Positions 1 through 64,000 of a stretch of DNA of 64,000 bases are shown here, in pieces (within the stretch, counting starts at the first letter, position 1; every line of letters starts with the position of its first letter). The DNA lies in the NCBI GenBank assembly GCA_018433085.1, contig JAHDRW010000012.1, positions 20,606 through 84,605 of the forward strand. Reading direction: 5' to 3'. The DNA is from Deltaproteobacteria bacterium. GTDB taxonomy: Bacteria; Desulfobacterota; Desulfomonilia; UBA1062. Made by a program: the position numbers and the translations under genes. The notes below the pieces were generated by a model. The model was not told where the DNA came from. It ran no database searches and saw nothing but the letters and a program-made list of their open reading frames with translations.

Positions 1-849
1 CTGGTCCCATGCATCCTTTATCCGCTGGCCGGAGATGAGCGGGATCAGCTGCTCGAGCCCGCCGCCGTTCTTCTCGACCTCAAGGACATCATTGACGACC
101 TTGTTCTTCAACGCCCTTCCCTGCAGCCCGATGCTCTTGCAGAACATGGTGGTTTCGAATTCCTGCCTTGCGGTGAGCTCCTTCTTGATATTCTCGTGGA
201 CCGTGCATTCCTCGGTCGCGATGAATCTGCTCGCCATCATCACGCCCTGGGCCCCCAGGGTAAGCGCCGCTGCCAGGGATCTCCCATCGGATACGCCGCC
301 CGCCGTGACCACCGGTATCTTGACTGAATCCACAATCCTGGGGGTGAGGACCATGGTGGTTACGTCATCGTCCAGGGGATGACCGCCCTCCTCGAAACCG
401 GCTGCATACACGCCGTCGTATCCGGCCTTTTCCGCGTGCAGGGCGTGGCGGACCGAGCCTACCTTGTGAAAAAGCCTCACCCCGGCGTTTTTGAGCCCTG
501 CTATCCCGTCTTTGCCTATCACCTTGTCCAGCGGGCTGCCCGAGACCTCGATGCCGGCCACCCGCTCCTCCGCACACACCCGGGCGTACATCATGTGGTG
601 CTCTCCGGTGATCCGGATGGAGGGAAGCAGGGTAAGCCCGACCATGAAGGGTTTGTTGGTGAGGGCCCTTACCTCGCGGATGGCCGCCCGGAAATCGTCC
701 TCTGTCTCGTAATTGCCGGCCGTCAGGTTCCCCATGCCCCCTGCCTCGGATATGGCGGCGCAAAGCTCCGGTTTGCACAGCCACATCATGGCCCCGCAGA
801 TAACAGGATACCGGATCCCGAACATCTCGGTGATAGCGGTCTGTATCAT
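1..849 (-). CDS. Nitronate monooxygenase / FabK-like enoyl-ACP reductase (NMO family), 3' part; gene runs off the window start
   Basis: Minus-strand translation from ATG at 849-847 (RBS ggagga) reads MIQTAITEMFGIRYPVICGAMMW...GGMGNL...VTAGGVSDGRSLAAALTLGAQGVMMASRF, the TIM-barrel FMN-binding pattern of 2-nitropropane dioxygenase/FabK. It is not in the ORF table because it has no stop codon inside the window. Confidence 0.65.
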   Translation of the reverse strand, partial: MIQTAITEMFGIRYPVICGAMMWLCKPELCAAISEAGGMGNLTAGNYETEDDFRAAIREVRALTNKPFMVGLTLLPSIRITGEHHMMYARVCAEERVAGIEVSGSPLDKVIGKDGIAGLKNAGVRLFHKVGSVRHALHAEKAGYDGVYAAGFEEGGHPLDDDVTTMVLTPRIVDSVKIPVVTAGGVSDGRSLAAALTLGAQGVMMASRFIATEECTVHENIKKELTARQEFETTMFCKSIGLQGRALKNKVVNDVLEVEKNGGGLEQLIPLISGQRIKDAWDQ

Positions 850-1060
850 GATTTCCTCCTTGAAAATTTCTGATCGGCTTATTAGTTTAAAGTAATACTT
901 TATGCTTTAGGTATACCCGTCCCGGTCCCTTGTCAACAGCTATCTCGTATCGAGACGGCATGCACATGATCAAAAAGGGAATTCCCTCATGCTCAACCTT
1001 GTTCTTTTCCCGTGCCTGTGATAGGAGATACCAGCTATTCCCGATGTAAGGAGATATATC

Positions 1061-2260
1061 GTGAAGTACCGTTTCCATGCGTATGATTATCTTGTCTATC
1101 TCATCAGTTATGTGTTTTTTGCCCTCTTCGTGGCCGATGCCGGAAACGCGCTGCCTTTCACCGAGCCCGTAGATCTCCCTTCCTGGGTCTACCTTATCAT
1201 CGCGGTCCTCCTGAACCTGTGGGTCCTCCCGATACCCGGGATCCACCCGAGGAACGTTCCCGAACAGGAAGAGGTGTCCCGCGTGGAAGAGATCGCGGTA
1301 GAGCCCGGGAAAAAAGCTGTCCCCAAGCCGGCGGCACCGCCCGCCCCCTCTCCCCGGGAGAAGCTGGAGAGGGGACTCTCCAAGACACACAAGGGGTTCG
1401 TTGAGAGGATATCATCCGTGTTCAGACGCTCCAGGACCATCGACGAGGCGCTCCTCACCGAGCTCGAAGAGACCCTCGTGGGCACGGACATCGGGGTGAG
1501 GACCGCCTACGCCGTCTTCGAGCATGTCCAGAAGAACGTAGGTAAGACCACTACCGCGGAGCAGGCCATGGAGTCGATCAGAACCGAGGTCGATTCCATC
1601 CTGGAGAAGCGGGAGGCCCCCCTGGTCATTCCCGAGGACGTGAAACCCTTCGTGATCATGGTCACCGGCGTCAACGGGTCGGGCAAGACCACCACCATCG
1701 CGAAGATCGCGCACCGGCTCAAAACCGAGGGCAAGTCAGTCATTATCGCATCGGGCGACACCTTCCGGGCCGCGGCCATCGAGCAACTCGAGCACTGGGC
1801 CCAGCGGGTAGGCGCCGACTTCATCAAGTCCCACGAAGGCGCAGATCCCTCCGCCGTTGCCTTTGACGGGCTTTCGGCAGCCATGTCGCGAGGGCACGAT
1901 GTCCTGATCATCGACACGGCCGGGCGACTGCACACCAAGGAAAATCTCATGGAAGAACTCAAGAAGACCAAGCGGGTTCTCGACAAAAAGTTTACCGGCG
2001 CCCCTCATGAAATTCTGCTTGTCTTGGACGCCACAATCGGGCAGAATGCCATCGAACAGACCAGACAGTTCGATCGCGCCCTGGATGTGACCGGTATCGC
2101 CATGACCAAGCTCGACGGGTCGTCCAAAGGCGGCGTGATTGTCGGAATCGCCAATGAATTTGAGATCCCCATCCGATATATCGGTGTCGGGGAGGATATG
2201 GACGATCTTCAGCCGTTCAGTGCACAAAACTTCGTAAATGCTCTTTTTCTTGACAATTAA
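1061..2260 (+). CDS. ftsY: Signal recognition particle receptor FtsY
   Basis: GTG start with AAGGAG RBS. C-terminal NG domain carries VTGVNGSGKTTTIAKIA, DTAGRLH and TKLDGSSKGG (the SRP GTPase G1-G4 motifs). N-terminal hydrophobic/acidic A-domain. Confidence 0.9.
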   Translation: MKYRFHAYDYLVYLISYVFFALFVADAGNALPFTEPVDLPSWVYLIIAVLLNLWVLPIPGIHPRNVPEQEEVSRVEEIAVEPGKKAVPKPAAPPAPSPREKLERGLSKTHKGFVERISSVFRRSRTIDEALLTELEETLVGTDIGVRTAYAVFEHVQKNVGKTTTAEQAMESIRTEVDSILEKREAPLVIPEDVKPFVIMVTGVNGSGKTTTIAKIAHRLKTEGKSVIIASGDTFRAAAIEQLEHWAQRVGADFIKSHEGADPSAVAFDGLSAAMSRGHDVLIIDTAGRLHTKENLMEELKKTKRVLDKKFTGAPHEILLVLDATIGQNAIEQTRQFDRALDVTGIAMTKLDGSSKGGVIVGIANEFEIPIRYIGVGEDMDDLQPFSAQNFVNALFLDN

Positions 2261-2284
2261 TTGATTTTTCCTCATAGTGTCCCA

Positions 2285-3301
2285 ATGCTGAAGATTGACC
2301 AGGGCAGGCTGGCTTCCATATTCGATGCCATGGGTTCCAAGACCATCATGGTCATCGGGGACCTCATGCTTGACCACTATATCTGGGGCAAGGTAGAACG
2401 GATTTCTCCCGAGGCCCCGGTGCCCGTGGTTGAGGTGCACGAGGAGAAATACAAGCTCGGCGGGGCCGGAAACGTTGCCAACAACCTCCTGAGCCTCGGG
2501 GCGTCGGTAATCATGAGCGGGGTGAGAGGCCTGGATGTCCATGGCGACATCCTGATCGACATCCTGAACCGGTCGGGCATCCCCACCTCAAAAATCCTGT
2601 CCGACCCCGGCAAGGGCACCATCGTCAAGACCCGGATCATCGCCCATACCCAGCAGATCGTCCGGCTCGACCGGGAGGACCGGTCGGCCATCCCCGATCA
2701 CATCCGCGAGGATATGATCCGCGAGATCCGGGGCTGCATACACGGCGTGGATGCAGTCATCATCTCAGATTACGCAAAGGGCGTGGTGAGCAGGGAGCTC
2801 ATCAGCGAGGTGGTGGATATCACCAGGGGAAACGGCGTGATCGTCTGCGTGGACCCCAAGGAGCGAAATTTTCCCTTCTACAAGAACATCGACGTCATCA
2901 CCCCCAACACCAAAGAGCTGAGCTTCGGCGCCGGGATCAAGATCGAGACGGGTCAGGATATCGTCGAGGCGGCCAGGAGGGTCAAATCGGCCCTTACGTG
3001 TGACACCGTGCTCGTCACCCGGGGAGAGCACGGCATGAGCCTCTTCGAAAAAGACCACGAGGCGGTGGATATCCCCACGACCGCCCGGGCCGTATACGAC
3101 GTGACCGGGGCCGGGGACACGGTCATTGCATGCTTTGCCCTCGCCCTCGTCGCGGGCGCCAGCCCCCGGGAGGCGGCGATCATAGCCAACACCGCCGCTG
3201 GACTGGTGGTTGCGGAAGTGGGCGCGGCGAGTGTGCCCAGGGAAAAACTCTACCGGGTATGCAGGGAGGAAGTCAGTGGGCACACCAGCCACTCCCTGTG
3301 A
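2285..3301 (+). CDS. PfkB-family sugar kinase resembling HldE/RfaE domain I (D-glycero-beta-D-manno-heptose-7-phosphate kinase)
   Basis: MVIGDLMLDHYIWGKVERISPEAPVPVV...KLGGAGNVANNL matches the HldE kinase N-terminus; DVTGAGDTV is the ribokinase-family ATP motif near the C-terminus. Start could be the TTG at 2261. Confidence 0.75.
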   Translation: MLKIDQGRLASIFDAMGSKTIMVIGDLMLDHYIWGKVERISPEAPVPVVEVHEEKYKLGGAGNVANNLLSLGASVIMSGVRGLDVHGDILIDILNRSGIPTSKILSDPGKGTIVKTRIIAHTQQIVRLDREDRSAIPDHIREDMIREIRGCIHGVDAVIISDYAKGVVSRELISEVVDITRGNGVIVCVDPKERNFPFYKNIDVITPNTKELSFGAGIKIETGQDIVEAARRVKSALTCDTVLVTRGEHGMSLFEKDHEAVDIPTTARAVYDVTGAGDTVIACFALALVAGASPREAAIIANTAAGLVVAEVGAASVPREKLYRVCREEVSGHTSHSL

Positions 3302-3305
3302 TGTC

Positions 3306-3809
3306 TTGCTCTTCTGCAGTGTCCTCTTCCACGATGCCGTTCCCGCCGGGCAGGCGATCGACGCGCTCAAGGATGTCTATGGCGACACGATCTACGAGTC
3401 CGGCTCCATGCCTTTCGGCTACACCTCATATTATGAAGGAGAACTGGGCTCCCCGTTATACCGCATCCTCATCGCCTTCCTTGATCCGGTGCCCAGAGAC
3501 TGCCTACCAGACTCAAAGCTGAGATCGAACGCCATCGAGGAGACCTTCACGGTACGGGGGAAGAGATCCGTCAACCTCGATCCCGGTATCCTGAGCCTGG
3601 AGAATATCTGTCTCGCCACCACCAAGCCCTACAGCCACCGCATCTACCTGGGAAGCGGCATCTGGGGCGAGGTGACCCTCATGTACCGGAAAGACTCGTA
3701 CCAGGCCTTGCCATGGACCTATCCGGACTATGCCTCGCCCGGAATGATAGAGATCTTCAATTCGCTCAGAGACCAGTACAAGGAGAAATCACGATGCCGC
3801 GAAGTATGA
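3306..3809 (+). CDS. Conserved hypothetical protein, DUF4416-like
   Basis: ORF in frame 3210..3809; the true start is probably a TTG/GTG just after the upstream stop. The sequence GILSLENICLATTKPYSHRIYLGSGIWGEV recalls the DUF4416 family. Both the start and the family are uncertain. Confidence 0.45.
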   Translation: MLFCSVLFHDAVPAGQAIDALKDVYGDTIYESGSMPFGYTSYYEGELGSPLYRILIAFLDPVPRDCLPDSKLRSNAIEETFTVRGKRSVNLDPGILSLENICLATTKPYSHRIYLGSGIWGEVTLMYRKDSYQALPWTYPDYASPGMIEIFNSLRDQYKEKSRCREV

Positions 3810-4657
3810 CAGGATTCGGCCAGGCCGACGAAAACGGCTATCATATCGAGATCAAGGGAGTCAACCACCGGTACCGCGACATCCGGGTACGGGTTCCAAA
3901 GGATCTGTCGTCTTTCGAAATACCCGTGCGCGACCTCGTTCAGGAATGTGTCACCAGGGGCAAGGTCGAGGTAAACATCACCCGGAGCGTATCACCTGAC
4001 GTTCAGGAGAGGCTCACCGTAAACTGGGATCTCGCCCGGCTCTATTCCGAGGATCTCGGCCGCATGGCCCGGGAATTCGGTGGAGAGGTGACCTTCCGGG
4101 ACATCCTGATGTTGCCCGGGATCCTCGGAGAAAGCGCCCGCAACATCGAAGAGCAGTGGCCCCTTTTACGGGAGGGCATCACAGAAGCGCTCACCTCCTT
4201 CTCCGCCGCAAAGACCGAAGAAGGCAAAAGACTCAAGACGGATATCTCGGAGCGACTCGAATCGCTTGTCCGGATGCACGGGGACATGAACCAGGCGGCC
4301 CAGGGCATGGTGGAAATATTCCGTGAAAGGCTTCGGTCGCGGCTGCAGGAACTGCTGGGAGACAAGGCGGACAAGGTGGACGAGACGCGCCTGGAGCAGG
4401 AAATCGCGCTTATGGCCGACCGGTCCGACATCACCGAGGAGCTCGTGAGGCTTCACAGTCACATCACATCCTTCCAAGGCGTCATCGACGCCCCCGACCC
4501 TTCCATAGGCAGACGGCTCGACTTCATGCTCCAGGAGATCAACCGCGAGCTCAACACCATCGGGTCCAAGAGCCAGATCATCACCCTGAGCCATATCGTG
4601 ATCGAGGCAAAGGCCGAGGTGGAGAAGATCCGCGAACAGGTTCAGAACATCGAATAA
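3795..4657 (+). CDS. yicC: YicC-family stress-induced protein (TIGR00255)
   Basis: MPRSMTGFGQA N-terminus (the classic YicC start) preceded by an aaggaga RBS; C-terminal DxxEELxRLxSH motif. Sits in the conserved yicC / DUF370 / gmk arrangement. Confidence 0.8.
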
Positions 4658-4690
4658 TTACTATAGAGAACACAATGAAAGGAGTGTTTT

Positions 4691-4975
4691 ATGGGCAAGC
4701 ATGATACGAAATTACTGAACATCGGGTTCAACAACGGGGTTGTGGCTTCTCGGATCATTGCTATCGTCAACCCGTCATCTTCCCCCATGAAACGTCTGAG
4801 AGAAGAGGCCAAGGAAAGGGGCCAGCTCATCGACGCCACCCAGGGAAGAAAAACAAGGTCCATCATCATCACCGACAGCTCGCATATCATTCTCAGCGCC
4901 ATCCAGGCCGAGACCATCTCCAACAGGCTTTCCGACGGGAATGGCCACAAGGAAAACTTCAAGGAGAAAGAGTAG
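4691..4975 (+). CDS. DUF370 / RemA-like small regulatory protein
   Basis: [65 protein letters not shown] is the DUF370 signature. Canonical position immediately upstream of gmk. Confidence 0.8.
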
Positions 4976-4998
4976 AGCTAAAAGGCAGGAGGAAGGAG

Positions 4999-5595
4999 TT
5001 GAGGATCTTTATTTCCGGCCCCTCGGGGGTCGGCAAGTCCACCATCATCACCGAGGTCCTGAAGCACAATCCGGATTTTGTGCTTTCGATATCGTATACC
5101 ACCAGGCCTCCCCGGCCCCGCGAGGTGGACGGAAAGGATTATTTCTTCACCACGCACGAGGTCTTCGAAGAGATGAAGGGCAGAAACGAGTTCCTCGAAT
5201 GGGCCCGGGTGCACGGCAATCTCTATGGGACCTCGCTCTCGTGGATGGAGAAGCGGGAGAGGCAGGGCAGACACATCCTTCTGGACATCGACGTGCAGGG
5301 GGTCAGACAGGCCCAGCAGAAAGACTCGCCGGGCGTCTATATCTTCATCCTCCCTCCGAGCATCGAGGAACTCGCCAGGCGCCTCGCCAGACGGGGTACC
5401 GAGGATGACGAGTCCTTCCGCATCCGGCTCAAGAACGCCAAGAGCGAGCTCAAATCGTGGGACATATACGATTACCTCGTGGTGAATGATGACGTTGCCA
5501 GGACGGTTCAGGACGTTCAGAGCATTGTCAGCGCTTCGCGGTGCTCGCGCACGGAAATCATAGAGAGGATTCCATGGCTGCGAGAGATAGAATAA
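4999..5595 (+). CDS. gmk: Guanylate kinase
   Basis: TTG start with ggaaggag RBS. P-loop ISGPSGVGKST, YTTRPPRPREVDGKDYFF and EW..VHGN.YGT motifs. Confidence 0.9.
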   Translation: MRIFISGPSGVGKSTIITEVLKHNPDFVLSISYTTRPPRPREVDGKDYFFTTHEVFEEMKGRNEFLEWARVHGNLYGTSLSWMEKRERQGRHILLDIDVQGVRQAQQKDSPGVYIFILPPSIEELARRLARRGTEDDESFRIRLKNAKSELKSWDIYDYLVVNDDVARTVQDVQSIVSASRCSRTEIIERIPWLREIE

Positions 5596-6296
5596 TCTTT
5601 GCCCTGGATGTGGGCGATCTGGATTCTGCCCGGAAATGGGTGGAGAAGATCGGCTCCCACGTCGGGTGGTTCAAGGTGGGTCTCGAGCTCTTCAGCGCGG
5701 CAGGCCCCGCGGTGGTCGATCTGATCACCTCTTCGGGCCTGAAGTGTTTTCTCGACCTGAAGTTCCACGACATCCCCAACACGGTCGCCGGGGCGGTGAG
5801 GTCCGCAGTGAGGCTCAACGCGCACATGGTGACCATACACATCTCCGGAGGACGGGCGATGGTCAGGGCGGCGCTCGCGGCGGCACGCGAGGAGTCGGAA
5901 TCGCTGAACATACCGAGGCCCCGGATCATCGGGGTGAGCGTGCTCACCTCCCTGGGCCGGGACGATCTTCCCGGCCTGGGGATCGCCAGGTCCGTACAGG
6001 AGCAGGTGAGCGGCCTCGTGGAGCTCGCCTGCGGTGAAGGTATCGACGGGATCGTGTGTTCTCCCGCCGACCTCCCCTTTGTCCGGCCCAAGGTGCCGGA
6101 ACCGTCGGTGATCATTACCCCGGGCATCAGACCCGGATGGTCGGAAAAGGGCGACCAGAAACGGATCGCAACCCCGGAAAGCGCCATAAGGGACGGGGCG
6201 GATCTCATGGTCGTCGGCAGGCCCATCAGCCAGGCAAAGGACCCTGTCCGGGCAATCGAGATGATCGTCCGGGAGATCGAGTCGGTCGGCAGCTGA
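5574..6296 (+). CDS. pyrF: Orotidine-5'-phosphate decarboxylase
   Basis: IIFALDV...KVGLELF...DLKFHDIPNTV (catalytic Asp-x-Lys-x-x-Asp region) and a C-terminal MVVGRPI motif. Start taken at MAARDRIIFALD; it overlaps the gmk 3' end. Confidence 0.85.
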   Translation: MAARDRIIFALDVGDLDSARKWVEKIGSHVGWFKVGLELFSAAGPAVVDLITSSGLKCFLDLKFHDIPNTVAGAVRSAVRLNAHMVTIHISGGRAMVRAALAAAREESESLNIPRPRIIGVSVLTSLGRDDLPGLGIARSVQEQVSGLVELACGEGIDGIVCSPADLPFVRPKVPEPSVIITPGIRPGWSEKGDQKRIATPESAIRDGADLMVVGRPISQAKDPVRAIEMIVREIESVGS

Positions 6297-6401
6297 TCCG
6301 TGTTCAGAGCTACGCCTGCTCACCGCATAAAACCCAGCAGACCGTGCATACCGGTCCCGGGCGATATCTGTTGACCATACGGTTTTTATCTCCTATTCTC
6401 G

Positions 6402-6935
6402 TTGGTCGTGTCTATCCGTGTATGTGCAGGATTATACCGTTCACGCAGGCTCGAGTGCCCGGCAAAAGGGGTGAGGCCCACCACCGACCGGGTGAAGCAG
6501 GCGATATTTTCCACCCTGCCCGTGTATCCAGACGGAATTTCAGTTCTGGATCTCTTCGCGGGGTGCGGGAACCTCGGCATCGAGGCCCTGAGCAGAGGCG
6601 CTCAAACAGTAACCTTTGTGGACGCATCTCCCCGGAGCATCCGGGCCATCGAGAAGAATATCGGTTCACTCAATGCCGGGGAGCACGCGAGAATCATACG
6701 GTCCGAGGCTGGTTCGTTCGTGAGGGGCTGCATTGAGGAGTTCGATGTCGTTTTCATGGATCCCCCCTATAACAAAGGACTTGCGTCAGAAATGGCGCCT
6801 CATGTATATAGGCTCGTTAAAACCGGGGGTGTCCTGGTAGTCGAGCACTCACCCGATGAGGCGATACCCGTTCAGCCGTGGAAAACCCGGACCTACGGAG
6901 ATACCATGATCACGTATTGTATAAAGGGGGCATAA
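6402..6935 (+). CDS. rsmD: 16S rRNA (guanine966-N2)-methyltransferase RsmD
   Basis: GLYRSRRLECPAKGVRPTTDRVKQAIFS matches the RsmD N-terminus; DLFAGCGNLGIEALSRGA is the SAM motif I; DPPY is the N6/N2-methyltransferase motif IV. The exact start (TTG 6402 or GTG 6408) is uncertain. Confidence 0.75.
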   Translation: MVVSIRVCAGLYRSRRLECPAKGVRPTTDRVKQAIFSTLPVYPDGISVLDLFAGCGNLGIEALSRGAQTVTFVDASPRSIRAIEKNIGSLNAGEHARIIRSEAGSFVRGCIEEFDVVFMDPPYNKGLASEMAPHVYRLVKTGGVLVVEHSPDEAIPVQPWKTRTYGDTMITYCIKGA

Positions 6936-7429
6936 TGAGGAAAAAAATTGCCGTCTGTCCCGGGTCGTTCGACCCCATCACCAACGGCCACTTGGATATC
7001 GTGTACCGGGGTCTGTGCGTGTTCGACAAGGTGATCATCGCCGTGGGCCACAATCCCTTGAAAACAGACCTCTTCACCACGGAGGAAAAGCTCGAGATGA
7101 TCCGGGAGTCCGTGGGGGAGGACCCCCGGATCGACGTGGACGTCTTCGAAGGGCTGCTCGTGGATTATCTCCAGAAGATCGGGGCATGCGCCATCCTGCG
7201 GGGCCTGCGGGTGGTGTCCGATTTCGAGATGGAGTTGCAGCTCGCCCTCATGAACCGGCGCCTGTGCAGCAAGGTCGAGACCTTTTTTCTGATGACCGAC
7301 TACAACCACCTTTTCGTGAGCTCCACCATTGTCAAGGCCACGGCTGCCGCCGGGGGATCGGTGGAAGGGCTCGTTCCGGACCCTGCTCTCGACAAGCTGC
7401 GGGAGAAATTCCCGAAAATGACCAAATAA
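6935..7429 (+). CDS. coaD: Phosphopantetheine adenylyltransferase
   Basis: MRKKIAVCPGSFDPITNGHLDIV carries the H/TxGH nucleotidyltransferase motif. The ATG overlaps the rsmD stop (taATG). Confidence 0.9.
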   Translation: MRKKIAVCPGSFDPITNGHLDIVYRGLCVFDKVIIAVGHNPLKTDLFTTEEKLEMIRESVGEDPRIDVDVFEGLLVDYLQKIGACAILRGLRVVSDFEMELQLALMNRRLCSKVETFFLMTDYNHLFVSSTIVKATAAAGGSVEGLVPDPALDKLREKFPKMTK

Positions 7430-7456
7430 CCGTTTTTTGCAGCGAGGAGGAATAGC

Positions 7457-8626
7457 ATGAAGATCTCTCAGGTCGTGTCCAAGATTCCCGGATCCCCTAC
7501 CCTGGCGCTCACCGCGAAGGTGAAGCAGCTCAAAGCCCAGGGGAAGAACGTCATCGGGTTCGGTGCCGGGGAGCCTGACTTCGATACGCCCGATCCCATA
7601 AAGGCATCCGCCATTGAGGCCCTGAGGAGGGGCACGACGAAGTACACCCCCGTGGATGGGCTGTCCGAGCTCAAAGATGCCATATGTGCGAACGTATATG
7701 TCGATTACGGTCTGAAGGCATTGCCCGAAAACGTCATCGTCTCGTGCGGTGCGAAGCACAGCCTCTACAACCTTTTTCTGACCCTGTTCGAGGGAGGCGA
7801 CGAGGTGCTCGTCCCCGCCCCGTACTGGGTCTCGTACCCCCCCATGATCGAGCTCACCGGGGCAAAGGCGGTGACCATCGACACCCGCGGAAACGACATG
7901 CAGCTCACCGCTGACATGGTCAAAGAGGCGATCACTCCCCGTTCGCGGGGCATCGTGCTCAATTCGCCATCCAACCCCACAGGAATGGTCTTCGACCCCC
8001 ATGAGCTGGAAAAGATTGCCGCTCTGTGCGTGGAGAACGACATGGCCATCATCTCGGACGACATCTATCGAAAGATCATCTTCGACGACGTCGAGTTCTT
8101 CTCCGTGGCAACCATCTCCCCCGAGGTGGCCAGCCGCACCTTCATCGTCGACGGGATGTCCAAGACCTATGCCATGACGGGCTGGAGGATCGGATACTGC
8201 GTCGGCGACAAGGACGTGATCAAGGCGATGAGCAGGCTCCAGAGCCAGAGCACCTCGAACCCGACCAGCTTCGCCCAGGTGGGGGCCGTCACCTCGCTCA
8301 CCGGGGACCAGTCCGCGGTGGAGGAAAGGAGAAAGGTATTCGAGAAACGCAGAGACCTCATCGTGTCCAAACTCAAAGAGATCCCCGGGTTCGAGATCGC
8401 CCCGCCCCAGGGATCGTTCTACTCCTTCCCCTCTGTCAGGGGTTATGTGGATCGATTCGGCGGCTCGGAGGGCCTTGCGGAGTATCTTATCACCAGCGCG
8501 CTCGTGGCGGTCGTACCGGGCGAAGGATTTGGCGCACCGGATCATATCCGGCTTTCGTTCGCTACCTCGGAGAAGAACATCATCGAGGGCGTCGACCGGA
8601 TCAGGGAGGCGCTGGCTGTCCTGTAG
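7457..8626 (+). CDS. Aspartate/aromatic aminotransferase (class I PLP-dependent)
   Basis: GFGAGEPDFDTP, LNSPSNPTGMV and SKTYAMTGWRIGY (the PLP-Lys region) are typical of AspB-type aminotransferases. Good RBS (gaggagg). Confidence 0.85.
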   Translation: MKISQVVSKIPGSPTLALTAKVKQLKAQGKNVIGFGAGEPDFDTPDPIKASAIEALRRGTTKYTPVDGLSELKDAICANVYVDYGLKALPENVIVSCGAKHSLYNLFLTLFEGGDEVLVPAPYWVSYPPMIELTGAKAVTIDTRGNDMQLTADMVKEAITPRSRGIVLNSPSNPTGMVFDPHELEKIAALCVENDMAIISDDIYRKIIFDDVEFFSVATISPEVASRTFIVDGMSKTYAMTGWRIGYCVGDKDVIKAMSRLQSQSTSNPTSFAQVGAVTSLTGDQSAVEERRKVFEKRRDLIVSKLKEIPGFEIAPPQGSFYSFPSVRGYVDRFGGSEGLAEYLITSALVAVVPGEGFGAPDHIRLSFATSEKNIIEGVDRIREALAVL

Positions 8627-8899
8627 AAACCGGTGCTCTGCAGGAGCCTGGTAAAAGAGGGTGTCGCCCAGAGTAACAAAGCGCACCGAAGATCGTGACA
8701 AAGATGCTGCCTTCCCGTCCGGGAGGACAGCATCTTGGCGAAAGAAAGACCCTTCGAACCGGGAACAGGGGATGTCATCTCGAGCGCCCGGGGGTCCCCG
8801 CTGTCGGATCGACGATATCGCCTTGACTGAAATCTTGCCTCAAGAAAAATATCGGGAATCCGATAAAACTCTTAGCATCTATTCCGGGGAGGAGCGGCA

Positions 8900-9277
8900 A
8901 TGAGCATCAATTCCATGGGCTATGAGGCATACAGGAAGACCCAGATCCAGACCGCGGATCAGGGAAGCCTTATTCTGATGTGCTACGAGGGTGCCATAAA
9001 CTTCTTGAAGAAGGCCGCAATGGCCCAGCGGGAACACGACGAACAGGCCAGAATCAAAGCCCTGGCCAAGGCACAGAACATCCTCTGGGAACTCACCAAC
9101 AGCCTGAATTACGATGCAGGAGAAATCGCGAACAATCTGGAGTCGCTGTACAACTACATGATACGCCGCATTGTGGATGCCGAGTACCATAACAGTCTCG
9201 ATGCAATGAACGAGGTGATTTCCTACCTCCAGGAGCTCAAAGGGTCATGGGAACAGATCATCAGAAGATCGTCCTGA
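8900..9277 (+). CDS. fliS: Flagellar export chaperone FliS
   Basis: Roughly 125 aa. AYRKTQIQTADQGSLILMCYEGAINFLKKA...LWELTNSLNYDAGEIANNLESLYNYMIRRIV follows the FliS consensus (AY...LMLYDGAI...II.EL..SLD...GEIA.NL..LY.YM..RL). ggggagga RBS. Confidence 0.75.
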   Translation: MSINSMGYEAYRKTQIQTADQGSLILMCYEGAINFLKKAAMAQREHDEQARIKALAKAQNILWELTNSLNYDAGEIANNLESLYNYMIRRIVDAEYHNSLDAMNEVISYLQELKGSWEQIIRRSS

Positions 9278-9615
9278 GCCTCCTGAAGAAGTGGCGCTCC
9301 CTGATCCTGGAACAGGGGGAGTCACTTTCCGAAGGAGACCTGGAAAAGTTCGAAAGGCTGACCCGGGATACCTCCGTGGTCCAGGCCAGGCTGGATGATA
9401 TCTTCTCGCGGCTGAAACCGGCAAAGCTCGACGAGGACACCCTGGACCTACTCAGGGAAATCGGGAGCCGCCATGCGGAGCTGCTCGCAGAGCTCAAGAG
9501 GGGCACCGACGATGTCTCGAATACCTTGGGCGACCTGAGGAAAAACAGGACATCTCTTCAGGGCTACCGTCAGACGAGGGCGTCCGGCCCCCGGTTCATG
9601 AACGAAAGAACCTGA
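9247..9615 (+). CDS. Small hypothetical protein downstream of fliS; possible FliT/FlgN-like flagellar chaperone
   Basis: The ATG overlaps the fliS 3' end. Predicted helical protein of 122 aa with no recognisable motif; the function is suggested only by position. Confidence 0.35.
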   Translation: MGTDHQKIVLSLLKKWRSLILEQGESLSEGDLEKFERLTRDTSVVQARLDDIFSRLKPAKLDEDTLDLLREIGSRHAELLAELKRGTDDVSNTLGDLRKNRTSLQGYRQTRASGPRFMNERT

Positions 9616-9671
9616 CCCCGCCAAACTCCTTGCATTGACAGATCATTCCGATTTGCATAGTGTATCCTACC

Positions 9672-10253
9672 ATGCAGATAGTACTCGCTTCGGCCTCGCC
9701 CAGAAGGCGGGAGCTTTTCTCGTGGCTTGGCCTCAAGTTCGAGGTGATCGTTCCCGAGGTGGACGAGACCATACTCCCGGGTGAAACCCCGGTCGAGTTC
9801 TGTGCCCGGGTCAGCAGGGAAAAGGCACTGTCCGTTTCGTCGCGAATGCCGGCCGCTCTGGTGATATCCGCAGACACCATCGTCGTCTCGGGCGGGCGGA
9901 TCCTCGGAAAACCGGTTGACGAGGCCCATGCCCGCGAACATCTCAGGCTTCTGAAGGGCACCGGGCACGAGGTCTATACCGGATATGCGATCATCCGGGG
10001 AAAAGAGCGCGTGAGCAGGGTCATCCGGACCCTGGTCCATTTCCGGGACATGAGCCCGGACGAGATCGACTGGTACGTTTCCACGAAAGAACCCATGGAC
10101 AAGGCCGGGTCATACGGCCTCCAGGGGATCGGGTCTCTCTTCATCAGCACGATCGAGGGATCGTATACGAACGTGATCGGACTCCCGTTGTCCGACCTCT
10201 ATCACGATCTCAAAGGTTTTGGCATTGCATTGCATACCGTTGAAGGAGGGTAG
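9672..10253 (+). CDS. maf: Maf-like nucleoside-triphosphate pyrophosphatase (septum formation protein Maf)
   Basis: IVLASASPRRRELF...ISADTIV...GKP...YTGYAI...SYGLQGIGSLFISTIEGSYTNVIGLPL is the Maf signature. An alternative ATG lies at 9660. Confidence 0.85.
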   Translation: MQIVLASASPRRRELFSWLGLKFEVIVPEVDETILPGETPVEFCARVSREKALSVSSRMPAALVISADTIVVSGGRILGKPVDEAHAREHLRLLKGTGHEVYTGYAIIRGKERVSRVIRTLVHFRDMSPDEIDWYVSTKEPMDKAGSYGLQGIGSLFISTIEGSYTNVIGLPLSDLYHDLKGFGIALHTVEGG

Positions 10254-10256
10254 CAC

Positions 10257-11741
10257 GTGAGCAGATATATCATGGCAATCGACCAGGGCACCACCGGAAC
10301 CCGGATCATGCTGGTGGACCGCACGGGAAAGATCGCCTCCATGGCGTATTCCGAATTCCCCCAGATCTATCCCCGGTCAGGCTGGGTCGAGCACGATCCG
10401 GAGGTGATCTGGAACACGACCGTGAGTATGATGAACCAGGCACTGGAAAAGATATCCGCCACTGCCTCGGATATCGCGGGCATCGGCATCACCAACCAGC
10501 GGGAAACCACGGTGCTGTGGGACCGCAGAACTCTAAAGCCCGCGCACAACGCCATCGTGTGGCAGTGCAGGCGCAGCGCCCCCATCTGTGACGAACTGAA
10601 AAGCAAGGGATACAGCGCCCTCTTCCAGAAGAAGACCGGGCTGATCATCGACGCCTATTTCTCCGGGACCAAGATCAGGTGGCTCCTCGACAATGTCCCG
10701 GGTTTGAGGTCGCGCGCGCTCAAAGGCGAGATTGCGTTCGGCACGATCGACACCTGGCTCATCGCCAAGCTCACCAGGGGAAGGATCCATGCCACGGACT
10801 ATACGAACGCCTCCAGGACCCTGATCTTCAACATCCACGACAAGTGCTGGGACCAGGAGCTTCTCGATCTCCTGGACATCCCGGCCGCCCTCCTGCCCGA
10901 GGTCGTGAATTCGGCGGAAATCGCGGGCACGACCGATCCGTCGATTCTCGGCACCGAGATTCCCATCGCCGGCATCGCGGGAGATCAGCAGGCGGCGCTC
11001 TTCGGCCAGGGCTGCTTCCGGCAGGGCGAGGCGAAGAACACCTATGGAACCGGATGCTTTCTCCTGCTCAATGTCGGAGACAAGGAAATCGAGCCCGGAA
11101 ACGGCCTCATCCTTACGCTTGCCTGTAGCGAAAACGGCAGGCCCTGCTATGCCCTGGAAGGCTCCATCTTTATCGCAGGCGCGGTGGTTCAGTGGCTCAG
11201 AGACGGGCTGTGCCTGATTCAAAACGCGGTCCAGAGCGGCGAGCTCGCCTCGAGCGTGGCAGACACAAACGGCGTGTACATGGTACCCGCCTTTGCCGGC
11301 CTCGGCGCACCGCACTGGGACATGTATGCACGGGGCGCGATCCTGGGCATCACCAGGGGCACCACCCGGGCCCACGTGGTCCGCGCCGCCCTGGAGGGCA
11401 TCGCCTACCAGGTAAAGGATCTGATCAGCGCCTTTGAAGAATCCACGGGCACCCCCTTTACCGAGCTCAAGGTCGACGGCGGCGCGAGCCTGAACGATTT
11501 CCTCATGCAGTTCCAGGCGGATATCGCCGGGTGCCCCATCGACCGCTCGAAGTATGTGGAGTCCACCGGCATGGGCGCCGCCTTTCTCGCGGGCATCGCC
11601 ACCGGCTTCTGGAAGCCGGGAGAGGAGATCAGGAGTTTGAGGATATCGGACAGGCGCTTTGTCCCGGGCATTCCCGGCCAGGAGAGGCAACGACTCTATA
11701 CCGGGTGGCTTGACGCGGTCAGCCGGGTGAAGGTAAAGTGA
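10257..11741 (+). CDS. glpK: Glycerol kinase
   Basis: GTG start with ggaggg RBS. YIMAIDQGTTGTR (FGGY N-terminal motif) and DGGAS C-terminal motif; 494 aa. Confidence 0.9.
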   Translation: MSRYIMAIDQGTTGTRIMLVDRTGKIASMAYSEFPQIYPRSGWVEHDPEVIWNTTVSMMNQALEKISATASDIAGIGITNQRETTVLWDRRTLKPAHNAIVWQCRRSAPICDELKSKGYSALFQKKTGLIIDAYFSGTKIRWLLDNVPGLRSRALKGEIAFGTIDTWLIAKLTRGRIHATDYTNASRTLIFNIHDKCWDQELLDLLDIPAALLPEVVNSAEIAGTTDPSILGTEIPIAGIAGDQQAALFGQGCFRQGEAKNTYGTGCFLLLNVGDKEIEPGNGLILTLACSENGRPCYALEGSIFIAGAVVQWLRDGLCLIQNAVQSGELASSVADTNGVYMVPAFAGLGAPHWDMYARGAILGITRGTTRAHVVRAALEGIAYQVKDLISAFEESTGTPFTELKVDGGASLNDFLMQFQADIAGCPIDRSKYVESTGMGAAFLAGIATGFWKPGEEIRSLRISDRRFVPGIPGQERQRLYTGWLDAVSRVKVK

Positions 11742-11755
11742 TTGGATAAGGGTGC

Positions 11756-12523
11756 ATGACATTCTTCGAATACATCGGGCGCACCGCCATCCGTCTGGTC
11801 GAGGAGATCGGCAGCCTCGCGATCTTCTGCTATGACTTCCTCTTCTGGCTGATCAGGCCCCCGTTCTTTTTCAGCCAGCTCTTCAAGCAGATGGAATTCA
11901 TCGGCGTGCGATCCGTGACCGTGGTCCTGCTCACCGGGGTGTTCACGGGCATGGTGGGTGCGCTCCAGACCCATTACGGGTTCAGCCTCTTCGGGGCGGA
12001 ATCCCTGGTTGGCTCCACCACCGCCCTGGGGCTCCTGCGCGAGCTGGGTCCCGTGCTCGCATCCCTCATGGTCACGGCAAGGGCGGGTTCGGCCATGACG
12101 GCGGAGATCGGCACCATGCGGGTGACCGAACAGATCGACGCGCTGACCGTGATGGGGGTCAATCCGTTCCAGTATCTCGTCAATCCCCGGATCATCGCGG
12201 CGATCATCATGATGCCCATGCTCACCCTGGTCTTCGACGGGATCGGCATCGTGGGCTCGTACCTGGTGGGGGTGAAATTTCTCGATATCGACTCCGGGGT
12301 CTTTATGGCCAGGATCGTGGAGTATGTGGACTACGAGGACCTCTTTACCGGCCTCATCAAGGCGACCTTTTTCGGGGTGATCCTCTCGGTGGTGGGCTGC
12401 TACAAGGGCTTCACCACCACCGGAGGGGCGGAGGGGGTCGGGAAAGCCACCACCAGTTCGGTGGTCATCTCGTCGGTGAGCATTCTGGTCGCCGACTATT
12501 TCCTGACCGCTGTCATGTACTGA
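11756..12523 (+). CDS. mlaE: MlaE/Ttg2B-family ABC transporter permease (phospholipid transport)
   Basis: 255 aa with about 5 TM segments. LGPVLASLMVTARAGSAMTAEIGTMRVTEQIDAL is the MlaE/YrbE conserved core. Confidence 0.75.
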   Translation: MTFFEYIGRTAIRLVEEIGSLAIFCYDFLFWLIRPPFFFSQLFKQMEFIGVRSVTVVLLTGVFTGMVGALQTHYGFSLFGAESLVGSTTALGLLRELGPVLASLMVTARAGSAMTAEIGTMRVTEQIDALTVMGVNPFQYLVNPRIIAAIIMMPMLTLVFDGIGIVGSYLVGVKFLDIDSGVFMARIVEYVDYEDLFTGLIKATFFGVILSVVGCYKGFTTTGGAEGVGKATTSSVVISSVSILVADYFLTAVMY

Positions 12524-12640
12524 CCCGGATCTTCAGGACAGCCTGCAGCCGTCTGCAGGAACCCTCCCCAGTCTGTTGCCGGGATATGCCGTTTCTCCTT
12601 CCTCCGAAGTCGGGGGACTGGTCTTCCGCCACCCGACCTC

Positions 12641-13120
12641 TCAGGAAGCGGCCCGGGAGGCTGTCTTTGCTGCCGGCTTTGTCTTCTTCGGTGTTTCTTG
12701 CTGAACCGGGACGACCATGGTGACAGCCCCGACCGGGCACTCTGCCTCGCAGAAGCCGCAGCCGATGCATGCCTTTTCCTCTTTCAGATAGGGATACCCG
12801 TGAAGGTCCTTGGGGCCTTTCGCCTCGGACAGATCGAGGCAGTGCACGGGGCAGGCATCGATGCACATGGAGCACGACATGCACAAATCGCCGGCAAAGG
12901 CCGGCCTTTTCCACTGGGAGCGTTTGACCATGACGCAAACATGGCCGAACTGGTCCTTTACTGCAGCACTCGGGCATACCCTGCCGCACGCGCCGCACTC
13001 GATGCAGAGATCCCCGTCGATCTTGTGGACGTCCTTCTTCTTTCCGGTGATGGCCCGGGCAGGGCATATCCTTACGCACGCCCCGCAGCCTGTGCAGGTC
13101 TCGATTATGGTATACGACAT
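12641..13120 (-). CDS. Poly-ferredoxin with four [4Fe-4S] cluster motifs; electron-transfer partner of the adjacent AOR
   Basis: Four CxxCxxCxxxCP motifs (CTGCGACVRICP, CIECGACGRVCP, CMSCSMCIDACP, CIGCGFCEAECP). Start at MSYTII with ggaggg RBS, 11 bp downstream of the AOR stop. Confidence 0.8.
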   Translation of the reverse strand: MSYTIIETCTGCGACVRICPARAITGKKKDVHKIDGDLCIECGACGRVCPSAAVKDQFGHVCVMVKRSQWKRPAFAGDLCMSCSMCIDACPVHCLDLSEAKGPKDLHGYPYLKEEKACIGCGFCEAECPVGAVTMVVPVQQETPKKTKPAAKTASRAAS

Positions 13121-13131
13121 CGCTTTCCCTC

Positions 13132-15078
13132 CTATTCCCCAGATAGCCCCAGCCTGGCCAGTGTCTCGCCGGTGGGCGCGCCGGTAGACGGATCCCACCC
13201 GAACTGACTCCAGTAGTCCGCCATCATCTTCTCGATGGGGACCGTCCGGCCCTTGTTGGCGCCTTGCGGCTGGGGAGGTATGCCCAATGCACGGTCGCTC
13301 AGCCTGTTCGCCCGAGGATCGATGCCGTGCCTGATATTGAACGCCTGTTTGAGGGTCTGGATCCTCATCCCGATCTCCATGTACTCTTCAGGGGTCTTGT
13401 TCCAGCCCGTGGCTGCATTGAGCCAGTCAAAGGTGGGGGTCCTCTTGATGCCGAGGAAGGTGCCGAACATGCACAGTCCCGCCCCGTTGACCACGTTCAT
13501 GTATTTGCTGCAGGCCGCGGTCTCCAGGGCGTGATTTTCCGTGGCCCGGTACTTGGAATTCTTGTGATAGATCTGAAACGGCAGTTTCTTCGGGAGGCCC
13601 CTGACCCTTTTCCAGAGCTGGAACATCTCGTAATAGAGCTGGGCCCCGATCGTATGCCTGCCCGGCGTGGGTTCTACACTATAGTGTACGGCGAACCCCG
13701 GGTCCTGCCTGCCGTCGTGCATGGCCGGCTCCTGGCCCCCTGCGTGCACGGTGTACTTCTCGGACCCGCGGCCGATCTTCTCTGCGGCGGCCCGTGAACC
13801 GTCCGCCAGAATATCGCCGATGCCTTCCCGGTCGATCATCTTGTGGATCAATGCGACCATGGCGCTCGCGTTACCCCAGCCCAGGTCAAGCCCGTCGGTA
13901 TCGTCAAGGGTGAGAATCCCCTGTTCGAAGCACTCCATGGCCCAGGCCACGGTGGCCCCCGCGGAGATGGTGTCCATGCCTGCCCGGTTGAGAAGCTCGT
14001 TGAGGTAGAACAGGCTGTCCGTGTCCTCGTTCATGCACAGGCCGCCCAGTGCCAGCACGGACTCGTACTCGGGCTTGTGGGTCTCGGAATATTTTCCGGT
14101 CATCGAGCACTTGCCGCCGCACCCGAGCGGGCACGAGTAGCAGTGATACTTGACGTACTCCGATTTCTTGACGAGATCCGGGTCTGCCGACTTCGATTTC
14201 TTCAGCGGCCAGTCGACGCTGCTGCCCTTCCAGTTCTTGACCGGAGAATCCCCCCATTCGGGCGACATCTGGTTCATGCCCCCGGTCCCCCACTGCCGGA
14301 GAATCATCTTGTAGACCATGCCGTCCATGGCCATGGCCGTGGGGAGAATCCTCAGGAGCGCCCCTATCAGGGCCGTGCCGATGCTCGGGCCGAGCGGAGG
14401 CTGGAACTGCACCCACTTGTTGCACGTCCTGCTGAGCTTATGGACGGTTTTCCGGTCATAGGGGACGATTCGCTTTTTCCCGTCGAGAACGAGGGCCTTG
14501 AGCCTTTTCGATCCCATGACCGCACCGAGACCGGACCGCGCGGCGATGCGCCCCTTGTCGTTACAGATGCCCGAGATGAGGGAAAGCCGCTCGCCCGCGG
14601 GGCCGATGACCGCGATCCTGGCACCCGGACCGTGCTGATCCTGGAGCATTTCCTCGGTCTCGATGGCGTCCTTGCCCCAGAGGTGCGAGGCGTCCCTGAG
14701 TTGAGGCTTCCGATCCCCGATATACAGATAAACCGGCGTTTCGCTCATTCCGGTAAAGAAGATGCCGTCGTAACCGCAGCGTTTGATGGCCGGGGAGAAC
14801 GAGCCGCCGCAGTTGGCATCGCCCCAGGTGCCGGTGAGCGGCGACTTGCCGGCGACCATCCACCTCCCGGAAAACAGGCTTCCCGTGCCGGTGAGCAGCC
14901 CGGAGACAAAACCGAGGATATTCTCGGGCCCCAGCGGGTCGGCCTCCCGTGGTATCCTGTCATACAGGAGGTACGCCGCAAGGCCGATTCCCGAGAGATA
15001 TTTCTCATAGACCTCGTCAGGAATTGTCTCTTCCCGGAATTCTCCTTTTGAAAGGTCGACTATCAATACCTTGCCCAT
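13132..15078 (-). CDS. Tungsten-type aldehyde:ferredoxin oxidoreductase family protein (AOR/BamB-like), about 650 aa
   Basis: N-terminal MGKVLIVDLSKG...YLGG/SGIGLAAYLL...GPENILGF..GLLTGT...SPLTG is the AOR N-domain signature. Internal CxxC/ExxH pterin/FeS-binding regions. Its length matches the BamB/GAPOR-size members of the family. Confidence 0.85.
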   Translation of the reverse strand: MGKVLIVDLSKGEFREETIPDEVYEKYLSGIGLAAYLLYDRIPREADPLGPENILGFVSGLLTGTGSLFSGRWMVAGKSPLTGTWGDANCGGSFSPAIKRCGYDGIFFTGMSETPVYLYIGDRKPQLRDASHLWGKDAIETEEMLQDQHGPGARIAVIGPAGERLSLISGICNDKGRIAARSGLGAVMGSKRLKALVLDGKKRIVPYDRKTVHKLSRTCNKWVQFQPPLGPSIGTALIGALLRILPTAMAMDGMVYKMILRQWGTGGMNQMSPEWGDSPVKNWKGSSVDWPLKKSKSADPDLVKKSEYVKYHCYSCPLGCGGKCSMTGKYSETHKPEYESVLALGGLCMNEDTDSLFYLNELLNRAGMDTISAGATVAWAMECFEQGILTLDDTDGLDLGWGNASAMVALIHKMIDREGIGDILADGSRAAAEKIGRGSEKYTVHAGGQEPAMHDGRQDPGFAVHYSVEPTPGRHTIGAQLYYEMFQLWKRVRGLPKKLPFQIYHKNSKYRATENHALETAACSKYMNVVNGAGLCMFGTFLGIKRTPTFDWLNAATGWNKTPEEYMEIGMRIQTLKQAFNIRHGIDPRANRLSDRALGIPPQPQGANKGRTVPIEKMMADYWSQFGWDPSTGAPTGETLARLGLSGE

Positions 15079-15389
15079 GTAACCTCTGTTCATACCCCCT
15101 CCTTCTCTTCTTCATGAAAAAATAGAGAGTAAGAGCTCTCCCTGAGGTTGTCTCTCTTCAGTCACGGCAAACTGCTTCTCGAAGTATTTTGCGGCTCCGG
15201 CACCGGGCTTACAGAGACTATCCTAAAAATTGCCGCAATAGACGAGAAAAACAGCTGCCGCACTCTCCGCTCCAGGCCCGGCTCAGGCATCCGGAATCGA
15301 ATACAACCGGGCGGCCTGCCCTCAACAACCCCCTGCGGCTTTTCCCGAATTTCACTCACCCCTTGACTTCAGGGTTTGACATATTTAAT

Positions 15390-15416
15390 ATAACACTGTT
15401 AAGTTAACAGTGTTAT
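15390..15416. promoter_or_regulatory. Perfect 13-bp inverted repeat (ATAACACTGTTAA-g-TTAACAGTGTTAT); candidate TetR operator
   Basis: Seen directly in the sequence, 20 bp upstream of the TetR start codon, inside the divergent intergenic region between the AOR operon (minus) and the TetR/GRE genes (plus). A TTGACA hexamer lies at 15376. Confidence 0.6.
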
Positions 15417-15435
15417 TGTTTATAAAGGTATTTAT

Positions 15436-16131
15436 ATGCCAAAGGTACGGCGGAGTCAAGAAGACAGAGACATCATCCGGGAGAAAATCCTCGACGAGGC
15501 GCTGGGCCTCATCTCCGAACACGGCTTTGCCGCCTTCAGCATGAGAAAGCTCGCATCCCGCCTGGGGATGACCGCCACCACGATCTATCATTACTACGCG
15601 AGCAAGGACGAGCTCTACCTCATGATCCTCACCAAGGGATTCGACATGCTCTATCAGCGCCTTGCAGAGATCTACGAGACAAAGGGCGACCCGGCCGGCA
15701 AAATCCGGGACATGGTGGGCGCCTATATCGATTTCGGCATCCGCAAGGCGAATTACTATAACATCATGTTTACCTCGGACGCCCCCAAGTATCGTGATTA
15801 CATCGGCACCGAGATCGAGCCCGTTGCCTTCTTCGAGAAGCAGACCGCATTGAAACTCGCGGACATCACCTCTCAGGCCCTTCAAGACCTGAACCGGGGC
15901 GTGAGGCGTTTCACGCCGGAAGAAATCCGGTATTTCGTCATCCGGCTCTGGAGCACCCTCCACGGAATCATCGCCCTGTACAACAGCAGGGTTCTCCAGG
16001 AGGTGGATGAGAACGCGGCAGCGGTTATCGAACAGGTGGCGCAGGACCTGGTGAACCAGGTCCTTTCCCGGATGGGCGCATCCCCTCCCGATGTTCGCAT
16101 CCCGGCCAGGCAGGGCGGCACCCGGCGATGA
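15436..16131 (+). CDS. TetR/AcrR-family transcriptional regulator
   Basis: N-terminal HTH ILDEALGLISEHGFAAFSMRKLASRLGMTATTIYHYYASKDEL is the TetR_N signature. 231 aa with a helical C-terminal ligand-binding domain. Confidence 0.85.
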   Translation: MPKVRRSQEDRDIIREKILDEALGLISEHGFAAFSMRKLASRLGMTATTIYHYYASKDELYLMILTKGFDMLYQRLAEIYETKGDPAGKIRDMVGAYIDFGIRKANYYNIMFTSDAPKYRDYIGTEIEPVAFFEKQTALKLADITSQALQDLNRGVRRFTPEEIRYFVIRLWSTLHGIIALYNSRVLQEVDENAAAVIEQVAQDLVNQVLSRMGASPPDVRIPARQGGTRR

Positions 16132-16180
16132 ACCGGTGAATAATCAGGCTTCTTTCGCCTGAGAATCATAGGGGGACGAT

Positions 16181-19141
16181 ATGTTTCAGCGGAATTTGGC
16201 GGATGCCATCACCCACGTGGCGTTACAGACCATGGCGTTTCATTTCAATTATCTCCCGAATTTCAGAAAATACCTTCGCTCGGACGATGGCTGGATCAAC
16301 TTCTCGCTCGGCATGCGAACCGAGCAGGGGAACGTGCGGCAGTGCATATCCTTCCGCGACGGCAGGGTGCGGGTGAGCTCGGATATCCCCGGGGATGTGG
16401 ATACCGAGATGGTGTTCTCCGATAACGGCATCCTGAAGGACATGGCCTCTCTGCCTCCGAACGAGGTGCTCAACCTCGTTCTCAAGAACAGGCTGATCGT
16501 CCGGGGCAACCTCGTGTTCGCCCAGCTCTTCAGCTTCTTCATCACCCTGTTCGTCAAGGGAAAGATCATCAACATGATGAAGAAACAGGCCCGGCAATGT
16601 CCGGGAGATTCCTGCTCCCACAACGCGCAGCCCGTTACCGCCCGTGCGCCCAGGATCAGACCGCAGCTCACGGCGCCCTCGCGCGATCCGGGTGTGGTTT
16701 ATCTCGACGATCCCTACCTCTCCGGCTATTCTCTTGCCGATTTCCCCAGGCTGAAGAAGTTCCTCGATATCCACTTCACTCAAAAGCCCGTCATCTGCCA
16801 CGAGCGGCCCCTGCTTCTCACCCAATGGTTCAGAAAAAACGGCTTCGAAAGGCGTCCGGACGGGAGCCCCTGGGTTCCCGAGCTCAGGCAGGGCCACGCG
16901 TTCAAGCATCTCATGGAGCACCGCAAGCCCATCATCAGGAAAGACGACCTCATCGCGGGGACGACCACCGCGCAGGAAATCGGGGTCGTGCTCTATCCGG
17001 ACTCCCACGGAACCATGATCTGGGGCGAGCTCTTCACGACTCCCTTCAGGCAACTCTTCCCCTACGACATAGGCGACGATACCAGGGAGATCCTGCACCA
17101 CTCGGTCTTTCCCTTCTGGGTTCACCGGAACTTCAAGGAGTGGGTGAGGGAAAAGTACGGCAATCCCTTAAGCCAGAGCCTCGACGACCGGTTCGCGGTG
17201 TACTTCCTCTGGAAGACCGCGGCCCTGTCCCACACCGTGATCGACTACCCCAGGCTGCTCAAGCTCGGCGCACGGGGGATCATCGAGGAAATCCGGCGGG
17301 AGCTCAGGGAAGACACCGGTGCAGATCAGACCAAGAAGGATACGCTTCAGGCCATGATCTTCTGCTATGAGGGCATCATCGCCTATGCCCGCAATCTCTC
17401 GGCACAGGCCGCGCGCGAGGCCCGTGTCGAATCGGATGAGCGGCGGCAGGCGGAGCTCGAGCGCCTCGCCGAGATCTGCGCCCGGGTGCCCGAGCACCCC
17501 AGCACCACCCTGGAGGAGGCCCTGAACGCCATCTGGATCCACTGGGTGGGCGTGCACATGGAAAACACCAATGCCGGGTTCTCCCTGGGCAGGATGGACC
17601 AGTGGCTCCAGCCATTCTTTACTGCAGACCTGAAAAAGATCCGCGGCAGGAAAAAGCGCCAGGAATACATCAAACGCGCCGTCGAGCTCGTGGGATGTTT
17701 CTATATGCGTTGCACCGACCACCTCCCGCTGATTCCGGACATCGGCAACTACCTGTTCGGCGGGAGCTCCTCCGATCAGGCCATCACCCTGGGAGGCGTC
17801 ACCCCTGAAGGCAAGGACGCGGTCAACGACATGACCTATATCTTTCTGAAGATCACCGAGATGCTCGGGATCCGGGATCCCAACGTCAATGCCCGCTACC
17901 ACGGGGGAATCAACAGCGAGTCCTATCTGCGCCGGCTGTGTGAGGTCAATGTCAACACCACCTCCACCCCCTCCATCCACAACGACGGGATGGTCATGGC
18001 CTCGCTCCGGGAGTTCGACTATCCGCCCGAGCACCTGAGAGACTGGGCCGCGACAGGCTGCGTGGAGCCGACCCTGTCCGGAAGGCACATCGGCCACACC
18101 AACTGCATGATGTTCAACATGGTGGCCGCCCTGGAGATGGCCATGTACAACGGCCGCCACCCCCTGATGCGATGGGACGTGGGCCCCCGGACCGGCCGCG
18201 CGGACAACGGCTCGTTTCCAACCTTCGATGACTTCTTCCAGGCCTTCTGCACCCAGCTCGACTTCCTCATGGACAACTCCTGCGAATACAACCGACTGCT
18301 GGGAGAGGCCCACAGCGTGCTGCGTCCCACACCCTTTATCTCGGGCCTCATCGAAGGGTGTGTCGTCAAGGGCAGAGACGCCACCAAGGGAGGGGCCCTC
18401 TACAACTCCTCGGGCACGGCCTGCATCGGGCTTGCGGATATCACGGATTCACTCATGGCCATCAAGAAACTCGTGTACGACGAGCAGAAAGCGACGCTTC
18501 AGGAGATGCGCGAGGCCATGGAGTCCAATTTCGCCCAAAACAGCCGCCTCCATGCCCTGGTGCTCAACAAGGTTCCACTCTTCGGCTCCGGAAGCCCGGA
18601 AGCCGTGGACATGGCCAACCGGGTGATTCGGTTCATCCACGACCGCTTCGGCGCACACACGAACTTCCGGGGCGGCAGGTATACCGCCGGGTTCTGGTCC
18701 ATGTCCAACCACGTTGCCTTCGGAACCCTCACCGGGGCCCTGCCCTCTGGCAGGCTTGCCGGCAAGCCCTTCACCCCCGGCCTCACGCCCGAGGCGCATG
18801 CGTCGAAGAGCCTGCTGGACAATATCCGCGATGTCTCCCGGCTCGAGCCCGGGAACATGAACAACAACATCGCCTTCAACGTCAAGGTGGTGCCGTCGGC
18901 CAAGGAGAGTCATCAGGAGGCGGTGGACCATGTCTATTCATATGCCAGGGCCTACTGTGACCTGGGCGGCATGCAGATGCAGTTCAACGTGGTCTCGTCC
19001 GCCACCCTCAGGGATGCCATGGCCCACCCCGAGAACTACCGCGATCTCATGGTGCGCATATCGGGGTACAACGCCTACTTTGTGACCTTGAACAGGGACA
19101 TGCAGACGGAGCTCATCGAGCGCGCGGAATACGGCCTCTGA
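16181..19141 (+). CDS. Glycyl radical enzyme (PFL-like family) with an N-terminal SCP2-like extension; substrate unknown
   Basis: C-terminal glycyl-radical motif MVRISGYNAYFVTLNRDMQTELIERAEY and catalytic loop TGCVEPT (Cys-x-Glu). Residues 1-125 resemble an SCP2 sterol-carrier fold (DTEMVFSDNGILKDMASLPPNEVLNLVLKNRLIVRGNLVFAQLF). 986 aa in total; strong agggggacgat RBS at 16181. Confidence 0.85.
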   Translation: MFQRNLADAITHVALQTMAFHFNYLPNFRKYLRSDDGWINFSLGMRTEQGNVRQCISFRDGRVRVSSDIPGDVDTEMVFSDNGILKDMASLPPNEVLNLVLKNRLIVRGNLVFAQLFSFFITLFVKGKIINMMKKQARQCPGDSCSHNAQPVTARAPRIRPQLTAPSRDPGVVYLDDPYLSGYSLADFPRLKKFLDIHFTQKPVICHERPLLLTQWFRKNGFERRPDGSPWVPELRQGHAFKHLMEHRKPIIRKDDLIAGTTTAQEIGVVLYPDSHGTMIWGELFTTPFRQLFPYDIGDDTREILHHSVFPFWVHRNFKEWVREKYGNPLSQSLDDRFAVYFLWKTAALSHTVIDYPRLLKLGARGIIEEIRRELREDTGADQTKKDTLQAMIFCYEGIIAYARNLSAQAAREARVESDERRQAELERLAEICARVPEHPSTTLEEALNAIWIHWVGVHMENTNAGFSLGRMDQWLQPFFTADLKKIRGRKKRQEYIKRAVELVGCFYMRCTDHLPLIPDIGNYLFGGSSSDQAITLGGVTPEGKDAVNDMTYIFLKITEMLGIRDPNVNARYHGGINSESYLRRLCEVNVNTTSTPSIHNDGMVMASLREFDYPPEHLRDWAATGCVEPTLSGRHIGHTNCMMFNMVAALEMAMYNGRHPLMRWDVGPRTGRADNGSFPTFDDFFQAFCTQLDFLMDNSCEYNRLLGEAHSVLRPTPFISGLIEGCVVKGRDATKGGALYNSSGTACIGLADITDSLMAIKKLVYDEQKATLQEMREAMESNFAQNSRLHALVLNKVPLFGSGSPEAVDMANRVIRFIHDRFGAHTNFRGGRYTAGFWSMSNHVAFGTLTGALPSGRLAGKPFTPGLTPEAHASKSLLDNIRDVSRLEPGNMNNNIAFNVKVVPSAKESHQEAVDHVYSYARAYCDLGGMQMQFNVVSSATLRDAMAHPENYRDLMVRISGYNAYFVTLNRDMQTELIERAEYGL

Positions 19142-19158
19142 GCAGGCAGGAAGAACCG

Positions 19159-20088
19159 ATGTACAACACGAGCCAAACAGCGGAAAACGACAAGGCCCTC
19201 ATTCTCGAGGTCAAGGGCAACTCGCTTGACGATGGCCCGGGAATCCGGACCGTGGTTTTCTTCAAGGGCTGCCCGTTGAACTGCCTGTGGTGCCACAACC
19301 CGGAGAGCAAAAAGGCGCTCCCCGAGATCTCCTTCGACCCGGAGAAGTGTGTGGGATGCGACTCGTGCATTGACGTCTGCCCCGAGGGCGCTTTGGACAG
19401 GGCCAACCCCCTGTTTGTGGACAGAACCCGTTGCACGCTGTGCATGGAGTGTACACGGGTGTGCCCGGGCACGGCCCTTTCCCCGGTGGGCAGATATCTG
19501 GGCGTCGACGAGGTCGTGAGAGAGATCGAGAAGGATCTGCCCTTTTTCCAGGCATCAGCCGGCGGGGTCACACTCTCCGGGGGAGAGCCGACCCTGTTCA
19601 TGGGCTTTGCCTCGCGGCTCCTGGCCAGGCTAAAGAAAAAGAGGATTCACACCCTGCTGGAGACCTGCGGGTTCTTCGACTACGCTAGATTCATGGAGCT
19701 TCTCTATCCCCATCTCGATGCGATCTATTACGACCTCAAGCTCTTCGACCCCGGTGAGCACAAACGCTTCTGCGGGGTCTCCAGCGAGACGATCCTGAAG
19801 AACTTTACGGAGCTGAGCGCGGCGTGCGCCCGGGACAACAGGGAGATCCTCCCCAGAATACCGCTGGTTCCCGGGGTTACCGCCACCCGGGAGAACCTTG
19901 GCTCAATCGCCCGTTTCCTGAAAGACCTGAATGTCATGAGAGTCGCACTACTCCCGTACAATCCCCTGTGGTTGTCCAAGCTCCCCATGCTCGGGCAGAC
20001 CCGGCGGACCGACCTCTCCGGAGAATGGATGGCAGGCGGAGAGATCGAGGAATGCAGAAGGATATTCTCGGACTTTTATATCGTCTGA
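19159..20088 (+). CDS. Glycyl radical enzyme activating enzyme (radical SAM), with a ferredoxin-like insert
   Basis: CPLNCLWCHNPES (the CxxxCxxC radical-SAM motif) plus two extra Cys clusters (CVGCDSCIDVCP, CTLCMECTRVCP), as in CutD/DhaB2/HpdA-type activases. GGEP SAM motif. 18 bp downstream of the GRE gene. Confidence 0.85.
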   Translation: MYNTSQTAENDKALILEVKGNSLDDGPGIRTVVFFKGCPLNCLWCHNPESKKALPEISFDPEKCVGCDSCIDVCPEGALDRANPLFVDRTRCTLCMECTRVCPGTALSPVGRYLGVDEVVREIEKDLPFFQASAGGVTLSGGEPTLFMGFASRLLARLKKKRIHTLLETCGFFDYARFMELLYPHLDAIYYDLKLFDPGEHKRFCGVSSETILKNFTELSAACARDNREILPRIPLVPGVTATRENLGSIARFLKDLNVMRVALLPYNPLWLSKLPMLGQTRRTDLSGEWMAGGEIEECRRIFSDFYIV

Positions 20089-20348
20089 CCGCGGGCGTCC
20101 CCCTTTTCCAAGGGACGCTCTCGATTCTCCTGTATTCCGAATCAATGGTGCTGACCTTTGAACGGCAAGTCCTGGATCCAGCTTCAAACCGCAATATTGA
20201 AGGGGAACGTGCTCCCACCTTCTCAGATCCTCCAAGAAGTGAACTTGAAAAGAAGGACTCACCAGCGTTCGTTCCCGACCCTACTGCACGCTTCCGATTC
20301 CCTGGTATTTCCGATTTCCCGGTAGGGCTTCTTCATCCTTATAAAAAA

Positions 20349-20375
20349 GCCAGGCCGTCTTTCAGGCCGCCTGGA
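20349..20375 (-). terminator. Hairpin plus T-run overlapping the stop codon of the EEP gene
   Basis: Read on the minus strand: CCAGGCGGCC-tgaaaga-CGGCCTGGC followed by TTTTTTAT. Confidence 0.45.
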
Positions 20376-21186
20376 TCTTGCGGCCCGCTGATACTCCCGG
20401 CAGCAGGACCTCTGTCGGCAGGATAACCTCCATGGTGATCGGGAGATGGTCGGAAAGGGCGTAGTTGAGCACCTCGGCCGGACCCGTGGTGATGGTGGGC
20501 GATACCAGGATGTGATCGAGATGTTTTTTCGGGTTCCAGCTCGGGTAGGTGAACAGGTCGGAATACGGCATACGGAGGTTCGTCTCGTGGAGAAACCGGG
20601 ACAGCTCCCTGCTGTCGGGACTGCAGTTCAGGTCGCCCATGAGTATCACGTGCTTGTAGCCCCTGATCAGCCCGCTCAGATATTCCATCTGGAAACCCCG
20701 GGCCTTTCTGCTCAGAGACAGGTGCGCGAGGACAAGCACCAGGGGATTTTCCCGGTTCCCGAAACTGACCACCAGCGCGCCCCTGCCAGGCAGCCGGGCG
20801 GGAAGGTCGTGGCGGCTGATGCCGGTGGGGGCATATCTGCTGAGCAGACCCATGCTGTGCCGGGCCACCTTCCAGAGCTTTCGGTTTGTCTTGTCGCACC
20901 AGTGGGGAAACAACGCCTCCCTTGCCAGGTACTCGGCGTAATTGATGAAACCGCTCCTGAGCGACCCACTGTCGAGCTCTTGGAGGCCCACCATATCAAA
21001 GCCCCTGATCATCCGGGCGATGCGGTGGAGATTTCTGAGTCTCTGGCTACAGGGCAGAAGATGCTTCCACCCGTGAAACACGTAATCGCGGAAACCGGCA
21101 GCCGCTATGCCTACCTGGATATTGTAGCTGAGCAGACGGAGTCTGGAACCTGCGGTAATATCATGAAACGGCACAACTGCATGCAT
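20362..21186 (-). CDS. Endonuclease/exonuclease/phosphatase (EEP) family protein
   Basis: LLSYNIQVG (N-terminal Asn/Glu catalytic region), GDLN and SDHLPI C-terminal motifs, as in Exo-endo-phos (PF03372). Confidence 0.7.
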   Translation of the reverse strand: MHAVVPFHDITAGSRLRLLSYNIQVGIAAAGFRDYVFHGWKHLLPCSQRLRNLHRIARMIRGFDMVGLQELDSGSLRSGFINYAEYLAREALFPHWCDKTNRKLWKVARHSMGLLSRYAPTGISRHDLPARLPGRGALVVSFGNRENPLVLVLAHLSLSRKARGFQMEYLSGLIRGYKHVILMGDLNCSPDSRELSRFLHETNLRMPYSDLFTYPSWNPKKHLDHILVSPTITTGPAEVLNYALSDHLPITMEVILPTEVLLPGVSAGRKIQAA

Positions 21187-21499
21187 GGTTTGTCCCTATT
21201 GCTTCTTCAAAAGAAATGCCCAAGGAATCCGGTGGATATTCACCTTCATTTCCGATGCGGGAACGGAGGAACAGGACCCGCGCAAAGGGCTCTCCCGTCT
21301 CTCCTCACCTGATAGAGCGAGAACGATCACCCATGCATACTAGGCACGTATGCCGGCCGTACGCAAGCAGGAAAAATCACCGTTGCCGTTGCCTCCACCT
21401 GCCGATGTTCCAGATGCAGACAATACTGAAGAGTATTCAGTACCTCGGAAAACTGCCTCCTGAAAACATCTCCGCCTGCCGTACCTGGCGGACTTTCTC

Positions 21500-21958
21500 C
21501 TAGAGAACGGACTGCACCTGTCTCTTGAGCTCATCTTTCGGGAGGGCGCCTGTGACGGTATTCACCAGGGACCCGTTCTTGAAGAACAGTAGGCTCGGGA
21601 TGGAGCGTATGCCGTAGCGCGACGAGGTAATGGGATTCTCGTCCACATTGAGCTTGGCAACCTTTATCCTGCCGGAGAATTCCTGAGCCAGTTGATCGAG
21701 AACCGGCGTGACCATCCTGCATGCCCCGCACCAGGATGCCCAGAAATCCACCAGCACGGTTCCCGGACTTTCCAGCACCTCCTGCTGAAAACTTGCATCG
21801 GTCACCTTTACGGGATGTTCAGGCGCCCGGGCGGAAGACCCAATGCCAAGCGGCATGTGGCACTTGCCACAGCGGGCGTTCCTGCCCTTCTTCTCGGCAG
21901 GAATCCGGTTCCTTGCCCCACATCTCGGACACTGGACAATCACGTCTTCCTGATTCAT
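21500..21958 (-). CDS. Thioredoxin with N-terminal zinc-ribbon (TrxC/Trx2-like)
   Basis: WASWCGACR active site. Preceded by CPRCGARN...CGKCH (a 4-Cys zinc-finger). Start chosen at the second Met, which has a ggagaggaaagggg RBS; an alternative ATG lies at 22012. Confidence 0.8.
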   Translation of the reverse strand: MNQEDVIVQCPRCGARNRIPAEKKGRNARCGKCHMPLGIGSSARAPEHPVKVTDASFQQEVLESPGTVLVDFWASWCGACRMVTPVLDQLAQEFSGRIKVAKLNVDENPITSSRYGIRSIPSLLFFKNGSLVNTVTGALPKDELKRQVQSVL

Positions 21959-22715
21959 CTCATCACCCCTTTCCTCTCCAAAGAGATCTCGTGTTTCCAT
22001 TCCCTGGTTCAATGCTCATTTCATAGGGTCACGGTTCCCTGTTTCCAAGAAGAGCCCGAAAGGAGACCTGTTCTTTCCCTGTTCCCGAAATCCGGTTCGC
22101 CGGGTGATCGATTTGGTCCATGATGGCAGATCTTTCATCGTGTCAAGAATCCGGAACGCTCACCGAACAGGGCATCTTCGGGACACTTCCTGCCTTCCTA
22201 TCCACGCCCCCACGTCTGTGCCATGGATCCTGGATCCCGGGGCAGTACGCTCAGCCTGTTCCCCCGACATCACGATCGGGTCTGGGCAGCTTCTTGCCGC
22301 CTGGATATGCGTTTCCATCCCCTGATTCACACCGGTCCCGGTGCTTGTAACGGCTCGGCCTCTGGAAATTTGCTATGATAATTATTATAGCAATTACCGG
22401 TAATTATAAGCCGTAAATTCTGGTAAATTTTCCGGCAACTGTCATTACTGGTTCTTACACATTAATATTGACAGCCTGATCAAAATTATGTATCTGTTAG
22501 GGTTGATTGACATGACTGTCAAATTATAAGATGTAGAATTCTTGTGGTGCAACACGGAGAGTATTGGTATTCTATTGAAACCTTCTTCTAAGTCCGCTTC
22601 GGAGGACTTTGAAGGCGGGGTCACATTCCCCGCCGCTTGCGGCGTAAGAGGGTCCAGGGCTTGCCCTGGGATTCATACCATTGACGGCACGAAAAGGACA
22701 AAAGGAGAGTTCTCG

Positions 22716-24356
22716 ATGGAAGAGTTTCGCGAGATAACGATGGGAGAGCTCATCAGAGAGACAGCCTCCCGGTATCCCGACCGTGAGGCACTGATATTCC
22801 CGGCGGCATCGTTGAGGCTTACCTATTCGGAGTTCGAGCAGAAATGCAGGGAAACAGCCAAGGGTTTCATGGCCTTGGGGGTCAAGAAGGGGGATCATGT
22901 CTCGGTATGGGCCACCAATATCCCCCAGTGGGTATATCTGCAGTTCGGCCTGGGCATGATCGGCGCCGTACTGGTGACAGTGAACACGAACTACAAGTCG
23001 AGCGAGTTGAATTATATTCTCAATCAGTCGGACTCCACGACTCTGGTCCTCATCGAGGAGTACCGTGACACGAACTACCGTGACATGCTCAGCGTGGTGG
23101 TCCCCGGGCTGAACTCCATGGAGGCCGGCAAGATACGGTCAGACAGTCTCCCGCTCTTGAAAAACATCGTCTATATCGGCGGCAGGAGCGAGACGCCAGG
23201 CATGTTCTCCTTCGATCAGGTCATGGGCCTGGGCAGGAAAATCTCCGATGCCGAGCTTGCTGAGAGGGAGGAATCCATCGACTTCCATGATGTGGTGAAC
23301 ATGCAGTATACCTCAGGCACCACCGGTTTCCCCAAGGGGGTCATGCTCACCCACTATAACGTGATCAACAATGCACGGATGGTCGGAGACGTGATGGGAA
23401 TGACGGAGAAAGACCGTCTTCTTATCCAGGTTCCCCTGTTCCACTGCTTCGGCTGCGTGATGAGCTCGCTCAACTGCGTCGTGCACGGGTCGACCATGGT
23501 CATGATGGAATATTTCGACGCGATCAAGGCCCTGAAATATATCCAGGACGAAAAATGCACGGCTATCAACGGCGTGCCTACGATGTTCATCTCGATCCTG
23601 AGCCACGAGGACTTTTCAGAGTACGATATGTCGTCTCTCAGGACAGGCATCATGGCCGGCGCCCCCTGCCCCGAGGAAACCATGAGACAGGTGATGGAAA
23701 GGATGCACTGCCCGGAGGTGGTCATCGCCTTCGGCCAGACCGAGAGCTCTCCGGTCATGAACATGACGCGCAGGGACGACCCTGTGGATGTCCGGGTAAC
23801 CACGGTGGGAAGGCTGCTCCCGGGTATCCTGGGAAAGATCGTGGACCCCGCCACCGGCGAAGAGCTGCCGCCGAACGTTCAGGGCGAAATCGTGACCAAG
23901 AGTCCCTGTGTCATGAAAGGCTACTACAAGATGCCCGATGACACGGAAAAGGCCATCGATGCGGACGGCTGGCTCCACACCGGCGATCTGGGAATCGTTG
24001 ACGAACAGGGAAACTTCAAGATCACCGGCAGAATCAAGGAAATGATTATCCGGGGCGGCGAGAATATCTATCCGCGGGAAATCGAAGAGTACCTTCACAA
24101 GCACTCCAAGATACGGGACGTCTATGTGGTGGGCGTGCCTGACAAGAAGTATGGAGAGCAGGTCCTGGCCGTGGTCATCCCCGAGCCGGGCGAGAAGATC
24201 ACCGAAGAAGAGCTCGTTGAATACTGCACCAACCGGATCGCCCGGCACAAGATACCCAGATACTGGCAGTTCACCGACGAGGTGCCCATGACGGCAAGCG
24301 GCAAGGTCCAGAAATACAAGATCGTGGAACAGTATTCGCTGAGGCTCACCGGGTAA
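22716..24356 (+). CDS. AMP-forming acyl-CoA synthetase (fatty-acid/medium-chain CoA ligase family)
   Basis: YTSGTTGFPKGV (AMP-binding motif), GEIVTKSPCVMKGYY and GDLG...RxKExIIRGGENIYPREIE C-terminal motifs. aaaggagag RBS at 22705. Confidence 0.85.
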   Translation: MEEFREITMGELIRETASRYPDREALIFPAASLRLTYSEFEQKCRETAKGFMALGVKKGDHVSVWATNIPQWVYLQFGLGMIGAVLVTVNTNYKSSELNYILNQSDSTTLVLIEEYRDTNYRDMLSVVVPGLNSMEAGKIRSDSLPLLKNIVYIGGRSETPGMFSFDQVMGLGRKISDAELAEREESIDFHDVVNMQYTSGTTGFPKGVMLTHYNVINNARMVGDVMGMTEKDRLLIQVPLFHCFGCVMSSLNCVVHGSTMVMMEYFDAIKALKYIQDEKCTAINGVPTMFISILSHEDFSEYDMSSLRTGIMAGAPCPEETMRQVMERMHCPEVVIAFGQTESSPVMNMTRRDDPVDVRVTTVGRLLPGILGKIVDPATGEELPPNVQGEIVTKSPCVMKGYYKMPDDTEKAIDADGWLHTGDLGIVDEQGNFKITGRIKEMIIRGGENIYPREIEEYLHKHSKIRDVYVVGVPDKKYGEQVLAVVIPEPGEKITEEELVEYCTNRIARHKIPRYWQFTDEVPMTASGKVQKYKIVEQYSLRLTG

Positions 24357-24481
24357 GCGCTGCCGGCGCATACGGTGTGGGTCCGCACAGGCCGGGCAGT
24401 CCCGTGACCCGCTCGGGCCCGGCCGCTCAGGCCCTTAGCCCTGGATGGGACGAATGCCCGCCTGTTCACCCCACTGTCCTC

Positions 24482-26587
24482 CTAGACACCTGAAATCCGG
24501 GCCCGAGCATCCAGGGCCACGACGCCCCTGCCTTCCGGGAGCACCCTCACCGGATTGATATCGAGCTCCTGAATCTGCGGGAATGCGGCCAGGAGATGAG
24601 AAACCCGGACCGCCAGGTCGACGAAGGCCGCCACATCCCCGGGGGCCTTCCCCCGCATACCCCGGAGCACGGGGAAGGACTTCAGGCGTGCAAGTCTTGC
24701 GGATATGGTGGATGCGGCCGCCGGGCACAGCGCATTGGCCACGTCCCGGAACACCTCCACATAGATGCCTCCCATGCCGAACAGCAACACGGGCCCGAAT
24801 GACGGATCGTTTTTTCCGCCCACGAACATGTCGTAACCCTCAGGCGCCATCCTCTGAATCCTCACCCCGTCGAAACGGGCATCAGGCCGGTATTTTTTAA
24901 GGTTACCGCGGATGGTTTCGAAGGTCTCGGCCGCCTCGTCCGCCGTGCTCACCCCCACGAACACGCCTCCCGCATCCGTCTTGTGCAGGGCATCGGGCGA
25001 GACCACCTTCATGACCACCGGATAGCCCGCCTCCTCTGCATACGACCTGGCCTCGCTGATATCGGACGCCACCCTCGACCAGGCGACAGGAATCTGAAAC
25101 AGGGAGAGCAGGTCAAGGAGCTCCTCGCCCATATCTCCCGCCTTCCCGCTCATCCAAGCCCGTGCGGCATCCACGTCGATACCGGGAGGCGGGGCTTCTT
25201 CCTTCCGGGGCTCCATCCTGTGCGCATAGTAGTTCATCTGCACCGCCATGGCATTCACCATTTCTTCGGGGCTGTTGAAAATGGGGAACTCGACCGATTT
25301 CTTGGTCTGCTGTATCATCCGGGCAGGGCCGAAGAGACACACACCCAGCGGCTTGCCCGAGGAGAGGATCGTCCCCCAGGTCTCCTTGGACAGATCTGAA
25401 AGAAACATCTTGTGGAACACGTCTTCTCCCTGGGGCATCTGGGGCCGCTGGCTCACGAACATCGCACCGTCCACCTCGTTCGAGTGCATGACCGAGTAGA
25501 TCACGTGGGCCGTGAACTTCGGGTCATAGATGTCGCCCATGTCCAGGGGATTGGAAAACTTGATAACGCCCGCATTGTTGAACTGCTGCAGGCTGTCGTA
25601 GAAATCGCGGCCCATGTCGGCAAACGCAAACCCCTCCTTTTCGCAGAGGTCCGCGGTGATGACCGAGAAACCTCCGGCCGGGCTCATCACCATAACCCGC
25701 CTTCCCTTCATGGGCGGCAGATGGAAGGCCTTGGCCACCTCGATAAAATCCAGAAAGTTTTGTATGCGAATAATCCCGGCCTCTTCGAACGCCGCATCGA
25801 TGATGTCCTCGTCGTTGCTTACTGCAGCCGTATGGCTCATGGCAGCCTTTTTACCGGCAGAGGTGGTGTTCGCCTTGTACACGACCACGGGCTTGTCCAC
25901 GGCCCGCGCCGCCTCGATGAAGTCCCTGCCCCGGGGCATGCTCTCCAGGTAGAGGCAGATGATCCTGGTCTGCGGGTCCTCACCGAAGTAGCGGAGAAAG
26001 TCCACCTCGTCCAGATCGAGCTTGTTTCCGATACTGGCGAACTTGGCCAGCCCCACCTGCTCGTCCAGGAGAAAGTTCAGCATCATCAGCGACACCCCGC
26101 CGCTCTGGGAAATGATGGACATCTCTCCCTTGGGCGCCTTGAACAGCGGAACGAAGGGCAGGCACAGGCCGTTGTCCGTGTTGGCCACGGTCACGCCGTT
26201 CGGCCCCACGAAGCGGACCCCCTGCTCGCGGGCGTTCTCTAGGGTCAGGCGCGCGAGCCTCTCGCCCTCTTCACTGAACTCGGCAAAGCCGCCCGATGGA
26301 ATGGCCATACGCTTGATGCCGAACTCCCCGCAGCGCCTGACCATATCGGGAACGAACCTGGCCGGGATCAGGCAATACGCCAGGTCGGGAACCTCGGGGA
26401 GATCCTCGATCTCCCTGAACATCTTGATCCCATCCACGTGGAGATCGTCGCTGCGCGGATTGACGCCGAAGATCCTCCCCCGGTAACCCCAGCGGAGCAG
26501 GTTCTCCAGGGTGATCCGGGGAATGTTGGACGGCTTGGAGGAAAGGCCGATGATCGCGATGGAATCGGGATAAAACAGCTTGTACAT
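24482..26587 (-). CDS. ADP-forming acetyl/acyl-CoA synthetase (NDP-forming, fused alpha-beta)
   Basis: N-terminal CoA-binding domain (IAIIGLSSKPSN...GYRGRIFGVNPR), a ligase-CoA domain and a C-terminal ATP-grasp domain (PVVMKVVSPDALHKTDAGGV). About 700 aa. Confidence 0.8.
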   Translation of the reverse strand: MYKLFYPDSIAIIGLSSKPSNIPRITLENLLRWGYRGRIFGVNPRSDDLHVDGIKMFREIEDLPEVPDLAYCLIPARFVPDMVRRCGEFGIKRMAIPSGGFAEFSEEGERLARLTLENAREQGVRFVGPNGVTVANTDNGLCLPFVPLFKAPKGEMSIISQSGGVSLMMLNFLLDEQVGLAKFASIGNKLDLDEVDFLRYFGEDPQTRIICLYLESMPRGRDFIEAARAVDKPVVVYKANTTSAGKKAAMSHTAAVSNDEDIIDAAFEEAGIIRIQNFLDFIEVAKAFHLPPMKGRRVMVMSPAGGFSVITADLCEKEGFAFADMGRDFYDSLQQFNNAGVIKFSNPLDMGDIYDPKFTAHVIYSVMHSNEVDGAMFVSQRPQMPQGEDVFHKMFLSDLSKETWGTILSSGKPLGVCLFGPARMIQQTKKSVEFPIFNSPEEMVNAMAVQMNYYAHRMEPRKEEAPPPGIDVDAARAWMSGKAGDMGEELLDLLSLFQIPVAWSRVASDISEARSYAEEAGYPVVMKVVSPDALHKTDAGGVFVGVSTADEAAETFETIRGNLKKYRPDARFDGVRIQRMAPEGYDMFVGGKNDPSFGPVLLFGMGGIYVEVFRDVANALCPAAASTISARLARLKSFPVLRGMRGKAPGDVAAFVDLAVRVSHLLAAFPQIQELDINPVRVLPEGRGVVALDARARISGV

Positions 26588-26776
26588 GAAAGACACCTCC
26601 TTAAAACAGGAACAACGCGTGTATGAATAAACCTTTCCGGCTGAAAAGCAAGCTCGGCTCTTCTCCCTTCCTGCCGGAAGAGCGAATGAAGACGGCGATC
26701 CGTTTCCTGTTCCTCATTGAGCAACAGGAAAGCCGCCGGACGGAAGGGACACGGCTCTCCCGTCCGGTGACACGGA

Positions 26777-28645
26777 TCAGGAGAAGACAAAACTCTCTTC
26801 CGGGATCTCCAGGATTGACATGTCTTCGTTCTTGATTCCGACTGCCGCGGCATCCACCTCGGGCAGCACGTTCTTGGCGAAAAACCTGGCCGAATAAACC
26901 TTGCCGGTATAGAAGGCGGCATTCTTGTTGCCCTTGACGAACCGGGCCCAGGCCGAGGCATCACCCTGGTCCACGCCGTGGGCCTTTGCCAGCTCATTCA
27001 GCTTCTGCTGGGCCACGCCCGCCTCCCAGAAGAGTAACCAGCCCGACACCACCTTGCCCATCATCATGAGGAACGGGTAGGAATTATTGATGGGAACCAG
27101 GAACTTGCCCTGCTTGCCGCAGGTGGCGAGGTAAAGGCCCATCTCGGCGAGCGTGTTCACGGCCTTCTGCACATCGGGGGCAAAGTCCTTGACGCTGTTC
27201 AAGTCCTTGTATCTGGCGATGGCATTGTTCATCTCGCCCAGCAGGGTCATGAAATAGGCGCCCTTCTTCATACCCAGCTTTCTGCCGATGAGGTCGAGGG
27301 CCTGGATACCGTTCGCACCTTCGTAGATGGACGCGATCTTCTCGTCGCGCAGGAACTGTTCCACCGGGTACTCGCAGCAGAACCCGTACCCTCCGTAGCA
27401 CTGCATGGCAGTCTCCGTGACCCGGAATCCGATATCCGATAAATATGCCTTGACAATGGGGGTCAGAACCTCGGCCAGCCCCAGCCACTTATCCTTTTCC
27501 ACCTCGTCGGCGGCAACATGCTCCATGTCGAAGCAGTAGGCGGTGAAATAGGCGAGCGCCCTCATGCCGTCCACGGCGGACTTCATCCACAAGAGCATCC
27601 TCCGGACATCCGGGTGCTGGATTATGGAGACACGCGGTGCCTCCGGGTTTTTGAACTCCATGAGGGACGACCCCTGGAGCCGGTCTTTGGTGTATTGCAG
27701 TGCATGCAGATAGGCGATCGATCCGCTTGCCAGCCCCTGCATGCCCACGGCGAGGCGCGCCTCGTTCATCATCTGGAACATGATCTTCATGCCCTGACGT
27801 TCTTCTCCCAGCAGTTCGGCATAGCATTCGTTGTTGTCTCCGAAGTTGATGAGGCAGGTTGCGCTGCCCTTGATGCCCATCTTGTGCTCGATGTTGGCGA
27901 TCTCGTAGTCGTTGCGCCTGCCCAGGGAGCCGTCCTCGTTGACCAGATACTTGGGCACGAGGAAGATGGAGATGCCCTTGGTCCCGGCGGGGTCGCCCTC
28001 GATCCGCGCAAGCACGGGATGCACGATGTTTTCCACCAGGTCGTGGTCGCCGCCGGTGATGAATATCTTGGTGCCCTGGATCTTGAAGGTGCCGTCGGGC
28101 TGGCGGATGGCCCTGGTGCTCATGTTGCCCAGATCGGACCCGGCATTGGGCTCGGTGAGCGCCATGGTGCCGCCCCAGATGCCCTGAACCATATTGTCCA
28201 TGTATTTCCTCTTCTGTTCCTCGGTGCCATAGGTCATGATCAGGTGAGCGGCGCCCTCGGTGGCAAAGGGATAGGCCACGAAGGCGAAGTTGTGGTAGAA
28301 CCATTCGATTGCGGCCGTCTTCACGCTCTCGGGCAGGCCCTGCCCCCCCTCTTCCGGCGGGAAAGACATGCCTATCCATCCGCCCTCGCGGAAGAGCTTG
28401 AACGCCCGCTGATAGCACGCAGGAACCCTCACCTCGCCGCCGTTGAGCGTGCAGCCCTCCTTGTCGCCCTCGGCCAGAGTGGGCAGGATCTCCTCCACCG
28501 CAATCTTCTGGGCCTCGGTGAGGATCATGTCGAACATGTCCCGGGAAAAGTCCGCATATTTCTCATATCCGCAGAGCTTCTCCACATCGAGCATCTCATA
28601 GAGGATAAACTGCTGATCCCTTTCATCTAAAATCAGATTCGCCAT
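26777..28645 (-). CDS. Acyl-CoA dehydrogenase, long form (about 620 aa) with C-terminal extension
   Basis: GGTMALTEPNAGSDLG, FITGGDHD and the ACAD fold motifs (CYGGYGF-like region: QCYGGYGFCCEY). N-terminal MANLILDERDQQF. Confidence 0.85.
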   Translation of the reverse strand: MANLILDERDQQFILYEMLDVEKLCGYEKYADFSRDMFDMILTEAQKIAVEEILPTLAEGDKEGCTLNGGEVRVPACYQRAFKLFREGGWIGMSFPPEEGGQGLPESVKTAAIEWFYHNFAFVAYPFATEGAAHLIMTYGTEEQKRKYMDNMVQGIWGGTMALTEPNAGSDLGNMSTRAIRQPDGTFKIQGTKIFITGGDHDLVENIVHPVLARIEGDPAGTKGISIFLVPKYLVNEDGSLGRRNDYEIANIEHKMGIKGSATCLINFGDNNECYAELLGEERQGMKIMFQMMNEARLAVGMQGLASGSIAYLHALQYTKDRLQGSSLMEFKNPEAPRVSIIQHPDVRRMLLWMKSAVDGMRALAYFTAYCFDMEHVAADEVEKDKWLGLAEVLTPIVKAYLSDIGFRVTETAMQCYGGYGFCCEYPVEQFLRDEKIASIYEGANGIQALDLIGRKLGMKKGAYFMTLLGEMNNAIARYKDLNSVKDFAPDVQKAVNTLAEMGLYLATCGKQGKFLVPINNSYPFLMMMGKVVSGWLLFWEAGVAQQKLNELAKAHGVDQGDASAWARFVKGNKNAAFYTGKVYSARFFAKNVLPEVDAAAVGIKNEDMSILEIPEESFVFS

Positions 28646-28666
28646 ACTCCCGCTCCTTTATAAAGT

Positions 28667-29138
28667 TTATTGTTTATTCTCCTGAAATCTCCTCATTTGC
28701 CAGGTTCCGTGCACCATGCTGCATACCTCTCCATGGGCGTCCTTAAGCTCGAGGTCTATGGTCCAGTCTTTCTTGCCTTCTTTCTGCGTCGCCCGCTGGA
28801 TTGCCTCCACCTCGCCGGGCTCGAGAGAAACCTCCGGGGTCAGATCGGTGGAGGCCGGCCTGGGGTACCTGATGGAAACCTCTTTGACAATGGGATAGAA
28901 CTTCGCGGAATCGAACGAGACATAATACATGACGCCCCCCGAGGACTCGGCCGGGATAAAGAGCGACCTCCCCGTACACGATCCCGATGCGGTTGACGTT
29001 GGGGACGTTGGGCTCGAAGGGCATGACGACCCGAACGAAACGGCCCTTAAGATCGACAATTCTCACCCCGGTTTTCTCTATGGGAGGCACGGCCTTTTCG
29101 AGCAAAGGGACAGCGTCACGATATTTCTCTTCTATCAT
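28667..29138 (-). pseudogene. Hot-dog-fold thioesterase-like gene (DUF4442/PaaI-like) interrupted by a frameshift in a C/G homopolymer near 28970
   Basis: Frame A (29138 downward) reads ...NVNRIGIVYGE. Frame B then continues ...GGRSLFIPAESSGGV..., which together reconstitute the hot-dog N..G.vHGG...lAD..GG motif. The junction is in the gggg run (cccc at 28970-28973). Confidence 0.4.
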
Positions 29139-30044
29139 CTTGCTCTTCCTCCCTTGGCCGCACTTGTATGCCGGCGCATCTTATCGCTTATCGCTAACGA
29201 ACTCACCCGCCTGCAGTCGCGTTCCAGACCGCCTTTCCATGGAATAAAGACGAAAACGCCGTGGAACACCTCGCTCTTCTGAATTTCATCATCAGGGGAC
29301 TCTTGGTAACCGCCAGCCACCTGTCCCCTTTTCAACACGGCAACTCAGGCATCATTCATTTACTTTTTAACAAAATATATTCTGAGAAAATATCTGTCAA
29401 GATGATTCAGATCGATTTGATGACTGATGACAGATTACGCACGATGAGCACACCAGAGGTGGCGGTCACCACCTCGCAAACCTATCCGGGCATGAAACAC
29501 CCTGTATCGTTATCAAACAGGGTTGTTTCATATTGTTACAAGAACTTGGAACAGAATCATCCCGGCTATCCATGTGTCTATTTTATCAAGCTATTTTACC
29601 GCCGGCTTCCTGGTATAGTGCTTGCTTAACTCCGACAGATACAATGGACCCACACTTTTTTTGAAGAGCACATTGAAGGGGAAGCCTTCATTCAGATTTG
29701 TTTTTCGTTCGGATGATAAAAAGAAGATCCCTTGTTTCACAAGGTTTCTGGTCCGGGATGAGAGCGTGTTTTCCCGGTGCGAAGAATTGGTGATCATCGG
29801 CACCAGAGGGAGGAGAGAGGCATGAGGTGACCATGGTTTATGGGGTACCGGGGGAGGTATTCGGGTACTTGTCCCACGCCGTGCGGCGAGAGCCGGACGG
29901 TTGTACGGGGGCGATATCCGGACGTTACGCTATGGGAGAGAGGAGGTGCCCGGTATCCGGCGAATCTCCCATCAACTTCAGATATCTTGGCGGGAAATAT
30001 GAACCCGTCGGGAGGTACAAACAAATTAAAGGGGGAATTTACGT

Positions 30045-31169
30045 ATGCAGAAACTCTGGGCTTGTCTTTTAACAATTGGTTTGGTCTTTGTCCTTTCCGC
30101 TCCGGCACCGGCTGCTGATAAATCAATCGAGGACCGGGTAAAGGCGCTGGAGGACACCATCGGGAACTGGACGATCTATGGCAGCGCGCGCTACCAGACC
30201 TTCTATAACAGCACCAATCTCGATGCCGACACCGACGACAAGGATCTTAAATGGGATTCGGCGGCCAATGCCAGGCTGGGCGGCAAGATGGTCAAGGACA
30301 AGATCACCGGCGTTTACGAGGTCGGCCTGGACGACGATGCCGGCACCTATACCCGTCTGATCTACGGGGCCTATGACTTCGGCGCCGGCACCCTGGTTGT
30401 CGGTCAGGACTATACCCCGCTGGGAAGCATGTTCTACAGCTGCCAGGTAGTGGGCGACGACACCGCCCTGCTCGGCTGGGGTGCGATGTACGGACACAGG
30501 GTCCCGCAGATCAAGGTGAAGTTGAAGAGCGGCCTGGAAGTCGCTCTGGTGGAGAACAAATCATCCTCGATGCTCAATGCCTTCAGCGGTGATGTCGACG
30601 TTCTCCTGCCCAAGCTCGAGGTGCGGTATAACCTCAAGTCCGGTGCATTCTTTGCGGACCTGTTCGGCGGATACAGCACCTTCAAGGTAGAAGATGTGGT
30701 CATGACTGATGGCGGTACCAACTACGGCGACGAGACCGTGAACTCCTGGTCGGTGGGTGCCGGCGGCGGGATCAATCTTGACCCTGCCTTCATCAGGGCA
30801 CAGGTCTACATGGCCCAGAACATCACGGACGCCGGCCTTTGGCATACCGACAGCGACGGCGCCAAGTTCGACGCACAGGGCGGCATCGTCGACGAGGACA
30901 ACTTCGGCGCGCATATCGTGGTGGGAACGAAACTCGCCAGCAAGTACACGGTAGAGGCAGGCTTCGGTTATGTCTCCTCCGAGTATGACGAGAGCGGTGC
31001 CGACGCGGATACCGCCATGTCGTACTACCTCAACGCCACGATCCCGGTCTACGGCTCCTTCATAGTCGTGCCCGAGATCGGCGTGTTCGACTATGCAGAC
31101 GATGAAACCGGCGAAGACGAAGACAAGGATACCACCTACTTCGGCGCCAAATGGCAGATTAACTTCTAG
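30045..31169 (+). CDS. Outer-membrane beta-barrel porin
   Basis: Signal peptide MQKLWACLLTIGLVFVLSAPAPAA. Alternating amphipathic beta-strand pattern, Asp/Gly-rich loops and a C-terminal ...KWQINF aromatic terminus. 374 aa. Confidence 0.65.
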   Translation: MQKLWACLLTIGLVFVLSAPAPAADKSIEDRVKALEDTIGNWTIYGSARYQTFYNSTNLDADTDDKDLKWDSAANARLGGKMVKDKITGVYEVGLDDDAGTYTRLIYGAYDFGAGTLVVGQDYTPLGSMFYSCQVVGDDTALLGWGAMYGHRVPQIKVKLKSGLEVALVENKSSSMLNAFSGDVDVLLPKLEVRYNLKSGAFFADLFGGYSTFKVEDVVMTDGGTNYGDETVNSWSVGAGGGINLDPAFIRAQVYMAQNITDAGLWHTDSDGAKFDAQGGIVDEDNFGAHIVVGTKLASKYTVEAGFGYVSSEYDESGADADTAMSYYLNATIPVYGSFIVVPEIGVFDYADDETGEDEDKDTTYFGAKWQINF

Positions 31170-31195
31170 AAGAAATCCATATATACACTATACCT

Positions 31196-31230
31196 CTGGG
31201 GGCCGGGAGCACTACCCGCCCCCCTTTTTA
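31196..31230 (+). terminator. Probable intrinsic terminator of the porin gene
   Basis: GC-rich imperfect hairpin GGGGGCCGGG-agcactac-CCGCCCCCC followed by TTTTT. Confidence 0.45.
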
Positions 31231-31475
31231 TGCTCCCGCCCTTCGAATAACCGCGTTCACGAGGTACGAAATACGCATCAGTGCAAAGAGGAATTCCCAT
31301 GAAGGAAAGATGGGCCGGAGACATTGCACCAGCCGGGATCGAACTGGAATGATGCCGGGGCACTCATACCGGTGTTGAGCCGGTAACAGGTTCATTGCCG
31401 CCGCAAGCTCGCCACTCCGGTTTTGTCACCGGGCTGACCTTATCACCCAACCCGGGGACACGGGCAGCAGGGGGG

Positions 31476-32354
31476 TCAGGATCGGAAAGACCGGGCACAG
31501 GCTGCCCGATAGAGCTCGCCCGCCCGATAAGAACTGCGTGCAAACGGTGACGCGACCACCGCCTTGAACCCCCTCCTTTGTGCCTCGTCTTCATAGGCGG
31601 AAAAGGCATCGGGGTGGACGTATTCCTTTACGGGATAATGGTTCAAGCCGGGTCTGAGATATTGCCCGATGGTCAAGATATCGCATCCGGCACCGATCAG
31701 ATCGTCCATAACCGAGAAAACCTCTTCTTTTGTTTCACCCAGACCTACCATAAGGCCTGATTTCGTGATCATATCGTTCCTGATGGTTTTGACCCGCGCG
31801 AGAAGATCGAGAGAGCGGCGGTAGCCTGCCTGGGGCCTCACGTGCCGGTAGAGCCGGGGTATTGTCTCGACATTATGGTTCAGCACGTCGGGCCGGGCGG
31901 AGAGGACCGTGGCCAGTGATGAACCTGACCCCTGGAAGTCGGGAATCAGCACCTCGACGCCGACACCCGGGCAATCACGCCTCAGGCTCTCGATCACCCG
32001 GGCATAATGATCTGCACCCCCGTCAGAGAGATCATCGCGGGTGACAGAGGTGACTACCACATGATCCAGCCCCAGCTCCAGCACTTCGGCAGCGAGCCTC
32101 TCGGGTTCTTCGGGATCAAGAGGCCCGGGCTCTCCGGATTCCACAGCGCAAAACCTGCAATTACGCGTACACACCCGGCCCATGATCAGAAAGGAGGCCT
32201 CTCTTTTCGCAAAGCATTCGCCTTGATTCGGGCAGCACCCTTCCTGACAGATCGTATGGAGCTTTCTCGCAAGCAGGCTCGATTCCATCTGTGCGTGAGC
32301 GCTCCCGAGAGGGAGGCGCTTCTTCAACCACTGTGGCTTCTCTATCATATCCAT
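31476..32354 (-). CDS. lipA: Lipoyl synthase
   Basis: CEGCCPNQGEC (auxiliary cluster) and CTRNCRFCAV (radical SAM CxxxCxxC), followed by the LipA core. The start is at one of the two adjacent ATGs, 32354 or 32348. Confidence 0.85.
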   Translation of the reverse strand: MDMIEKPQWLKKRLPLGSAHAQMESSLLARKLHTICQEGCCPNQGECFAKREASFLIMGRVCTRNCRFCAVESGEPGPLDPEEPERLAAEVLELGLDHVVVTSVTRDDLSDGGADHYARVIESLRRDCPGVGVEVLIPDFQGSGSSLATVLSARPDVLNHNVETIPRLYRHVRPQAGYRRSLDLLARVKTIRNDMITKSGLMVGLGETKEEVFSVMDDLIGAGCDILTIGQYLRPGLNHYPVKEYVHPDAFSAYEDEAQRRGFKAVVASPFARSSYRAGELYRAACARSFRS

Positions 32355-33097
32355 GTCTTGTCCGACACCTTCCCGGCAGACTGCGGATTGGCTGAAGCTG
32401 CCACCTGGACTCCGGCTATAAGGTATTGTTCCTCGTAGGAGTTCTTGTCCATAAGATCCGGAATCTCCTCGTTGAAGGCCCGGGCAAAATGGGTAAGAAA
32501 CGATGCTTTGACGGATTCCATGGATATGGGGAACCCTGACGGACATACCTTTTCCAGAAAGGTTACCCCCTTGTCTCGGATGCCGCAGGGGACGAACATG
32601 CGATACAGTCTCAAGTCCTCGCGGACATTCAGTGATATCCCGTGCAGGGTCACACGGTCCCTTATTTCGATTCCTATGGAGGCGATCTTGTCCGTGCCCA
32701 CAAAGACGCCGCGGTGCTCGGGGATTCTCCCGCCCTGAACTTCGAAATCAGCGAGGGTCTGGATGATCACCCCTTCAAGGATGGTAACGAATCGCGGCAC
32801 ATCACCCTGAAACTTTTCCATTCCGATCACCGGATACGCCACGAGCTGCCCGGGATAGTGACAGGTGATCTTCCCCCCCCTGCTCAGTCGATAGAGCGGC
32901 ACTCCCCTGTCAGCCAGTTCGGACTCGGTCACCAGCAAATCATCATGCCCGCCCCTCCTGCCCATGGTGAGAACCGGCTCATGCTCCAGGACAAAGAGTA
33001 TATCCTCATCCCATGACCCGGCCCTGAGGTCGTGGGCAAGGGTCTGAATATCCAGGGCGGTTCCATAATCGATTACCCCCAGATCTACGGCTTTCAT
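32345..33097 (-). CDS. lipB: Octanoyltransferase LipB
   Basis: VLEHEPVLTMGRRG, RGGKITCHYPGQLVAYP, KIASIGI (the PxxK/C catalytic region). ggaagg RBS. The 3' end overlaps the lipA start. Confidence 0.8.
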   Translation of the reverse strand: MKAVDLGVIDYGTALDIQTLAHDLRAGSWDEDILFVLEHEPVLTMGRRGGHDDLLVTESELADRGVPLYRLSRGGKITCHYPGQLVAYPVIGMEKFQGDVPRFVTILEGVIIQTLADFEVQGGRIPEHRGVFVGTDKIASIGIEIRDRVTLHGISLNVREDLRLYRMFVPCGIRDKGVTFLEKVCPSGFPISMESVKASFLTHFARAFNEEIPDLMDKNSYEEQYLIAGVQVAASANPQSAGKVSDKTWI

Positions 33098-33443
33098 GAG
33101 ACATTTACCTTCCAATGGAAGAGAAAAAGGTTTGTTCTTTCAAGGAAGACTACTCCTTTCGCTACACCAGCTGTCGGCACCGGCACCTGTGCGCCCCGGC
33201 TCGGCACGGCCCGGGGAACGTCCGGAGACGCAAAGGGAGACCGACTCGACATCGGTCTCCCCAGAGCAAGGGGACATATTCTTATTATTGGATGATCGTA
33301 TCCTCTGTTTCCTGATCGTACAACATCCATCGGGTTTCCGCCCTGCTGTATTCCCGTCACGTGCCCGCGATTCATCTCATCGATCCCCGGCGAAATCCTC
33401 GCCTCGTGCCGTTTTAAGGCTGCTCTCCTGCCCGAAAGGGGGC

Positions 33444-35171
33444 TCACGGCATATGGATGCAGCCTCCGGCCAGGGTCTGGCCCGCCTCCATGATCGCCTC
33501 GGACAGGGTGGGATGCGGGTGGACGGCATGAGCCAGTTCCTCGGTCGTCATCTCCAGCATCATCCCCAGCACGGCCTCGGATATCATGTCCGTTGCATGA
33601 GGCCCGATGATGTGCACGCCCAGGATCTCCCCGTATTTCTTCTCGGCGATGATCTTGACCATGCCCTCGGTTTCGCCCAGCACCATGGCCTTGCCGTTAC
33701 CCTTGAAGGGAAACTGTCCCACCTGCACATCGGCTATCTTCTCTGCCTGCTCTTCGGAGAGCCCTACCGATGCGATCTCCGGGCTGGTGTAGATGCAGGC
33801 CGGAACAACGCGATAGCTCATGCTGCAGGCATCGCCCATGATGTTTCTGGCCGCGCATTCGGCCTCGGCCGTCGCCAGGTGCGCCAGCATGATGCCCCCG
33901 ACAATGTCGCCTGCCGCATATACCCCAGGCACACTGGTCTCCATGTGCTCGTTCACCGCTACGGCCCCCTTCTCGCAGGCAATCCCCAGGACATCGAGAT
34001 TCAGCGCGTCGAGCGCGGGCTTTCTCCCCACCGTGGCCAGCACCTTCTCGGCCTTTGCGCTCCGCTCCACGCCGTCCACCGCGTAGGTGACGATGTTGTT
34101 CCCCTTCTTCTTGTGCCCGATCCTCTTCACCTGAGCATTGGTGAGGATCTTGACTCCGGAAGCCTCGAGGGATTTATGGAGAATCGAGCTCATGGTCTTG
34201 TCCATCTCCGGGATGATCGTGGGCATCAGCTCCAGTATGGTGACATCCGTTCCCATGGTCGAGAGTATCTGTGCAAACTCGCAGCTGATGACCCCGCCCC
34301 CGATGATCACCACCGACTTGGGGATCGCCTCAAGGGAGAGCGCCCCGTTGCTGTCCAGGACATCAGGGCCGTCGATCCCCTCGATGGGGAGCACGACCGG
34401 CTTCGATCCTATGGCGATGAGCACGGCATCCGACGCGATCCGCTCACCGGTCTCCTCGACCCGGACCGTCCGGGGATCCACCAGCTGCGCCGTGCCCTGG
34501 ATCACCTTTACCTTCTTCGCTCCCAGAAGGCCCTTCACCCCGTTCCTGAGCTGTTCGCTCACCGCGGCCTTCCTCGCCATGATCGCCGCAAGGTCGATGC
34601 TGAAGCCATCGCACTTCACACCGAAGGCGGCCGAGGTCTTCATGGTGTCGACCACCCGGGCGGACTGGAGCAGGGTCTTGGTCGGTATGCAGCCGCGGTT
34701 CAGGCAGACGCCCCCGAGGTGCTCCTTCTCGATGAGCGTTACCTCGGCGCCCAGCCGTGCCGCCCTGATGGCGGCAGGATAGCCTCCCGTGCCGCCGCCG
34801 ATGATGGTGAGCCTGACCTTGCCCGCCGGCTTCCTGGTCGTGCCGGCGGCCGGGGCCTTCGCCGCAACCGCTGCCGGGGCCTGAGCCTTCGCTTCCCCGC
34901 CGCGCGCCCCGGGGATATCCGCGGCGCTCTCACCGGATCTGAGGATATACGCGACCACCGCCCCCACCGGGACCGCCTGCTGCTCCTGCACCAGGACCTT
35001 GCCCAGTGTCCCGTCCTCGGGGGCCTCCACATCGTAGGTGACCTTCTCGGTCTCCAGAACGAAGAGCACCTCGCCCCTGGTGACCGCGTCTCCTTCCTTC
35101 TTTTTCCATTCGACTATGAGCCCTTCGGTCATGGTCAGACCGAGCTTGGGCATTACGACTTCAGCTGGCAT
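33444..35171 (-). CDS. lpdA: Dihydrolipoyl dehydrogenase (E3) with N-terminal lipoyl domain (AcoL-like)
   Basis: N-terminal lipoyl domain VVMPKLGLTMTEG...ETEKVTYDVEAPEDG. IIGGGTGGYPAAIRAARLG (FAD-binding) and GGVCLNRGCIPTK (redox-active disulfide). Confidence 0.85.
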   Translation of the reverse strand: MPAEVVMPKLGLTMTEGLIVEWKKKEGDAVTRGEVLFVLETEKVTYDVEAPEDGTLGKVLVQEQQAVPVGAVVAYILRSGESAADIPGARGGEAKAQAPAAVAAKAPAAGTTRKPAGKVRLTIIGGGTGGYPAAIRAARLGAEVTLIEKEHLGGVCLNRGCIPTKTLLQSARVVDTMKTSAAFGVKCDGFSIDLAAIMARKAAVSEQLRNGVKGLLGAKKVKVIQGTAQLVDPRTVRVEETGERIASDAVLIAIGSKPVVLPIEGIDGPDVLDSNGALSLEAIPKSVVIIGGGVISCEFAQILSTMGTDVTILELMPTIIPEMDKTMSSILHKSLEASGVKILTNAQVKRIGHKKKGNNIVTYAVDGVERSAKAEKVLATVGRKPALDALNLDVLGIACEKGAVAVNEHMETSVPGVYAAGDIVGGIMLAHLATAEAECAARNIMGDACSMSYRVVPACIYTSPEIASVGLSEEQAEKIADVQVGQFPFKGNGKAMVLGETEGMVKIIAEKKYGEILGVHIIGPHATDMISEAVLGMMLEMTTEELAHAVHPHPTLSEAIMEAGQTLAGGCIHMP

Positions 35172-35235
35172 CTTCTCGTCCCCTTTGGTTTCTTTCCGTC
35201 CCGTGGCTCTCTCTTCCCGCCGGCCCCGGCACCCG

Positions 35236-36501
35236 TCAGAGCGCGAACAGCGGATTTTCGATGTACGACTTGAGCGTCATCATGAATTTCCCGGCCTCTG
35301 CGCCGTCAATGGTCCGGTGATCGTAGGTCAGGCTCACGTTCATCATCGGTCTGATCACGATCTCACCGCCTACCACCATGGGCTTGTCGATGATCGCCGC
35401 AGCGGCGAGAATGGCGTTCTCCGGCTGGTTGATCACTGCCGTGAAATGTTCGATCCCGAACATTCCCAGGGCCGAGAAGGTGAAGGTACCGCCCCTGATG
35501 TCATCCGGCAGGAAGGTTCCCTCCTTGCCCTTCTTGATCAGGGCCACGCGTTCTTTGGCGACCTGGGCAATGCTCTTGGAGTTGATGTTTCTGATGACCG
35601 GAACGATCAGGCCGTTATCCAGCGCCATGGCCATGCCCATGTGAACCTCAGGCAGAAACAGCACGCCATCGTCCGTCCACCGGGTGTTGATCACCGGGTG
35701 CTCGCGGATGGCCGCGGCCGTGATCTTCATGAGGATGTCCGTGATGGTCACCCTCACCCCGTCCTTTTTCTCGACGTATGGCAGCATCTTTTTCCGATAT
35801 TCCTGGATTCCACTCGCGTCACAGGTGTTGTCCATATAGGCCTGCGCCGCCTGGACCTTGCTGGCGAGCATGTTCGCGGCTATCGCCCTTCTCATGCCCG
35901 TGAACTTCTCCAGCCGCGCACCCTCCGGAAGTCCTGCCGGAGCGGCAGCCGCGGGAGCCCCCGAAGACGCAGGCAAAGAAGCCTGAGCAGGAGCTGCGGC
36001 GGGCTTGTCTGCCAGTGATGCCTGTGCCTTTTCTACGTCTTCTTTGACAATTCTGCCACCGGGTCCGGTGCCCTTCACTGCGGAGATGTCGACGTTGTTT
36101 TCCCGGGCATACTTCTTTGCCAGGGGGGTCGCCCTCACCCGCTGTCCAGAACTGTCGTTCTGAGGAGATATGGATGGTGTCTTCGGGGTATCAGCAGCTT
36201 TCGTAGATATCTGGGATGCGGAATCTTGCACCGCAGCTCCTGCTATGTCAGCCGCGCTCTCCCCTGCCTTGAGGAGATACGCGACAACGGCTCCGACAGG
36301 AACGCTCTCCTGTTCCTGTACCAGAATTTTCCCCAGCACGCCGTCTTCCGGGGATTCCACGTCATACGTGACCTTTTCCGTTTCCAGAACGAAGAGGACC
36401 TCTCCCTTTTTGATCTCTTCGCCTTCTTTTTTCTTCCATTCGACTATGAGCCCTTCGGTCATGGTCAGACCGAGCTTCGGCATTACCACGTCAACCGGCA
36501 T
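35236..36501 (-). CDS. Dihydrolipoamide acyltransferase (E2) of a 2-oxo-acid/acetoin dehydrogenase complex (AcoC-like)
   Basis: Lipoyl domain (ETEKVTYDVESPEDG), an Ala/Pro linker, a peripheral-subunit-binding domain and the catalytic DHRTIDGAEAGKF motif. Confidence 0.85.
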   Translation of the reverse strand: MPVDVVMPKLGLTMTEGLIVEWKKKEGEEIKKGEVLFVLETEKVTYDVESPEDGVLGKILVQEQESVPVGAVVAYLLKAGESAADIAGAAVQDSASQISTKAADTPKTPSISPQNDSSGQRVRATPLAKKYARENNVDISAVKGTGPGGRIVKEDVEKAQASLADKPAAAPAQASLPASSGAPAAAAPAGLPEGARLEKFTGMRRAIAANMLASKVQAAQAYMDNTCDASGIQEYRKKMLPYVEKKDGVRVTITDILMKITAAAIREHPVINTRWTDDGVLFLPEVHMGMAMALDNGLIVPVIRNINSKSIAQVAKERVALIKKGKEGTFLPDDIRGGTFTFSALGMFGIEHFTAVINQPENAILAAAAIIDKPMVVGGEIVIRPMMNVSLTYDHRTIDGAEAGKFMMTLKSYIENPLFAL

Positions 36502-36528
36502 CTTCTTGTCCTCTCTATCTTGCGAATG

Positions 36529-37311
36529 TTATTTCCCCTTGAAGTTCGCCTTCCGTTTCTCGACAAAGGCAGTGGTGCCCTCTTTCATGTCTTCCGTGCT
36601 GAAACAGGTTATGCAGTTTTTCTGGGCATACTGGAGGCCGTGCTCCATGGGCAGGTCCATCCCGATCTCCACGGCGTCCTTGCAGAGCTCCACGGCGATG
36701 GGAGCATTCGCCATGATCCTGCCGGCAATTTCCTCGGCCGCAGCCACGGCCTGCCCTCTGGGAACCACCCGGCTCACCAGACCGATCCGGTAAGCCTCTT
36801 CGGCGTCGATGGGATCGCCGGTAAGCAGCATCTCGTGTGCCCGTGCCTTGCCGACAATCAGGGAGAGCCGCTGGGTCCCGCCGGCCCCGGGGATGATGCC
36901 CAGCTTCACCTCGGGCAATCCGAGCTTGGCGCCTTCGACGGCGACACGGATCTGGCAGGAGAGGGCAAGCTCCAGGCCACCGCCCATTGCCACCCCGTTG
37001 ATGGCGGCGATGACCGGCTGACGGAGTTTTTCTATTGCCGCGGTGATCCTGACGAGCCCGTTATTCCACCGCAGGATGTCCATGGGCTTGAGCGTGCTCA
37101 GCTCCCTGATGTCTGCGCCCGCCTGAAATCCTTTGCCGGCACCCGTGATGATGAGCACCCTGATCTCCTCGTCCGTGTTCACCCTCGCCAGGGCGTCCGT
37201 CACCTCTTCGATCAGCTTCCCGCTGATTGCGTTGAGCACCTCCGGGCGATTGAGCACCAGGTAGCCGATGTTGTTTTTCTTCTCGAGAATGATGGTTTCG
37301 TAACGATGCAT
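36529..37311 (-). CDS. Enoyl-CoA hydratase/isomerase (crotonase family)
   Basis: [23 protein letters not shown] and [16 protein letters not shown] oxyanion-hole motifs. ggagga RBS before the second ATG. Confidence 0.85.
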
Positions 37312-37418
37312 GGCCTTTTCCTCCATTGTAGAATGCCCTCTTCACCGGCATGTCTGCCTGTCGCACATCATGGCAGCCTGGCCGGCCGCCGGGCGCGAGC
37401 CCTCGATGATTGTCCTCA

Positions 37419-38471
37419 TCAGGGATGCACCAGTATCTTCACATGCCTGTCAGGATGCTCCTTCAGCTCCTTGATTCCGCCCTCGACCAGATCGTCCAGG
37501 GGAATGTGCCCGGTTATCAGATCGTCAACCCGGACCCGGCCGTCCTCCAGATAGGCGATGGCCGTGGAGAACTCATCCTGGTACCCGCTGGAGAATCTGA
37601 TCTGCTTTTCATGGCCCCACAGGCGGATAAAGGGCACCTCTATGGGCTTGAGGGCCAGACCCACCACACAGATCGTGGCCCGGCGGCCCGTCACCTTCAC
37701 CGCGGTGTCGAACGACGCCTGGTTCCCCACACAATCGAATGCGACGTCGGCTCGCAGCCCACCGGTGAGGCCGGCTATCCCCTTTCCCGCATCCACCGCC
37801 GTGGGATCGAACACCGCATGGGCGCCCGTCCGGGACGCGGTCTCAAGCCTGGCCTTCATGGGTTCGACCACGTATACATGCACGGCTCCAGCCGCCTTGC
37901 ACGCCTGCAGAACAAAGAGCCCGATAGGGCCTGCCCCGATGATCGCCACGCTGTCACCGGTCTTCATCCCGCTCCGGTTCACCGCATGGATGGCAACCGC
38001 CAGCGGTTCGATCGTCGCCCCCATGTCGTCCGTTACCGAATCCGGAAGTTTCAGAGCGCCGTATTCCGGGAACACCCCATACTCGGCAAAGGCCCCATCC
38101 CAGGCAAACCCCACAGTGCCGAGCTTCGTGCACATGATGTTTTCACCTTTTCTGCAGTAATGGCACTCTCCGCAGTAGATGAGCGGGTTTAGGGTTACCC
38201 GGTCGCCGGCAGCAAAGCGCTTCACTCCTTCTCCCACCTTTACCACCTCACCGGAGAACTCATGGCCGAGTATGACGGGGCCTCCCGATTTGCCGGTTAA
38301 GGGATGCGGCCGTGCCGGAATGATAAAGGGCCCGCTGTAATACTCGTGCAGGTCCGAACCGCAGATCCCGCATGCCCTGATCCTGACCCCGATCTGCCCG
38401 GGTGCGACCTCGGGCTCCTGCACGTCTTCTATCCGGATATCCTCTTTCCCGTACCAAACCGCCGCCTTCAT
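37419..38471 (-). CDS. Zn-dependent (R,R)-2,3-butanediol dehydrogenase / acetoin reductase (MDR family)
   Basis: MKAAVWYGKEDIRIEDV...CGICGSDLHEY...GHEFSGEVV...GAGPIGL closely parallels BdhA-type butanediol dehydrogenases. Confidence 0.8.
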   Translation of the reverse strand: MKAAVWYGKEDIRIEDVQEPEVAPGQIGVRIRACGICGSDLHEYYSGPFIIPARPHPLTGKSGGPVILGHEFSGEVVKVGEGVKRFAAGDRVTLNPLIYCGECHYCRKGENIMCTKLGTVGFAWDGAFAEYGVFPEYGALKLPDSVTDDMGATIEPLAVAIHAVNRSGMKTGDSVAIIGAGPIGLFVLQACKAAGAVHVYVVEPMKARLETASRTGAHAVFDPTAVDAGKGIAGLTGGLRADVAFDCVGNQASFDTAVKVTGRRATICVVGLALKPIEVPFIRLWGHEKQIRFSSGYQDEFSTAIAYLEDGRVRVDDLITGHIPLDDLVEGGIKELKEHPDRHVKILVHP

Positions 38472-38489
38472 CAGAGGCTTCTCCTTTCT

Positions 38490-39473
38490 CTACAGTGTCC
38501 TCTCCATGGTGCTCTTCACCGCGGCAACCACATCGTCCGCACTGGGGACATAGTATTTTTCCAGGCTGTAGGATGCCGGCGCAAACGGGGCGCCTACCCG
38601 CACGATCGGGGCGTCGAGCTCGTCCAGGATCTCCTCGGCCGCCGCCGCCGCTATCTCCGCCCCGAACCCGAACTGCTTGACCGCCTCATGGGCGATCACC
38701 AGCCGGTGGGTCCTGGCCACGGATTCGAACACGGTCTGGCGGTCCCAGGGTTGAATCGTCATGAGGTCCACCACCTCCGCGCCGATCCCCTCCTGTTCGA
38801 GGATCTTGGCCGCCTTCAATGACTCGTGCACCATCCGCGACGCAGTCACGATCGTGACATCGCCGCCCCGGAGCTTCACATCCGCCTTCCCCAGCGGCAG
38901 CACCACGTCCTCGTCCGCCTCGGCGGCCATGCCCTTCATGGCGTGAAGAGTCTTGTTCTCGATAAAGATCACCGGGTTGTCATCCCGGATGGATGCCTTA
39001 AGAAGGCCTTTGACGTCGTGCGGGGTCGCCGCCATGACCACCTTGAGCCCCGGCACATGGGCGAACCAGGCCTCCAGGCACTGGGAATGCTGCGGACCGG
39101 CGTTGAGGCCTCCGCCCTCGGGCATCCTCACCACGACCGGCACCGTGTACTGATTGCCGAACATATAGCGCATCTTGGCGATCTGGTTCACGATGCTGTC
39201 CATGGCGCAGGTCACGAAGTCCATGAACATGATCTCTACGATGGGCCTCAGCCCGCAGCTCGCCGCTCCCGCGGCCAGCGACGTGAAGCCGAGCTCGCTG
39301 ATGGGCGTGTCGACCACCCGCTCCGGACCGAACTTCTCATAGAGCCCCTTGCTGGCGCCGAAGGAGCCTCCGGCCAACCCGACGTCCTCCCCGATGAGGA
39401 ACACGTTCTCGTCGCGCTCCATCTCTTCTTCCATGGCCTCTTTTATCGCAAATATGTATCGCGTCTCTTTCAT
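38490..39473 (-). CDS. Acetoin dehydrogenase / 2-oxo-acid dehydrogenase E1 beta subunit (AcoB-like)
   Basis: Transketolase-like C-terminal fold. FLIGEDVG...GG.F and PISE..F motifs. 327 aa. Confidence 0.85.
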   Translation of the reverse strand: MKETRYIFAIKEAMEEEMERDENVFLIGEDVGLAGGSFGASKGLYEKFGPERVVDTPISELGFTSLAAGAASCGLRPIVEIMFMDFVTCAMDSIVNQIAKMRYMFGNQYTVPVVVRMPEGGGLNAGPQHSQCLEAWFAHVPGLKVVMAATPHDVKGLLKASIRDDNPVIFIENKTLHAMKGMAAEADEDVVLPLGKADVKLRGGDVTIVTASRMVHESLKAAKILEQEGIGAEVVDLMTIQPWDRQTVFESVARTHRLVIAHEAVKQFGFGAEIAAAAAEEILDELDAPIVRVGAPFAPASYSLEKYYVPSADDVVAAVKSTMERTL

Positions 39474-39488
39474 CCGTCGATCCTCTTT

Positions 39489-40481
39489 TTACACGTAGAG
39501 TCCTTCCAGCATCTCCGATACGTCCGGATAGGTGCACTGGCGGGCGAAGTTCACGGCATCTTCCACCTCCGCGCTCACCTCCGCCTGAATCCGATCGAGG
39601 TCCTTCCGCTTGAGCACCCTGCCCTTGATGAGCTCAGCCTCGAAGTCGGCTATGCAGTCCTCTGCCATCGCCTCCTCGACCTTCTCCTTGCCGCGGTACT
39701 TCTGCGCATCGCCCACATAGTGTCCGTGCCAGCGGTTGCACCTGATTTCCAGAAGGCTCGGACCCTTTCCTTCCCTGGCCCGCCTGACCGCCTCACCCGC
39801 GGCCTCGTAGATCTCCACCACACGATTGGATACCGATACCGCCGGGATATCATAGGCAAGGGCGCGGGAGGTTACGGACTCCACGGGCATATGGACCGTC
39901 CTGGGGGAAAATTCCGCCCAGCCGTTGTTCTCGCACACGAACACCAGGGGCAGCTTCCTGATGGCGGCAAGATTCATGGTTTCGTGAAACGCCCCTTCGC
40001 CCGTGGCGCCCTCTCCGAAGGTGGCGACGGCCACATGGTCCGTCTTCTTGTACTGAGCGGCAAAGGCGGCGCCCGCTGCGATGGGTATCCCGCCTCCCAC
40101 GATCCCGTTGGCGCCCATGATGCCGATGCCGGCGTCCGCCAGATGCATGGAACCCGAGCGACCCAGGCAGAAACCTTCCTTTTTTCCGAACAGCTCCGCC
40201 ATTGCCCGCCTGATCTCGATCCCCTTGGCGACAGCCCACCCATGCCCCCGGTGAGTCGTGCTGATGGAATCATTCGCGTTCAGGTGTGCGCATACCGCGG
40301 CCGGCGCCGCCTCCTGTCCGATGCTCACATGCAGGAAGCCCAGGATCTCGCCCCGGGAAAAGACTTCCATGAGCATCTCCTCGACCTTGCGGATCCGAAC
40401 CATCATGGTGTAAAAATCAGTCAGCATATCCTTCGATGGTCTGTTCATATTCTCGGTCCCCTTTTTCTCGGATATTCCCAT
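39489..40481 (-). CDS. Acetoin dehydrogenase / 2-oxo-acid dehydrogenase E1 alpha subunit (TPP-binding, AcoA-like)
   Basis: GFLHVSIGQEA, the GDG.xxEG TPP motif (FGEGATGEGAFHETMNLA) and VFVCENNGWA. An alternative start at 40448 has an RBS. Confidence 0.85.
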   Translation of the reverse strand: MGISEKKGTENMNRPSKDMLTDFYTMMVRIRKVEEMLMEVFSRGEILGFLHVSIGQEAAPAAVCAHLNANDSISTTHRGHGWAVAKGIEIRRAMAELFGKKEGFCLGRSGSMHLADAGIGIMGANGIVGGGIPIAAGAAFAAQYKKTDHVAVATFGEGATGEGAFHETMNLAAIRKLPLVFVCENNGWAEFSPRTVHMPVESVTSRALAYDIPAVSVSNRVVEIYEAAGEAVRRAREGKGPSLLEIRCNRWHGHYVGDAQKYRGKEKVEEAMAEDCIADFEAELIKGRVLKRKDLDRIQAEVSAEVEDAVNFARQCTYPDVSEMLEGLYV

Positions 40482-40688
40482 CTTCTTGAATGCGTACCAT
40501 CTGTTACCGCCTCTGAAGGGCTTGCCCGATCAGTCCTTCCGGCTACTGTCCGGCTCTCGTGTGTTCGGTCCGTGTTTCGTCCCCTGTCGGAAAAACCTGC
40601 CCTGAAATTTCTTTTTTACGGTTTACCCGAACAAAGCAACAAGCGTACCAATAAAAAATACGTTTCATTCTTCTTTTATTATCAATGT

Positions 40689-40706
40689 ATTGCATCTTTT
40701 GGCCCA
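40689..40706 (-). promoter_or_regulatory. Candidate sigma-54 (-24/-12) promoter for the aco operon
   Basis: Minus-strand read TGGGCC-aaaag-aTGCA; the GG and GC are correctly spaced. About 200 nt upstream of acoA. Confidence 0.45.
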
Positions 40707-40739
40707 CCCTATTCCTCCTGTTCGCCCAAAGGGGTTCTC

Positions 40740-40770
40740 CAATATTGAACAAGGCGATTGTTCAATATTG
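40740..40770. promoter_or_regulatory. Perfect 12-bp inverted repeat CAATATTGAACAA-ggcgat-TGTTCAATATTG upstream of the aco promoter
   Basis: Seen directly in the sequence; located 35-65 bp upstream of the putative -24 element. Confidence 0.5.
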
Positions 40771-41117
40771 AAACACCTTTATTTTCCCTTTCCCCACAGG
40801 TCCGTAAGCCGGATGGATCAGCGGTATGCAAGGGGTGGGGTATCCAGCCAACACATGAGATTCTTTTCTCGTCCTGTCCCTGGGACGACCGGCCCTCCGG
40901 TACTCGGGAAGGGCAGAAAGCGACGATACGCAGACCGTGCGCCGTGAATATTTTTTTAAGGGAATCTTACCGGTTTCATGGTGACGGCCGGCCGGGAATC
41001 CGCGATCCACGGCCGGCCCTGAAGGCCCGGGGCGAAACTCCCGGCCCGGCGGGCTCATTGCGCCGCCCGGGATGAGGCTGCAAGAATCCGCAGCACACCG
41101 GGCGGCGGCCTCTCCGC

Positions 41118-41423
41118 TCAGCGGTTATCGGGAACGATGAACTCGTTCACCTCGAAGATGTTTCTCTCAAGATCACCGATAAAGAGCGGGATAATATCTT
41201 CGGCCAGTTTCTTATGCTCCCCGTTGGCTGCCCACGCCTCATCGTTTTCCCTGGTTTCCCAGAACTTGAGCACTATCCATTCGCCGTTGGACTTGGACAT
41301 ATAATAGGTGCCGCGATGGCCGGGCTGCTCGGATATCAGCTTGATCCATGGGCCTCTGATCCAGCTTTCGTACTTCGACAGGTTTTTGGGGTCGACACAT
41401 CCCCTGGTAAGACTGCAGATCAT
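41118..41423 (-). CDS. Small ABM-domain (antibiotic biosynthesis monooxygenase-like) protein
   Basis: 101 aa. PGHRGTYYM...WIVLKFWETRENDEAWAANGEHKKL fits the ABM ferredoxin-like fold pattern. Last gene of the minus-strand cluster. Confidence 0.45.
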   Translation of the reverse strand: MICSLTRGCVDPKNLSKYESWIRGPWIKLISEQPGHRGTYYMSKSNGEWIVLKFWETRENDEAWAANGEHKKLAEDIIPLFIGDLERNIFEVNEFIVPDNR

Positions 41424-41547
41424 GGGAATATCCTCCTTGTTCTCATGCTCGATCGTTGAAGGGGCTGCTGAACCAGCCCGCCCCCGCCGGGATACGATGC
41501 GCCCCCGGCTGTTCCGGTCTCCGGCACAGCCGGGGGCGGCAACTCTC

Positions 41548-43233
41548 CTATGCCTTTTCCATCTTCGCGAGCTCTTCTTCCTTGAGAACCCGTCTCAACA
41601 CCTCGCCCTTGTTACTGATGGGGAGCGAATCGCGGATTTCCACGACCGGGACCTTGTACGCGGCGACATTGTTCTTGAACCACTGCCTCAGCTCCTCTGC
41701 CGTCAGGCTGTATCCGGGCTTCAGGGTGATGAACACCTTCGGCTCTTCCATCTTCTTCGGGTGCGGTATCCCGATAGCCACGATCTTGTCGATGGCCGGA
41801 TTCGCCAGGCCGAGGACCTCAAGCTCCCTCGGGGCCATGATATAGCCGGTGACCTTGATGATGTCCCGGTGACGGCCGTAGTAGTACACCATGCCGTCTT
41901 CCTTGAGCGCCCCGATGTCGCCGGAGTACATCCATCCGTCCACGATTTCCTTTGCGTTGATCTCGGGCTTGTTCCAATAACACTTCACCTGGGATGGGCA
42001 CTTGACCACGATCTCTCCCCGCTGCCCGAGAGGCAACTCTTTCCTCGTCTCGAAGTCCACGATCTTGATCTTGGTGCCCGGGGCCAGGGTGCCCACGCCT
42101 ACGGCACCGGGGTCTTCAAAGGGGTCTTCGATTCCCAGGCCTCCGCACGCGCAGTAGTTGAAGCTCTCGGTTCCGAGGGCGTATCCGAAGTTGTCCAGCC
42201 TGCAGCCGGTGATCTCGCGCCACTTGTCGGCGACTTCCCGGGTAAAGGGGATGGCGAAGGGAACCGTGTTGCAGGTGGTGAAGCTCGTGAGATCGTATTT
42301 GTCCCTGTCGGGATGGTTTATGATGCTGGCGACACAAGGCATGGGCCACGAGAACTTGGTCACCCGATATTTATGTATGGCTTCCAGAGCGGCCGTGGTA
42401 TCCCACCTCGCCAGGATGAGAATGGTGTATCCGCAGTAGAAGGACCCGGCGATCCCGGTTGACAGCCCGTACATGTGGGTGTGGGGCACCGGCGTCAGCA
42501 GGACGTCGTCCTTTGTCGTGTCCAGCAGGAGGTGGGCGATACCCGCTCCTCCGAGAAGGGTGGTGAAGTGCGTGTGGAGGCACCCCTTCGGAAACCCGCT
42601 CGTGCCTCCCGTATAGAGGATCCAGGCATCATCGTGCAGATCGACCTTGACGTCAGGCGGCGTATCCGGATACTTCGCAAGGAGATCGAGGTATTCATAG
42701 GTGCCGGGGAAGGTCTGCTTTTCCGCCAGCATCATGGGGTGCAGCGGGAAGGCCGGCTCTTCGGGCATGAAATCGTGGAAGCTCGTTACGATGATATCCT
42801 TGATGCCGCATTTATCCTTCACGTTTTTGACGACCGGATACAGCTGGTCGAGAACGATCATGAAATTCGCCTGAGAGTCGTTCAGGGCGTATTCGAGCTC
42901 CAGCTCCTTGTGCATCGGATCGATCGGCACGCTCACCAGACCCAGCTTGAACGCCGCGAGATAGATAACATAGCATTGGGGGCAGCTCTGGATGAAGACC
43001 GCGACCCGATCGCCCTTCTTGTAGCCCATCGCCGAGAAGGCGTTTGCCAGCCTGTTGCTCCAGTCTTCAAGCTGTCTCCACGTCAGCTCCTTCCCGTAAT
43101 AGTTCACGACTGCCTTATCAGGATTTTCCCTGGTGTGAATCTTTACGTATTCCGCCAACGGCATTTCGCCGTGCAGCAGGTCAACGTGATCCATCTTCGC
43201 CCTCTCGCCGTGCAGAAGGTCAACGTGCTCCAT
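41548..43233 (-). CDS. AMP-forming aryl/acyl-CoA ligase (benzoate-CoA-ligase-like class I adenylating enzyme)
   Basis: YTGGTSGFPKGCLHTH and YGRHRDIIKVTGYIMAPRELE... motifs. The N-terminus contains a tandem duplication (MEHVDLLHGERAK / MDHVDLLHGEMPL). Confidence 0.85.
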   Translation of the reverse strand: MEHVDLLHGERAKMDHVDLLHGEMPLAEYVKIHTRENPDKAVVNYYGKELTWRQLEDWSNRLANAFSAMGYKKGDRVAVFIQSCPQCYVIYLAAFKLGLVSVPIDPMHKELELEYALNDSQANFMIVLDQLYPVVKNVKDKCGIKDIIVTSFHDFMPEEPAFPLHPMMLAEKQTFPGTYEYLDLLAKYPDTPPDVKVDLHDDAWILYTGGTSGFPKGCLHTHFTTLLGGAGIAHLLLDTTKDDVLLTPVPHTHMYGLSTGIAGSFYCGYTILILARWDTTAALEAIHKYRVTKFSWPMPCVASIINHPDRDKYDLTSFTTCNTVPFAIPFTREVADKWREITGCRLDNFGYALGTESFNYCACGGLGIEDPFEDPGAVGVGTLAPGTKIKIVDFETRKELPLGQRGEIVVKCPSQVKCYWNKPEINAKEIVDGWMYSGDIGALKEDGMVYYYGRHRDIIKVTGYIMAPRELEVLGLANPAIDKIVAIGIPHPKKMEEPKVFITLKPGYSLTAEELRQWFKNNVAAYKVPVVEIRDSLPISNKGEVLRRVLKEEELAKMEKA

Positions 43234-43330
43234 CTCTATGCTCCTTTCTCCTGTATAAGTATTTTATTTGCCTTTAAGGATCGAACCGATCCCGGATATT
43301 GGTGCTTCCCTGTCTATCCGTTGCTCCCCC

Positions 43331-44575
43331 CTATTTGTTTTCCAGCATCTCGAAGAAGGCGTCCAGACGCTGCTGGACCTGCCCGTCGGCATAGGTCCTT
43401 TCATCTGCTTGATCGACATCGATGAGGACCACCGGCAGATGGAATCTCTCGTGGATGAGGTTGGCAACATCGAGGGCGCCTGTGGACATGATCTTGCAAC
43501 TCTTGTTGATAGCGACCACGGCGCCGTCGATCTTGAACTCCTTGATATCCCGGGCCAGTCTGTCGCCGATGCAGCCGTAGAGCGTCTCGGCGATCGTGGA
43601 GCCGCACCCGCCTTCAAGGCCGAAGCTGAGCCCTTTCTTCGCGAAGTACTCGATCGGCTCGCTGTCTTCGAAGTCCTGGGTATACCAGAGGTAACGGTTA
43701 TAGTCGCCGAACGGGAAAACACATCCCCTCTGTGCGAAATAATTCACGAACCCGAGGCGATACCACGGCGGGATATTGAACATCACGAGCCGGTGCCGCT
43801 CATCCTGGATCGCACCTTCCCGATTCTTGATCCGCTCTTTGATTTCCGCAGTCGCCAGCTTCAGGAGATCGACCCCGTGCTGGGTGCCCGAGAGCGAGCT
43901 GGGGACGAATATCAGATTCGCCAGATCGGAGAGATTCATCGGGGCAGGCACCGCCTTGTTCAGATCGAGCAGCTCGCGCCAGTATTTACCCTGCTCACGG
44001 GAGAGGCGGGCGGTTTCCTTCAGTTTCTGATCCGTCACCTTGTTCCCGCTGATCTTTTCGAGCTGTCCGATGCACTCTTCCATCTCCCGCGCAACGTACC
44101 GGATGTAGTAGTCGGGCACCTCGTGATCGAACATGCGGTGGGGGGTGTTCAGGACCACGTACGGCTTGTCGAAGAAGAGTCGCAGGGCATCGAACCACTT
44201 CAGGTAGTTCAGGCATGCGTTCGAGACCACCATCAGAAGGTCCGGCTTCGGTATCCCCCCGAGCGGATGATCGTTATCCTGCGCCAACAGGTATCCGAAG
44301 TTGTTCCGGATATAAGAACAGAGCTCGGGCTTGTAGTTGTTCGCCTCGGCGATCGTGCAGTATTTTTCCGAAAAATGCTGCGCAGCGCAGACACACGCAT
44401 AGTTTTCGGGATACGCCACCCGGATTCCGAGCATCCGGCAGATATCGTTCAGCGGATTCGAGCTCACTACCGACCATGCGAGAGGATGACCGGCCCAGAT
44501 ATCTTCATAATATTGACGAAGAGCTGCACTGACGGCCTTTGCCGATTCCAAGCGTTTAGGTTTATTCTCAGACAT
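43331..44575 (-). CDS. 2-hydroxyacyl-CoA dehydratase / benzoyl-CoA reductase family subunit (HgdB/BcrB-like), pair 1
   Basis: About 415 aa. HGDH_B-type conserved Cys pattern (CAAQHF..., GGCGST). aaggagag RBS. 20 bp downstream of the alpha-like partner. Confidence 0.75.
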   Translation of the reverse strand: MSENKPKRLESAKAVSAALRQYYEDIWAGHPLAWSVVSSNPLNDICRMLGIRVAYPENYACVCAAQHFSEKYCTIAEANNYKPELCSYIRNNFGYLLAQDNDHPLGGIPKPDLLMVVSNACLNYLKWFDALRLFFDKPYVVLNTPHRMFDHEVPDYYIRYVAREMEECIGQLEKISGNKVTDQKLKETARLSREQGKYWRELLDLNKAVPAPMNLSDLANLIFVPSSLSGTQHGVDLLKLATAEIKERIKNREGAIQDERHRLVMFNIPPWYRLGFVNYFAQRGCVFPFGDYNRYLWYTQDFEDSEPIEYFAKKGLSFGLEGGCGSTIAETLYGCIGDRLARDIKEFKIDGAVVAINKSCKIMSTGALDVANLIHERFHLPVVLIDVDQADERTYADGQVQQRLDAFFEMLENK

Positions 44576-44595
44576 GGTATCTCTCCTTGCAGATG

Positions 44596-45702
44596 TTATT
44601 TCATGATGGATTCGATAAATCCTTCGATGCGAGTCTGAACTGGGGCCATATCGCACATATACTCCGTCTCGACAAAGCCAACCGGCACGCCCTTTTTGCG
44701 CAGCTCTCTCTCCAGATACGGAAAGTCCATTACTTCCGACTCACATGCCCTCTCTATGGCAAAGATCACCCCGTCGACGGCGTATTCCTGAACCAGATCG
44801 ATCAGATAGCTCATCCGATACTCGGCGGATATCGAGAATGGACAGGGGAGATTCGCATAGCTCCTGGCAATGGCCAGCAGCGGATCCTCGCCACTGTCGC
44901 TCTGGCCGGCCAGGGACCTCAGCCCCATGTTGGTGTCGTCACAGACTACGGTCGCGCCTGCGGCCTGGATGGTCTCGTAGATCCTCCCGTCGGTAAGGCA
45001 GGGCCCAGACACCAGGAGACGGGCTTTGGGCCTTTCTCCTGCAGGAAGATCCCGTATCTCGGAAAACAGCTTTTCCAGGAGGCGGTTGTTCTCCTCCTTA
45101 TCCATCACATGAGACACCATGAAAACATCGAACAGGTCTACACCGTTCAGGGGGGGCCTCTCCTGTTTCATCAAACTGCAGATATTCCCCAGCAGCTCTC
45201 TGTTCCGGTTATACACATCGATCGCATAGGTGAGCGCCTCTTCGAAGATTTTCCGGCCGGTGAATTCTTCCAGCTCCTTCTTGAGATTTTCCAGATCGTC
45301 CCTGAAAAAGGTCAGCGCGTTCTTCGTCTTGTTGAATCTCAGGCCCGCCATGGTCGCCACAAAGTCATTCTTCCGGTGATACCGCCATCCGCGGGCGAAA
45401 TATGTAACGGTCTCACACGACTCGGGCAGAACGACCCCGTCGAGAAAAGGATACTGGCCTTTGAGAACCTGGTCCCAGATGGCCCGGAAGATCGATGAGG
45501 TATAGACATGCAAATGCGCGTGCGCCATGTTGGTCTGTTCTCCGGGAAAGGGGAAGAGCCTGAATGGATGGAGACCTGCCGCGTGAATGACTTCTTGCGG
45601 AACAATCGGGTGCATGACGCCAATAAACTTTTTTTCAGACCGGCTGGAGGCTTCTGAAAGATACGCCCTCATATCCCTGGCGATTTGATTGATTTGTTCC
45701 AT
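44596..45702 (-). CDS. 2-hydroxyacyl-CoA dehydratase / benzoyl-CoA reductase family subunit (HgdA/BcrC-like), pair 1
   Basis: About 370 aa. FIGVMHPIVPQEVIHAAGLHPFRLF N-terminus and Cys residues typical of HgdA-type [4Fe-4S] subunits. Confidence 0.75.
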   Translation of the reverse strand: MEQINQIARDMRAYLSEASSRSEKKFIGVMHPIVPQEVIHAAGLHPFRLFPFPGEQTNMAHAHLHVYTSSIFRAIWDQVLKGQYPFLDGVVLPESCETVTYFARGWRYHRKNDFVATMAGLRFNKTKNALTFFRDDLENLKKELEEFTGRKIFEEALTYAIDVYNRNRELLGNICSLMKQERPPLNGVDLFDVFMVSHVMDKEENNRLLEKLFSEIRDLPAGERPKARLLVSGPCLTDGRIYETIQAAGATVVCDDTNMGLRSLAGQSDSGEDPLLAIARSYANLPCPFSISAEYRMSYLIDLVQEYAVDGVIFAIERACESEVMDFPYLERELRKKGVPVGFVETEYMCDMAPVQTRIEGFIESIMK

Positions 45703-45779
45703 GGCCGTCATTGGTGTTTTCCTCCTTGATAAACTTTCTTCCGTTTCTGTTTTGCAACAGTATCATCATTGATAACCGG

Positions 45780-46583
45780 TTACTTCTTGTCTCCGGGAAA
45801 CGTCGAAGGGAATCTGGGCTCCCGTTTCTCCTTGAACGCGGCAATGCCCTCCTGCATATCGTCCGAGAGCATCGTCATGACGTGTCCTCTGGCCTCATAC
45901 TCTACGGCCGTCGCCAGATCCATGGTGAGGCACTGGTACAGCGCCCTCTTGGCCATTCCCATCGCGAACGCCGGCCCTTTCGCCAACCGCCGGGCCAGCT
46001 TCATGGTTTCGTCTTCGAGCTGATCCGGCGGGACCACCCGGTTGACCAGGCCGATATCCCTCGCCTCGAAGGCATCGACGACCCTGCCGGAAAAGACCAG
46101 CTCCGCCGCCCTGGCCACGCCGATGAGGCGCGGGAGAAAGTAAATCGCCCCCGTATCGCTCTGAACCCCGATGTTCAGGTACACGTGGCCCAGCTTGGCC
46201 TTTTCGGAGGCGATCAGGATATCGGCGGCCAGGGCCAGGCCGAATCCGCCTCCGGCAGCCGCACCGTTGATCATCGCGATCACCGGTTTGGGCATGTTCC
46301 TGAGGTTGACCGCGACCTGTCCGAATGTCTGGACGACCTTTTCCAACTCGCCTGGGTCCTTGATATGGTACATGGGGGAGCTGAGATCCCCTCCCACGCA
46401 GAACGCCTTGCCCATGCCTGTGATGATGACCACCCGTGTATCCCTGTCTTCTGCCGCGTGCCTGGTGGCTTCTATGAGCTCACGGCACATGTCCATGGTC
46501 ATCCCGTTGAGGCTTTCCGGACGGTTCAGAGATATTCGGGTTATCCCGTCCTGCTGCTCACAGATGATATTCTGGTAATCCAT
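45780..46583 (-). CDS. Enoyl-CoA hydratase/isomerase (crotonase family)
   Basis: LNRPESLNG, ITGMGKAFCVGGDL and INGAAAGGGFGLALAADI. gagggagaag RBS before MDYQNII. Confidence 0.85.
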   Translation of the reverse strand: MDYQNIICEQQDGITRISLNRPESLNGMTMDMCRELIEATRHAAEDRDTRVVIITGMGKAFCVGGDLSSPMYHIKDPGELEKVVQTFGQVAVNLRNMPKPVIAMINGAAAGGGFGLALAADILIASEKAKLGHVYLNIGVQSDTGAIYFLPRLIGVARAAELVFSGRVVDAFEARDIGLVNRVVPPDQLEDETMKLARRLAKGPAFAMGMAKRALYQCLTMDLATAVEYEARGHVMTMLSDDMQEGIAAFKEKREPRFPSTFPGDKK

Positions 46584-46651
46584 CTTTCTTCTCCCTCTCA
46601 TGGTTCGATTGCCGTATGTTTGTTTCCCTGTCCTCTTGTGCCGGATATCCT

Positions 46652-48047
46652 TTATCCGTACGCGATCGAAGGCAGCCACGTGGCCAGCTCGGGCCAGAAC
46701 ATGACGGCTAGCAGACCAAGGACCTGAATGATGACAAAGGGAATGATCCCCTTGTAGATATCCACCAGCTGTACCTCAGGAGGGCATGCACCCTTCAGAT
46801 AGAATATCGCGAAGCCGACCGGAGGTGTGAGAAAGGACGTCTGGAGACAGATGGCGATGAGGATCGTGAACCAGATCAGGTCCGGATTGTCCAGCACGCC
46901 GAAGCCCTCTATGCCCAGAGCCAGCTTGCCGATGACCGGCCCCACGAGGGGGAGAATGATGAAGGTGATCTCGATCCAGTCGAGGAAAAACCCGAGCAGG
47001 AACACCCCGAGCAGTATCACGGTCAGGATACCGTACGGTCCGAAGGGCAGGCCCAGAAGAAACGATTCGATCACCTCGTCGCCGCCGAGCATGCGCATCA
47101 CCAGAGCAAAACAGCTCGCCGCTATGAGGATAGCGAAGATATAGGCGATCGTGCCGAAGGTCTGGTGCAGCACATCCTTGAATATCTGGAGATTCAGCTT
47201 CCGGTTGATGAGGGCGATCAGCGTGGCCCCGAACGCGCCGACGCCGCTCGCCTCCGTGATCGTGGCCATACCGGTGAAGATGGAACCGAGCACCGCGACC
47301 ATCAGCCCGAGGGGCGGCAGGATGGTCTTGAACACATCCCATACCACTTTCATCTGGAAGGGCTGCCGGTCTTCGCTCAGCGGGGCTTCCCGGGGCCTCA
47401 TAAAGGCATAAATCAGGATAAAGATCAGATACATCACGCCCAGGAGAATACCGGGGATAAAGGCCGCCATGAAGAGATCGCCGACCGCGAGTTGGAGCTG
47501 CTCCCCCATCATGACGAGCATGACGCTCGGAGGAATCAGGATACCCAGGGTGCCAGCCGCGCACACGGTGCCGGTGGCGAGGGACCGTGAATACCCCTGA
47601 TGGATCATGGCCGGCAGGGACAACAACCCGAGCAGGACGACCGAAGCCCCGATGATCCCCGTAGACGCCGCCAAGAGGATGCCGATAATGGCCACCGAGA
47701 CCGCGAGACCGCCGCGCACCTTGCCGAACAGATTCTGCATGGAATGCAGCATATTCTCGGCAATGCCCGAGCGGTCGAGCATCAGCCCCATGTACACGAA
47801 CATGGGCAGGGCGACCATCACCCAGTTCTCGAGAACACTGTATATGCGGTTGACAACCATCCCGAAAGAATTGAAGTCCAGAAAGGTCATAGTGCCCATA
47901 TATTGGTCAGCCAGATACCCGATTAGGGTGAACACCACCGAGATGCCGCCCAGAATGAACGCAATGGGATAACCGGTGAAAAGGAGAGCGATAAAGCTTA
48001 TGAACATCAGTATTATCAATATGGTATTTATTTCCACCTTACTGCTC
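46652..48047 (-). CDS. dctM: TRAP transporter large permease subunit (DctM family)
   Basis: About 465 aa, 12+ TM segments. YPIAFILGG N-terminus and the conserved GILIPPS motif. GTG start with aaggag RBS. Confidence 0.85.
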
Positions 48048-48566
48048 CTTCTTGATAAGCAATGCAAGGGATCGAACCATGCGGCTTAGAATGGCGACCC
48101 CCAGCAACCCGAATCCCAGCGGGATGAACAGCTTGATCAGCCATCGGTATGGCAGACCCATCGGGGCTGCCGAACACTCGCTGATCATCCAGGAATTATG
48201 GAAAAAGGCCCATCCGTGCACCATGATGATGATCCCCCAGGGAAAAACTAGGAAAAGGGATCCGAAAAGCTCGATCTTTTCCCTGGTGCGGGACCGGAAC
48301 CTGCTGCTCATAACGTCAAGCCGGATATGGGTATCCTTCGCCACCGCATACGCAAGGCCGAACATGACGTTCACCGAATAGAGGTACCATTCCATTTCAT
48401 CCAGAACGACGAGACCGTTCGAGAAAAAATAGCGCAGAATCACCTGGGTAATGATCAGCACCAGCAGCACGCCATTCAACCACGCAAGCGTGTTGCCTAT
48501 GCGGACGATGCCCCTGTCGGTGAAATCACTGATGGTGAGGAGAGACGAGGAAATGTCATTCATCAT
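48039..48566 (-). CDS. dctQ: TRAP transporter small permease subunit (DctQ family)
   Basis: 175 aa with 4 TM segments. Its 3' end overlaps the dctM start by 9 nt. Confidence 0.75.
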   Translation of the reverse strand: MMNDISSSLLTISDFTDRGIVRIGNTLAWLNGVLLVLIITQVILRYFFSNGLVVLDEMEWYLYSVNVMFGLAYAVAKDTHIRLDVMSSRFRSRTREKIELFGSLFLVFPWGIIIMVHGWAFFHNSWMISECSAAPMGLPYRWLIKLFIPLGFGLLGVAILSRMVRSLALLIKKEQ

Positions 48567-48693
48567 ACTATCCGTCCACGTTTGATGATGGTGATCCGGA
48601 GGATGCCGGGCAAGAACCCCGGCACCGTCCAGATCGTGAATTTATGGTTCTCTTTAAGCCTCTTACAGTCGTATTGAAGCCTGCCGCAGCCGA

Positions 48694-49770
48694 TTACTTT
48701 TCCGGTTCCGGCCTGGGAAGAGTCCCGTACGCCAGCCAGTAATTGTAATCCGGGAAGAACTCCTGCATGTCGTCCCATACCTTCTTGAAGCTGGGATCCT
48801 GCTCTCTCAGATCCTTCACCACGTCCATCCATGCGGCATGAATGGAATCGAGCATGTCCTCCGACCACCGCTTGTTGATAACACCACGCTTCTTGGCGTT
48901 GTTCTTGATGATCGGGCCTTGGATACTTTCCACATAGGAAATACCCTCAAGCGTCGCGGCCCGGCAGGTCAGCTCGATCATGGTTCTCTGGGTCTCACTC
49001 ATCTTGTTCCATACATCCTTGTTGATCAGCAGCTCGATGATGGTCGAAGGCTGGTGCCACCCGGGGAAATAATTGTACTTCACGACCTTGTACAGCCCGG
49101 ACGGCTCGTCAATGGCGGGCGATCCGTTTTCCACGGCATCGATGGCCTTTTTCTCGAGCGCCGAGAACACCTCGCCGACAGGTACCAGCGTAACGTTGAC
49201 CCCGAGCTTCTCCAGGGCGCGACCACCGTGGCCTGCGATCCTCATCTTGAGCCCATTGAAGTCTTCCGGCTTCTCGACGGGTTTTGCAAACCAGCCGCCG
49301 CTGTCCGGACCCAGGATTCCGCAGACCAGAACCTTCACGTTATAGCCGTTCTGGTCGTAGAGCTCCTGATAGAGCTTCATGCCGTTGCCGTGATAGAGCC
49401 ACGCGAGGTATCCGTTTATCTCGGGCCCGAACGGCACGCTTCCAAACAGCGGGGCAGCCGGCATCTTGCCCTGCCAGTAGTTTGCGCAGGAATATCCGGC
49501 CTGGATCTTCCCGTTGGAGACGGCGTCCAGGACCTCGAACGGCGGTACAAGCTTCCCGGGATCATAGACCATCATCTGAATCGAGCCGTCACTCACCGCC
49601 TTGAGATTCTCCGCTGTCCACGAGATGGTGGTGCCAAGGCCCGGAGTCTGCATCCCGAAACAGCTCTGGACACGCATGCGCACATCGCCCGCTATCGCCG
49701 GAACCGCTGAAGCCACCAGGAAAAATGCCGAAAGAATCACCGTACAGATCGTTGTTGCAACCTTACTCAT
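48694..49770 (-). CDS. dctP: TRAP transporter periplasmic solute-binding protein (DctP family)
   Basis: Signal peptide plus a DctP-type fold (GSVPFGPE..., RIAGHGG motifs). gaaggggg RBS. Confidence 0.8.
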   Translation of the reverse strand: MSKVATTICTVILSAFFLVASAVPAIAGDVRMRVQSCFGMQTPGLGTTISWTAENLKAVSDGSIQMMVYDPGKLVPPFEVLDAVSNGKIQAGYSCANYWQGKMPAAPLFGSVPFGPEINGYLAWLYHGNGMKLYQELYDQNGYNVKVLVCGILGPDSGGWFAKPVEKPEDFNGLKMRIAGHGGRALEKLGVNVTLVPVGEVFSALEKKAIDAVENGSPAIDEPSGLYKVVKYNYFPGWHQPSTIIELLINKDVWNKMSETQRTMIELTCRAATLEGISYVESIQGPIIKNNAKKRGVINKRWSEDMLDSIHAAWMDVVKDLREQDPSFKKVWDDMQEFFPDYNYWLAYGTLPRPEPEK

Positions 49771-50295
49771 CGTTTCCCCCTTCCGCTCTTATATGATTCA
49801 TTTCCAAGTCCACCGAAACGCCCTCCTATTAGGGTGTTCCCTGATAAACGATCTCCTTCCGCAGAGGAGAATTTATCCTCGCTCACCCACCAGATGCGGC
49901 CTATGACGCCAGTGATGCCCGGCTATCCTGAAGCCAGAGCCGGCCAGTGATCGGTTTTATGGTTCTGTTCCCGACAAGGTCTATTGGATTTCGTATGATT
50001 TCGTAGCTGCCTCACTGTGCTGTTTTTTATGAACGTGACTGCCGGCTGCAACAGCTGGCAGACGCTCGCCAGTTTCTCACAATATTCCACATATATCAAC
50101 TCGACCTTATAGTCCGGCCTGGGATGTACCTGCTCCGGTTCGTTTATTTTCTCATTTTGTACTATTCCAACTGACCATGTTTTCTTCATGCTTTTTGTAA
50201 CCGCTCTATCTCTCGTCATCTCTCCTTTGGCGGCGCTTCCCCCTACCAGATTATCATTCGCTTTCTGAAAGGCCCATGCAGTCTGCATACCCTTC

Positions 50296-51555
50296 CTAGA
50301 AAACGACCTTCCCGACAGACGGCTTGTTTGATTCGAGGGCTTCGGCAAAGGTTTCCAGCCTGATCCCCGTTTTCTCTTCGTCGAAAAAGGTGTCGTCCAC
50401 GAGGTCGCCTTCGATGATGGTAGACAGGACACCGAGCTTTTTCTGAACATAGTCCGCGATGTAGTGCATGGTGATGGAGAACGGCTTGCAGGTCATTGCA
50501 TATGCGAAGATCCCGGCCTCCATGTCATAATCCCTGTATAACTGCTCCGTGTACTCCGCCTTGTACCTGACATCTCTGTTGAGATAGAAGTAGGCGGTGT
50601 TCTCGGCAACGCTGTCCAGAGGTCGCTCCGGGTCGCTCCGGTCAAAGGCAAACAACTGGGAGTACGCACTCGTAACGAGGCAGATTCCCAGGCTTTGCAG
50701 TTTCTTCGACAGGAATCTCATGGCAAACCAGTACGGAATGCCGTCCCAGTACACCCTGTGCTTCATGTTCTCGAAGGGGACGATCCCTTCCCTGATCCTC
50801 TCGTTCATCTCCTGTTTCATCAGCCGGTAATGGTCTGCCACCTCGGGTTTGTATCTGAGCACGAGGTTCGGGAAATTATGGGGCATCAGGTCGAAGTAGG
50901 TTGACGGCGAGGGTTTGTGCTTGTTTATCTTTATCATGTCCGTATATCCCTTCGCACTCTCGCTGCCGTTCCTCACGACCTCCCTGAGCCTGTCGAGATC
51001 GAACTTCTTTCCGGTAAACTCCTCGAGGAAACGAATGAGATCCCCTATCTGGCCCTTGATATGACCGATGACATCCTTTTCCTGTATTCCCGGGATGATA
51101 TAGGGCGTATCGATGTGTATCATGGGGACGTCCCAGTAGTGACTGAGATGCTCCCACCACTTGGTGATGAGGCTGCAGCTGTTGTTGGCGACCAGCAGGA
51201 GATCGGGCGCGGGCAGCGGGTCGAACGGGTCCAGGCCTTCAATATCAGCCAGGGTCGACCCGAGACCGTTGCGGCAATAGGTGCACAGATGATGCTCGTA
51301 CCCCTTGTCTTCAGTGATCTTGCAGTGCCGGTAAGCCGCGTGCCGCGCCCCGCATGTGGCTGCATACGCCTCCGGGAACAGCACGCAGAAGTCCATCGCC
51401 CACAGTATCTCGTTGGGAGCGGCCGTAGTGGTCCACACGATCGGCTTCCGTTTCGACTCCTTGATCTCGCGGGCTTCCCGGTAATGATCGACAATCAACT
51501 TGCCAAGCCGATTCTGGGATTCCAACCTGTTGCCGATTTTCACCTCTGTTCCCAT
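50296..51555 (-). CDS. 2-hydroxyacyl-CoA dehydratase / benzoyl-CoA reductase family subunit (HgdB-like), pair 2
   Basis: 419 aa paralog of 43331..44575 (shared LLLVANNSC / LLMVVSNAC and Cys positions). aaggag RBS. Confidence 0.75.
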   Translation of the reverse strand: MGTEVKIGNRLESQNRLGKLIVDHYREAREIKESKRKPIVWTTTAAPNEILWAMDFCVLFPEAYAATCGARHAAYRHCKITEDKGYEHHLCTYCRNGLGSTLADIEGLDPFDPLPAPDLLLVANNSCSLITKWWEHLSHYWDVPMIHIDTPYIIPGIQEKDVIGHIKGQIGDLIRFLEEFTGKKFDLDRLREVVRNGSESAKGYTDMIKINKHKPSPSTYFDLMPHNFPNLVLRYKPEVADHYRLMKQEMNERIREGIVPFENMKHRVYWDGIPYWFAMRFLSKKLQSLGICLVTSAYSQLFAFDRSDPERPLDSVAENTAYFYLNRDVRYKAEYTEQLYRDYDMEAGIFAYAMTCKPFSITMHYIADYVQKKLGVLSTIIEGDLVDDTFFDEEKTGIRLETFAEALESNKPSVGKVVF

Positions 51556-51569
51556 TCACAACTCCTTTT

Positions 51570-52355
51570 TTATTCGGATCCAAGCCTGGATTTTGCGACA
51601 AGGGCAGCACCAAAGGCAGTGACAATCTGTGGATCTTCAGGCACGGTTATTTCACGTTTCATCGTACTGGCAAGAAGCGAAACGATCGCATCGTTTCTCG
51701 CGACCCCGCCAGTCATCACTACCCTTCCTGTGTCCCCGGGACCGATCGAGTTGATCAGCCCGTAAACACGGCTGACAATCGATTCGTGCAGCCCTGCGGC
51801 AATGTCTTCCTGCGGTGTCCTGCGAGCGATGAGGGATACGATCTCGGTCTGGGCAAACACGGTGCACGTACTGCTTATTCTGATCCTGTTTCCGGATCTC
51901 CTCGATAATGCTGCCAGCTCGGCAACGCTCACTCCGAGGGTCTCTGCGGCCACCTCCAGGAATCTACCTGTTCCGGCTGCACACTTATCGTTCATGGCGA
52001 AGTTGACCACCTTACCCTCGTCGTTTATCTTGATCGCCTTGCTGTCCTGGCCGCCGATATCCACGACCAGCCTTGCATCGGGATAGAAGTGGTAGGCACC
52101 CACGGCGTTGCAGGTGATTTCCGACATCGTGTCCGCTGCGAAAGGCACACTGACCCGCCCATACCCTGTCGCAACTATGCGTTGAATGTCATCGAAGGTG
52201 TGGCCGAGCTCCTGTGCCGCATTTTCGACAACCTTCCGGGCCACTGCATACAGATCCGTACCAGTCGGGAATAATGCTGACCGGAAGACATGATCCTCCT
52301 TGAGAACAACGGCTTTCGATGTCTGCGATCCGATATCAACACCAGCTACTATCAT
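51570..52355 (-). CDS. HgdC/BcrAD-type ATPase 'activase' of 2-hydroxyacyl-CoA dehydratases (CoA-substrate-specific enzyme activase)
   Basis: MIVAGVDIGSQTSKAVVL (ASKHA-fold N-terminus) and NDKCAAGTGRFLE (cluster-bridging Cys motif), about 262 aa, as in HgdC. It is the only such ATPase in the cluster. Confidence 0.85.
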   Translation of the reverse strand: MIVAGVDIGSQTSKAVVLKEDHVFRSALFPTGTDLYAVARKVVENAAQELGHTFDDIQRIVATGYGRVSVPFAADTMSEITCNAVGAYHFYPDARLVVDIGGQDSKAIKINDEGKVVNFAMNDKCAAGTGRFLEVAAETLGVSVAELAALSRRSGNRIRISSTCTVFAQTEIVSLIARRTPQEDIAAGLHESIVSRVYGLINSIGPGDTGRVVMTGGVARNDAIVSLLASTMKREITVPEDPQIVTAFGAALVAKSRLGSE

Positions 52356-52377
52356 GGCTTCACCCTCATTCGTTGTT

Positions 52378-53532
52378 TTAGAGACTGAGCATTTCCAGAT
52401 ATCCCTGTATCCTCGTTCTCTGCGTCTCCAAAGATCCGGCTTCATGCCCTGTATTGAGCGTGATGTGGGCGATGTTCTGCTCTTCCAGCCTTTTTTTCAG
52501 CATGACGAACTCCAGATCAAAGGGGTCGCAGTACATTTCTCTCAATAGGATGACTCCCTGGATCCCGTTCTCCAGCACATAGTCCGCAACATAGTCGCCG
52601 TAGGTGGAAAGGGATCTGTCCTGTTCAATCCAGTTTTGGGGGTAGTGGTAGGTTGTACAGGGAGTGAGGCCCAGGTAGAAATCGGCATATGCCTCGACCG
52701 GGTCTCCGGAACAGGGCACATCGACCGAGAAATAGCGCGACCCGGTGAAAAAATCGTCCCCAACGATCACTGCACCCATCTCTTCGATCAGGTCCAGGAT
52801 CTCCTCTTCCGGCATGCCGCAGGGGTGTCCACAGACCATAATCTTCGGTTTTTCACCGGGCTCGCACTCCAGATCTTGGGCCTGAACGAGAAGCTTCTTC
52901 AGAAGCGAATTATACTCTTCCTTGGGCATGATCATCCCGGCGGCGATCGCCTTTGCCAGATCAGAGGACTTCAATAATCCGGGCCTGGTTTTCCTGATGT
53001 CATTCAATGCCCTCATAAGGGAACGTGTTTCATTGAAAAGACGAATGCTCTCACGGAGCTTATCCGGTGTTATGGCCTTGCCGGCGAACTCCTCGAGCCC
53101 GGATTTCAGCCTCTTGAGTTCGTTCAGCAGAAACGGGCGCGAGGCCTCGCTCATATTGAAGGGACGCCACATCTGATGAAAAAAGGCGAACTCATGATCC
53201 AGGCTCCAGACCTGAAAAAAGAACCTGACCTGGTCACAGATCAGCACCGCGGCAACCCCGTCCAGGGCATCATACTTCCCGGACAGCAAGTCTTCGAAGG
53301 TGCTCCGGACCGCCCCGCACGCATTGGTCATGAGGTGTCGGTTCGCATGGGTGATCGGCCCGTTGCCGCCGAAGAGCGTGACAGGCAGCAGACCTGCAGC
53401 ATGGACGAATTCTTCCGGAAAATACATGGGGAGGCAGCCGATGACCTTTCCCCCTGTATCATCTTTCCATTTTACTATTTCACTGTTCCGCCGAGAGTAA
53501 CGAAGCTTAAGATTATCCAAAATCGATTGCAT
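52378..53532 (-). CDS. 2-hydroxyacyl-CoA dehydratase / benzoyl-CoA reductase family subunit (HgdA-like), pair 2
   Basis: About 385 aa paralog of 44596..45702 (VIGCLPMYFPEEFVHAAGLLPVTLF versus FIGVMHPIVPQEVIHAAGLHPFRLF). First gene after the sigma-54 promoter. Confidence 0.75.
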   Translation of the reverse strand: MQSILDNLKLRYSRRNSEIVKWKDDTGGKVIGCLPMYFPEEFVHAAGLLPVTLFGGNGPITHANRHLMTNACGAVRSTFEDLLSGKYDALDGVAAVLICDQVRFFFQVWSLDHEFAFFHQMWRPFNMSEASRPFLLNELKRLKSGLEEFAGKAITPDKLRESIRLFNETRSLMRALNDIRKTRPGLLKSSDLAKAIAAGMIMPKEEYNSLLKKLLVQAQDLECEPGEKPKIMVCGHPCGMPEEEILDLIEEMGAVIVGDDFFTGSRYFSVDVPCSGDPVEAYADFYLGLTPCTTYHYPQNWIEQDRSLSTYGDYVADYVLENGIQGVILLREMYCDPFDLEFVMLKKRLEEQNIAHITLNTGHEAGSLETQRTRIQGYLEMLSL

Positions 53533-53597
53533 ATGTTTGCCCACCTGTCGTGATGATTAAAAGGCCTTATCTTTTTGCGTCGACATTTCAGGTGTAA

Positions 53598-53613
53598 GGC
53601 AAGAACAGTACCA
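53598..53613 (-). promoter_or_regulatory. Sigma-54 promoter (TGGTAC-tgttc-TTGCC) of the HAD operon
   Basis: Minus-strand read of ggcaagaacagtacca. GG/GC spacing is canonical. 55-65 nt upstream of the first gene. A near-identical copy lies at 58631. Confidence 0.7.
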
Positions 53614-53720
53614 CCATCCCGGGCAGGACGATATTTGGGCTGGATTTATCAGATTAATCAAAAGGTTGTAAACAATTTGCCGAATCGGCGCATCATGGCC
53701 GGAATTTATCTCCCTCAGGG

Positions 53721-53770
53721 GCCTGTAACAATATCTAACAAACCATGCTCCATTATGCTACATGTCACAG
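53721..53770. promoter_or_regulatory. Conserved about 50-bp upstream activating sequence (copy 1) roughly 107 bp upstream of the sigma-54 promoter
   Basis: gcctgtaacaatatctaaca-aacc-atgctccattatgctacat-gt-cacag. 45/50 identical to 58753..58802. Contains helical-phased direct repeats TAACA(N6)TAACA and ATGCT(N5)ATGCT. Confidence 0.65.
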
Positions 53771-54027
53771 GCCGGGCCTTTTGTGACAGGACGGTAGGCG
53801 GTAAAAGGCTGCTTGACGGCGTAAATGCCGACTGTGCTGATCCATAGGGGAGGCTTTCTGCGAAGACAGTGGTCGTGTGCCTGGCTAATATTGATATTTC
53901 CGGCTTTTCCCAAGGGTATCTCGTCGCTTCGAACGCGACCGGCACGTCCGGTCACGCGCCTTGGATATACATGACACGGTGCAGCCGGGCGCTTACCTAC
54001 CTGCGCACGGCCGCACCCCTTATCCAG

Positions 54028-54528
54028 TTACTCGCCGAGATGCACGATGAGAACGGGTTTCGTGCACTTGCGGACAACATGCCTGGCGGTATAGTCCAGC
54101 AGGGCCTTCCCCACGGAGGTCACGGAATGCGCGCCCACAATGACCAGGTCGAACCCCTGCTCGTCGACCATGGTGAGGATGGTCTTCTCTGCATTCCCGA
54201 GGACAACGGTCACATTTTCGACAAACTCATCGAATTCGGCACCTTCGCACATTCGGGTGCAGGTGTCCTGAAGCCGCCTCTGAATGACTTCCAGGGCCTC
54301 CTGCTGATTTTTCTTCAGCAGTTCTTCCCACTTTTTTTCTCCCACGACAGAGCTCACCAGGGAAGACGTACTCTGAGACATTTTCTCGATGACATGCAGC
54401 GCGGTAATCTTTGCCTGAAATCGTTTGGCAATGCTGAGCGCATACCCGAATGCATGTTCCGCCCTCTCGGACAAGTCGGTCACATACAGGACCCGTTTGA
54501 AATCATAGTTCATGATCATTCCTTTCAT
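54028..54528 (-). CDS. Universal stress protein (UspA family)
   Basis: RVLYVTDLSE N-terminus and VIVGAHSVTSVGKALLDYTARHVVRKCTKPVLIV (ATP-binding G-2x-G-9x-G(S/T) region). Confidence 0.8.
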   Translation of the reverse strand: MKGMIMNYDFKRVLYVTDLSERAEHAFGYALSIAKRFQAKITALHVIEKMSQSTSSLVSSVVGEKKWEELLKKNQQEALEVIQRRLQDTCTRMCEGAEFDEFVENVTVVLGNAEKTILTMVDEQGFDLVIVGAHSVTSVGKALLDYTARHVVRKCTKPVLIVHLGE

Positions 54529-54745
54529 GCTTTATCAACAGTGACTTTCGTGCATCCCGGGACCGGTCACGCGCGCTTGCACGCAACGGACCCCGAGACG
54601 CTTCAAGATTCTTTCCCCGGAGAATTCACGCATGCCTCACGTATAACAGCCTCTCGGACGTGACGTCCATGGATCGTATCGTCGGCTATTCCCGGGCACG
54701 AGCCGTCCTTCCTCCCCTCTTCTCAAGAGGCCTGTTCTCGTGAGC

Positions 54746-56653
54746 CTACGGACGGATATCGTCCAGTCCCAGTTCGGCCAGTTTTTCCTTTGTGGGTATG
54801 CCGGTTTTCTTGTCCCATCCCCGGCACTCGTAGTAATCGTCCAGGGCATCCTGGACATCTTCTTTCCGAAGAAGTTTCTTCTTGTAGTAATCTTTCATCA
54901 CGTGTTCTTTGTCATCGGCTGTCTTGAGCGCCTTGAACCACTGCTGGGGTATCTGGCTATCGTCTCTCAACACGCCTTCCCTGACATTCGTCATCCTCGA
55001 TATGGTCCATACGCGTTCGACCGCCTTCATCACCGAAGGCACGTCGATATCGTGCCCGGTCGCCGCTGAATAAAGCTCGGCCAGCAGCCCCGCCGAATAA
55101 TACCGGTCGTTCCCTGCCCGGTTGCACACCCCCATGCAGCTCATGAGACAGACCCAGTCCTCGAAACACCGGGTGAAGCTGCCCAGTCTGAATCCGTCAT
55201 CAACAGCGAAGATCCGCTCCATGAGCTCGGGCGATCCTCCTACCCGTCCGCAATGACGCTTCATGGCATCGGGCGGAAGGTTCGGTACGGTCGTAGGCGA
55301 CCCGCCGTATGCGGAATACGGGCCCCTGGGGCTTACCAGCTGCTCGAATTCCATGGTGCCCAAAGCCCACAACCGCGGCTCCCAGATCACGTTGATTCCG
55401 TTAATCGTGTAGGCGTGCCCTTTGGCCTTCTCGCCCACAAACTCGATCATTCCTTCCCATCCCTCCGCCATGGCGTCCCCGAAGCCCTCGCGCGCCATCA
55501 TCATGTCCACGAGCCGGTTCACGCTCTCGTAGTCCCGCTTCAGCTCAAAGCCGATGTCTTCCTTCTTCAGCAGCCCCGCCTCGTAGAGATCGAAGGGAAA
55601 GTCCAGCAGCCCTTCCATTGTCTGGCCGCATAGCCCCAACCGGTCAAACTTATTGTAAATATATGCCGCCTGCTTGATATCGTTGATGGCAAATCTGGTC
55701 GCAAAAGCCGGTATGTTGATGAACGAGGTGATCCCCATGGTGAACCTGGAACACTCACCATCGTCAAACTCCAGTAGATCCTTGCACCCAACCAGACACG
55801 ACGTGCAGGCTACCCGAGACTTCTTGATGCTCTTGTACGAGGGAATGCCGAATGTCTTTGTCACCTCCTCGGGGGTCAGATGCTCGGTACTGAAATACTC
55901 AGTTATCAACCCTTCCCAACCTGCCATCATACCCAGATCCACCACCTGGTTCCGGGCCTTGAACTCCATCATCCGCTTGACCAGACCGGACACGCTCTTT
56001 TCGAACCGTTTGGGGTCGGCTATAGTCATGCCTTTTGTCCCGTACGCGACTACCGCCTTTAAATTCTTGGATCCCATTACGGCCCCAAGACCTCCCCTGC
56101 CAAGAGAGGATATGCCGTCAACATTGGCTTGCGCATTGGTCACCTGCTGCTCTCCTGCAGGCCCTACGCAAATCGTCCCCGCCCCGTCGTAGACGGTCTT
56201 CAGCTCCGCGGTCACCTCATACACGTCGCGGCCCCAGAGATGACGCGCATCCTCAACCGTTATCGTATCGTCGGTGATCACCACCATAACCGGGCTCTCG
56301 GATTTGCCTGTCAGTACGATATGATCATACCCAGCCCATTTCATCATGCTCGCAAAGCTCATGCTCCCCGCAGAGCTTCCTACCATCTTGCCGATCGGAA
56401 ACTTCGTGGTCGCAAATATCTTGGACGCTCCCGGAACCGATGTCCCCACAAGGGCTCCTGCCCCGAATACGATCGGATTCTCAGGCGCCCGGGGGTCTGT
56501 CCCCGGGATCATCGCGTCATACGCAAGCTTGTGATTGATCCCGTAACCCCCCAAAAACGACTCGACCATGCTCTCCTGTATAGGCTCCTCGCTCACCCGC
56601 CGATTCGTCAGATCCACGTATGCGACCTTCCCGCCAAATCCGTGCTTACTCAT
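54746..56653 (-). CDS. Aldehyde:ferredoxin oxidoreductase family protein (tungsten/molybdopterin), second copy
   Basis: MSKHGFGGKVAYVDLTN...FLGGYGINHKLAYDA...PENPIVFGAG...AAGSMS is the AOR N-domain; 635 aa. The start overlaps the stop of the upstream oxidoreductase gene. Confidence 0.85.
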   Translation of the reverse strand: MSKHGFGGKVAYVDLTNRRVSEEPIQESMVESFLGGYGINHKLAYDAMIPGTDPRAPENPIVFGAGALVGTSVPGASKIFATTKFPIGKMVGSSAGSMSFASMMKWAGYDHIVLTGKSESPVMVVITDDTITVEDARHLWGRDVYEVTAELKTVYDGAGTICVGPAGEQQVTNAQANVDGISSLGRGGLGAVMGSKNLKAVVAYGTKGMTIADPKRFEKSVSGLVKRMMEFKARNQVVDLGMMAGWEGLITEYFSTEHLTPEEVTKTFGIPSYKSIKKSRVACTSCLVGCKDLLEFDDGECSRFTMGITSFINIPAFATRFAINDIKQAAYIYNKFDRLGLCGQTMEGLLDFPFDLYEAGLLKKEDIGFELKRDYESVNRLVDMMMAREGFGDAMAEGWEGMIEFVGEKAKGHAYTINGINVIWEPRLWALGTMEFEQLVSPRGPYSAYGGSPTTVPNLPPDAMKRHCGRVGGSPELMERIFAVDDGFRLGSFTRCFEDWVCLMSCMGVCNRAGNDRYYSAGLLAELYSAATGHDIDVPSVMKAVERVWTISRMTNVREGVLRDDSQIPQQWFKALKTADDKEHVMKDYYKKKLLRKEDVQDALDDYYECRGWDKKTGIPTKEKLAELGLDDIRP

Positions 56654-58346
56654 GATCCTCTCCTTCCCCAGAAATCCCGTGTGGAAGATCTTCCTTTACC
56701 CGCAAAAAATCGTCCGCCCTCGTCAAGGCCCCGTACGGACAGTACCGGGCACAAATCCCGCAGTCTTCGCACTCCTGCGTAAACGATATCTCGTTGAGCT
56801 TGCCGAAAACCGTGTTCACCCTGACCTTGATGTTCGCCTTCAGCGGGTTGAAATAACCCAGCTTGGCCAACGAGCAGTAGTACGCGCAGGTCTGGCACCC
56901 CGTGCACTTCGAGGCGTCAATGAGTATCGGCACATCACACCTCAGGCACTGGTTCGACTCCCCTCTCGCTGTCTCGCAGTCAAATCCCTTGTCCACCTCT
57001 TGGAAATTGCCGATCCTCTCTTCCACGCTCAGAAGATTGTGCGGCCTCTTTCCCCGCAGGTGATGACCCTGCAAGGGTCGCGTCCTGAGATCCTCTCTCA
57101 GACGTGTCTCATCCTGTACAGAGGAGCCTCCCAGAAACCGGACAATGCCCTCGGCAGCCCTTCTCCCCTGCGCGATCGCCTCGGTCACCGAAGACGTGTA
57201 CAGCACGTCGCCTCCGGCAAACACCCCCTTGACCGAGGTCTGAAGCGTCCCCTCGTCAACCTGGAGAAACCCGTTCCGGTTGAACCTCAACTCAGAGGAC
57301 CCCGCCTGGAGATCGGGCATCTGCCCTGTGGCAACGATGACCGTATCCGCCGAAAAACTCAGCTTCGAACCCTGCCTGGCAACGGGCCGTCTCCTCCCGC
57401 TCTCGTCGGGCTCGCCCAGCTCCATCTCACAGCACTCCACACAGGTGATAACCTCTCCTTCGCGCACCACCGCGGTCGGCGCCACCAGATACATCACCTC
57501 GATCCCTTCCTGCTCCGCGCTTACAATCTCCTCTTCGGTCGCCGGCATCTCGTTCCTGGTGCGCCGGTAGAGAATATGAACCTCTTTGGCACCCAGCCTC
57601 AGGGCAGAGCGGGCCGCGTCGATCGCCGCGTTCCCACCACCGATCACCGCCACCTTCCCGCCCATGCTCACCGGCCGGTTCGCCCGCACCTTCTTCAGAA
57701 AATCCAGCGCGGTCATCACGCCCTCGCCCTCGATGCCCGGCACGTCGATCTCTGCAGACTTGTGCGCGCCCGTGGCAAGAAAAACCGCGCTGTATCCCTC
57801 ATCGAACAGACCCGAAATCGTGATGTCTTTCCCCAGCTCCGTGTTCAGATGAATCGGCACCCCGGAGAGCTCGATGTCCCTGATCTCCCTGCTCACGATA
57901 TCCAGCGGCAGCCGGTACTCCGGAATGCACGCCGTCATCATGCCGCCCGGAACGGATTCCCGCTCGAAGACACTCACACCGTATCCCCTCTCACGCAGGC
58001 AAACCGCTGCGGTCAGCCCCGCAGGACCCGATCCGATGACGGCGATCTTCTCCTTCTTCGTGGGCTCACCAAACTTCCTCGGCACAATCCCGGCCGTGTC
58101 GCTCGCATACCGCTTCACCCCATTGATCGATATCGAATCGGCCAGCTGCCGACAGTTGCACTTGTCCTCGCACGGCCTGAAACAAACCCTGCCCACCGTC
58201 TCCGGAAAGGGTATGACCTCCCGAATCACCGCAACAGCAGCCTCCGCATCGCCAATGGCCACGTACCTCAAATACCGCGGTATATCCACACGCGCAGGAC
58301 ACGCTTCCCTGCATGGCGCCATCCTCTTGGGCTCCTTGAACCTCAT
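56646..58346 (-). CDS. GltD/NfnB/SudA-like FAD- and NAD(P)H-binding oxidoreductase fused to a C-terminal 2x[4Fe-4S] ferredoxin domain; predicted electron-transfer subunit of the adjacent AOR
   Basis: N-terminal CREACP...GRVCFRPCEDKC (GltD-type FeS), IAVIGSGPAGL (FAD) and VAVIGGGNAAID (NAD(P)) motifs. C-terminal CTGCQTCAYYC...CEDCGICARYCP. Confidence 0.8.
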   Translation of the reverse strand: MRFKEPKRMAPCREACPARVDIPRYLRYVAIGDAEAAVAVIREVIPFPETVGRVCFRPCEDKCNCRQLADSISINGVKRYASDTAGIVPRKFGEPTKKEKIAVIGSGPAGLTAAVCLRERGYGVSVFERESVPGGMMTACIPEYRLPLDIVSREIRDIELSGVPIHLNTELGKDITISGLFDEGYSAVFLATGAHKSAEIDVPGIEGEGVMTALDFLKKVRANRPVSMGGKVAVIGGGNAAIDAARSALRLGAKEVHILYRRTRNEMPATEEEIVSAEQEGIEVMYLVAPTAVVREGEVITCVECCEMELGEPDESGRRRPVARQGSKLSFSADTVIVATGQMPDLQAGSSELRFNRNGFLQVDEGTLQTSVKGVFAGGDVLYTSSVTEAIAQGRRAAEGIVRFLGGSSVQDETRLREDLRTRPLQGHHLRGKRPHNLLSVEERIGNFQEVDKGFDCETARGESNQCLRCDVPILIDASKCTGCQTCAYYCSLAKLGYFNPLKANIKVRVNTVFGKLNEISFTQECEDCGICARYCPYGALTRADDFLRVKEDLPHGISGEGEDHE

Positions 58347-58630
58347 ACGCTTACCCCCTTGATGTTTTTTGTAAACCTTTCACCTTCGACATCTCAATGC
58401 AGCTGTGCCCGTTGGAGTTATGGTATTTTTTCCCACAAGCAATGAATCCGATTTCTTCATTCTTGCTGCAATTGCCTCAGCCATGGTCTTTGAAGCCTCA
58501 CGCGCTCGATGCGTCCCTGGCTGGAATCAGTCGGGCAGGGCTCACATGGTCTGTAAGTTCTTCTGCCGGGAGCACATTGTTGGTTTTTCGATAATCTTCC
58601 CCAAGCGACTGAGCCCTGCGGATATTCTCA

Positions 58631-58646
58631 GGCAAAAACAGTACCA
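58631..58646 (-). promoter_or_regulatory. Sigma-54 promoter (TGGTAC-tgttt-TTGCC) of the oxidoreductase-AOR-usp operon
   Basis: Minus-strand read of ggcaaaaacagtacca; the flanking bases are also conserved with the copy at 53598. Confidence 0.7.
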
Positions 58647-58752
58647 TCATACCGGGGAGGACGCTTATTCAGTTATATCGACTATAGAATTGGTTACTTA
58701 TAGGGTATTTGCCAAGTTTCTCACCGCCATGGCCTTCAAGAAGGACACCGGC

Positions 58753-58802
58753 GCCTGTAACAATATCTAACAGGTAATGCTCCATTATGCTACATACCAC
58801 AG
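58753..58802. promoter_or_regulatory. Conserved about 50-bp upstream activating sequence (copy 2)
   Basis: gcctgtaacaatatctaaca-ggta-atgctccattatgctacat-ac-cacag. Same 107-bp spacing to its sigma-54 promoter as copy 1. Confidence 0.65.
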
Positions 58803-59068
58803 ACAACACCCATCGGGTTCTCTGGAGACGGGGCATCCCGTGCCGTTTCGAAACTCAATAGGTGAATGAGAAACGAGAATCGATCACTCGCCTGTCAGAC
58901 TCTTTCCCGGACGCACCGAAACGACAAAAGTCCCTGAGCCTGGAGCGCCCGTTCCCGTGTATCTCCCCTCCGGTAAGGCTACCGACACCGGATACAGCGG
59001 GCTCGGCACGGGAACGTGCTCACTCCCCGGACGTCTCTTTGCTCCCGGGCATACGAGAACGTAGGCAT

Positions 59069-61075
59069 TCAGTACGGCAGATTGTACTTCACCATCTTCC
59101 GGTATAACGTGTTCCGGGAGATATTCAGATGACTGGCTATCTTTGACTTGGATATATTTGATTGTATCAGATCGCAGATGATTTTCTTTTCCATGTCCTC
59201 CAGTGTCGGGTAGTTCTCGAAAACAGGTTCCTTCTGTTCCACCGCCGCGCATGCGGCCCGCTGCTCGGACCCGGAATGGATTATCTCCTGAGGAATATCA
59301 TCACTCGTGATGGTTTCTCCTTCGGCTATGTTATACGACCTCTCCAGTATGTTCTGAAGCTCTCGTACGTTCCCGGGCCAGGGATATCTCTCGAGCATTT
59401 CCAGAACGTTTTTGTCGACCTTTGTTATCCCCCTGTTGTTACATTTATTCAATTTCTTCAGAATATTGATGACCAGAAGGGGTATGTCTTCGGTCCTTTC
59501 CCGCAGAGGAAAAAGCTCGATGGAAAAGACGTTCAGGCGATAGTAAAGATCTTCCCGGAAATTTCTCTTGAGGATCTCTTCTTTCAGGTCTTTATTTGTC
59601 GCTGCGATTATCTTGACATCGACAGGAATGATGTTTTTCCCGCCGATCCTCATGATCTCCTTGTTCTCGATGACCCTTAGCAGAATCGACTGCAGTTCGA
59701 GCGGCATTTCTCCGATTTCGTCCAGGAATATCGTGCCACCGTCGGCAAGCTCGAACTTGCCGGGATTCCCGCCCCTGACCGATCCGGTAAACGCCCCCTC
59801 GGCATACCCGAAAAGCTCGCTCGCGATAAGCTCCCGGGGTATCGCAGAGCAGTTGATGGCCACGAAGGGCTTGCCGGACCGCATGCCCTCGTTGTGGATC
59901 GCCTGGGCAAAAATATCTTTGCCGGTACCGCTCTCTCCAAAGAGCAGCACGTTTGAATCGGTCTTCGATGCGATCTTGGCGATTTCTATCAGTTTCAAAA
60001 ATCTAGGATTGCGTGATACAATATGAGAAAAGGTGAATTTTGCTTTGGCCCCGATCATATCCGCCACCAGTTTCTTGGCTCTCTTTATCTCACTGAAGAT
60101 GATCACCTTTCCGTAGATTTCGTTATTGCACGTCTTGATTGTCTGGGTGGTTAACATATAATTCGCCCACCTGCTGTTTATGAACAGCGGGACCTGCTTG
60201 TCGATGACGTTCGTCCCGTTCATCAGATAGGGAAACAGCTTTTCGTTTTCGCTCCCCAGGAACTCCTTGATGTTACGCCCCACGATATCCTCTTCTACCT
60301 GGAACATGCTCCGGGCGTTTTCATTGGTGAAGATGATATCTCCCTGGTTGTCGACTGCAACAAGTGCCTCGGGAATGGAGCAGATCACGGCGTTCTTTAG
60401 GTTCTCGGCGATCTGGGTCTCGCGATAGGCCTTCTGGATCTGCAGGTTCTTTTCGATTGCATTCGCTGCGGCAACGACCATCCCCAGGGTGTGGGAATGT
60501 GCATTGGGACAGGGACATACCATGTTCAGCACCCCCAGGATGTTCCCCTCATAGTCGTGAATGGGAGCCGAGGAACAGGTATATTTGTGGAACATCAGGC
60601 AGTAGTGCTCGCTGCCGAATATCTGCACGGGCTTGTCCAATCGGATCACCGCGCCCACCCCGTTCGTGCCGATATATTTTTCCTGCATGCAGGCCCCGGG
60701 GCGATAGTTCCAGGAAGAGAGCGTTTCCATGACCTCGGGATTGCCGAGGGTGAAAATCAGGGTGCCCTCCGAATCCGACAGGGAGCAGATATACCTCGAG
60801 CCGAACCCGGCCGTTATTACGAAATTATACAAGTTCTCCAGAAAAGGATAGCTGGTCTTTATGAGATGATCGTGCTTTTCCTGGACCTTTCGCAACTCAT
60901 CCTCAGACAGGATCTGCGGTATTTCGCTGAGGTAGGGATCGATGCCCCGTTTCCTCGCTTCTTCCCAGGATGCCAGAACATGCCCGTGAATGACCTTTTT
61001 ATTCACCAGGTTGCCAGAGACAAAATTCTCCCACTCCTTGAGCATCGCTTCATACTTGTCTTTGATTTTGCTCAT
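59069..61075 (-). CDS. Sigma-54-dependent transcriptional activator (bacterial enhancer-binding protein) with N-terminal GAF/PAS sensory region, AcoR/PrpR-like
   Basis: GESGTGKDIFAQAIH (Walker A), GAFTGS (the GAFTGA sigma-54 contact motif), DGGTIFLDEIGEM (Walker B), the arginine-finger region and a C-terminal Fis-type HTH (ISRNTLYRKM). About 670 aa from MSKIKDK with aaggagcag RBS. Confidence 0.9.
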   Translation of the reverse strand: MSKIKDKYEAMLKEWENFVSGNLVNKKVIHGHVLASWEEARKRGIDPYLSEIPQILSEDELRKVQEKHDHLIKTSYPFLENLYNFVITAGFGSRYICSLSDSEGTLIFTLGNPEVMETLSSWNYRPGACMQEKYIGTNGVGAVIRLDKPVQIFGSEHYCLMFHKYTCSSAPIHDYEGNILGVLNMVCPCPNAHSHTLGMVVAAANAIEKNLQIQKAYRETQIAENLKNAVICSIPEALVAVDNQGDIIFTNENARSMFQVEEDIVGRNIKEFLGSENEKLFPYLMNGTNVIDKQVPLFINSRWANYMLTTQTIKTCNNEIYGKVIIFSEIKRAKKLVADMIGAKAKFTFSHIVSRNPRFLKLIEIAKIASKTDSNVLLFGESGTGKDIFAQAIHNEGMRSGKPFVAINCSAIPRELIASELFGYAEGAFTGSVRGGNPGKFELADGGTIFLDEIGEMPLELQSILLRVIENKEIMRIGGKNIIPVDVKIIAATNKDLKEEILKRNFREDLYYRLNVFSIELFPLRERTEDIPLLVINILKKLNKCNNRGITKVDKNVLEMLERYPWPGNVRELQNILERSYNIAEGETITSDDIPQEIIHSGSEQRAACAAVEQKEPVFENYPTLEDMEKKIICDLIQSNISKSKIASHLNISRNTLYRKMVKYNLPY

Positions 61076-62072
61076 AGCTGCTCCTTCGATAGGCATTATT
61101 ATGTCGGCAAGCCATCTCCCTTTCCCGTGATCGGGGACCGCGGGAATAGAGCTGGTCAAAACCGGTCCGGATGTGCTCGCGCCGGTTGACGCCACCGTCC
61201 GGTACATGATGTACAGAAATTTCACGGTCTCCCGGCAGATGGTCACCTGCATGGCGAGAACCCTTGAGAGTCAGTACAGAAAGGTCTCCACCCTCTTGGA
61301 TGTACGGGATGAGCGTCAATACAGAAAGATCGCCGAACGGCCCGGAACATGCGGAGAAAAGGCCGCATCCAGGCGCTTCTCCTCCTGTTTTCCGGGGGCG
61401 AATCATGACGTGCGTGTGATCGTGCCGAGAAAGAAACTCCCTGTCACCCGCAGGCATGCGTTCCGCAACAAGGCAGCTTTGTTCGTGAACGTGCCGGAAG
61501 CAAGACTGCATCATTCGAGAAGCTTCCTCCTTCTCTGGGTGCTTACCTATTCAAGAATTCACAGGTGTCCGCCGGTACAAAACTGGTTTGCCATTCTGCT
61601 TACCGTGAGCCCTCCCCCCTCTCACGCGTATTCAGGGAAGACACTCACTACAGTGTCTCAACATAAAACAATTGACGATATTGATTAATAGATCATGTTT
61701 GACCAGCATTTGCAAGAGACAAATACCGTTGCAGGGGCAACCCTGCTCCCGGGAACACCCTTGCACGCCATAGCAATGAGGACCAGGCGGCGACGATTCT
61801 TCCGTGGTCTGGCCCGCGTATCGTTCCGAGGAGTCATCAGGGCAGCACCGGACACAGACTGCAAGATACCTGGTACAATATGAAACGTAGTGTATTGTTA
61901 TGAAACAATCCCTCAGACCACCCGCTCGGGACGGTAGAGGATCTTTTATTTCATAAGGTTTTGTTATTTCACCATATTTAAAATTGTTCCCCGAATTGGT
62001 TCGGTCCTTGCTAAATAAAGGGCAATCAGGAAAACCTGACTCTCACTCCCATAAAGTGAGAACCCTCCTCTT

Positions 62073-62106
62073 ACGCTGGTGGCCGTAACCGGCCACCAGA
62101 TTTTTT
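62073..62106 (+). terminator. Intrinsic terminator (perfect 10-bp stem CTGGTGGCCG-taac-CGGCCACCAG followed by T6)
   Basis: Seen directly in the sequence. It has no protein-coding gene upstream on the + strand and is preceded by a C/U-rich stretch ccctcctct. Confidence 0.7.
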
Positions 62107-62176
62107 CCTGATGGTGCGCCATTTGCTGGAAAAGAAGAGAACGCACACTCATTCATATCTTGATACTTCCTCAAGG

Positions 62177-62216
62177 GCCGGTACGCACCGATCATGCGCG
62201 TACCGGCATTTTTTTC
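62177..62216 (+). terminator. Second intrinsic terminator (GCCGGTACGCG stem, T7 tail)
   Basis: Seen directly in the sequence, 100 bp after the first. Preceded by a small hairpin with a CUUCC loop. Confidence 0.7.
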
Positions 62217-62341
62217 AGCAGGGCGGGGTGACCTCAGCGGGCGATTCGGGCAGGTCATGTGATGAGTAGCCTTTAAGGGAAACCGGAAAGGGCTGAATGC
62301 CTCGGGGACTTCGCCGGTTCCGGGCTCATGGCGAACCGCTT

Positions 62342-63361
62342 CTATGCGACAAGATCCAGCTGCTGAACCGTGCCGGCCGTTCCGTCTTCCCTCAGATAGA
62401 TACCGGTGGTGCGAACCCGACCGAGGAGCTCGTTGGTGGAGCCCATGCGCACATCGAACAGGGTGGACGCCCTGCCCAGATATACGGCCCCGATCCCGTG
62501 GTCATCAAGGGTGCTCAGGGACTGAGCTCCCTGGCTGTCTACGGCCATGATCCGGAGCCGGTGGAATATTTCGTCATTCTCGTCGATCCAGGCGTTGCCG
62601 TCCGCGTCATGGGATGCAAGCTCGTCGAACCCGTTCCCCGTGGTCGGCCCGAAGAGCTCGGAACCGTTGCTGATCATCCCGTCGTTGTTCAGGTCGATGG
62701 CCAGAAACCCCCTGCCGGATACGGGTATGGGGATCTCTTCAGACATACCGTCGGCATCCAGATCGAACTCGAATTTCATGGAGGTGAGATCCGCTGCCTT
62801 GCCGTCAAGGTTGATCACCAGAGGGTCGACGGGGGCATCACCTGCCCTGATGGAAAGCATGTTCTTTTCCATGTACTCCCGGCCCATATCGAGCTCGAGC
62901 GAAAAAGCCAGTTCCTTGCCGTCCGCCGTCCGGATGATCCCCTGGGCCTGGAAGCCCACATCTTCCCTTTCACGATGTGTATGTTCGAACTCGTACTCCA
63001 ACCCCCAGCCATGCCGCTGCTCATCCTCCTGGCGAACTCCTTCGTGGTCCGTCGCCAGGTCCTGGTTCTCGACCTTCTCGATTCGAAGGAATCTGATCTC
63101 TCTGCCTGAGAGAAGCTCCGCGATGAGCTTTCTGAGGAATCCCTCCCGGCAGCTTCCTGCCGCGAGATCGTCTTCACCGTGCCCGCACCCGCATTCCTGG
63201 AACATCGACCGGGCATCGGCTGATATGGTTACCCGATCGGCCGGCCCGGTCCCTGCCGCAGACTCACGTCCTACCCACACCCGCAGGCTCTGTCTTTCTT
63301 CGTTCTCTTCCCGGTACGTCCGGGAAGACTTCATGAGCATGTCCGCATCGAGAACCTTCAT
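62342..63361 (-). CDS. Hypothetical protein with Asp-rich calcium-binding-like repeats (DxDxDG/DxNxDG)
   Basis: DLDADGMSEE, DLNNDGMISNGSE and DADGNAWIDENDE resemble EF-hand/dockerin/TSP3-type Ca-binding loops. The start is either ATG 63361 (RBS gaggtgg) or GTG 63373. Confidence 0.45.
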   Translation of the reverse strand: MKVLDADMLMKSSRTYREENEERQSLRVWVGRESAAGTGPADRVTISADARSMFQECGCGHGEDDLAAGSCREGFLRKLIAELLSGREIRFLRIEKVENQDLATDHEGVRQEDEQRHGWGLEYEFEHTHREREDVGFQAQGIIRTADGKELAFSLELDMGREYMEKNMLSIRAGDAPVDPLVINLDGKAADLTSMKFEFDLDADGMSEEIPIPVSGRGFLAIDLNNDGMISNGSELFGPTTGNGFDELASHDADGNAWIDENDEIFHRLRIMAVDSQGAQSLSTLDDHGIGAVYLGRASTLFDVRMGSTNELLGRVRTTGIYLREDGTAGTVQQLDLVA

Positions 63362-63563
63362 CCGGAAATCCACCTCATTCTTTTTTCATCGGCTCCATAC
63401 ACGGTTTGCTTGACAGCGGTCCCTGAACCCCCCGGTCAATTACCCCTTTGACGGGAAGGCTTTTTGAGTCGTTGTTCCAGCCGGTTATTTATATAGTTAT
63501 ACAAAAGTCCTTTAAGGCATGAACATCGGAGGATTCGTTCCCGCAATACCGGAGGGTAATGAA

Positions 63564-64000
63564 TGGACGTCAGGGAAAAGATCGTGAGAATTGCGGCTGT
63601 GGGTGATATCCACTGCAACGAAAGCCACCGGGACGTAGTGCATGCCCTTCTCGCCCATATCACCGAAGCCGCCGATGTGCTCCTGCTGTGCGGCGACCTG
63701 ACAGATACCGGACTCGTTGAAGAGGCGCACATTCTCGCCCGGGAGATCACCACCACGGTCAAGATTCCGGTCGTAGGGGTCCTGGGAAACCATGATTATG
63801 AATCAGGCAAGCACCTGGAGATCAGGCATATCCTGTGTGATGCAGGGGTGTCTCTCCTGGATGGAGAAACCGTGGAGGTCCACGGGATAGGTTTTGCAGG
63901 GGTGAAGGGTTTCGCGGGCGGGTTCGGCAGATATCAACTCGAGGCGTGGGGGGAGCTGGTAATCAAGGAATTCGTGCAGGAGGCAATGGATGAGGCCCTG
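63564..64000 (+). CDS. Calcineurin-like metallophosphoesterase, 5' part; continues beyond the window
   Basis: RIAAVGDIHCNESH, LLLCGDLTDTG and GVLGNHDYE are metallophosphatase motifs I-III. ggaggg RBS. Confidence 0.75.

Follow-up and report, generated by a model that had tools for sequence, protein, structure and literature searches.

Among the glycyl radical enzymes (GREs), hydrophobic substrates are handled by the fumarate-adding X-succinate synthases and by some decarboxylases. Domains of the sterol-carrier-protein-2 (SCP2) type also serve hydrophobic substrates, either joined to enzymes (SCPx thiolase, MFE-2 and the alkylsulfatases SdsA1 and Pisa1) or as carriers (UbiJ and UbiT). According to a 2026 review of GREs, all characterised 1,2-eliminases and isomerases of the superfamily use small, water-soluble substrates—glycerol, propanediol, choline, hydroxyproline, isethionate, sulfopropanediol and anhydro-sugar phosphates—and keep a Cys-x-Glu (CXE) motif. 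The same review gives the function of Archaeoglobus fulgidus PFL2 as unknown, and reports the proposal that the small subunits of BSS and MASS control access to the substrate channel.

Here, we analysed a stretch of 64,000 nucleotides (the window) carrying a gene, SCP2-GRE, in which an SCP2-fold domain precedes a complete GRE. The best-scoring solved relative of the core is A. fulgidus PFL2 (2f3o, 379 bits), a 776-aa protein without an SCP2 domain, the alignment of which begins at aa 225 of the window protein. PFL2 keeps the Asp equivalent to D447 of glycerol dehydratase (GDH), where SCP2-GRE has Asn, and the pocket differs. GDH (1r8w) and propanediol dehydratase (5i2a), at about 365–378 bits, share with SCP2-GRE the barrel, the Gly-radical domain, the GCVEP motif and an activase; however, both lack the N-terminal domain, and their pocket is replaced in SCP2-GRE by A, G, D, N, W and M. 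The X-succinate synthases provide a further comparison, as their small subunits (BSS beta and gamma, MASS beta) are accessory components encoded in operons of GREs with hydrophobic substrates, at a position like that of the split form described below. Yet the folds of these subunits are unrelated to SCP2, neither the 2026 review nor the PDB contains an SCP2-like GRE subunit, and the X-succinate synthases lack the glutamate of the Cys-x-Glu motif. Finally, the SCP2 domains of lipid enzymes and carriers—UbiJ-SCP2 (6h6n), MFE-2 SCP-2L (1ikt), SdsA1 and Pisa1 (2cfu, 2yhe) and SCP2 itself (1c44, 2c0l)—show identities of 9–19% to the domain studied here; SCP2-GRE differs from these proteins in its partner enzyme, as GREs have not been described in that role, in the N-terminal placement of the domain on a disordered tether, and in having no known ligand.

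The author of the earlier note on this DNA was not aware of an SCP2-GRE fusion among described GREs, and our searches of the literature, the 2026 review, the PDB and NCBIfam likewise returned no description of such a link. Nor did the literature searched contain a relevant paper connecting glycyl radicals with sterol carriers or with ether lipids.

Architecture of the fused protein

The gene and its parts, all on the + strand, are:
16170..16176, +, Shine-Dalgarno sequence AGGGGGA, 4 nt 5' of the ATG at 16181, read directly
16181-19141, +, SCP2-GRE fusion gene, one ORF of 986 aa
16181..16585, +, N-terminal SCP2-fold domain, aa 1-135, from fold and profile searches
16586..16684, +, linker of variable sequence, aa 136-168, modelled as disordered
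16685..19141, +, GRE core, aa 169-986 plus stop, Pfam PFL-like and Gly_radical
17231-17233, +, His351, mapped onto glycerol dehydratase 1r8w
18059-18067, +, Cys627 and Glu629, mapped onto 1r8w
19064-19066, +, radical Gly962, mapped onto 1r8w

The reading frame is unbroken, with neither a stop nor a frameshift within, and in 10 related loci AGGGGG or AGGAGG occupies the equivalent ribosome-binding site in front of a conserved ATG. The single ORF with a strong RBS that the earlier note had proposed thus stands. The encoded protein consists of an SCP2-fold domain, a disordered linker and a complete GRE, with the activase encoded separately and directly 3'. The fusion is genuine. One detail needs correction, since the GRE body had been placed from MMKKQ onwards and the core in fact spans aa 169-986. 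An SCP2-less isoform starting at Met131/132 was considered and set aside on account of its poor Shine-Dalgarno sequence (AAGGGA, approximately 12 nt 5'), although only proteomics or mapping of the 5' end could rule it out.

The N-terminal domain begins with two helices (aa 2-24 and 26-32), followed by four strands, two further helices (aa 82-90 and 93-101), a fifth strand and, from aa 111, a long C-terminal helix. This arrangement—a five-stranded sheet with N-terminal helices packed onto it and a C-terminal helix closing it—is that of the SCP2 alpha/beta fold. Helices 2-24 and 111-134 are long and hydrophobic or amphipathic, the latter reading LVFAQLFSFFITLFV. In the full-length AF2 model (pTM 0.89), the pLDDT of the domain is ~94, compared with ~90 when modelled alone. 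Single-sequence comparison detects the relationship poorly: PF02036 matched the window protein with 13.1 bits (E 0.12), under its gathering threshold of 21.3 bits; 24 of 47 homologues gave a match with an E-value no higher than 1, the lowest being 2.3e-5; and a phmmer search of the PDB with the N-domain sequence alone gave no match, SCP2 being reached only with a family profile. Two independent fold-comparison methods nevertheless agree on the SCP2 fold, with structural alignments spanning 111–125 residues. All top structural matches are lipid-binding SCP2 proteins, several of them from the enzyme-linked or carrier set named above (SCPx, MFE-2, SdsA1, Pisa1, UbiJ, UbiT), and Eis-type acetyltransferases appear lower in the lists. 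The likeness to SCP2 first noted from the letters alone is therefore upheld by family-profile and fold searches, the single-sequence Pfam score remaining sub-threshold.

Purifying selection acts on the domain (dN/dS 0.11–0.27), and the core is more constrained still (0.07–0.13). Between them, aa 136-175 show a median identity of 29% and dN/dS values of 0.19–1.0, with pLDDT below 50 over aa 140-159.

The core opens with a conserved entry motif, DPGVVYLDDPYLSGYSL, and matches the PFL-like domain PF02901 (aa 199-848, E 6.7e-166) and the Gly_radical domain PF01228 (aa 864-968, E 1.4e-23). It thereby combines the features that define the GRE superfamily: a barrel plus Gly-radical domain, the radical-glycine and Cys motifs, and a radical-SAM activase nearby. 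The GC627VEP loop, His351—the counterpart of the general acid His164 of GDH—and the RISG962Y glycine motif, of the RVxG type, are unchanged across 117 homologues, and the 15 key positions apart from F467 and C642 are invariant in this set. The Cys-x-Glu motif on the Cys loop (C627-V-E629) is one expected of the 1,2-eliminase class. The pocket is a different matter, as H281, S282, Y339, D447, Y640 and S642 of GDH correspond to A465, G466, D532, N641, W839 and M841, again without exception in the 117 sequences. No NCBIfam equivalog model reached its cut-off; TIGR01774 (PFL2-3) scored 488.7 bits against a required 678.2. On these residue patterns, the core is best explained as a 1,2-eliminase-type GRE (dehydratase or lyase) with a pocket of its own, the elimination activity itself being inferred.

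Two more specific assignments were rejected. Orthology to GDH or 1,2-propanediol dehydratase is contradicted by the substrate contacts, of which (H164, S282, Y339, D447, Y640) only H164 is kept. The Smithella hosts and the kinship with A. fulgidus PFL2 might suggest an X-succinate synthase or an enzyme of alkane activation, but this is at odds with the presence of CXE and with scores of only 210 (MasD) and 180 bits (TutD), against 365–379 bits for the dehydratases.

Fused and split forms and their gene neighbourhood

The architecture recurs at 985–995 aa in more than 120 independent protein clusters, and matches were found in 356 species genomes in all. A word-indexed search with aa 1-190 had returned only 7 fragments; the core, used as query, brought up this large family. 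Whether orthologues keep the fusion or encode a separate SCP2 gene, a question raised in the earlier note, has a twofold answer. The 80 best of the 356 genome hits come from many phyla, and 79 of these loci retain the N-domain, with alignments starting at residue 1-26; the remaining locus (L068) is cut by a contig end at residue 107. Hosts include Smithella (syntrophs), sulfate reducers and rumen Clostridia. In a related, more distant GRE clade, a free-standing SCP2-like gene lies directly after the GRE in 6 of 6 contigs, followed by the activase in all 5 contigs that reach that far. Its product is homologous to the fused N-domain (HHalign 99.2%, E 6e-20) and belongs to a family of at least 312 clusters of small, soluble-looking proteins. 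In the one full-length split GRE examined, aa 2 aligns to aa 171 of the window protein, i.e., the end of the fused linker. Together, the two forms constitute a Rosetta-stone link between the SCP2 module and the GRE. Two split-form loci have, in their vicinity, a prenyltransferase resembling MqnP/UbiA and a weak match to U32, which are the only pointers towards a UbiJ/UbiT-type system.

The window gene is surrounded by the following features:
12641-13198, -, polyferredoxin (ferredoxin families), divergent from the GRE
13132-15093, -, tungsten/molybdenum-type aldehyde:ferredoxin oxidoreductase (AOR; Pfam AFOR_N, AFOR_C), divergent from the GRE
15436..16131, +, TetR-family regulator (Pfam TetR_N plus TetR_C_33), 49 bp 5' of the GRE
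19159..20088, +, cognate radical-SAM GRE activase (TIGR02494, 275.6 bits; cut-off, 174)
22542..24356, +, gene of the fatty-acid CoA ligase family (NF009233, 735 bits; cut-off, 832)

Across the 80 loci, broad conservation is confined to two neighbours. In 50 of them, a TetR homologue precedes the GRE on the same strand, at a median distance of 26 bp, and in 54 the activase lies next to the GRE. The NCBIfam models closest to TetR are the lipid sensors FasR, KstR and FadR, every one below its cut-off. All other associations are looser. The fatty-acid CoA ligase is downstream in 18 loci, as a lineage-restricted association, and the AOR accompanies the GRE in 14—the window, 12 other Desulfomonilia-type loci and one from Tepidimicrobium (L053). 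By lineage, three non-homologous carbonyl oxidoreductases are found: AOR, an extended-SDR plus SDR (joined into one protein in 6 loci) and AKR-4Fe4S. The occurrence of three unrelated enzymes of this type in three lineages points, if only indirectly, to an aldehyde or ketone product, for which the AOR/polyferredoxin pair (12641..15093) is a candidate sink. A neighbouring reductase is closest to HpnA/OleD/SdmB (below the curated cut-off), and other loci carry an MMPL/sterol-sensing transporter or alpha/beta-hydrolases; MlaE lies nearby in some loci. The lipid-related matches are all sub-cut-off and lineage-restricted, so that shared ancestry inflates the neighbour counts.

Neither the annotated part of the window (~7.4–28.6 kb) nor the conserved neighbours of the 80 loci included Ubi genes, and a UbiJ/UbiT-type quinone carrier was accordingly rejected. 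Similarly, no BMC-domain genes occurred among called neighbours (five phyla) or conserved clusters, ORFs below 90 aa being outside the scope; in this, the SCP2-GRE loci are unlike the GDH/propanediol dehydratase system. A microcompartment-targeted GRE (GRM) was also discarded, given that a folded SCP2 domain of 135 aa makes up the extension and no shell genes were seen.

Proposed function and alternative readings

That the SCP2 module is so widely conserved, with fused forms in hundreds of species and free-standing ones in hundreds of further protein clusters, suggests an eliminase acting on an amphiphilic or lipid substrate. We propose that SCP2-GRE is an SCP2-tethered 1,2-eliminase with a hydrophobic-tailed substrate and a carbonyl product, a reading to which we assign a probability of roughly 0.6. 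The downstream radical-SAM activase would place the radical on Gly962, from where it would move to Cys627, which would then take a hydrogen from a hydroxyl-bearing carbon. Glu629, as base, and His351, as acid, could drive the loss of an adjacent O-linked leaving group to yield an aldehyde or ketone, and the divergently encoded AOR may oxidise this carbonyl product in the window organism. The most likely role of the SCP2 domain would be to hold a substrate of amphiphilic or lipid-like nature by its hydrophobic tail (no binding data are available), pulling it from a membrane or micelle so that the head, which is polar and hydroxylated, is offered to the buried radical site. As a separate small subunit, the module would do the same in related bacteria. 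Such delivery is an inference, consistent with the lipid-flavoured neighbours. Against it stand the absence of any observed ligand, substrate or product, the sub-threshold Pfam score of the window protein, the sub-cut-off and lineage-restricted nature of the lipid-related matches, and the fact that the SCP2 fold can be purely structural elsewhere, as in the Eis-type acetyltransferases.

The latter point leads to the alternative that the module plays a structural or regulatory part and binds no lipid, serving in channel gating, stabilisation of the radical domain, activase docking or oligomerisation, comparable to the BSS and MASS small subunits. The location of the split gene between GRE and activase, a site of the sort that accessory-subunit genes occupy, fits this idea, as does the account of small subunits controlling hydrocarbon entry in the 2026 review; the pTM of 0.89 and the rise in N-domain pLDDT in context are compatible with fixed docking, and structural SCP2-fold domains of the Eis family are among the matches. 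We consider it unlikely, albeit not negligible, since known GRE small subunits do not have the SCP2 fold, lipid-binding SCP2 proteins account for all the best matches, and the gene neighbourhood tilts to lipid metabolism. The disordered, fast-evolving tether of ~33 residues, moreover, is easier to reconcile with a mobile domain that captures substrate than with a rigid gate. Structural and carrier roles are, in any case, compatible with each other.

Less credible still, and in our judgement improbable, is a membrane-targeting device that carries no molecule and relies on amphipathic helix 1 and the hydrophobic C-terminal helix. The length and character of helices 2-24 and 111-134, and the MMPL transporter and MlaE close by in some loci, could be read in this way. 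However, these helices belong to the SCP2 fold in both the model and the structural alignments (111–125 residues), no hydrophobic segment of transmembrane length exists outside the fold, and the free-standing homologues are small and soluble-looking. The suspicion of an artefact—a miscalled start, a sequencing error, an assembly join or a chance likeness to SCP2—drew on the weak single-sequence Pfam match (E 0.12) and on the first N-terminal homologue search, which gave only fragments. It is already refuted by the recurrence of the 985–995-aa architecture in more than 120 clusters, the alignment of 79 of 80 loci from the N-terminus, dN/dS values of 0.11–0.27, the conserved RBS and ATG, and the concurrence of two fold methods.

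Going beyond the tethered eliminase favoured here, SCP2-GRE might be the founding member of a widespread, uncharacterised GRE clade in which a dedicated SCP2 carrier supports radical 1,2-elimination on a membrane-lipid-type head. We put this forward only tentatively, with the odds somewhat against it. Candidate substrates, suggested by chemical reasoning and not computed, are 1-O-alkylglycerols or other ether lipids, long-chain 1,2-diols, and sphingoid or hopanoid polyols.

The fused family is presently labelled 'formate C-acetyltransferase' and the split partner 'hypothetical protein', so that a concrete annotation fix follows from this mislabelling. With the SCP2 module, the GRE superfamily gains an accessory subunit of a new kind, and a possible way opens into the anaerobic lipid or ether catabolism of Smithella syntrophs, sulfate reducers and rumen Clostridia. 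If the wider reading of a GRE clade acting on membrane-lipid-type heads is true, these enzymes would let bacteria of sediments, digesters and the rumen cleave lipid head groups or ethers without oxygen.

An SCP2-fold domain in frame with a glycyl radical enzyme

The gene encodes a single 986-aa open reading frame without an internal stop, and a Shine–Dalgarno sequence (AGGGGGA) ends 4 nt 5' of its ATG. Its surroundings and domain layout are as follows.

12641-15093, divergent to the GRE: polyferredoxin and aldehyde:ferredoxin oxidoreductase (AOR)
15436-16131 (+): TetR regulator
16181-19141 (+): glycyl radical enzyme (GRE) with N-terminal SCP2-fold domain, here SCP2-GRE
aa 1-135: SCP2 domain
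aa 136-168: linker
from about aa 169: GRE
aa 199-848: PFL-like domain (Pfam)
aa 864-968: glycine-radical domain (Pfam)
19159-20088 (+): radical-SAM activase

This layout was drawn from the relatives' alignments, dN/dS, the coverage of solved GREs and pLDDT. No solved GRE in the PDB covers aa 1-170, and in the full-length AlphaFold2 model (pTM 0.89) the N-domain has a pLDDT of 93-95 and aa 140-159 one below 50. The motif MMKKQ, where the earlier note had the GRE body begin, is in fact where the C-terminal helix of the SCP2 domain ends. Values below 50 were also obtained for two loops, one immediately preceding the invariant Asp532 (aa 519-531, nt 17735-17773) and the other carrying the glycyl radical itself (aa 954-971, nt 19040-19093); both are highly conserved despite the low pLDDT and, going by the model, may be mobile elements.

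Judged from the window sequence alone, the SCP2 call is no more than a hint: the Pfam match (aa 53-118, E 0.12) scores 13.1 bits, below the 21.3-bit gathering score and short of formal family membership, and neither NCBIfam nor a single-sequence PDB search gave a match for the N-terminus. The similarity proposed in the earlier note was borne out by an alignment of 47 non-redundant N-domains. Pfam SCP2 matches 24 of these (best E 2.3e-5), with no other Pfam family recurring among the 47; the profile's top three PDB matches, all in register, are to rabbit and human SCP2; and the AlphaFold2 model built from the alignment (mean pLDDT 83, pTM 0.75) has its helices and strands in SCP2 order. Foldseek places 1-41 against the PDB are all SCP2-fold proteins, including UbiJ-SCP2 (E 1e-7), AF1534, the SCP-2L domain of MFE-2, classical SCP2 and the alkylsulfatase SCP2 domains (SdsA1, Pisa1). 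The fold is securely assigned.

Conservation of the fusion and its split counterpart

Searching with the GRE core returned more than 120 clusters (69-96 % identity, nearly all 985-995 aa) from Desulfomonilia, other Deltaproteobacteria, Smithella, Bacillota, Actinomycetota, Chloroflexi and Spirochaetes, all with the same N-terminal domain and its motifs DGW[IL][ND]F, PPNE and GN[LM]xY. Against ten relatives, across which the ATG and Shine–Dalgarno sequence are kept, dN/dS was 0.11-0.27 for the N-domain, 0.07-0.13 for the core and 0.19-1.0 for the linker region (over aa 136-175). Relatives turned up in 356 genomes when one genome for each of 185,579 species was scanned; in 79 of the 80 best loci the alignment runs from residue 1-26 through 986, and the sole exception (locus L068) is cut at residue 107 by a contig end. 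The single frame with a ribosome-binding site described in the earlier note stands, supported by the absent stop, the Shine–Dalgarno sequence and the N-domain dN/dS. We consider the fusion genuine, and an artefact scarcely conceivable.

The nearest genomes (GRE identity 91-93 %) are MAGs of Deltaproteobacteria/Desulfomonilia, 'Deltaproteobacteria bacterium Phox-21' among them. Two SCP2-GRE contigs from the gut, L086 and L087, bear the labels Escherichia coli and Collinsella aerofaciens, possibly through binning errors, since gene clusters are shared with other gut-clade loci (L086 with L077, L087 with L085).

Orthologues, which the earlier note had left as either fused or encoding a separate SCP2 gene, proved to be fused in the best loci, with a separate gene in a divergent clade. 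Searching 1.84 billion representative proteins with the N-domain profile gave 326 matches in three groups: full-length fusions of greater divergence, whose cores share 39-57 % identity and whose pocket residues differ; fragments and chimeras; and complete proteins of 141-180 aa. HHalign shows the last group to be homologous to the fused N-domain (99.2 %, E 6e-20, 120 columns); its members form at least 312 clusters, each unnamed or 'hypothetical', and none has a Pfam domain. The free-standing gene lies directly 3' of a GRE gene in each of the six contigs examined; five of them continue with a GRE-activase gene (directly in four, after one small gene in L093), and the sixth, L089, ends right behind the SCP2-like gene. 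GRE and SCP2-like genes overlap in contig L092, at the GRE stop codon, and residue 2 of the 856-aa GRE aligns to window residue 171 (39 % identity), its start coinciding exactly with the end of the fused linker. Through this Rosetta-stone relation the SCP2 module is shown to be a partner dedicated to this GRE clade and not an accidental fusion.

Two divergent full-length fusions, P0187 and P0203, keep the SCP2 domain; their catalytic residues seem, by alignment, to be lost (Cys627, Glu629 and Gly962 all to Ala in P0187; catalytic Cys to Asp and Glu to Gly in P0203), and they may be inactive pseudo-enzyme paralogues. Near two split-form operons (L092 2900-3757 (-) and L093 7114-8148 (+)) lie genes for an MqnP/UbiA-like polyprenyltransferase, which at 378 bits falls short of the 387-bit cut-off, and for a Peptidase_U32 protein weakly similar to UbiU/TrhP; on this faint indication, the split clade could handle prenylated quinone-type molecules.

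Catalytic core and pocket

The nearest solved cores are those of A. fulgidus PFL2, which the 2026 GRE review calls 'a GRE of unknown function', of the propanediol dehydratase from Roseburia and of the glycerol dehydratase from C. butyricum. With glycerol dehydratase 1r8w as residue reference, C433 and E435 (C627 and E629 in SCP2-GRE, within GCVEP), H164 (H351) and the radical glycine (G962) are shared, whereas the pocket residues are replaced: H281 by A465, S282 by G466, Y339 by D532, W445-H446-D447 by H639-T640-N641, Y640 by W839 and S642 by M841. All mapped SCP2-GRE residues are invariant across 117 homologues. On these alignments, the 1,2-eliminase acid/base machinery is predicted to be kept and the specificity to be its own; SCP2-GRE reached no equivalog or subfamily cut-off in NCBIfam. 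Membership of the X-succinate synthase class was rejected: matches to the core are much weaker, and the glutamate of Cys-x-Glu argues against it.

Genomic context and proposed role

Across the 80 best loci, the only broadly conserved neighbours are the TetR regulator (near the GRE in 50, median 26 bp upstream) and the activase (immediately downstream in 54). The GRE is directly flanked in three lineages by carbonyl oxidoreductases of three unrelated kinds: polyferredoxin plus AOR (14 loci) in Desulfomonilia-type loci, including the window, and one Tepidimicrobium locus; an extended-SDR reductase (13 loci) and a classical SDR (17 loci) in Smithella and Desulfobacterales, fused as one 632-aa protein in six further loci; and an aldo/keto reductase (AKR) fused to a 4Fe-4S domain in Mogibacterium and Anaerovoracaceae. 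This convergence is the best available evidence for inferring an aldehyde or ketone product. The neighbours lean weakly toward lipids: the nearest NCBIfam models are FasR, KstR and FadR for TetR and HpnA, OleD and SdmB for the reductase, all below cut-off, and a fatty-acid CoA ligase, an MMPL/sterol-sensing transporter and alpha/beta-hydrolases also occur. No microcompartment genes were seen among called neighbours at loci of five phyla.

A second, short GRE (790-838 aa) without an SCP2 domain adjoins SCP2-GRE downstream in Chloroflexi, a spirochaete and Anaerovoracaceae/Mogibacterium (loci L004, 11007-14579; L007, 10008-11905; L080; L084), accompanied by its own activase wherever the contig reaches that far. 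Window 10257-12523 (+) holds glycerol kinase GlpK (above NCBIfam cut-offs) and, after 15 bp, a lone MlaE-type phospholipid-transporter permease; this synteny, retained in about 12 related Desulfomonilia loci, could reflect shared ancestry or a glycerolipid link. Convergent to the activase, and conserved in nine close loci, is an endonuclease/exonuclease/phosphatase-family gene (20362-21186 (-)) without a specific NCBIfam match; the family includes sphingomyelinase- and phospholipase-C-like enzymes.

We propose that the activase would create the Gly962 radical, which would move on to Cys627; the thiyl radical would take a hydrogen atom from the hydroxyl-bearing carbon of the substrate head group, with Glu629 deprotonating the hydroxyl and His351 protonating a vicinal O-linked leaving group. 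These steps match the accepted GRE eliminase mechanism (2026 GRE review). AOR would oxidise the carbonyl product in the window organism, and SDR or AKR enzymes would reduce it in other organisms. The tethered SCP2 domain is inferred, on the model of SCPx, MFE-2, alkylsulfatases and UbiJ, to grip the hydrophobic tail and deliver the head group to the buried active site; ether lipids, long-chain diols or other lipid polyols as substrates remain speculation. We put the probability of a lipid-acting eliminase clade at roughly 35 %. The main rival, in which the SCP2 module has a gating or stabilising role or docks the activase, and carries no cargo, as X-succinate synthase small subunits act (2026 GRE review), is rather unlikely on our reckoning though to be taken seriously, and a membrane-anchoring role appears improbable.

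As the earlier note suspected, an SCP2-GRE fusion is undescribed: no paper in the searchable literature relevantly links GREs with SCP2, SCP-2 or sterol carrier, the 2026 GRE review mentions no such domain or fusion, and the combination is absent from the PDB, from NCBIfam and from every homologue's precomputed Pfam annotation. Public databases name the enzyme 'formate C-acetyltransferase' or 'pyruvate formate lyase family protein' and its split partner 'hypothetical protein'. The kinds of component are known; what is new is their pairing, together with the small subunit of the split form and an invariant pocket of the family's own.

Follow-up and report, generated by a model that had tools for sequence, protein, structure and literature searches.

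The window, i.e. the whole 64-kb stretch of DNA that was analysed, comes from an uncultured bacterium of the sulfate-reducer type and carries on the minus strand (41548-53613) a co-directional series of genes in the order beta1, activase, alpha1, DctPQM, crotonase, beta2, alpha2 and acyl-CoA ligase, all of them intact (Table 1). An earlier sequence-only reading had recognized here a sigma-54-driven operon combining two distinct HAD/BCR-family pairs and a single HgdC-type activase with a crotonase and a DctPQM transporter, and all of these were recovered: the HGD-D domain was found in four genes, and the crotonase and transporter genes matched Pfam ECH_1, DctP, DctQ and DctM. The -24/-12 element of the operon precedes the beta1 start codon (ATG at 53532; the open reading frame reaches upstream to a GTG at 53544) by about 65 nt; it is one of four such motifs in the window, where 0.41 were expected. 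It should be noted that the open reading frame listed as '262-aa' at 46776-47564 is an out-of-frame one inside dctM, the real 262-aa activase being encoded at 51570-52358.

Table 1. Features of the dehydratase operon, of the two adjacent sigma-54 operons and of the candidate regulator.
Feature	Positions	Strand	Basis
Sigma-54 enhancer-binding protein (GAF-PAS-AAA+-HTH_8, 727 aa), candidate regulator	59069-61252	-	Pfam
AOR operon (upstream)	54028-58646	-	Pfam/NCBIfam, own sigma-54 promoter
Sigma-54 promoter, AOR operon	58632-58646	-	motif search
GltD-like FAD/Fe-S subunit, AOR operon	56646-58346	-	
AOR-family oxidoreductase, AOR operon	54746-56653	-	
Universal stress protein, AOR operon	54028-54528	-	
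Upstream activating sequence (ATGTAGCATAATGGAGCAT, 4-nt gap, TGTTAGATATTGTTACAGGC)	53721-53763	-	motif search; alignment with AOR-operon upstream region
Sigma-54 -24/-12 promoter, dehydratase operon (TGGTACtgttcTTGC)	53599-53613	-	motif TGGTAC-N5-TTGC
beta1, HadC-like small subunit of predicted dehydratase 1, 384 aa	52378-53532	-	Pfam HGD-D 258 bits
Activase (archerase), predicted ATP-dependent, pair-1 type, 262 aa	51570-52358	-	Pfam BcrAD_BadFG 202 bits
alpha1, HadB-like catalytic subunit of predicted dehydratase 1, 419 aa	50296-51555	-	HGD-D 188 bits
DctP solute-binding protein, TakP/keto-acid/lactate-binding clade	48694-49770	-	structure matches
DctQ, small TRAP membrane subunit	48039-48566	-	Pfam DctQ 77 bits
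DctM, large TRAP membrane subunit	46652-48037	-	Pfam DctM 242 bits; TIGR00786 275 bits (cut-off 268 exceeded)
Crotonase/enoyl-CoA hydratase ECHa	45780-46583	-	ECH_1 208 bits
beta2, small subunit of predicted dehydratase 2, 371 aa	44596-45711	-	HGD-D 243 bits
alpha2, catalytic subunit of predicted dehydratase 2, 414 aa	43331-44575	-	HGD-D 206 bits
AMP-forming acyl-CoA ligase, module 2, 561 aa	41548-43233	-	AMP-binding 223 bits
Small ABM-like protein, 3' of ligase, 101 aa	41118-41423	-	Pfam ABM 23.8 bits, barely over cut-off 23.1
Palindrome of E1 operon promoter (TTGTTCAATATTGAACAA)	40740-40770		motif search
Sigma-54 promoter, E1 operon	40636-40650	-	-24/-12 motif search
Acetoin-dehydrogenase-like (E1) operon (downstream)	31476-40481	-	Pfam + NCBIfam
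E1alpha, E1 operon	39489-40481	-	
E1beta, E1 operon	38490-39473	-	
Zn-ADH, E1 operon	37419-38471	-	
Crotonase ECHb, E1 operon	36529-37326	-	
E2, E1 operon	35236-36501	-	
E3, E1 operon	33444-35171	-	
LplA/B-type lipoyl ligase or transferase, E1 operon	32345-33115	-	
LipA, E1 operon	31476-32546	-	

Both pairs are closer to the 2-hydroxyisocaproyl-CoA dehydratase HadBC than to class I benzoyl-CoA reductases. Among solved structures, alpha1 matched HadB (3o3m_A) with E = 5e-48, MbdO with 4e-22 and BzdO with 3e-17; the best match of alpha2 was also HadB (3e-45), and MbdO/BzdO values for the alpha subunits ranged from 1e-17 to 1e-31. Both also have the Cys and Glu residues that do not vary among HadB, alpha1, alpha2 and their orthologues. 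The best solved structure for beta1 was HadC (3o3m_B, E = 1.3e-53, 32% identity), whose Cys33, Cys72, Cys99, Cys292 and Cys335 it has conserved. The equivalents of Cys33 and Cys72, common to HadC and beta1, are absent across the whole beta2 family, and therefore the cluster chemistry of beta2 may differ. The two pairs, described earlier as paralogous, do belong to the same family, although the term is generous for identities of 25.5% (alpha1/alpha2) and 30.6% (beta1/beta2). Identity of either pair to HadB/HadC, or to any characterised dehydratase, is 24-32%, and their NCBIfam equivalog scores all fall far below the cut-offs, giving no curated orthologue assignment; in the profile searches, the system indeed has no close characterised orthologue.

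The match of beta2 to BzdN (E = 6e-36), nearly as good as that to HadC (3e-37), and its best NCBIfam match, a double-cubane protein model (156 bits), might indicate an ATP-dependent reductase in one or both pairs, either class I benzoyl-CoA-reductase-like or an enoyl/aryl-CoA reductase; the ligase, the two crotonases and the Zn-ADH also loosely recall the lower benzoyl-CoA pathway. However, class I reductases carry two distinct ATPases (PMC11971306), while the operon has one ATPase gene; beta2 has Cys at only three of the six [8Fe-9S]-binding positions of BzdN; the seven-Cys double-cubane motif is absent from all subunits; and the scores fall far short of the cut-offs for all the BcrB/C, BzdN/O and double-cubane equivalog models. 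Nor do the accessory enzymes fit: the Dch and Oah models are absent among the best 25 NCBIfam matches listed for either crotonase, the Had model gave 102 bits with the ADH (cut-off 339), and the best solved structure for the latter was (R,R)-butanediol dehydrogenase (6ie0, 250 bits). As to the adenylating enzyme, an acyl-CoA ligase is present as claimed, but it is not benzoate-CoA-ligase-like (TIGR02262, 173 bits; cut-off 375). Its best matches were the acyl-CoA synthetase PRK06178 (464 bits, below the cut-off of 782) and FadD1/4-coumarate ligase structures, and it is FadD/4CL-like. We therefore regard a reductase as very improbable; these comparisons give no indication of benzoyl-CoA-reductase-type chemistry or of an aromatic substrate, and both pairs are predicted to be dehydratases.

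The activase exceeded the cut-off of NCBIfam TIGR00241, 'acyl-CoA dehydratase activase' (262 against 125 bits), and conserves Cys126 and Cys165. Since tblastn with the activase matched only itself, revealing no second homologue in the whole window, the claim of a single activase holds for these 64 kb.

Comparison with other loci places the two pairs in separate modules. Pair 1 and the activase are a conserved three-gene unit, found in 14 other loci either alone or beside an E1/E2/E3-ADH-ECH cluster, and in none of them with pair 2; activases located between beta1 and alpha1 orthologues are 55-73% identical to that of the window. Elsewhere, pair-2 orthologues always have their own activase, usually their own ligase and TRAP system, and in several loci a crotonase too. 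An activase gene directly follows alpha2 in all ten alpha2-orthologous loci outside the window's contigs (L009, L010/L011, L012, L015, L016, L017, L018, L019, L118 and L119; nine distinct arrangements; alpha2 66-73% identical to that of the window). These activases group in a clade of their own, with identities of 49-94% among themselves and of 35-46% to the pair-1 type, the window activase included (about 40%). In contrast, in the window and in contigs of sibling MAGs (L004/L014 and L013, 86-98% amino-acid identity) the ligase comes directly after alpha2; a gap of 97 bp lies where the orthologous loci have the activase gene. Among the pair-2-orthologous loci examined, the window's lineage is the only one without an adjacent pair-2 activase.

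The TRAP system of the window belongs with pair 1 and not with pair 2: its DctP is 72% identical to the DctP after E3 in L005, a locus without visible pair 2. The best solved structures for DctP were 2hzk (TakP, 184 bits), 7ug8 ('ketoacid-binding protein', 177 bits) and the lactate-binding TTHA0766, and DctP proteins from either type of module group within the keto-acid/lactate-binding clade. The window ligase is 70% identical to the one after the activase in L012. Genes for small proteins likewise lie next to module 2 in L010 (ABM, weak match) and L012 (DUF1330); the L012 module is also preceded, at a distance of a few kb, by a gene for a LarA-type 2-hydroxy-acid racemase.

Because pair-2 orthologues have their own activase elsewhere, and pair 1 with its activase occurs independently, the operon is probably a lineage-specific merger of two independent, oxygen-sensitive HAD-type ketyl-radical 2-hydroxyacyl-CoA dehydratase systems, in which one activase was lost and the other is now shared. 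An activase gene that is adjacent everywhere else would most simply have been lost because another one in the shared transcript made it redundant. Pair 2 is not a pseudogene (dN/dS against the sibling locus L013 of 0.030 for alpha2 and 0.126 for beta2), and the operon genes are under purifying selection (0.03-0.15 in 15 of 15 genes compared). One metagenomic operon has the same layout, activase-beta-alpha-beta-alpha; no description of a two-pair, one-activase layout was found in the published papers searched.

Alternatively, pair 2 could depend on a module-2-type activase whose gene lies at another place in the genome, in which case the impression of a single activase would arise only from considering one operon in isolation. 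The sibling MAGs LM3-B1m and SM3-B3m do contain, on other contigs, another complete module 2 that includes an activase (beta2'-alpha2'-activase'-ligase'-ECH'; L017 and L018), and the activase of the window is only 40-42% identical to those of module 2. Moreover, more distant beta2/alpha2 homologues occur in Desulfobacteraceae, Desulfatiglandales and other deltaproteobacterial MAGs at 16 loci where the available sequence, up to 10 kb per side, shows no activase, and therefore activation in trans looks common. However, pair 2 and the activase are read in the same direction, no convincing internal promoter or terminator was found between them, and redundancy within the transcript is the simplest reason for the loss. 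Supply in trans seems to us rather unlikely, and is not mutually exclusive with the merger.

The operon had also been seen as a self-contained pathway with one integrated new architecture. Neither idea held, the first because of the two adjacent sigma-54 operons and the second because the modules occur independently elsewhere. In a pairwise alignment of the two upstream regions, the blocks ATGTAGCATAATGGAGCAT and TGTTAGATATTGTTACAGGC recur identically at 58753-58795, upstream of the AOR operon, and this near-identical sequence links the two operons; in L005, beta1 is directly preceded by GltD-like and AOR genes. The dehydratase operon is tied to the acetoin-dehydrogenase-like operon by a gene order that other genomes conserve: an E1/E2/E3-ADH-ECH cluster lies directly 3' of alpha1 orthologues in L005, L007, L038, L040 and L047. 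The crotonases ECHa and ECHb are 33% identical. The best NCBIfam match of the candidate regulator was DhaR (410 bits, under its cut-off).

A further reading is a single integrated pathway, in which the two pairs would act sequentially on one substrate (e.g. two dehydroxylations of a di- or polyhydroxy acid) or on two halves released by acyloin cleavage. In three genomes the merged gene order has persisted under purifying selection, two crotonases accompany two dehydratases, near-identical sequences precede the dehydratase and AOR operons, and HAD-type modules have AOR genes as neighbours in L005, L009 and L085. Yet in every other genome examined each pair is found without the other, with its own transporter and accessory genes, which points to a separate substrate or entry point for each and makes a single pathway distinctly unlikely.

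If the operon is a merger, module 1 would consist of beta1, activase, alpha1 and the TakP-type TRAP transporter, working with the AOR operon and with the operon for the acetoin-dehydrogenase-like E1/E2/E3, butanediol-dehydrogenase-like ADH and crotonase. Module 2 (crotonase, beta2, alpha2, AMP-forming ligase and small ABM-like protein), elsewhere a free-standing set of TRAP, beta2, alpha2, own activase and ligase, would have been placed inside the module 1 operon in the window's lineage, losing its activase gene. The substrates would be short 2-hydroxy (or 2-oxo-derived) monocarboxylates, taken up and converted to CoA thioesters by the ligase in module 2 and perhaps by the E1/E2/E3 complex in module 1. 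The homodimeric activase, reduced by ferredoxin, would use ATP to drive a single electron onto the cluster of the beta subunit, from which it would pass to the alpha-subunit [4Fe-4S] cluster bound to the thioester carbonyl, yielding a ketyl radical that expels the 2-hydroxyl group. The crotonase would then rehydrate the 2-enoyl-CoA to 3-hydroxyacyl-CoA for beta-oxidation. Service of both pairs by one activase assumes cross-activation; activators can work across species, and an engineered butanol pathway combined A. fermentans HgdC with the HgdAB of C. symbiosum (PMC6767645). The operon is an unusual layout of a known kind of enzyme, not a new enzyme class, in which a single activase may serve two dehydratases.

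The dehydratase operon is an uninterrupted row of co-directional genes on the minus strand (41548-53613), whose products were assigned from Pfam and NCBIfam models (table). The sequence-only reading had placed two catalytic pairs and one activase behind a sigma-54 element, and this was borne out by Pfam/NCBIfam, tblastn and motif searches; in tblastn of the 64-kb window, only one activase homologue was found. The ORF list also has a 262-aa ORF at 46776-47564, but this one lies out of frame inside dctM and should not be taken for the activase. The two pairs had also been described as paralogues: they are indeed homologous, but only as distant relatives (25.5% identity between alpha1 and alpha2, 30.6% between beta1 and beta2). 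The 525-bp stretch between alpha1 and dctP (49771-50295) is without a convincing ORF, promoter or terminator, and the annotation of a sibling MAG calls two small ORFs there.

Features of the window, with the E-values of the four catalytic subunits against HadB/HadC and against the best reductase subunit (MbdO/N or BzdO/N)
Feature	Position	Strand	Assignment or remark	E, HadB/HadC	E, best reductase subunit
beta1	52378-53532	-	HGD-D; 384 aa	1e-53	4e-41
activase	51570-52358	-	BcrAD_BadFG; TIGR00241 262 bits, cut-off 125		
alpha1	50296-51555	-	HGD-D; 419 aa	5e-48	4e-22
DctP	48694-49770	-	TRAP binding protein		
DctQ	48039-48566	-	TRAP small subunit		
DctM	46652-48037	-	TRAP large subunit		
ECHa	45780-46583	-	crotonase		
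beta2	44596-45711	-	HGD-D; 371 aa	3e-37	6e-36
alpha2	43331-44575	-	HGD-D; 414 aa	3e-45	3e-31
acyl-CoA ligase	41548-43233	-	AMP-forming		
small ORF	41118-41423	-	101 aa; ABM-like		
sigma-54 element, dehydratase operon	53599-53613		TGGTACtgttcTTGC (TGGTAC-N5-TTGC)		
sigma-54 motif, GltD-like/AOR/USP operon	58632-58646				
sigma-54 motif, E1 operon	40636-40650				
sigma-54 motif, porin-like gene	29611-29625	+			
19 + 20 nt blocks, dehydratase operon	53721-53763				
19 + 20 nt blocks, AOR operon	58753-58795				
related palindrome, E1 operon	40740-40770				
further related motif	29523-29535				
enhancer-binding protein	59069-61252		GAF-PAS-AAA+-HTH		
porin-like protein	30045-31169	+	374 aa		
AOR-family gene beside beta1	54746-56653				
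AOR-family gene, separate group	15093-13132	-			
TetR regulator, separate group	15436-16131				
glycyl-radical enzyme	16181-19141		986 aa		
activating enzyme	19159-20088				
acyl-CoA gene set	22542-28645				

For all four catalytic subunits, the best solved-structure match was HadB or HadC of (R)-2-hydroxyisocaproyl-CoA dehydratase (PDB 3o3m), and each pair consists of two HGD-D proteins, the larger alpha matching HadB and the smaller beta matching HadC. As had been supposed, the subunits stand well apart from the characterised members. Identity to HadB and HadC is only 24-32%, and none of the NCBIfam equivalog cut-offs was approached, with 154-212 bits for HadB/HadC (NF052455 and NF052456, cut-offs 700-750), 79-194 bits for BcrB/C and BzdN/O (cut-offs 421-487) and 51-161 bits across the four subunits for the double-cubane model NF040772 (cut-off 350). 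In the alignment of alpha1, alpha2 and their orthologues, the three Cys equivalent to HadB 84/117/346 (BzdO 95/128/380, cluster-ligand numbering of PMC11971306), ligands of the catalytic [4Fe-4S] in BzdO and HadB, and the Glu of the PE(N/A)Y motif, next to the unique iron, are invariant. In beta1, Cys33/72/99/292/335 match HadC Cys33/72/99/291/325, while beta2 and its orthologues (loci L009, L010, L012 and L017 of other genomes) keep Cys99/290/323 and lack equivalents of two Cys found in HadC, Cys33 and Cys72 (BzdN Cys36/73). A conserved Gly-Pro-Cys (Cys238 in beta2) is common to the beta2 family and beta1 and is absent from HadC. We therefore file both pairs, on these comparisons with HadB/HadC, the benzoyl-CoA reductases and the double-cubane model, as putative new and uncharacterised subfamilies of the HAD branch. 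No exact match to the alpha1 of the window is on record. The possibility that pair 2 is a pseudogene is excluded, as its ORFs are intact and its dN/dS values are 0.030 (alpha2) and 0.126 (beta2); dN/dS was 0.03-0.15 for all 15 genes compared with the sibling locus L013, which has the same gene order and 86-98% amino-acid identity.

The window shares with the HAD group (HadBC/HadI of Clostridioides difficile, HgdAB/HgdC, FldBC/FldI, LcdAB/LcdC) the pairing of a larger, catalytic alpha with a smaller, homologous beta, both HGD-D proteins, conserved cluster-binding Cys in the alpha, and a separate activase of the ASKHA type, encoded by a single gene and carrying two cluster Cys (Cys126 and Cys165, conserved in both of the activase clades described below). 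By analogy, both pairs are expected to perform the same chemistry, namely a ketyl-radical step that eliminates the 2-hydroxyl of a CoA thioester (PMC7317905). The differences lie in the host, an uncultured deltaproteobacterial (Desulfobacterota-type) MAG lineage instead of the amino-acid-fermenting clostridium of HadBC, and in the surrounding genes. The usual partner in Had, Fld, Hgd and Lcd operons is a CoA-transferase, whose place is taken here by an AMP-forming ligase, and the operon of the window further differs in its sigma-54 promoter, its TRAP transporter and its ratio of two catalytic pairs to one activase gene.

The second-best matches came from the class I benzoyl-CoA reductases (BcrABCD, BzdNOPQ, MbdONQP; PDB 8s02, 9g87), whose catalytic subunits and ATPase belong to the same superfamily. 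Those enzymes have two distinct ATPase subunits (BcrA/D, BzdP/Q), consume stoichiometric ATP and bind an [8Fe-9S] cluster through six Cys of their small subunit (PMC11971306), whereas the window has one ATPase gene in 64 kb, weaker scores, and neither a benzoyl-CoA lower pathway nor a benzoate-type ligase. Of the six Cys of the BzdN site (Cys36/73/100/263/293/327), five have a positional counterpart in beta1, the same five as in HadC, with none at the Cys263 spacing, and three have one in beta2. The ligase had been called benzoate-CoA-ligase-like, a description that did not survive the comparison with TIGR02262 (173 bits, cut-off 375); it is closest to PRK06178 (464 bits) and, among structures, to FadD1 and 4-coumarate ligase. 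In addition, the alcohol dehydrogenase (ADH) of the downstream E1 operon scored 102 bits against TIGR03201 (cut-off 339), and no Dch or Oah model was among the best 25 of the 73 NCBIfam families matched by either crotonase. A benzoyl-CoA reductase with its aromatic pathway is thus judged very unlikely from the number of ATPases, the model scores, the type of ligase and the lack of Dch/Had/Oah matches within this scope. Elsewhere in the window there is a further set of acyl-CoA genes, whose products are a PRK12583-like AMP-forming ligase (735 bits), a 704-aa ADP-forming acyl-CoA synthetase and a 622-aa acyl-CoA dehydrogenase, the last of unusual length.

The double-cubane cluster proteins (DCCP/DCCP-R, YjiM/YjiL) are homologous to the beta-type subunits and have a homodimeric ATPase, and the double-cubane model is in fact the top NCBIfam match of beta2, at 156 bits, below its cut-off of 350. 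DCCPs are, however, homodimers and not alpha-beta pairs, and their 7-Cys motif, CX19CX18-19CX29CX166-170CX32-34CX32C (PMC7317905), is absent from all four subunits by Cys positions, which rules out beta2 as a double-cubane protein.

The key result, the origin of the pairs in two different modules, came from the neighbourhoods of the homologues. A search of the protein collection with alpha1 returned orthologues at 49-95% identity, whose neighbourhoods were obtained from the encoding contigs and from a metagenome scan. The order beta1, activase, alpha1 was found in every neighbourhood examined, and pair 2 was absent from all of these loci. The triad stands alone in L001, L041-L046, L048, L049 and L051, and is directly followed by E1alpha, E1beta, Zn-ADH, crotonase and E2 in L005, L007, L038, L040 and L047; where the contig continues, E3 comes next, with LplB and LipA as well in L007 and L038, while the contig of L039 ends after E1beta. 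Biotin carboxylase genes lie just upstream of the triad in two unrelated genomes (L001, 3858-7372; L038, 129-1526), in L001 together with genes for an acyl-CoA dehydrogenase and a carboxyltransferase.

The search with alpha2 uncovered a second, separate family. Outside the window's own contigs, an activase directly follows alpha2 in 10 out of 10 loci (L009, L010/L011, L012, L015, L016, L017, L018, L019, L118 and L119; nine distinct arrangements, alpha2 66-73% identical). In these loci the activase is usually followed by an AMP-forming ligase and often by a crotonase, and a DctPQM transporter of their own often stands in front. Their activases form a clade of their own, 49-94% identical to one another and 35-46% to the pair-1 type, and the activase of the window is of the latter type (55-73% identity, vs 40-42% to the pair-2 type). 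Only in the window and in the contigs of the sibling MAGs LM3-B1m and SM3-B3m (L013, L004/L014) is alpha2 followed by the ligase without an activase; the gap between the two genes is 97 bp in the window, and tblastn detected no activase remnant in it. On other contigs of the same two MAGs (L017, L018) there is a second module 2 that is complete and includes an activase of its own; two TRAP systems precede it, and its own ligase and a crotonase follow. L010/L011 also encode, further downstream, another crotonase, a thiolase and a 3-hydroxyacyl-CoA dehydrogenase, together with a B12 mutase of the Icm/Hcm type and MeaB.

The remaining genes can be apportioned in the same way. DctP, DctQ and DctM of the window are 72%, 60% and 74% identical to the transporter located after E3 in L005 and only 31-36% identical to those found beside pair 2 elsewhere, so that the TRAP transporter belongs to module 1. 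The ligase shares 70% identity with that of the module-2 locus L012. The neighbourhoods and the activase clades therefore speak against the earlier view of an integrated new architecture, and show that the pairs come from two modules. The simplest reading is that, in this lineage only, two canonical HAD modules became fused into one operon and one of them lost its activase. A module-2 fragment (crotonase, beta2, alpha2, ligase and the small ABM-like gene) would have been inserted between the transporter of module 1 and the E1 operon, and the module-2 activase would have been lost after this merger because one was already made from the same transcript.

That one activase serves both pairs is plausible by analogy, considering that heterologous combinations of activator and dehydratase work, as in the use of Acidaminococcus fermentans HgdC with HgdAB of C. 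symbiosum (PMC6767645), although the partners there were closer than here. The layout of two pairs and one activase is not unique: the metagenome contig Ga0209164_1000955 (L085, 5444-13348) has activase, beta, alpha, beta and alpha in a row, with MeaB, a methylmalonyl-CoA-mutase-like gene and a gene of the AOR family as neighbours. Moreover, in 16 loci (L020, L023-L037) whose beta2/alpha2 homologues are 39-44% identical, most of them in Desulfobacteraceae, Desulfatiglandales and other deltaproteobacterial MAGs, an activase gene was absent from the available stretch of up to 10 kb on either side, which indicates that pairs without a dedicated neighbouring activase are common in these bacteria. 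In the literature searched, nothing relevant was found about a two-pair/one-activator operon or about a link between HAD and acetoin dehydrogenase; a Geobacter paper deals only with an orphan activase.

Control by sigma-54 is predicted for the operon from a -24/-12 element with the correct spacing, about 65 nt upstream of the beta1 start, and from a nearby enhancer-binding protein, whose best full-length match is DhaR. A scan for internal sigma-70 promoters and terminators gave background level only. Four sigma-54 motifs were observed in the window against 0.41 expected; the other three, of the same form, precede the GltD-like/AOR/USP operon, the E1 operon and a porin-like gene. Two identical blocks are shared by the regions upstream of the dehydratase and AOR operons, a related palindrome lies upstream of the E1 operon, and GltD-like and AOR genes directly precede beta1 in L005. 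On account of these motifs, the shared blocks and the arrangement in L005, the pathway is not self-contained within 41548-53544, contrary to what had been proposed; the dehydratase operon is predicted to belong to a larger regulon. The porin-like protein has no Pfam match, and owes its porin look to a signal peptide and a C-terminal Phe. Considering the sigma-54 motif and the related upstream sequence of its gene, it may be the outer-membrane entry point for the same regulon.

AOR-family genes (tungsten-type aldehyde oxidoreductases) directly adjoin the genes of three different HAD subfamilies; they occur in the window, L005 (4001-6040), L009 (1-1602) and L085 (11414-13348), with a GltD-like FAD/Fe-S subunit as companion in the first two. 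Another AOR-family gene belongs to a separate gene group (13132-20088), with a TetR regulator and a glycyl-radical enzyme followed by its activating enzyme. The glycyl-radical enzyme has an N-terminal extension of about 190 aa and scored 398 for HypD, 392 for CutC and 385 for sulfopropanediol dehydratase, vs cut-offs of 1000-1100.

The E1 operon (31476-40481) encodes E1alpha, E1beta, E2, E3, LipA and a lipoyl ligase or transferase of the LplA/B type, and its Zn-ADH is closest to (R,R)-butanediol dehydrogenase (250 bits, vs 175 for the next structure). We take it to resemble the acetoin dehydrogenase operons (AcoABCL, sigma-54/AcoR-regulated), with which the window shares E1/E2/E3, lipoylation genes, a butanediol-dehydrogenase-like Zn-ADH, a sigma-54 promoter and a GAF-PAS-AAA+ activator, and from which it differs in the embedded crotonase and in the conservation of the cluster beside a radical dehydratase. 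The scores of E1alpha and E2 are below the PDH equivalog cut-offs. A comparison with annotated plasmid homologues gave no preference for a pyruvate, branched-chain or acetoin dehydrogenase: the best are about 44% identical and bear generic names, and the one neighbourhood examined, in Rhizobium (H2), is a sugar-associated cluster. The substrate of the E1 complex could be a 2-oxo acid instead of an acyloin.

As for the substrates of the whole system, short 2-hydroxy or 2-oxo monocarboxylates would fit, given the ADH and E1/E2/E3 of the E1 operon, the DctP matches and the LarA-type racemase gene that L012 carries a few kb ahead of its module 2. DctP of the window and that of L012 have as best matches TakP, a 'ketoacid-binding protein', and the lactate-binding TTHA0766, with 150-184 bits, that is, distant similarity only. 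According to the classical HAD logic, the acid would be activated as a CoA thioester, lose its 2-hydroxyl in the radical step and be rehydrated by the crotonase to a 3-hydroxyacyl-CoA. The starting points considered are 2,3-dihydroxy acids, 3-hydroxy-2-oxo acids, deoxy-sugar acids, quinate and branched-chain 2-oxo acids.

A bolder interpretation, which we regard as unlikely, is that the conserved link of dehydratase 1 with the acetoin-dehydrogenase-like E1/E2/E3, the butanediol-dehydrogenase-like ADH, the crotonase and the AOR marks an undescribed anaerobic pathway, with a single archerase shared by two evolutionarily distinct dehydratases. In such a pathway, the ThDP/lipoamide complex would cleave or decarboxylate a hydroxylated acid that the ADH has oxidized, and would pass a 2-hydroxyacyl-CoA directly to the ketyl-radical dehydratase, so that no ligase or transferase is required; the aldehyde or acid half would go to AOR, the ligase and dehydratase 2. 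That the E1/E2/E3 complex itself makes the 2-hydroxyacyl-CoA is speculative.

To the best of our knowledge, nearly all HAD-type ketyl-radical dehydratases known so far come from clostridia that ferment amino acids and from relatives of these, each with its own activator and CoA-transferase. The known mechanism of the family is unchanged by the present findings, which add two HAD subfamilies from outside the fermenting clostridia, both uncharacterised and widespread among MAGs of Bacillota and of the Desulfobacterota type. Their coupling to AMP-forming ligases, TRAP transporters and sigma-54 control points to the oxidation of 2-hydroxy acids in anaerobic respiration or syntrophy, and a new catabolic route could lie behind the repeated occurrence of dehydratase 1 beside AOR and an acetoin-dehydrogenase-like complex. 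The loss of an activase after the merger is a natural experiment, suggesting that the range of archerases extends to non-cognate dehydratases with a relatedness of only about 40% to the usual partners; such cross-activation, if true, would be useful for the heterologous expression of these enzymes.

What the first reader, a model, noticed from the sequence alone, without database searches (positions are those of the whole stretch)
53598..58802. Duplicated promoter module: identical sigma-54 core plus conserved 50-bp upstream element in front of two adjacent operons
Both minus-strand operons start with a near-identical -24/-12 element: ggcaaGaacagtaccaCcatCccgg versus ggcaaAaacagtaccaTcatAccgg, read as TGGTAC-N5-TTGCC. 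Both have a 45/50-identical element exactly about 107 bp further upstream. That element contains phased direct repeats (TAACA...TAACA, ATGCT...ATGCT) typical of enhancer-binding-protein sites. The sigma-54 activator gene (59069-61075) lies immediately upstream of copy 2. This strongly suggests one regulator co-controls the AOR/oxidoreductase/Usp operon and the HAD/TRAP/CoA-ligase operon as one regulon.
Basis: seen in the sequence. Interest (0 to 1): 0.7.

Follow-up and report, generated by a model that had tools for sequence, protein, structure and literature searches.

The report
Shared sigma-54 enhancer-promoter cassette, one regulon
Two neighbouring operons, and probably two or three further nearby transcription units, carry almost the same sigma-54 promoter and upstream activator-binding site, next to the gene for a matching activator protein; this is an ordinary and well-known way for anaerobic bacteria to switch on a catabolic gene island.

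Summary
Two blocks recur 5032/5033 bp apart: a 53-nt block (46/53 identical) and a 34-nt block (30/34). The 34-nt block holds TGGTACTGTT(C/T)TTGCC, a good -24/-12 sigma-54 element. The upstream block is best read as two 17-bp dyads, TGTAGCATAATGGAGCA and TGTTAGATATTGTTACA (TGT-N11-RCA), 22 bp apart. They are centred about -166 and -144 from the predicted start.

Both dyads are identical in the two copies. The linker and the ~87-nt spacer are not conserved, yet spacing is kept to within 1 bp in three species. The element is not a mobile repeat and not an RNA.

The adjacent gene encodes the only enhancer-binding protein in the window (MimR_N/GAF/PAS, AAA+ with GAFTGS, HTH_8). Its homologues elsewhere (46-51% identical) sit beside sigma-54-type -24/-12 elements (mostly TGGTAC/TGGCAT-N5-YTGC). 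In six of seven loci these carry TGT-N11-ACA dyads, five of them with a dyad at -139 to -144.

The same dyad type also precedes sigma-54-like promoters for a putative outer-membrane protein gene and for a highly conserved small RNA. A related pair precedes an acetoin-dehydrogenase-like operon. Binding and transcription starts remain untested.

The parts
59069..61075 (-). Enhancer-binding protein gene (668 aa): MimR_N/GAF/PAS sensor, AAA+ sigma-54 interaction domain, Fis-type HTH
   Evidence: Pfam hits are Sigma54_activat 2.3e-66, AAA_lid_14, GAF and HTH_8. Walker A is GESGTGKD and the sigma-54 contact loop is GAFTGS. It is the only such gene in the window (tblastn). It is 96% identical to P0001, which carries precomputed MimR_N; PAS is listed for the 46-51% homologues.
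58750..58802 (-). Enhancer (UAS) of the upper operon: dyad D1 58778-58794 TGTAGCATAATGGAGCA and dyad D2 58756-58772 TGTTAGATATTGTTACA
   Evidence: Supported. It is 92-94% conserved against two related species, where flanking intergenic DNA is 62-80%.
58631..58646 (-). Sigma-54 -24/-12 element TGGTACTGTTTTTGCC; predicted start near 58620; the conserved block spans 58630-58663
   Evidence: Supported. The 34-nt block is 33/34 conserved in relatives.
54028..58346 (-). Upper operon: GltD-like Fe-S flavoprotein 56646-58346, tungsten-type aldehyde:ferredoxin oxidoreductase 54746-56653, Usp 54028-54528
   Evidence: Pfam and NCBIfam. The same gene order occurs in L007.
53718..53770 (-). Enhancer (UAS) of the lower operon: D1 53746-53762 and D2 53724-53740, both identical to the upper copy
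   Evidence: Supported. The relative has one substitution in each dyad, which explains why the exact-pattern scan missed it.
53656..53668 (+). IHF-consensus match AATCAAAAGGTTG between the enhancer and the promoter (lower copy only)
   Evidence: Exact match to WATCAANNNNTTR, centred about -74. It is weak evidence: the relative has two mismatches, and the upper copy has no such site.
53598..53613 (-). Sigma-54 -24/-12 element TGGTACTGTTCTTGCC; predicted start near 53587; the conserved block spans 53597-53630
   Evidence: Supported. The 16-nt core is invariant in relatives.
41548..53532 (-). Lower operon: HgdB/BcrC-like, activator ATPase, HgdA/BcrB-like, TRAP DctPQM, enoyl-CoA hydratase, two more HGD-D subunits, acyl-CoA ligase
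   Evidence: Pfam and NCBIfam. Synteny is the same in L013 and L025. Co-transcription of the whole stretch is inferred; there is a 525-nt gap before dctP with no sigma-54 element.
29503..29626 (+). Probable further target. Dyads 29503-29519 TGTATCGTTATCAAACA and 29524-29540 TGTTTCATATTGTTACA (15/17 to D2), then TGGTATAGTGCTTGCT at 29611-29626. Lies upstream of 30045-31169 (374 aa, N-terminus looks like a signal peptide by eye, weak OMP beta-barrel hit)
   Evidence: Supported. A D2-like site with up to 3 mismatches is expected 0.02 times per window.
61871..62012 (+). Probable further target. Dyads 61871-61887 (D2 type, inverted, centred about -144) and 61891-61907, then TGGTTCGGTCCTTGCT at 61997-62012. 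Transcribed divergently from the activator gene
   Evidence: Supported. The dyads and the promoter are conserved in L001 and L002.
62023..62205 (+). Two tandem candidate small RNAs. sRNA-1 runs about 62023-62106 and has three hairpins, a single-stranded CCCUCCUCUU stretch and a terminator. A second -24/-12-like element lies at 62112-62127. sRNA-2 runs about 62138-62205
   Evidence: A + strand terminator at 62076-62099 followed by a T run was found by the scan; a second hairpin plus T run at about 62167-62205 was read from the sequence. The fold z-scores are -8.0 and -3.1. sRNA-1 is 98.8% identical in relatives, against 87% for the surrounding locus. A 1-nt indel falls in a loop. There is no Rfam match.
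40636..40775 (-). Related module. Dyads 40759-40775 TGTTTCAATATTGAACA (about -142) and 40735-40751 (about -118), then TGGTACGCTTGTTGC at 40636-40650. Lies upstream of the E1alpha/E1beta/ADH/ECH/E2/E3/LplA/LipA operon (31476-40448)
   Evidence: Supported. In relatives the dyad is the perfect palindrome TGTTCCAATATGGAACA. That is 15/17 identical to the dyad beside the homologous activator in L018. Whether the window's activator or a paralogue acts here is open.

Best explanation
Each of the two intergenic regions is a complete sigma-54 enhancer-promoter cassette.

Sigma-54 RNA polymerase sits as a closed complex on TGGTAC-N5-TTGCC. Two 17-bp dyads lie about 110 bp upstream of that -24 element (TGT-N11-RCA, 22 bp centre to centre, so on one face of the helix). 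They recruit dimers of an enhancer-binding protein. On sensing its ligand through the MimR_N/GAF/PAS module, the protein assembles into an AAA+ ring. It then loops over the bendable AT-richer spacer, possibly helped by IHF at the lower promoter, and uses ATP to open the promoter.

Both dyads are base-for-base identical at the two promoters, so one protein must serve both. The best candidate is the activator encoded at 59069-61075, immediately upstream. The two operons are therefore switched on together. One is the aldehyde-oxidoreductase operon. The other is the dehydratase/reductase-like, TRAP-transporter and CoA-ligase operon.

The same dyad type sits in front of a putative outer-membrane protein gene and of a small-RNA locus. 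A related pair sits in front of the acetoin-dehydrogenase-like operon. Together these suggest a regulon of four or five promoters spread over 33 kb.

Shown: the sequence elements, their conservation, their geometry and the domain content of the activator. Inferred: binding, looping, the effector, the transcription starts and operon extents.
For: The dyads are 17/17 identical between the copies. In contrast the 5-nt stretch between them is 1/5 identical, and the 87-nt spacer is no better than shuffles.

In cross-species comparison the upper copy's enhancer is 92-94% conserved and its promoter block 97%, against 62-80% for flanks. The related E1 module shows 84% and 80% against 54-63%.

Dyad centres lie at -166/-144 in six sequences and -165/-143 in one, despite compensating indels.

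The activator has Sigma54_activat, Walker A, GAFTGS and HTH_8, and it is the only one in the window. Synteny of activator, enhancer and operon holds in the related MAG lineage, two GTDB species representatives plus Logan contigs.

Seven loci holding homologous activators (46-51% identical) were examined. Each has a sigma-54-type -24/-12 element next to the activator gene (TGGTAC/TGGCAT/TGGCAC-N5-YTGC or GTGC). Six have TGT-N11-ACA dyads upstream: centred at -139 to -144 with a partner 22-24 bp away in five, and at -128 in one. The seventh (L022) has a different extended palindrome. The background frequency of such dyads is 3.2e-4 per position.

GTTNNATATTGTNNCA occurs four times in the window against 0.00 expected. 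Each copy lies 70-110 nt upstream of a -24/-12 element.

No sigma-70 consensus is present in either intergenic region.

Published regulon reconstructions describe exactly this type. They report TGT/ACA half-sites 9-12 bp apart, multiple sites per promoter, sites 100-250 bp upstream, and the activator gene next to its targets (PMC6615313; PMC4641369).
Against: There is no experimental datum: no mapped 5' end, no binding assay, and rpoN was not seen because it lies outside the window.

The -24 and -12 boxes deviate from the strict consensus (TGGTAC for TGGCAC, TTGCC for TTGCW).

Only three closely related species (about 87% nucleotide identity) carry the element, so the phylogenetic footprint is shallow. 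For the lower copy the contrast is modest: enhancer 89% and promoter block 85%, against 73-86% for flanks.

The activator family is very large (7825 hits at E<=1e-30), and the rest of the genome could encode a paralogue with the same specificity.

The IHF match is present in only one copy.

The dyads are imperfect palindromes, with 5 of 8 arm positions paired.

The outer-membrane-gene module has a different enhancer distance (-105/-126), and it could not be checked in relatives.
Confidence: 0.7

Rival explanations
1. The cassettes are real sigma-54 enhancer-promoters, but the protein that binds the dyads is a paralogous activator encoded elsewhere in the genome. On this view the gene at 59069-61075 serves other targets, for example only the small-RNA locus or the E1 operon.
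For: The family is huge and its HTH recognition helices are nearly uniform (SRSTLYRK-type), so specificity cannot be read from sequence. The closest homologues outside the lineage sit next to E1/E2-type operons, not AOR or dehydratase operons. Only 64 kb of a 191-kb contig, and nothing else of the genome, could be inspected.
Against: This is the only activator in the window. It lies 267 nt from the upper enhancer. The arrangement is conserved in the related MAG lineage. Published surveys find most activator genes next to their targets (PMC6615313).
Confidence: 0.17
2. The similarity is a neutral remnant of a segmental duplication of a regulatory region, and one or both copies are no longer functional.
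For: Positions that sigma-54 or an activator need not read are also shared. Examples are the N5 between -24 and -12 (TGTTC vs TGTTT), the dyad interiors, and 18 nt upstream of -24. This points to common ancestry rather than convergence.
Against: A neutral remnant would decay evenly. Here the blocks are 87-88% identical while the DNA between them is random-like. Spacing is kept to within 1 bp through compensating indels. Both copies are conserved above background across species. Both precede operons that have no other recognisable promoter.
Confidence: 0.04
3. The conserved blocks belong to a dispersed repeat (REP/MITE-like) or to a structured RNA (leader, riboswitch or 3' element) rather than to protein-binding DNA.
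For: The blocks lie 258-267 nt downstream of the stop codons of Usp and of the activator gene, so they could in principle be transcribed by read-through. No consensus terminator was found there.
Against: An exact-pattern scan of 185,579 species genomes found the 20-specified-base enhancer pattern only at the orthologous locus of two related MAGs. The four metagenome hits are unrelated AT-rich or tandem-repeat sequence with no promoter. Rfam gives no hit at gathering score. Folding z-scores are -0.5 and +1.4 for the two cassettes and -0.3 for the long leader.
Confidence: 0.02

Closest known systems
RedR1/RedR2-controlled resorcinol degradation cluster of Aromatoleum (Azoarcus) anaerobium (PMC10084136)
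   Same: Both are anaerobic catabolic islands of about 25 kb. Both have several sigma-54 promoters that share conserved upstream activating sequences more than 100 bp upstream (-136 to -120 in Porf14). Both have IHF sites between enhancer and promoter. In both, the activators are GAF-PAS-AAA+-Fis-HTH proteins encoded inside the cluster. A PDH-like E1/E2/E3 enzyme is part of the island.
   Different: The host is a different phylum and the pathway enzymes differ. There is a single activator gene here, not a near-identical pair. The enhancer lies further upstream (-144/-166). No experimental data exist here. Sequence relatedness to RedR was not tested.
TGT-N10-12-ACA enhancers of NifA/FhlA type, as reconstructed for many activators in Clostridiales and Desulfovibrio (PMC6615313; PMC4641369)
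   Same: Half-sites are TGT and ACA, 11 bp apart. There are two sites per promoter, 100-250 bp upstream of the -24/-12 element. The activator gene is adjacent. One activator often serves several operons. Sigma-54 control of aor (AorR) and of 2-hydroxyacyl-CoA dehydratase operons (LeuR) is already described in clostridia.
   Different: Here one activator is predicted to serve both enzyme types together. The dyad interiors (AGCATAATGGA, TAGATATTGTT) are specific to this lineage. One dyad ends GCA, not ACA.
AcoR / MimR / DhaR-type one-component activators (N-terminal MimR_N-GAF-PAS sensor)
   Same: The domain order is the same. The nearest homologues are annotated 'transcriptional regulator of acetoin/glycerol metabolism' and sit beside acetoin-dehydrogenase-like E1/E2 operons.
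   Different: No NCBIfam equivalog reaches its cut-off: DhaR scores 410 against 551, and PrdR 399 against 795. The nearest relative outside the lineage is only about 50% identical. The effector is unknown.
Sigma-54-dependent small RNAs next to activator genes. Four ncRNAs are in the Desulfovibrio vulgaris regulome (PMC4641369). Pxr of Myxococcus is an sRNA with three predicted stem-loops (SL1-SL3) and paralogues (PMC5684412 and PMC5568312, titles and abstracts); its sigma-54 dependence and its position next to an activator gene are from my own recollection.
   Same: The candidate RNAs at 62023-62205 have a -24/-12 element, an upstream dyad pair and intrinsic terminators. sRNA-1 has three hairpins. 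They lie beside the activator gene and occur in tandem.
   Different: There is no sequence or Rfam relation to any described family. Expression is unverified. No target was found.

Membership tests
Sigma-54 (-24/-12) promoter | GG and GC dinucleotides exactly 10 nt apart within TGGCAC-N5-TTGCW-like boxes | tested here: met
   TGGTACTGTTCTTGCC and TGGTACTGTTTTTGCC differ from the consensus at two or three positions; GG and GC are in register. The same TGGTAC variant is used next to four homologous activators.
Sigma-54 (-24/-12) promoter | Located in non-coding DNA upstream of, and in the orientation of, the gene served | tested here: met
   Both lie on the minus strand. The last base of the -24/-12 match is 65 nt upstream of the ATG at 53532 and 284 nt upstream of the ATG at 58346, giving predicted leaders of about 55 and 274 nt.
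Sigma-54 (-24/-12) promoter | Transcription starts about 12 nt downstream of the GC and depends on rpoN | not testable with these tools
   No transcript data are available, and rpoN is not in the window.
Bacterial enhancer-binding protein (AAA+ sigma-54 activator) | Sigma54_activat AAA+ domain with Walker A and the GAFTGA sigma-54 contact loop | tested here: met
   PF00158 scores 2.3e-66. GESGTGKD and GAFTGS are present. The last residue of the loop varies, as in functional variants listed in PMC4641369.
Bacterial enhancer-binding protein (AAA+ sigma-54 activator) | C-terminal Fis-type HTH and an N-terminal sensory module | tested here: met
   HTH_8 scores 8.9e-8 and GAF 3.5e-8. MimR_N is precomputed for the 96%-identical P0001; PAS is listed for the 46-51% homologues.
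Upstream activating sequence (enhancer) of the TGT-N11-ACA type | Dyad-symmetric sites, usually two or more, 100-250 bp upstream of the promoter | tested here: met
   There are two 17-bp sites 22 bp apart, centred at about -166 and -144. One ends GCA instead of ACA, and the arms pair at 5 of 8 positions.
Upstream activating sequence (enhancer) of the TGT-N11-ACA type | Conserved in sequence and position in orthologous loci while the surrounding DNA drifts | tested here: met
   Shown. The depth is limited to three close species.
Upstream activating sequence (enhancer) of the TGT-N11-ACA type | Bound by the cognate activator and required for activation | not testable with these tools
   This needs EMSA or footprinting and reporter mutagenesis.
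Named activator equivalogs (AcoR, DhaR, PrdR, NifA and others) | Score above the curated NCBIfam cut-off | tested here: not met
   The best matches are DhaR at 410.6 bits against a cut-off of 551, and PrdR at 398.8 against 795. It is a family member but not an orthologue of a named regulator.
Dispersed repeat / mobile element | Many copies at unrelated loci | tested here: not met
   Genome and metagenome pattern scans find only the orthologous locus plus chance hits.
Known structured RNA family | Rfam covariance-model match or exceptional folding energy | tested here: not met
   There are no hits at gathering score. The z-scores are -0.5, +1.4 and -0.3.

The most novel reading that the evidence does not exclude
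A single MimR_N/GAF/PAS activator runs a five-promoter regulon spread over about 33 kb: the aldehyde oxidoreductase operon, the dehydratase/TRAP/CoA-ligase operon, the acetoin-dehydrogenase-like operon, an outer-membrane channel gene and two tandem small RNAs. The regulon would have grown by en-bloc copying of a whole enhancer-promoter cassette with its spacing preserved. The tandem sigma-54-dependent small RNAs are nearly invariant and carry CU-rich anti-Shine-Dalgarno stretches. They would add a post-transcriptional arm (a feed-forward loop) to the catabolic switch in an uncultured deltaproteobacterium.
Probability: 0.35. Interest if true: 0.45.

Novelty: new member of a known kind. Interest (0 to 1): 0.3.

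Why it matters
The result gives a concrete, testable regulon map for an uncultured anaerobe. It names one sensor-activator, a defined 39-bp enhancer and at least two co-regulated operons, probably four or five. These link an aldehyde oxidoreductase, an ATP-driven dehydratase/reductase-like system, a TRAP transporter and a CoA ligase into one pathway. That linkage helps in guessing the unknown substrate.

The enhancer and promoter are compact enough to be moved into a reporter host, as was done for the RedR system. It does not change what is known about sigma-54 regulation.

Tried and rejected
- **RNA reading of the cassettes and of the 274-nt leader of the upper operon.** Rfam gives nothing at gathering score and folding energies are not better than shuffles. 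A 34-codon ORF in that leader is broken by a 1-nt indel in relatives.
- **Mobile-repeat reading.** The genome and metagenome scans rule it out. The four metagenome hits were inspected and are chance matches: AT-rich DNA and a tandem repeat.
- **Small conserved islands in the spacer (GGCCATG, GGCAAAT).** GGCAAAT is not kept in relatives, so it is treated as chance.
- **IHF.** A perfect consensus occurs only at the lower promoter and at the E1 promoter. The upper promoter has no match with one mismatch or fewer, so IHF is kept only as a possibility.
- **Internal sigma-54 promoter before dctP (49771-50295).** None was found.
- **Minus-strand sigma-54 promoter for the activator gene or for the ACAD operon next to the 29.5-kb dyads.** Nothing convincing was found.
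- **Target search for the candidate small RNAs against 26 translation-start regions of the window.** Energies were no better than for shuffled RNAs.
- **Homologues of the small RNAs near other activators (L016-L022).** None were found.

Full report
**Observation.** The two minus-strand intergenic regions were read directly and aligned. One is 53718-53770 vs 58750-58802 (53 nt, 46/53, offset 5032). The other is 53597-53630 vs 58630-58663 (34 nt, 30/34, offset 5033). The core TGGTACTGTT(C/T)TTGCC is found only at 53598-53613 and 58631-58646. The class pattern TGGYAC-N5-TTGC has three hits in 64 kb against 0.15 expected. The 43-nt enhancer core matches both copies with no mismatch when its 4-nt linker is left free, against 0.00 expected. 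The 87/86 nt between the blocks are no more alike than shuffled sequence. What is shared is two discrete blocks at a fixed distance, not a duplicated stretch.

**Genes.** All of the following are on the minus strand.
- 59069-61075 encodes a sigma-54 activator.
- The upper operon follows: a GltD-like Fe-S flavoprotein (56646-58346), an aldehyde:ferredoxin oxidoreductase (54746-56653) and a Usp protein (54028-54528).
- The lower operon comes next. It holds an HgdB/BcrC-like subunit (52378-53532), an activator-type ATPase, an HgdA/BcrB-like subunit, a TRAP transporter (DctPQM), an enoyl-CoA hydratase, two more HGD-D subunits and an acyl-CoA ligase (41548-43233).
- A small ABM-fold ORF follows.
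- Last is an acetoin/pyruvate-dehydrogenase-like operon: E1alpha, E1beta, Zn-ADH, ECH, E2, E3, LplA and LipA (31476-40448).

The activator has Walker A GESGTGKD, the sigma-54 contact loop GAFTGS and a Fis-type HTH. It is the only such gene in the window.

**Anatomy of the upstream block.** Read on the transcribed strand, the block is TGTAGCATAATGGAGCA, then 5 nt, then TGTTAGATATTGTTACA. These are two 17-bp sites of the form TGT-N11-(G/A)CA, 22 bp centre to centre. Taking the start as 12 nt downstream of the C of TTGC, the dyad centres lie at -166/-144 for the lower copy and -165/-143 for the upper. Both dyads are 17/17 identical between the copies. All four differences in the 43-nt core fall in the linker.

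**Conservation.** A scan of one genome per species for AGCAT-N5-AGCAT-N4-TGTTA-N5-TGTTA hit only two MAGs, 'Deltaproteobacteria bacterium' LM3-B1m and SM3-B3m. Both hits are at the orthologous upper locus, which is 87% identical in nucleotides to the window. The lower locus of the same lineage was recovered through the first gene of the operon. It carries one substitution in each dyad, which is why the exact pattern missed it.

Conservation against the window by segment:

| Module | Enhancer | Promoter block | Flanking intergenic DNA |
|---|---|---|---|
| Upper copy | 92-94% | 97% | 62-80% |
| Lower copy | 89% | 85% | 73-86% (modest contrast) |

Enhancer-promoter spacing is identical in six sequences and 1 bp shorter in one. 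This holds even though the spacer has diverged strongly and carries compensating +1/-1 indels. That is the signature of a face-of-helix constraint.

**Alternatives excluded.** The metagenome scan gave four hits that proved to be unrelated AT-rich DNA or a tandem repeat, so the element is not a dispersed repeat. Rfam finds nothing. The cassettes and the 274-nt leader fold no better than shuffles. Neither intergenic region holds a sigma-70-type consensus.

**Evidence from relatives of the activator.** Outside its own lineage (96% identity), the best database hits are only about 50% identical. Seven such loci from different taxa were fetched. In each, the activator gene lies divergently next to an operon of short-chain acyl-CoA or acetoin-type metabolism. 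Four of these are (AbfD-like)-E1alpha-E1beta-ADH-SDR-ECH-E2 operons, homologous to the third operon of the window. The intergenic region always carries a sigma-54 element (TGGTAC/TGGCAT-N5-YTGC, or GTGC in two loci).

Dyads found in these loci:

| Locus | TGT-N11-ACA dyad centres |
|---|---|
| L016 | -140 and -162 |
| L018 | -141 and -163 |
| L019 | -142 and -164 |
| L017 | -144 and -120 |
| L020 (Desulfomonile tiedjei) | -139 and -117 |
| L021 | -128 |
| L022 | a different extended palindrome, no dyad of this form |

Strict TGT-N11-ACA occurs at 3.2e-4 per position in these sequences. A dyad within a few bases of -142 in five unrelated intergenic regions is therefore far beyond chance. This ties the dyad type and its position to this activator subfamily. 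It is the strongest indirect support for the enhancer reading and for pairing the window's enhancer with the adjacent gene.

**The regulon is probably larger.** Listing all dyads in the window and searching GTTNNATATTGTNNCA (four hits, 0.00 expected) revealed two more modules with the D2-type dyad.
- **29503-29540 (+).** Two strict dyads lie 21 bp apart, and the proximal one is 15/17 identical to D2. They sit 70 nt upstream of TGGTATAGTGCTTGCT (29611-29626). Downstream is a 374-aa protein whose N-terminus looks like a signal peptide and which gives a weak outer-membrane beta-barrel hit.
- **61871-61907.** This pair lies divergently upstream of the activator gene. Its D2-type member is centred at -144 from TGGTTCGGTCCTTGCT (61997-62012, +). 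It is followed by an 85-nt transcript-like unit ending in a strong + strand terminator. Then come a second -24/-12-like box (TGGTACGCCGTTTGCT in relatives) and a second terminated unit.

The first unit folds into three hairpins with a single-stranded CCCUCCUCUU stretch (z = -8.0). It is 98.8% identical in relatives whose genome is 87% identical, and its only difference is a 1-nt indel in a loop. These are good candidates for sigma-54-dependent small RNAs. No Rfam family matches and no target could be predicted.

The third TGGTAC-N5-TTGC element (40636-40650) precedes the E1 operon and has dyads at about -142 and -118. These are conserved in two relatives. There the distal dyad is the perfect palindrome TGTTCCAATATGGAACA, 14/17 identical to the D2-type dyads. 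It is also 15/17 identical to the site beside the homologous activator in L018. Whether the window's activator or an unseen paralogue acts at this promoter cannot be decided from 64 kb.

**Mechanism.** The best-supported model is the standard one. Sigma-54 holoenzyme is held closed at -24/-12. Activator dimers sit on two same-face dyads about 110 bp upstream of the -24 element. Ligand sensing through the MimR_N/GAF/PAS module triggers assembly of the AAA+ ring. The spacer loops, with IHF possibly helping at the lower promoter, where an exact WATCAANNNNTTR lies at about -74. ATP hydrolysis then opens the promoter. Identical dyads mean one protein and one signal for both operons. Sequence, geometry, conservation and protein domains are shown. 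Binding, effector, starts and operon extents are inferred.

**Comparison with what is known.** Comparative reconstructions in Clostridiales and Desulfovibrio describe TGT/ACA half-sites 9-12 bp apart. They also report several sites per promoter, distances of 100-250 bp, adjacent activator genes and multi-operon regulons. They include sigma-54 control of aor genes, of 2-hydroxyacyl-CoA dehydratase operons and of ncRNAs (PMC6615313; PMC4641369).

The closest worked example is the resorcinol cluster of Aromatoleum anaerobium. It has three sigma-54 promoters with shared enhancers and IHF sites, GAF-PAS activators encoded in the 25-kb cluster, and dependence on rpoN and ihfA shown in E. coli (PMC10084136). 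The window's activator is not an orthologue of any named regulator, because all NCBIfam equivalogs score below cut-off.

**Verdict.** The finding is real and its interpretation is supported. It is a new member of a well-known kind. Its value is local: a clean, portable enhancer-promoter cassette and a predicted regulon for an uncultured anaerobe. The candidate small RNAs are the most interesting by-product. Interest is 0.3.

Noticed in passing
window 61997-62205 (+): Two tandem candidate small RNAs, each preceded by a sigma-54-like -24/-12 box and ended by a + strand hairpin plus T run. They lie between the SPM-domain gene and the activator gene. The first is 98.8% identical in relatives (genome background 87%), has three hairpins and exposes CCCUCCUCUU. 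There is no Rfam family and no predicted target.
   Followed up: partly
window 29503-29626 (+), gene 30045-31169: A further dyad pair plus sigma-54-like promoter lies upstream of a putative outer-membrane beta-barrel protein whose N-terminus looks like a signal peptide. The predicted leader is about 410 nt. The enhancer distance (-105/-126) differs from the other modules. It could not be checked in relatives.
   Followed up: partly
window 40636-40775 (-), operon 31476-40448: A third TGGTAC-N5-TTGC promoter, with its own conserved dyad pair, lies in front of an acetoin-dehydrogenase-like operon (E1/E2/E3, ADH, ECH, LplA, LipA). In other taxa the homologous operon sits directly beside the homologous activator gene. 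This lineage may therefore have moved or expanded the ancestral regulon.
   Followed up: partly
loci L016-L021 and window: Across this activator subfamily a TGT-N11-ACA dyad sits at -139 to -144 from the predicted start in taxonomically distant loci. A partner lies 22-24 bp away on either side. The enhancer geometry is unusually fixed.
   Followed up: partly
window 13132-19141: A 986-aa glycyl-radical enzyme (PFL-like plus Gly_radical, 16181-19141, +) and a second aldehyde:ferredoxin oxidoreductase (13132-15093, -) lie upstream. An ADP-forming acyl-CoA synthetase (24482-26596) and a long acyl-CoA dehydrogenase (26777-28645) are also present. The window looks like a large anaerobic catabolic island.
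   Followed up: no
window 61265-61334: A 25-nt direct repeat occurs twice, 45 bp apart (TGAGAGTCAGTACAGAAAGGTCTCC and TGAGCGTCAATACAGAAAGATCGCC), 190-260 nt upstream of the activator's start codon. It may be an operator or promoter element of the activator gene itself.
   Followed up: no
window ~58083-58211; L001, L002, L008, L010: Three independent MAG assemblies of the related species break their contigs at the same place, about 135-265 nt into the GltD-like gene just downstream of the upper promoter. A Logan contig (L007) reads through. This suggests strain variation or a paralogous copy that confuses assembly.
   Followed up: no
window 53614-53630 and 58647-58663: The promoter blocks stay conserved for about 18 nt upstream of the -24 box (CGTCCTSCCCGGKATGR), more than sigma-54 is known to need. 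In relatives the upper copy keeps this stretch and the lower copy has an indel. It may be a second protein site or simply shared ancestry.
   Followed up: partly
window 61076-61252: The longest ORF of the activator extends 59 codons upstream of the start used by all homologues. The extension is not conserved as protein and should not be annotated.
   Followed up: yes
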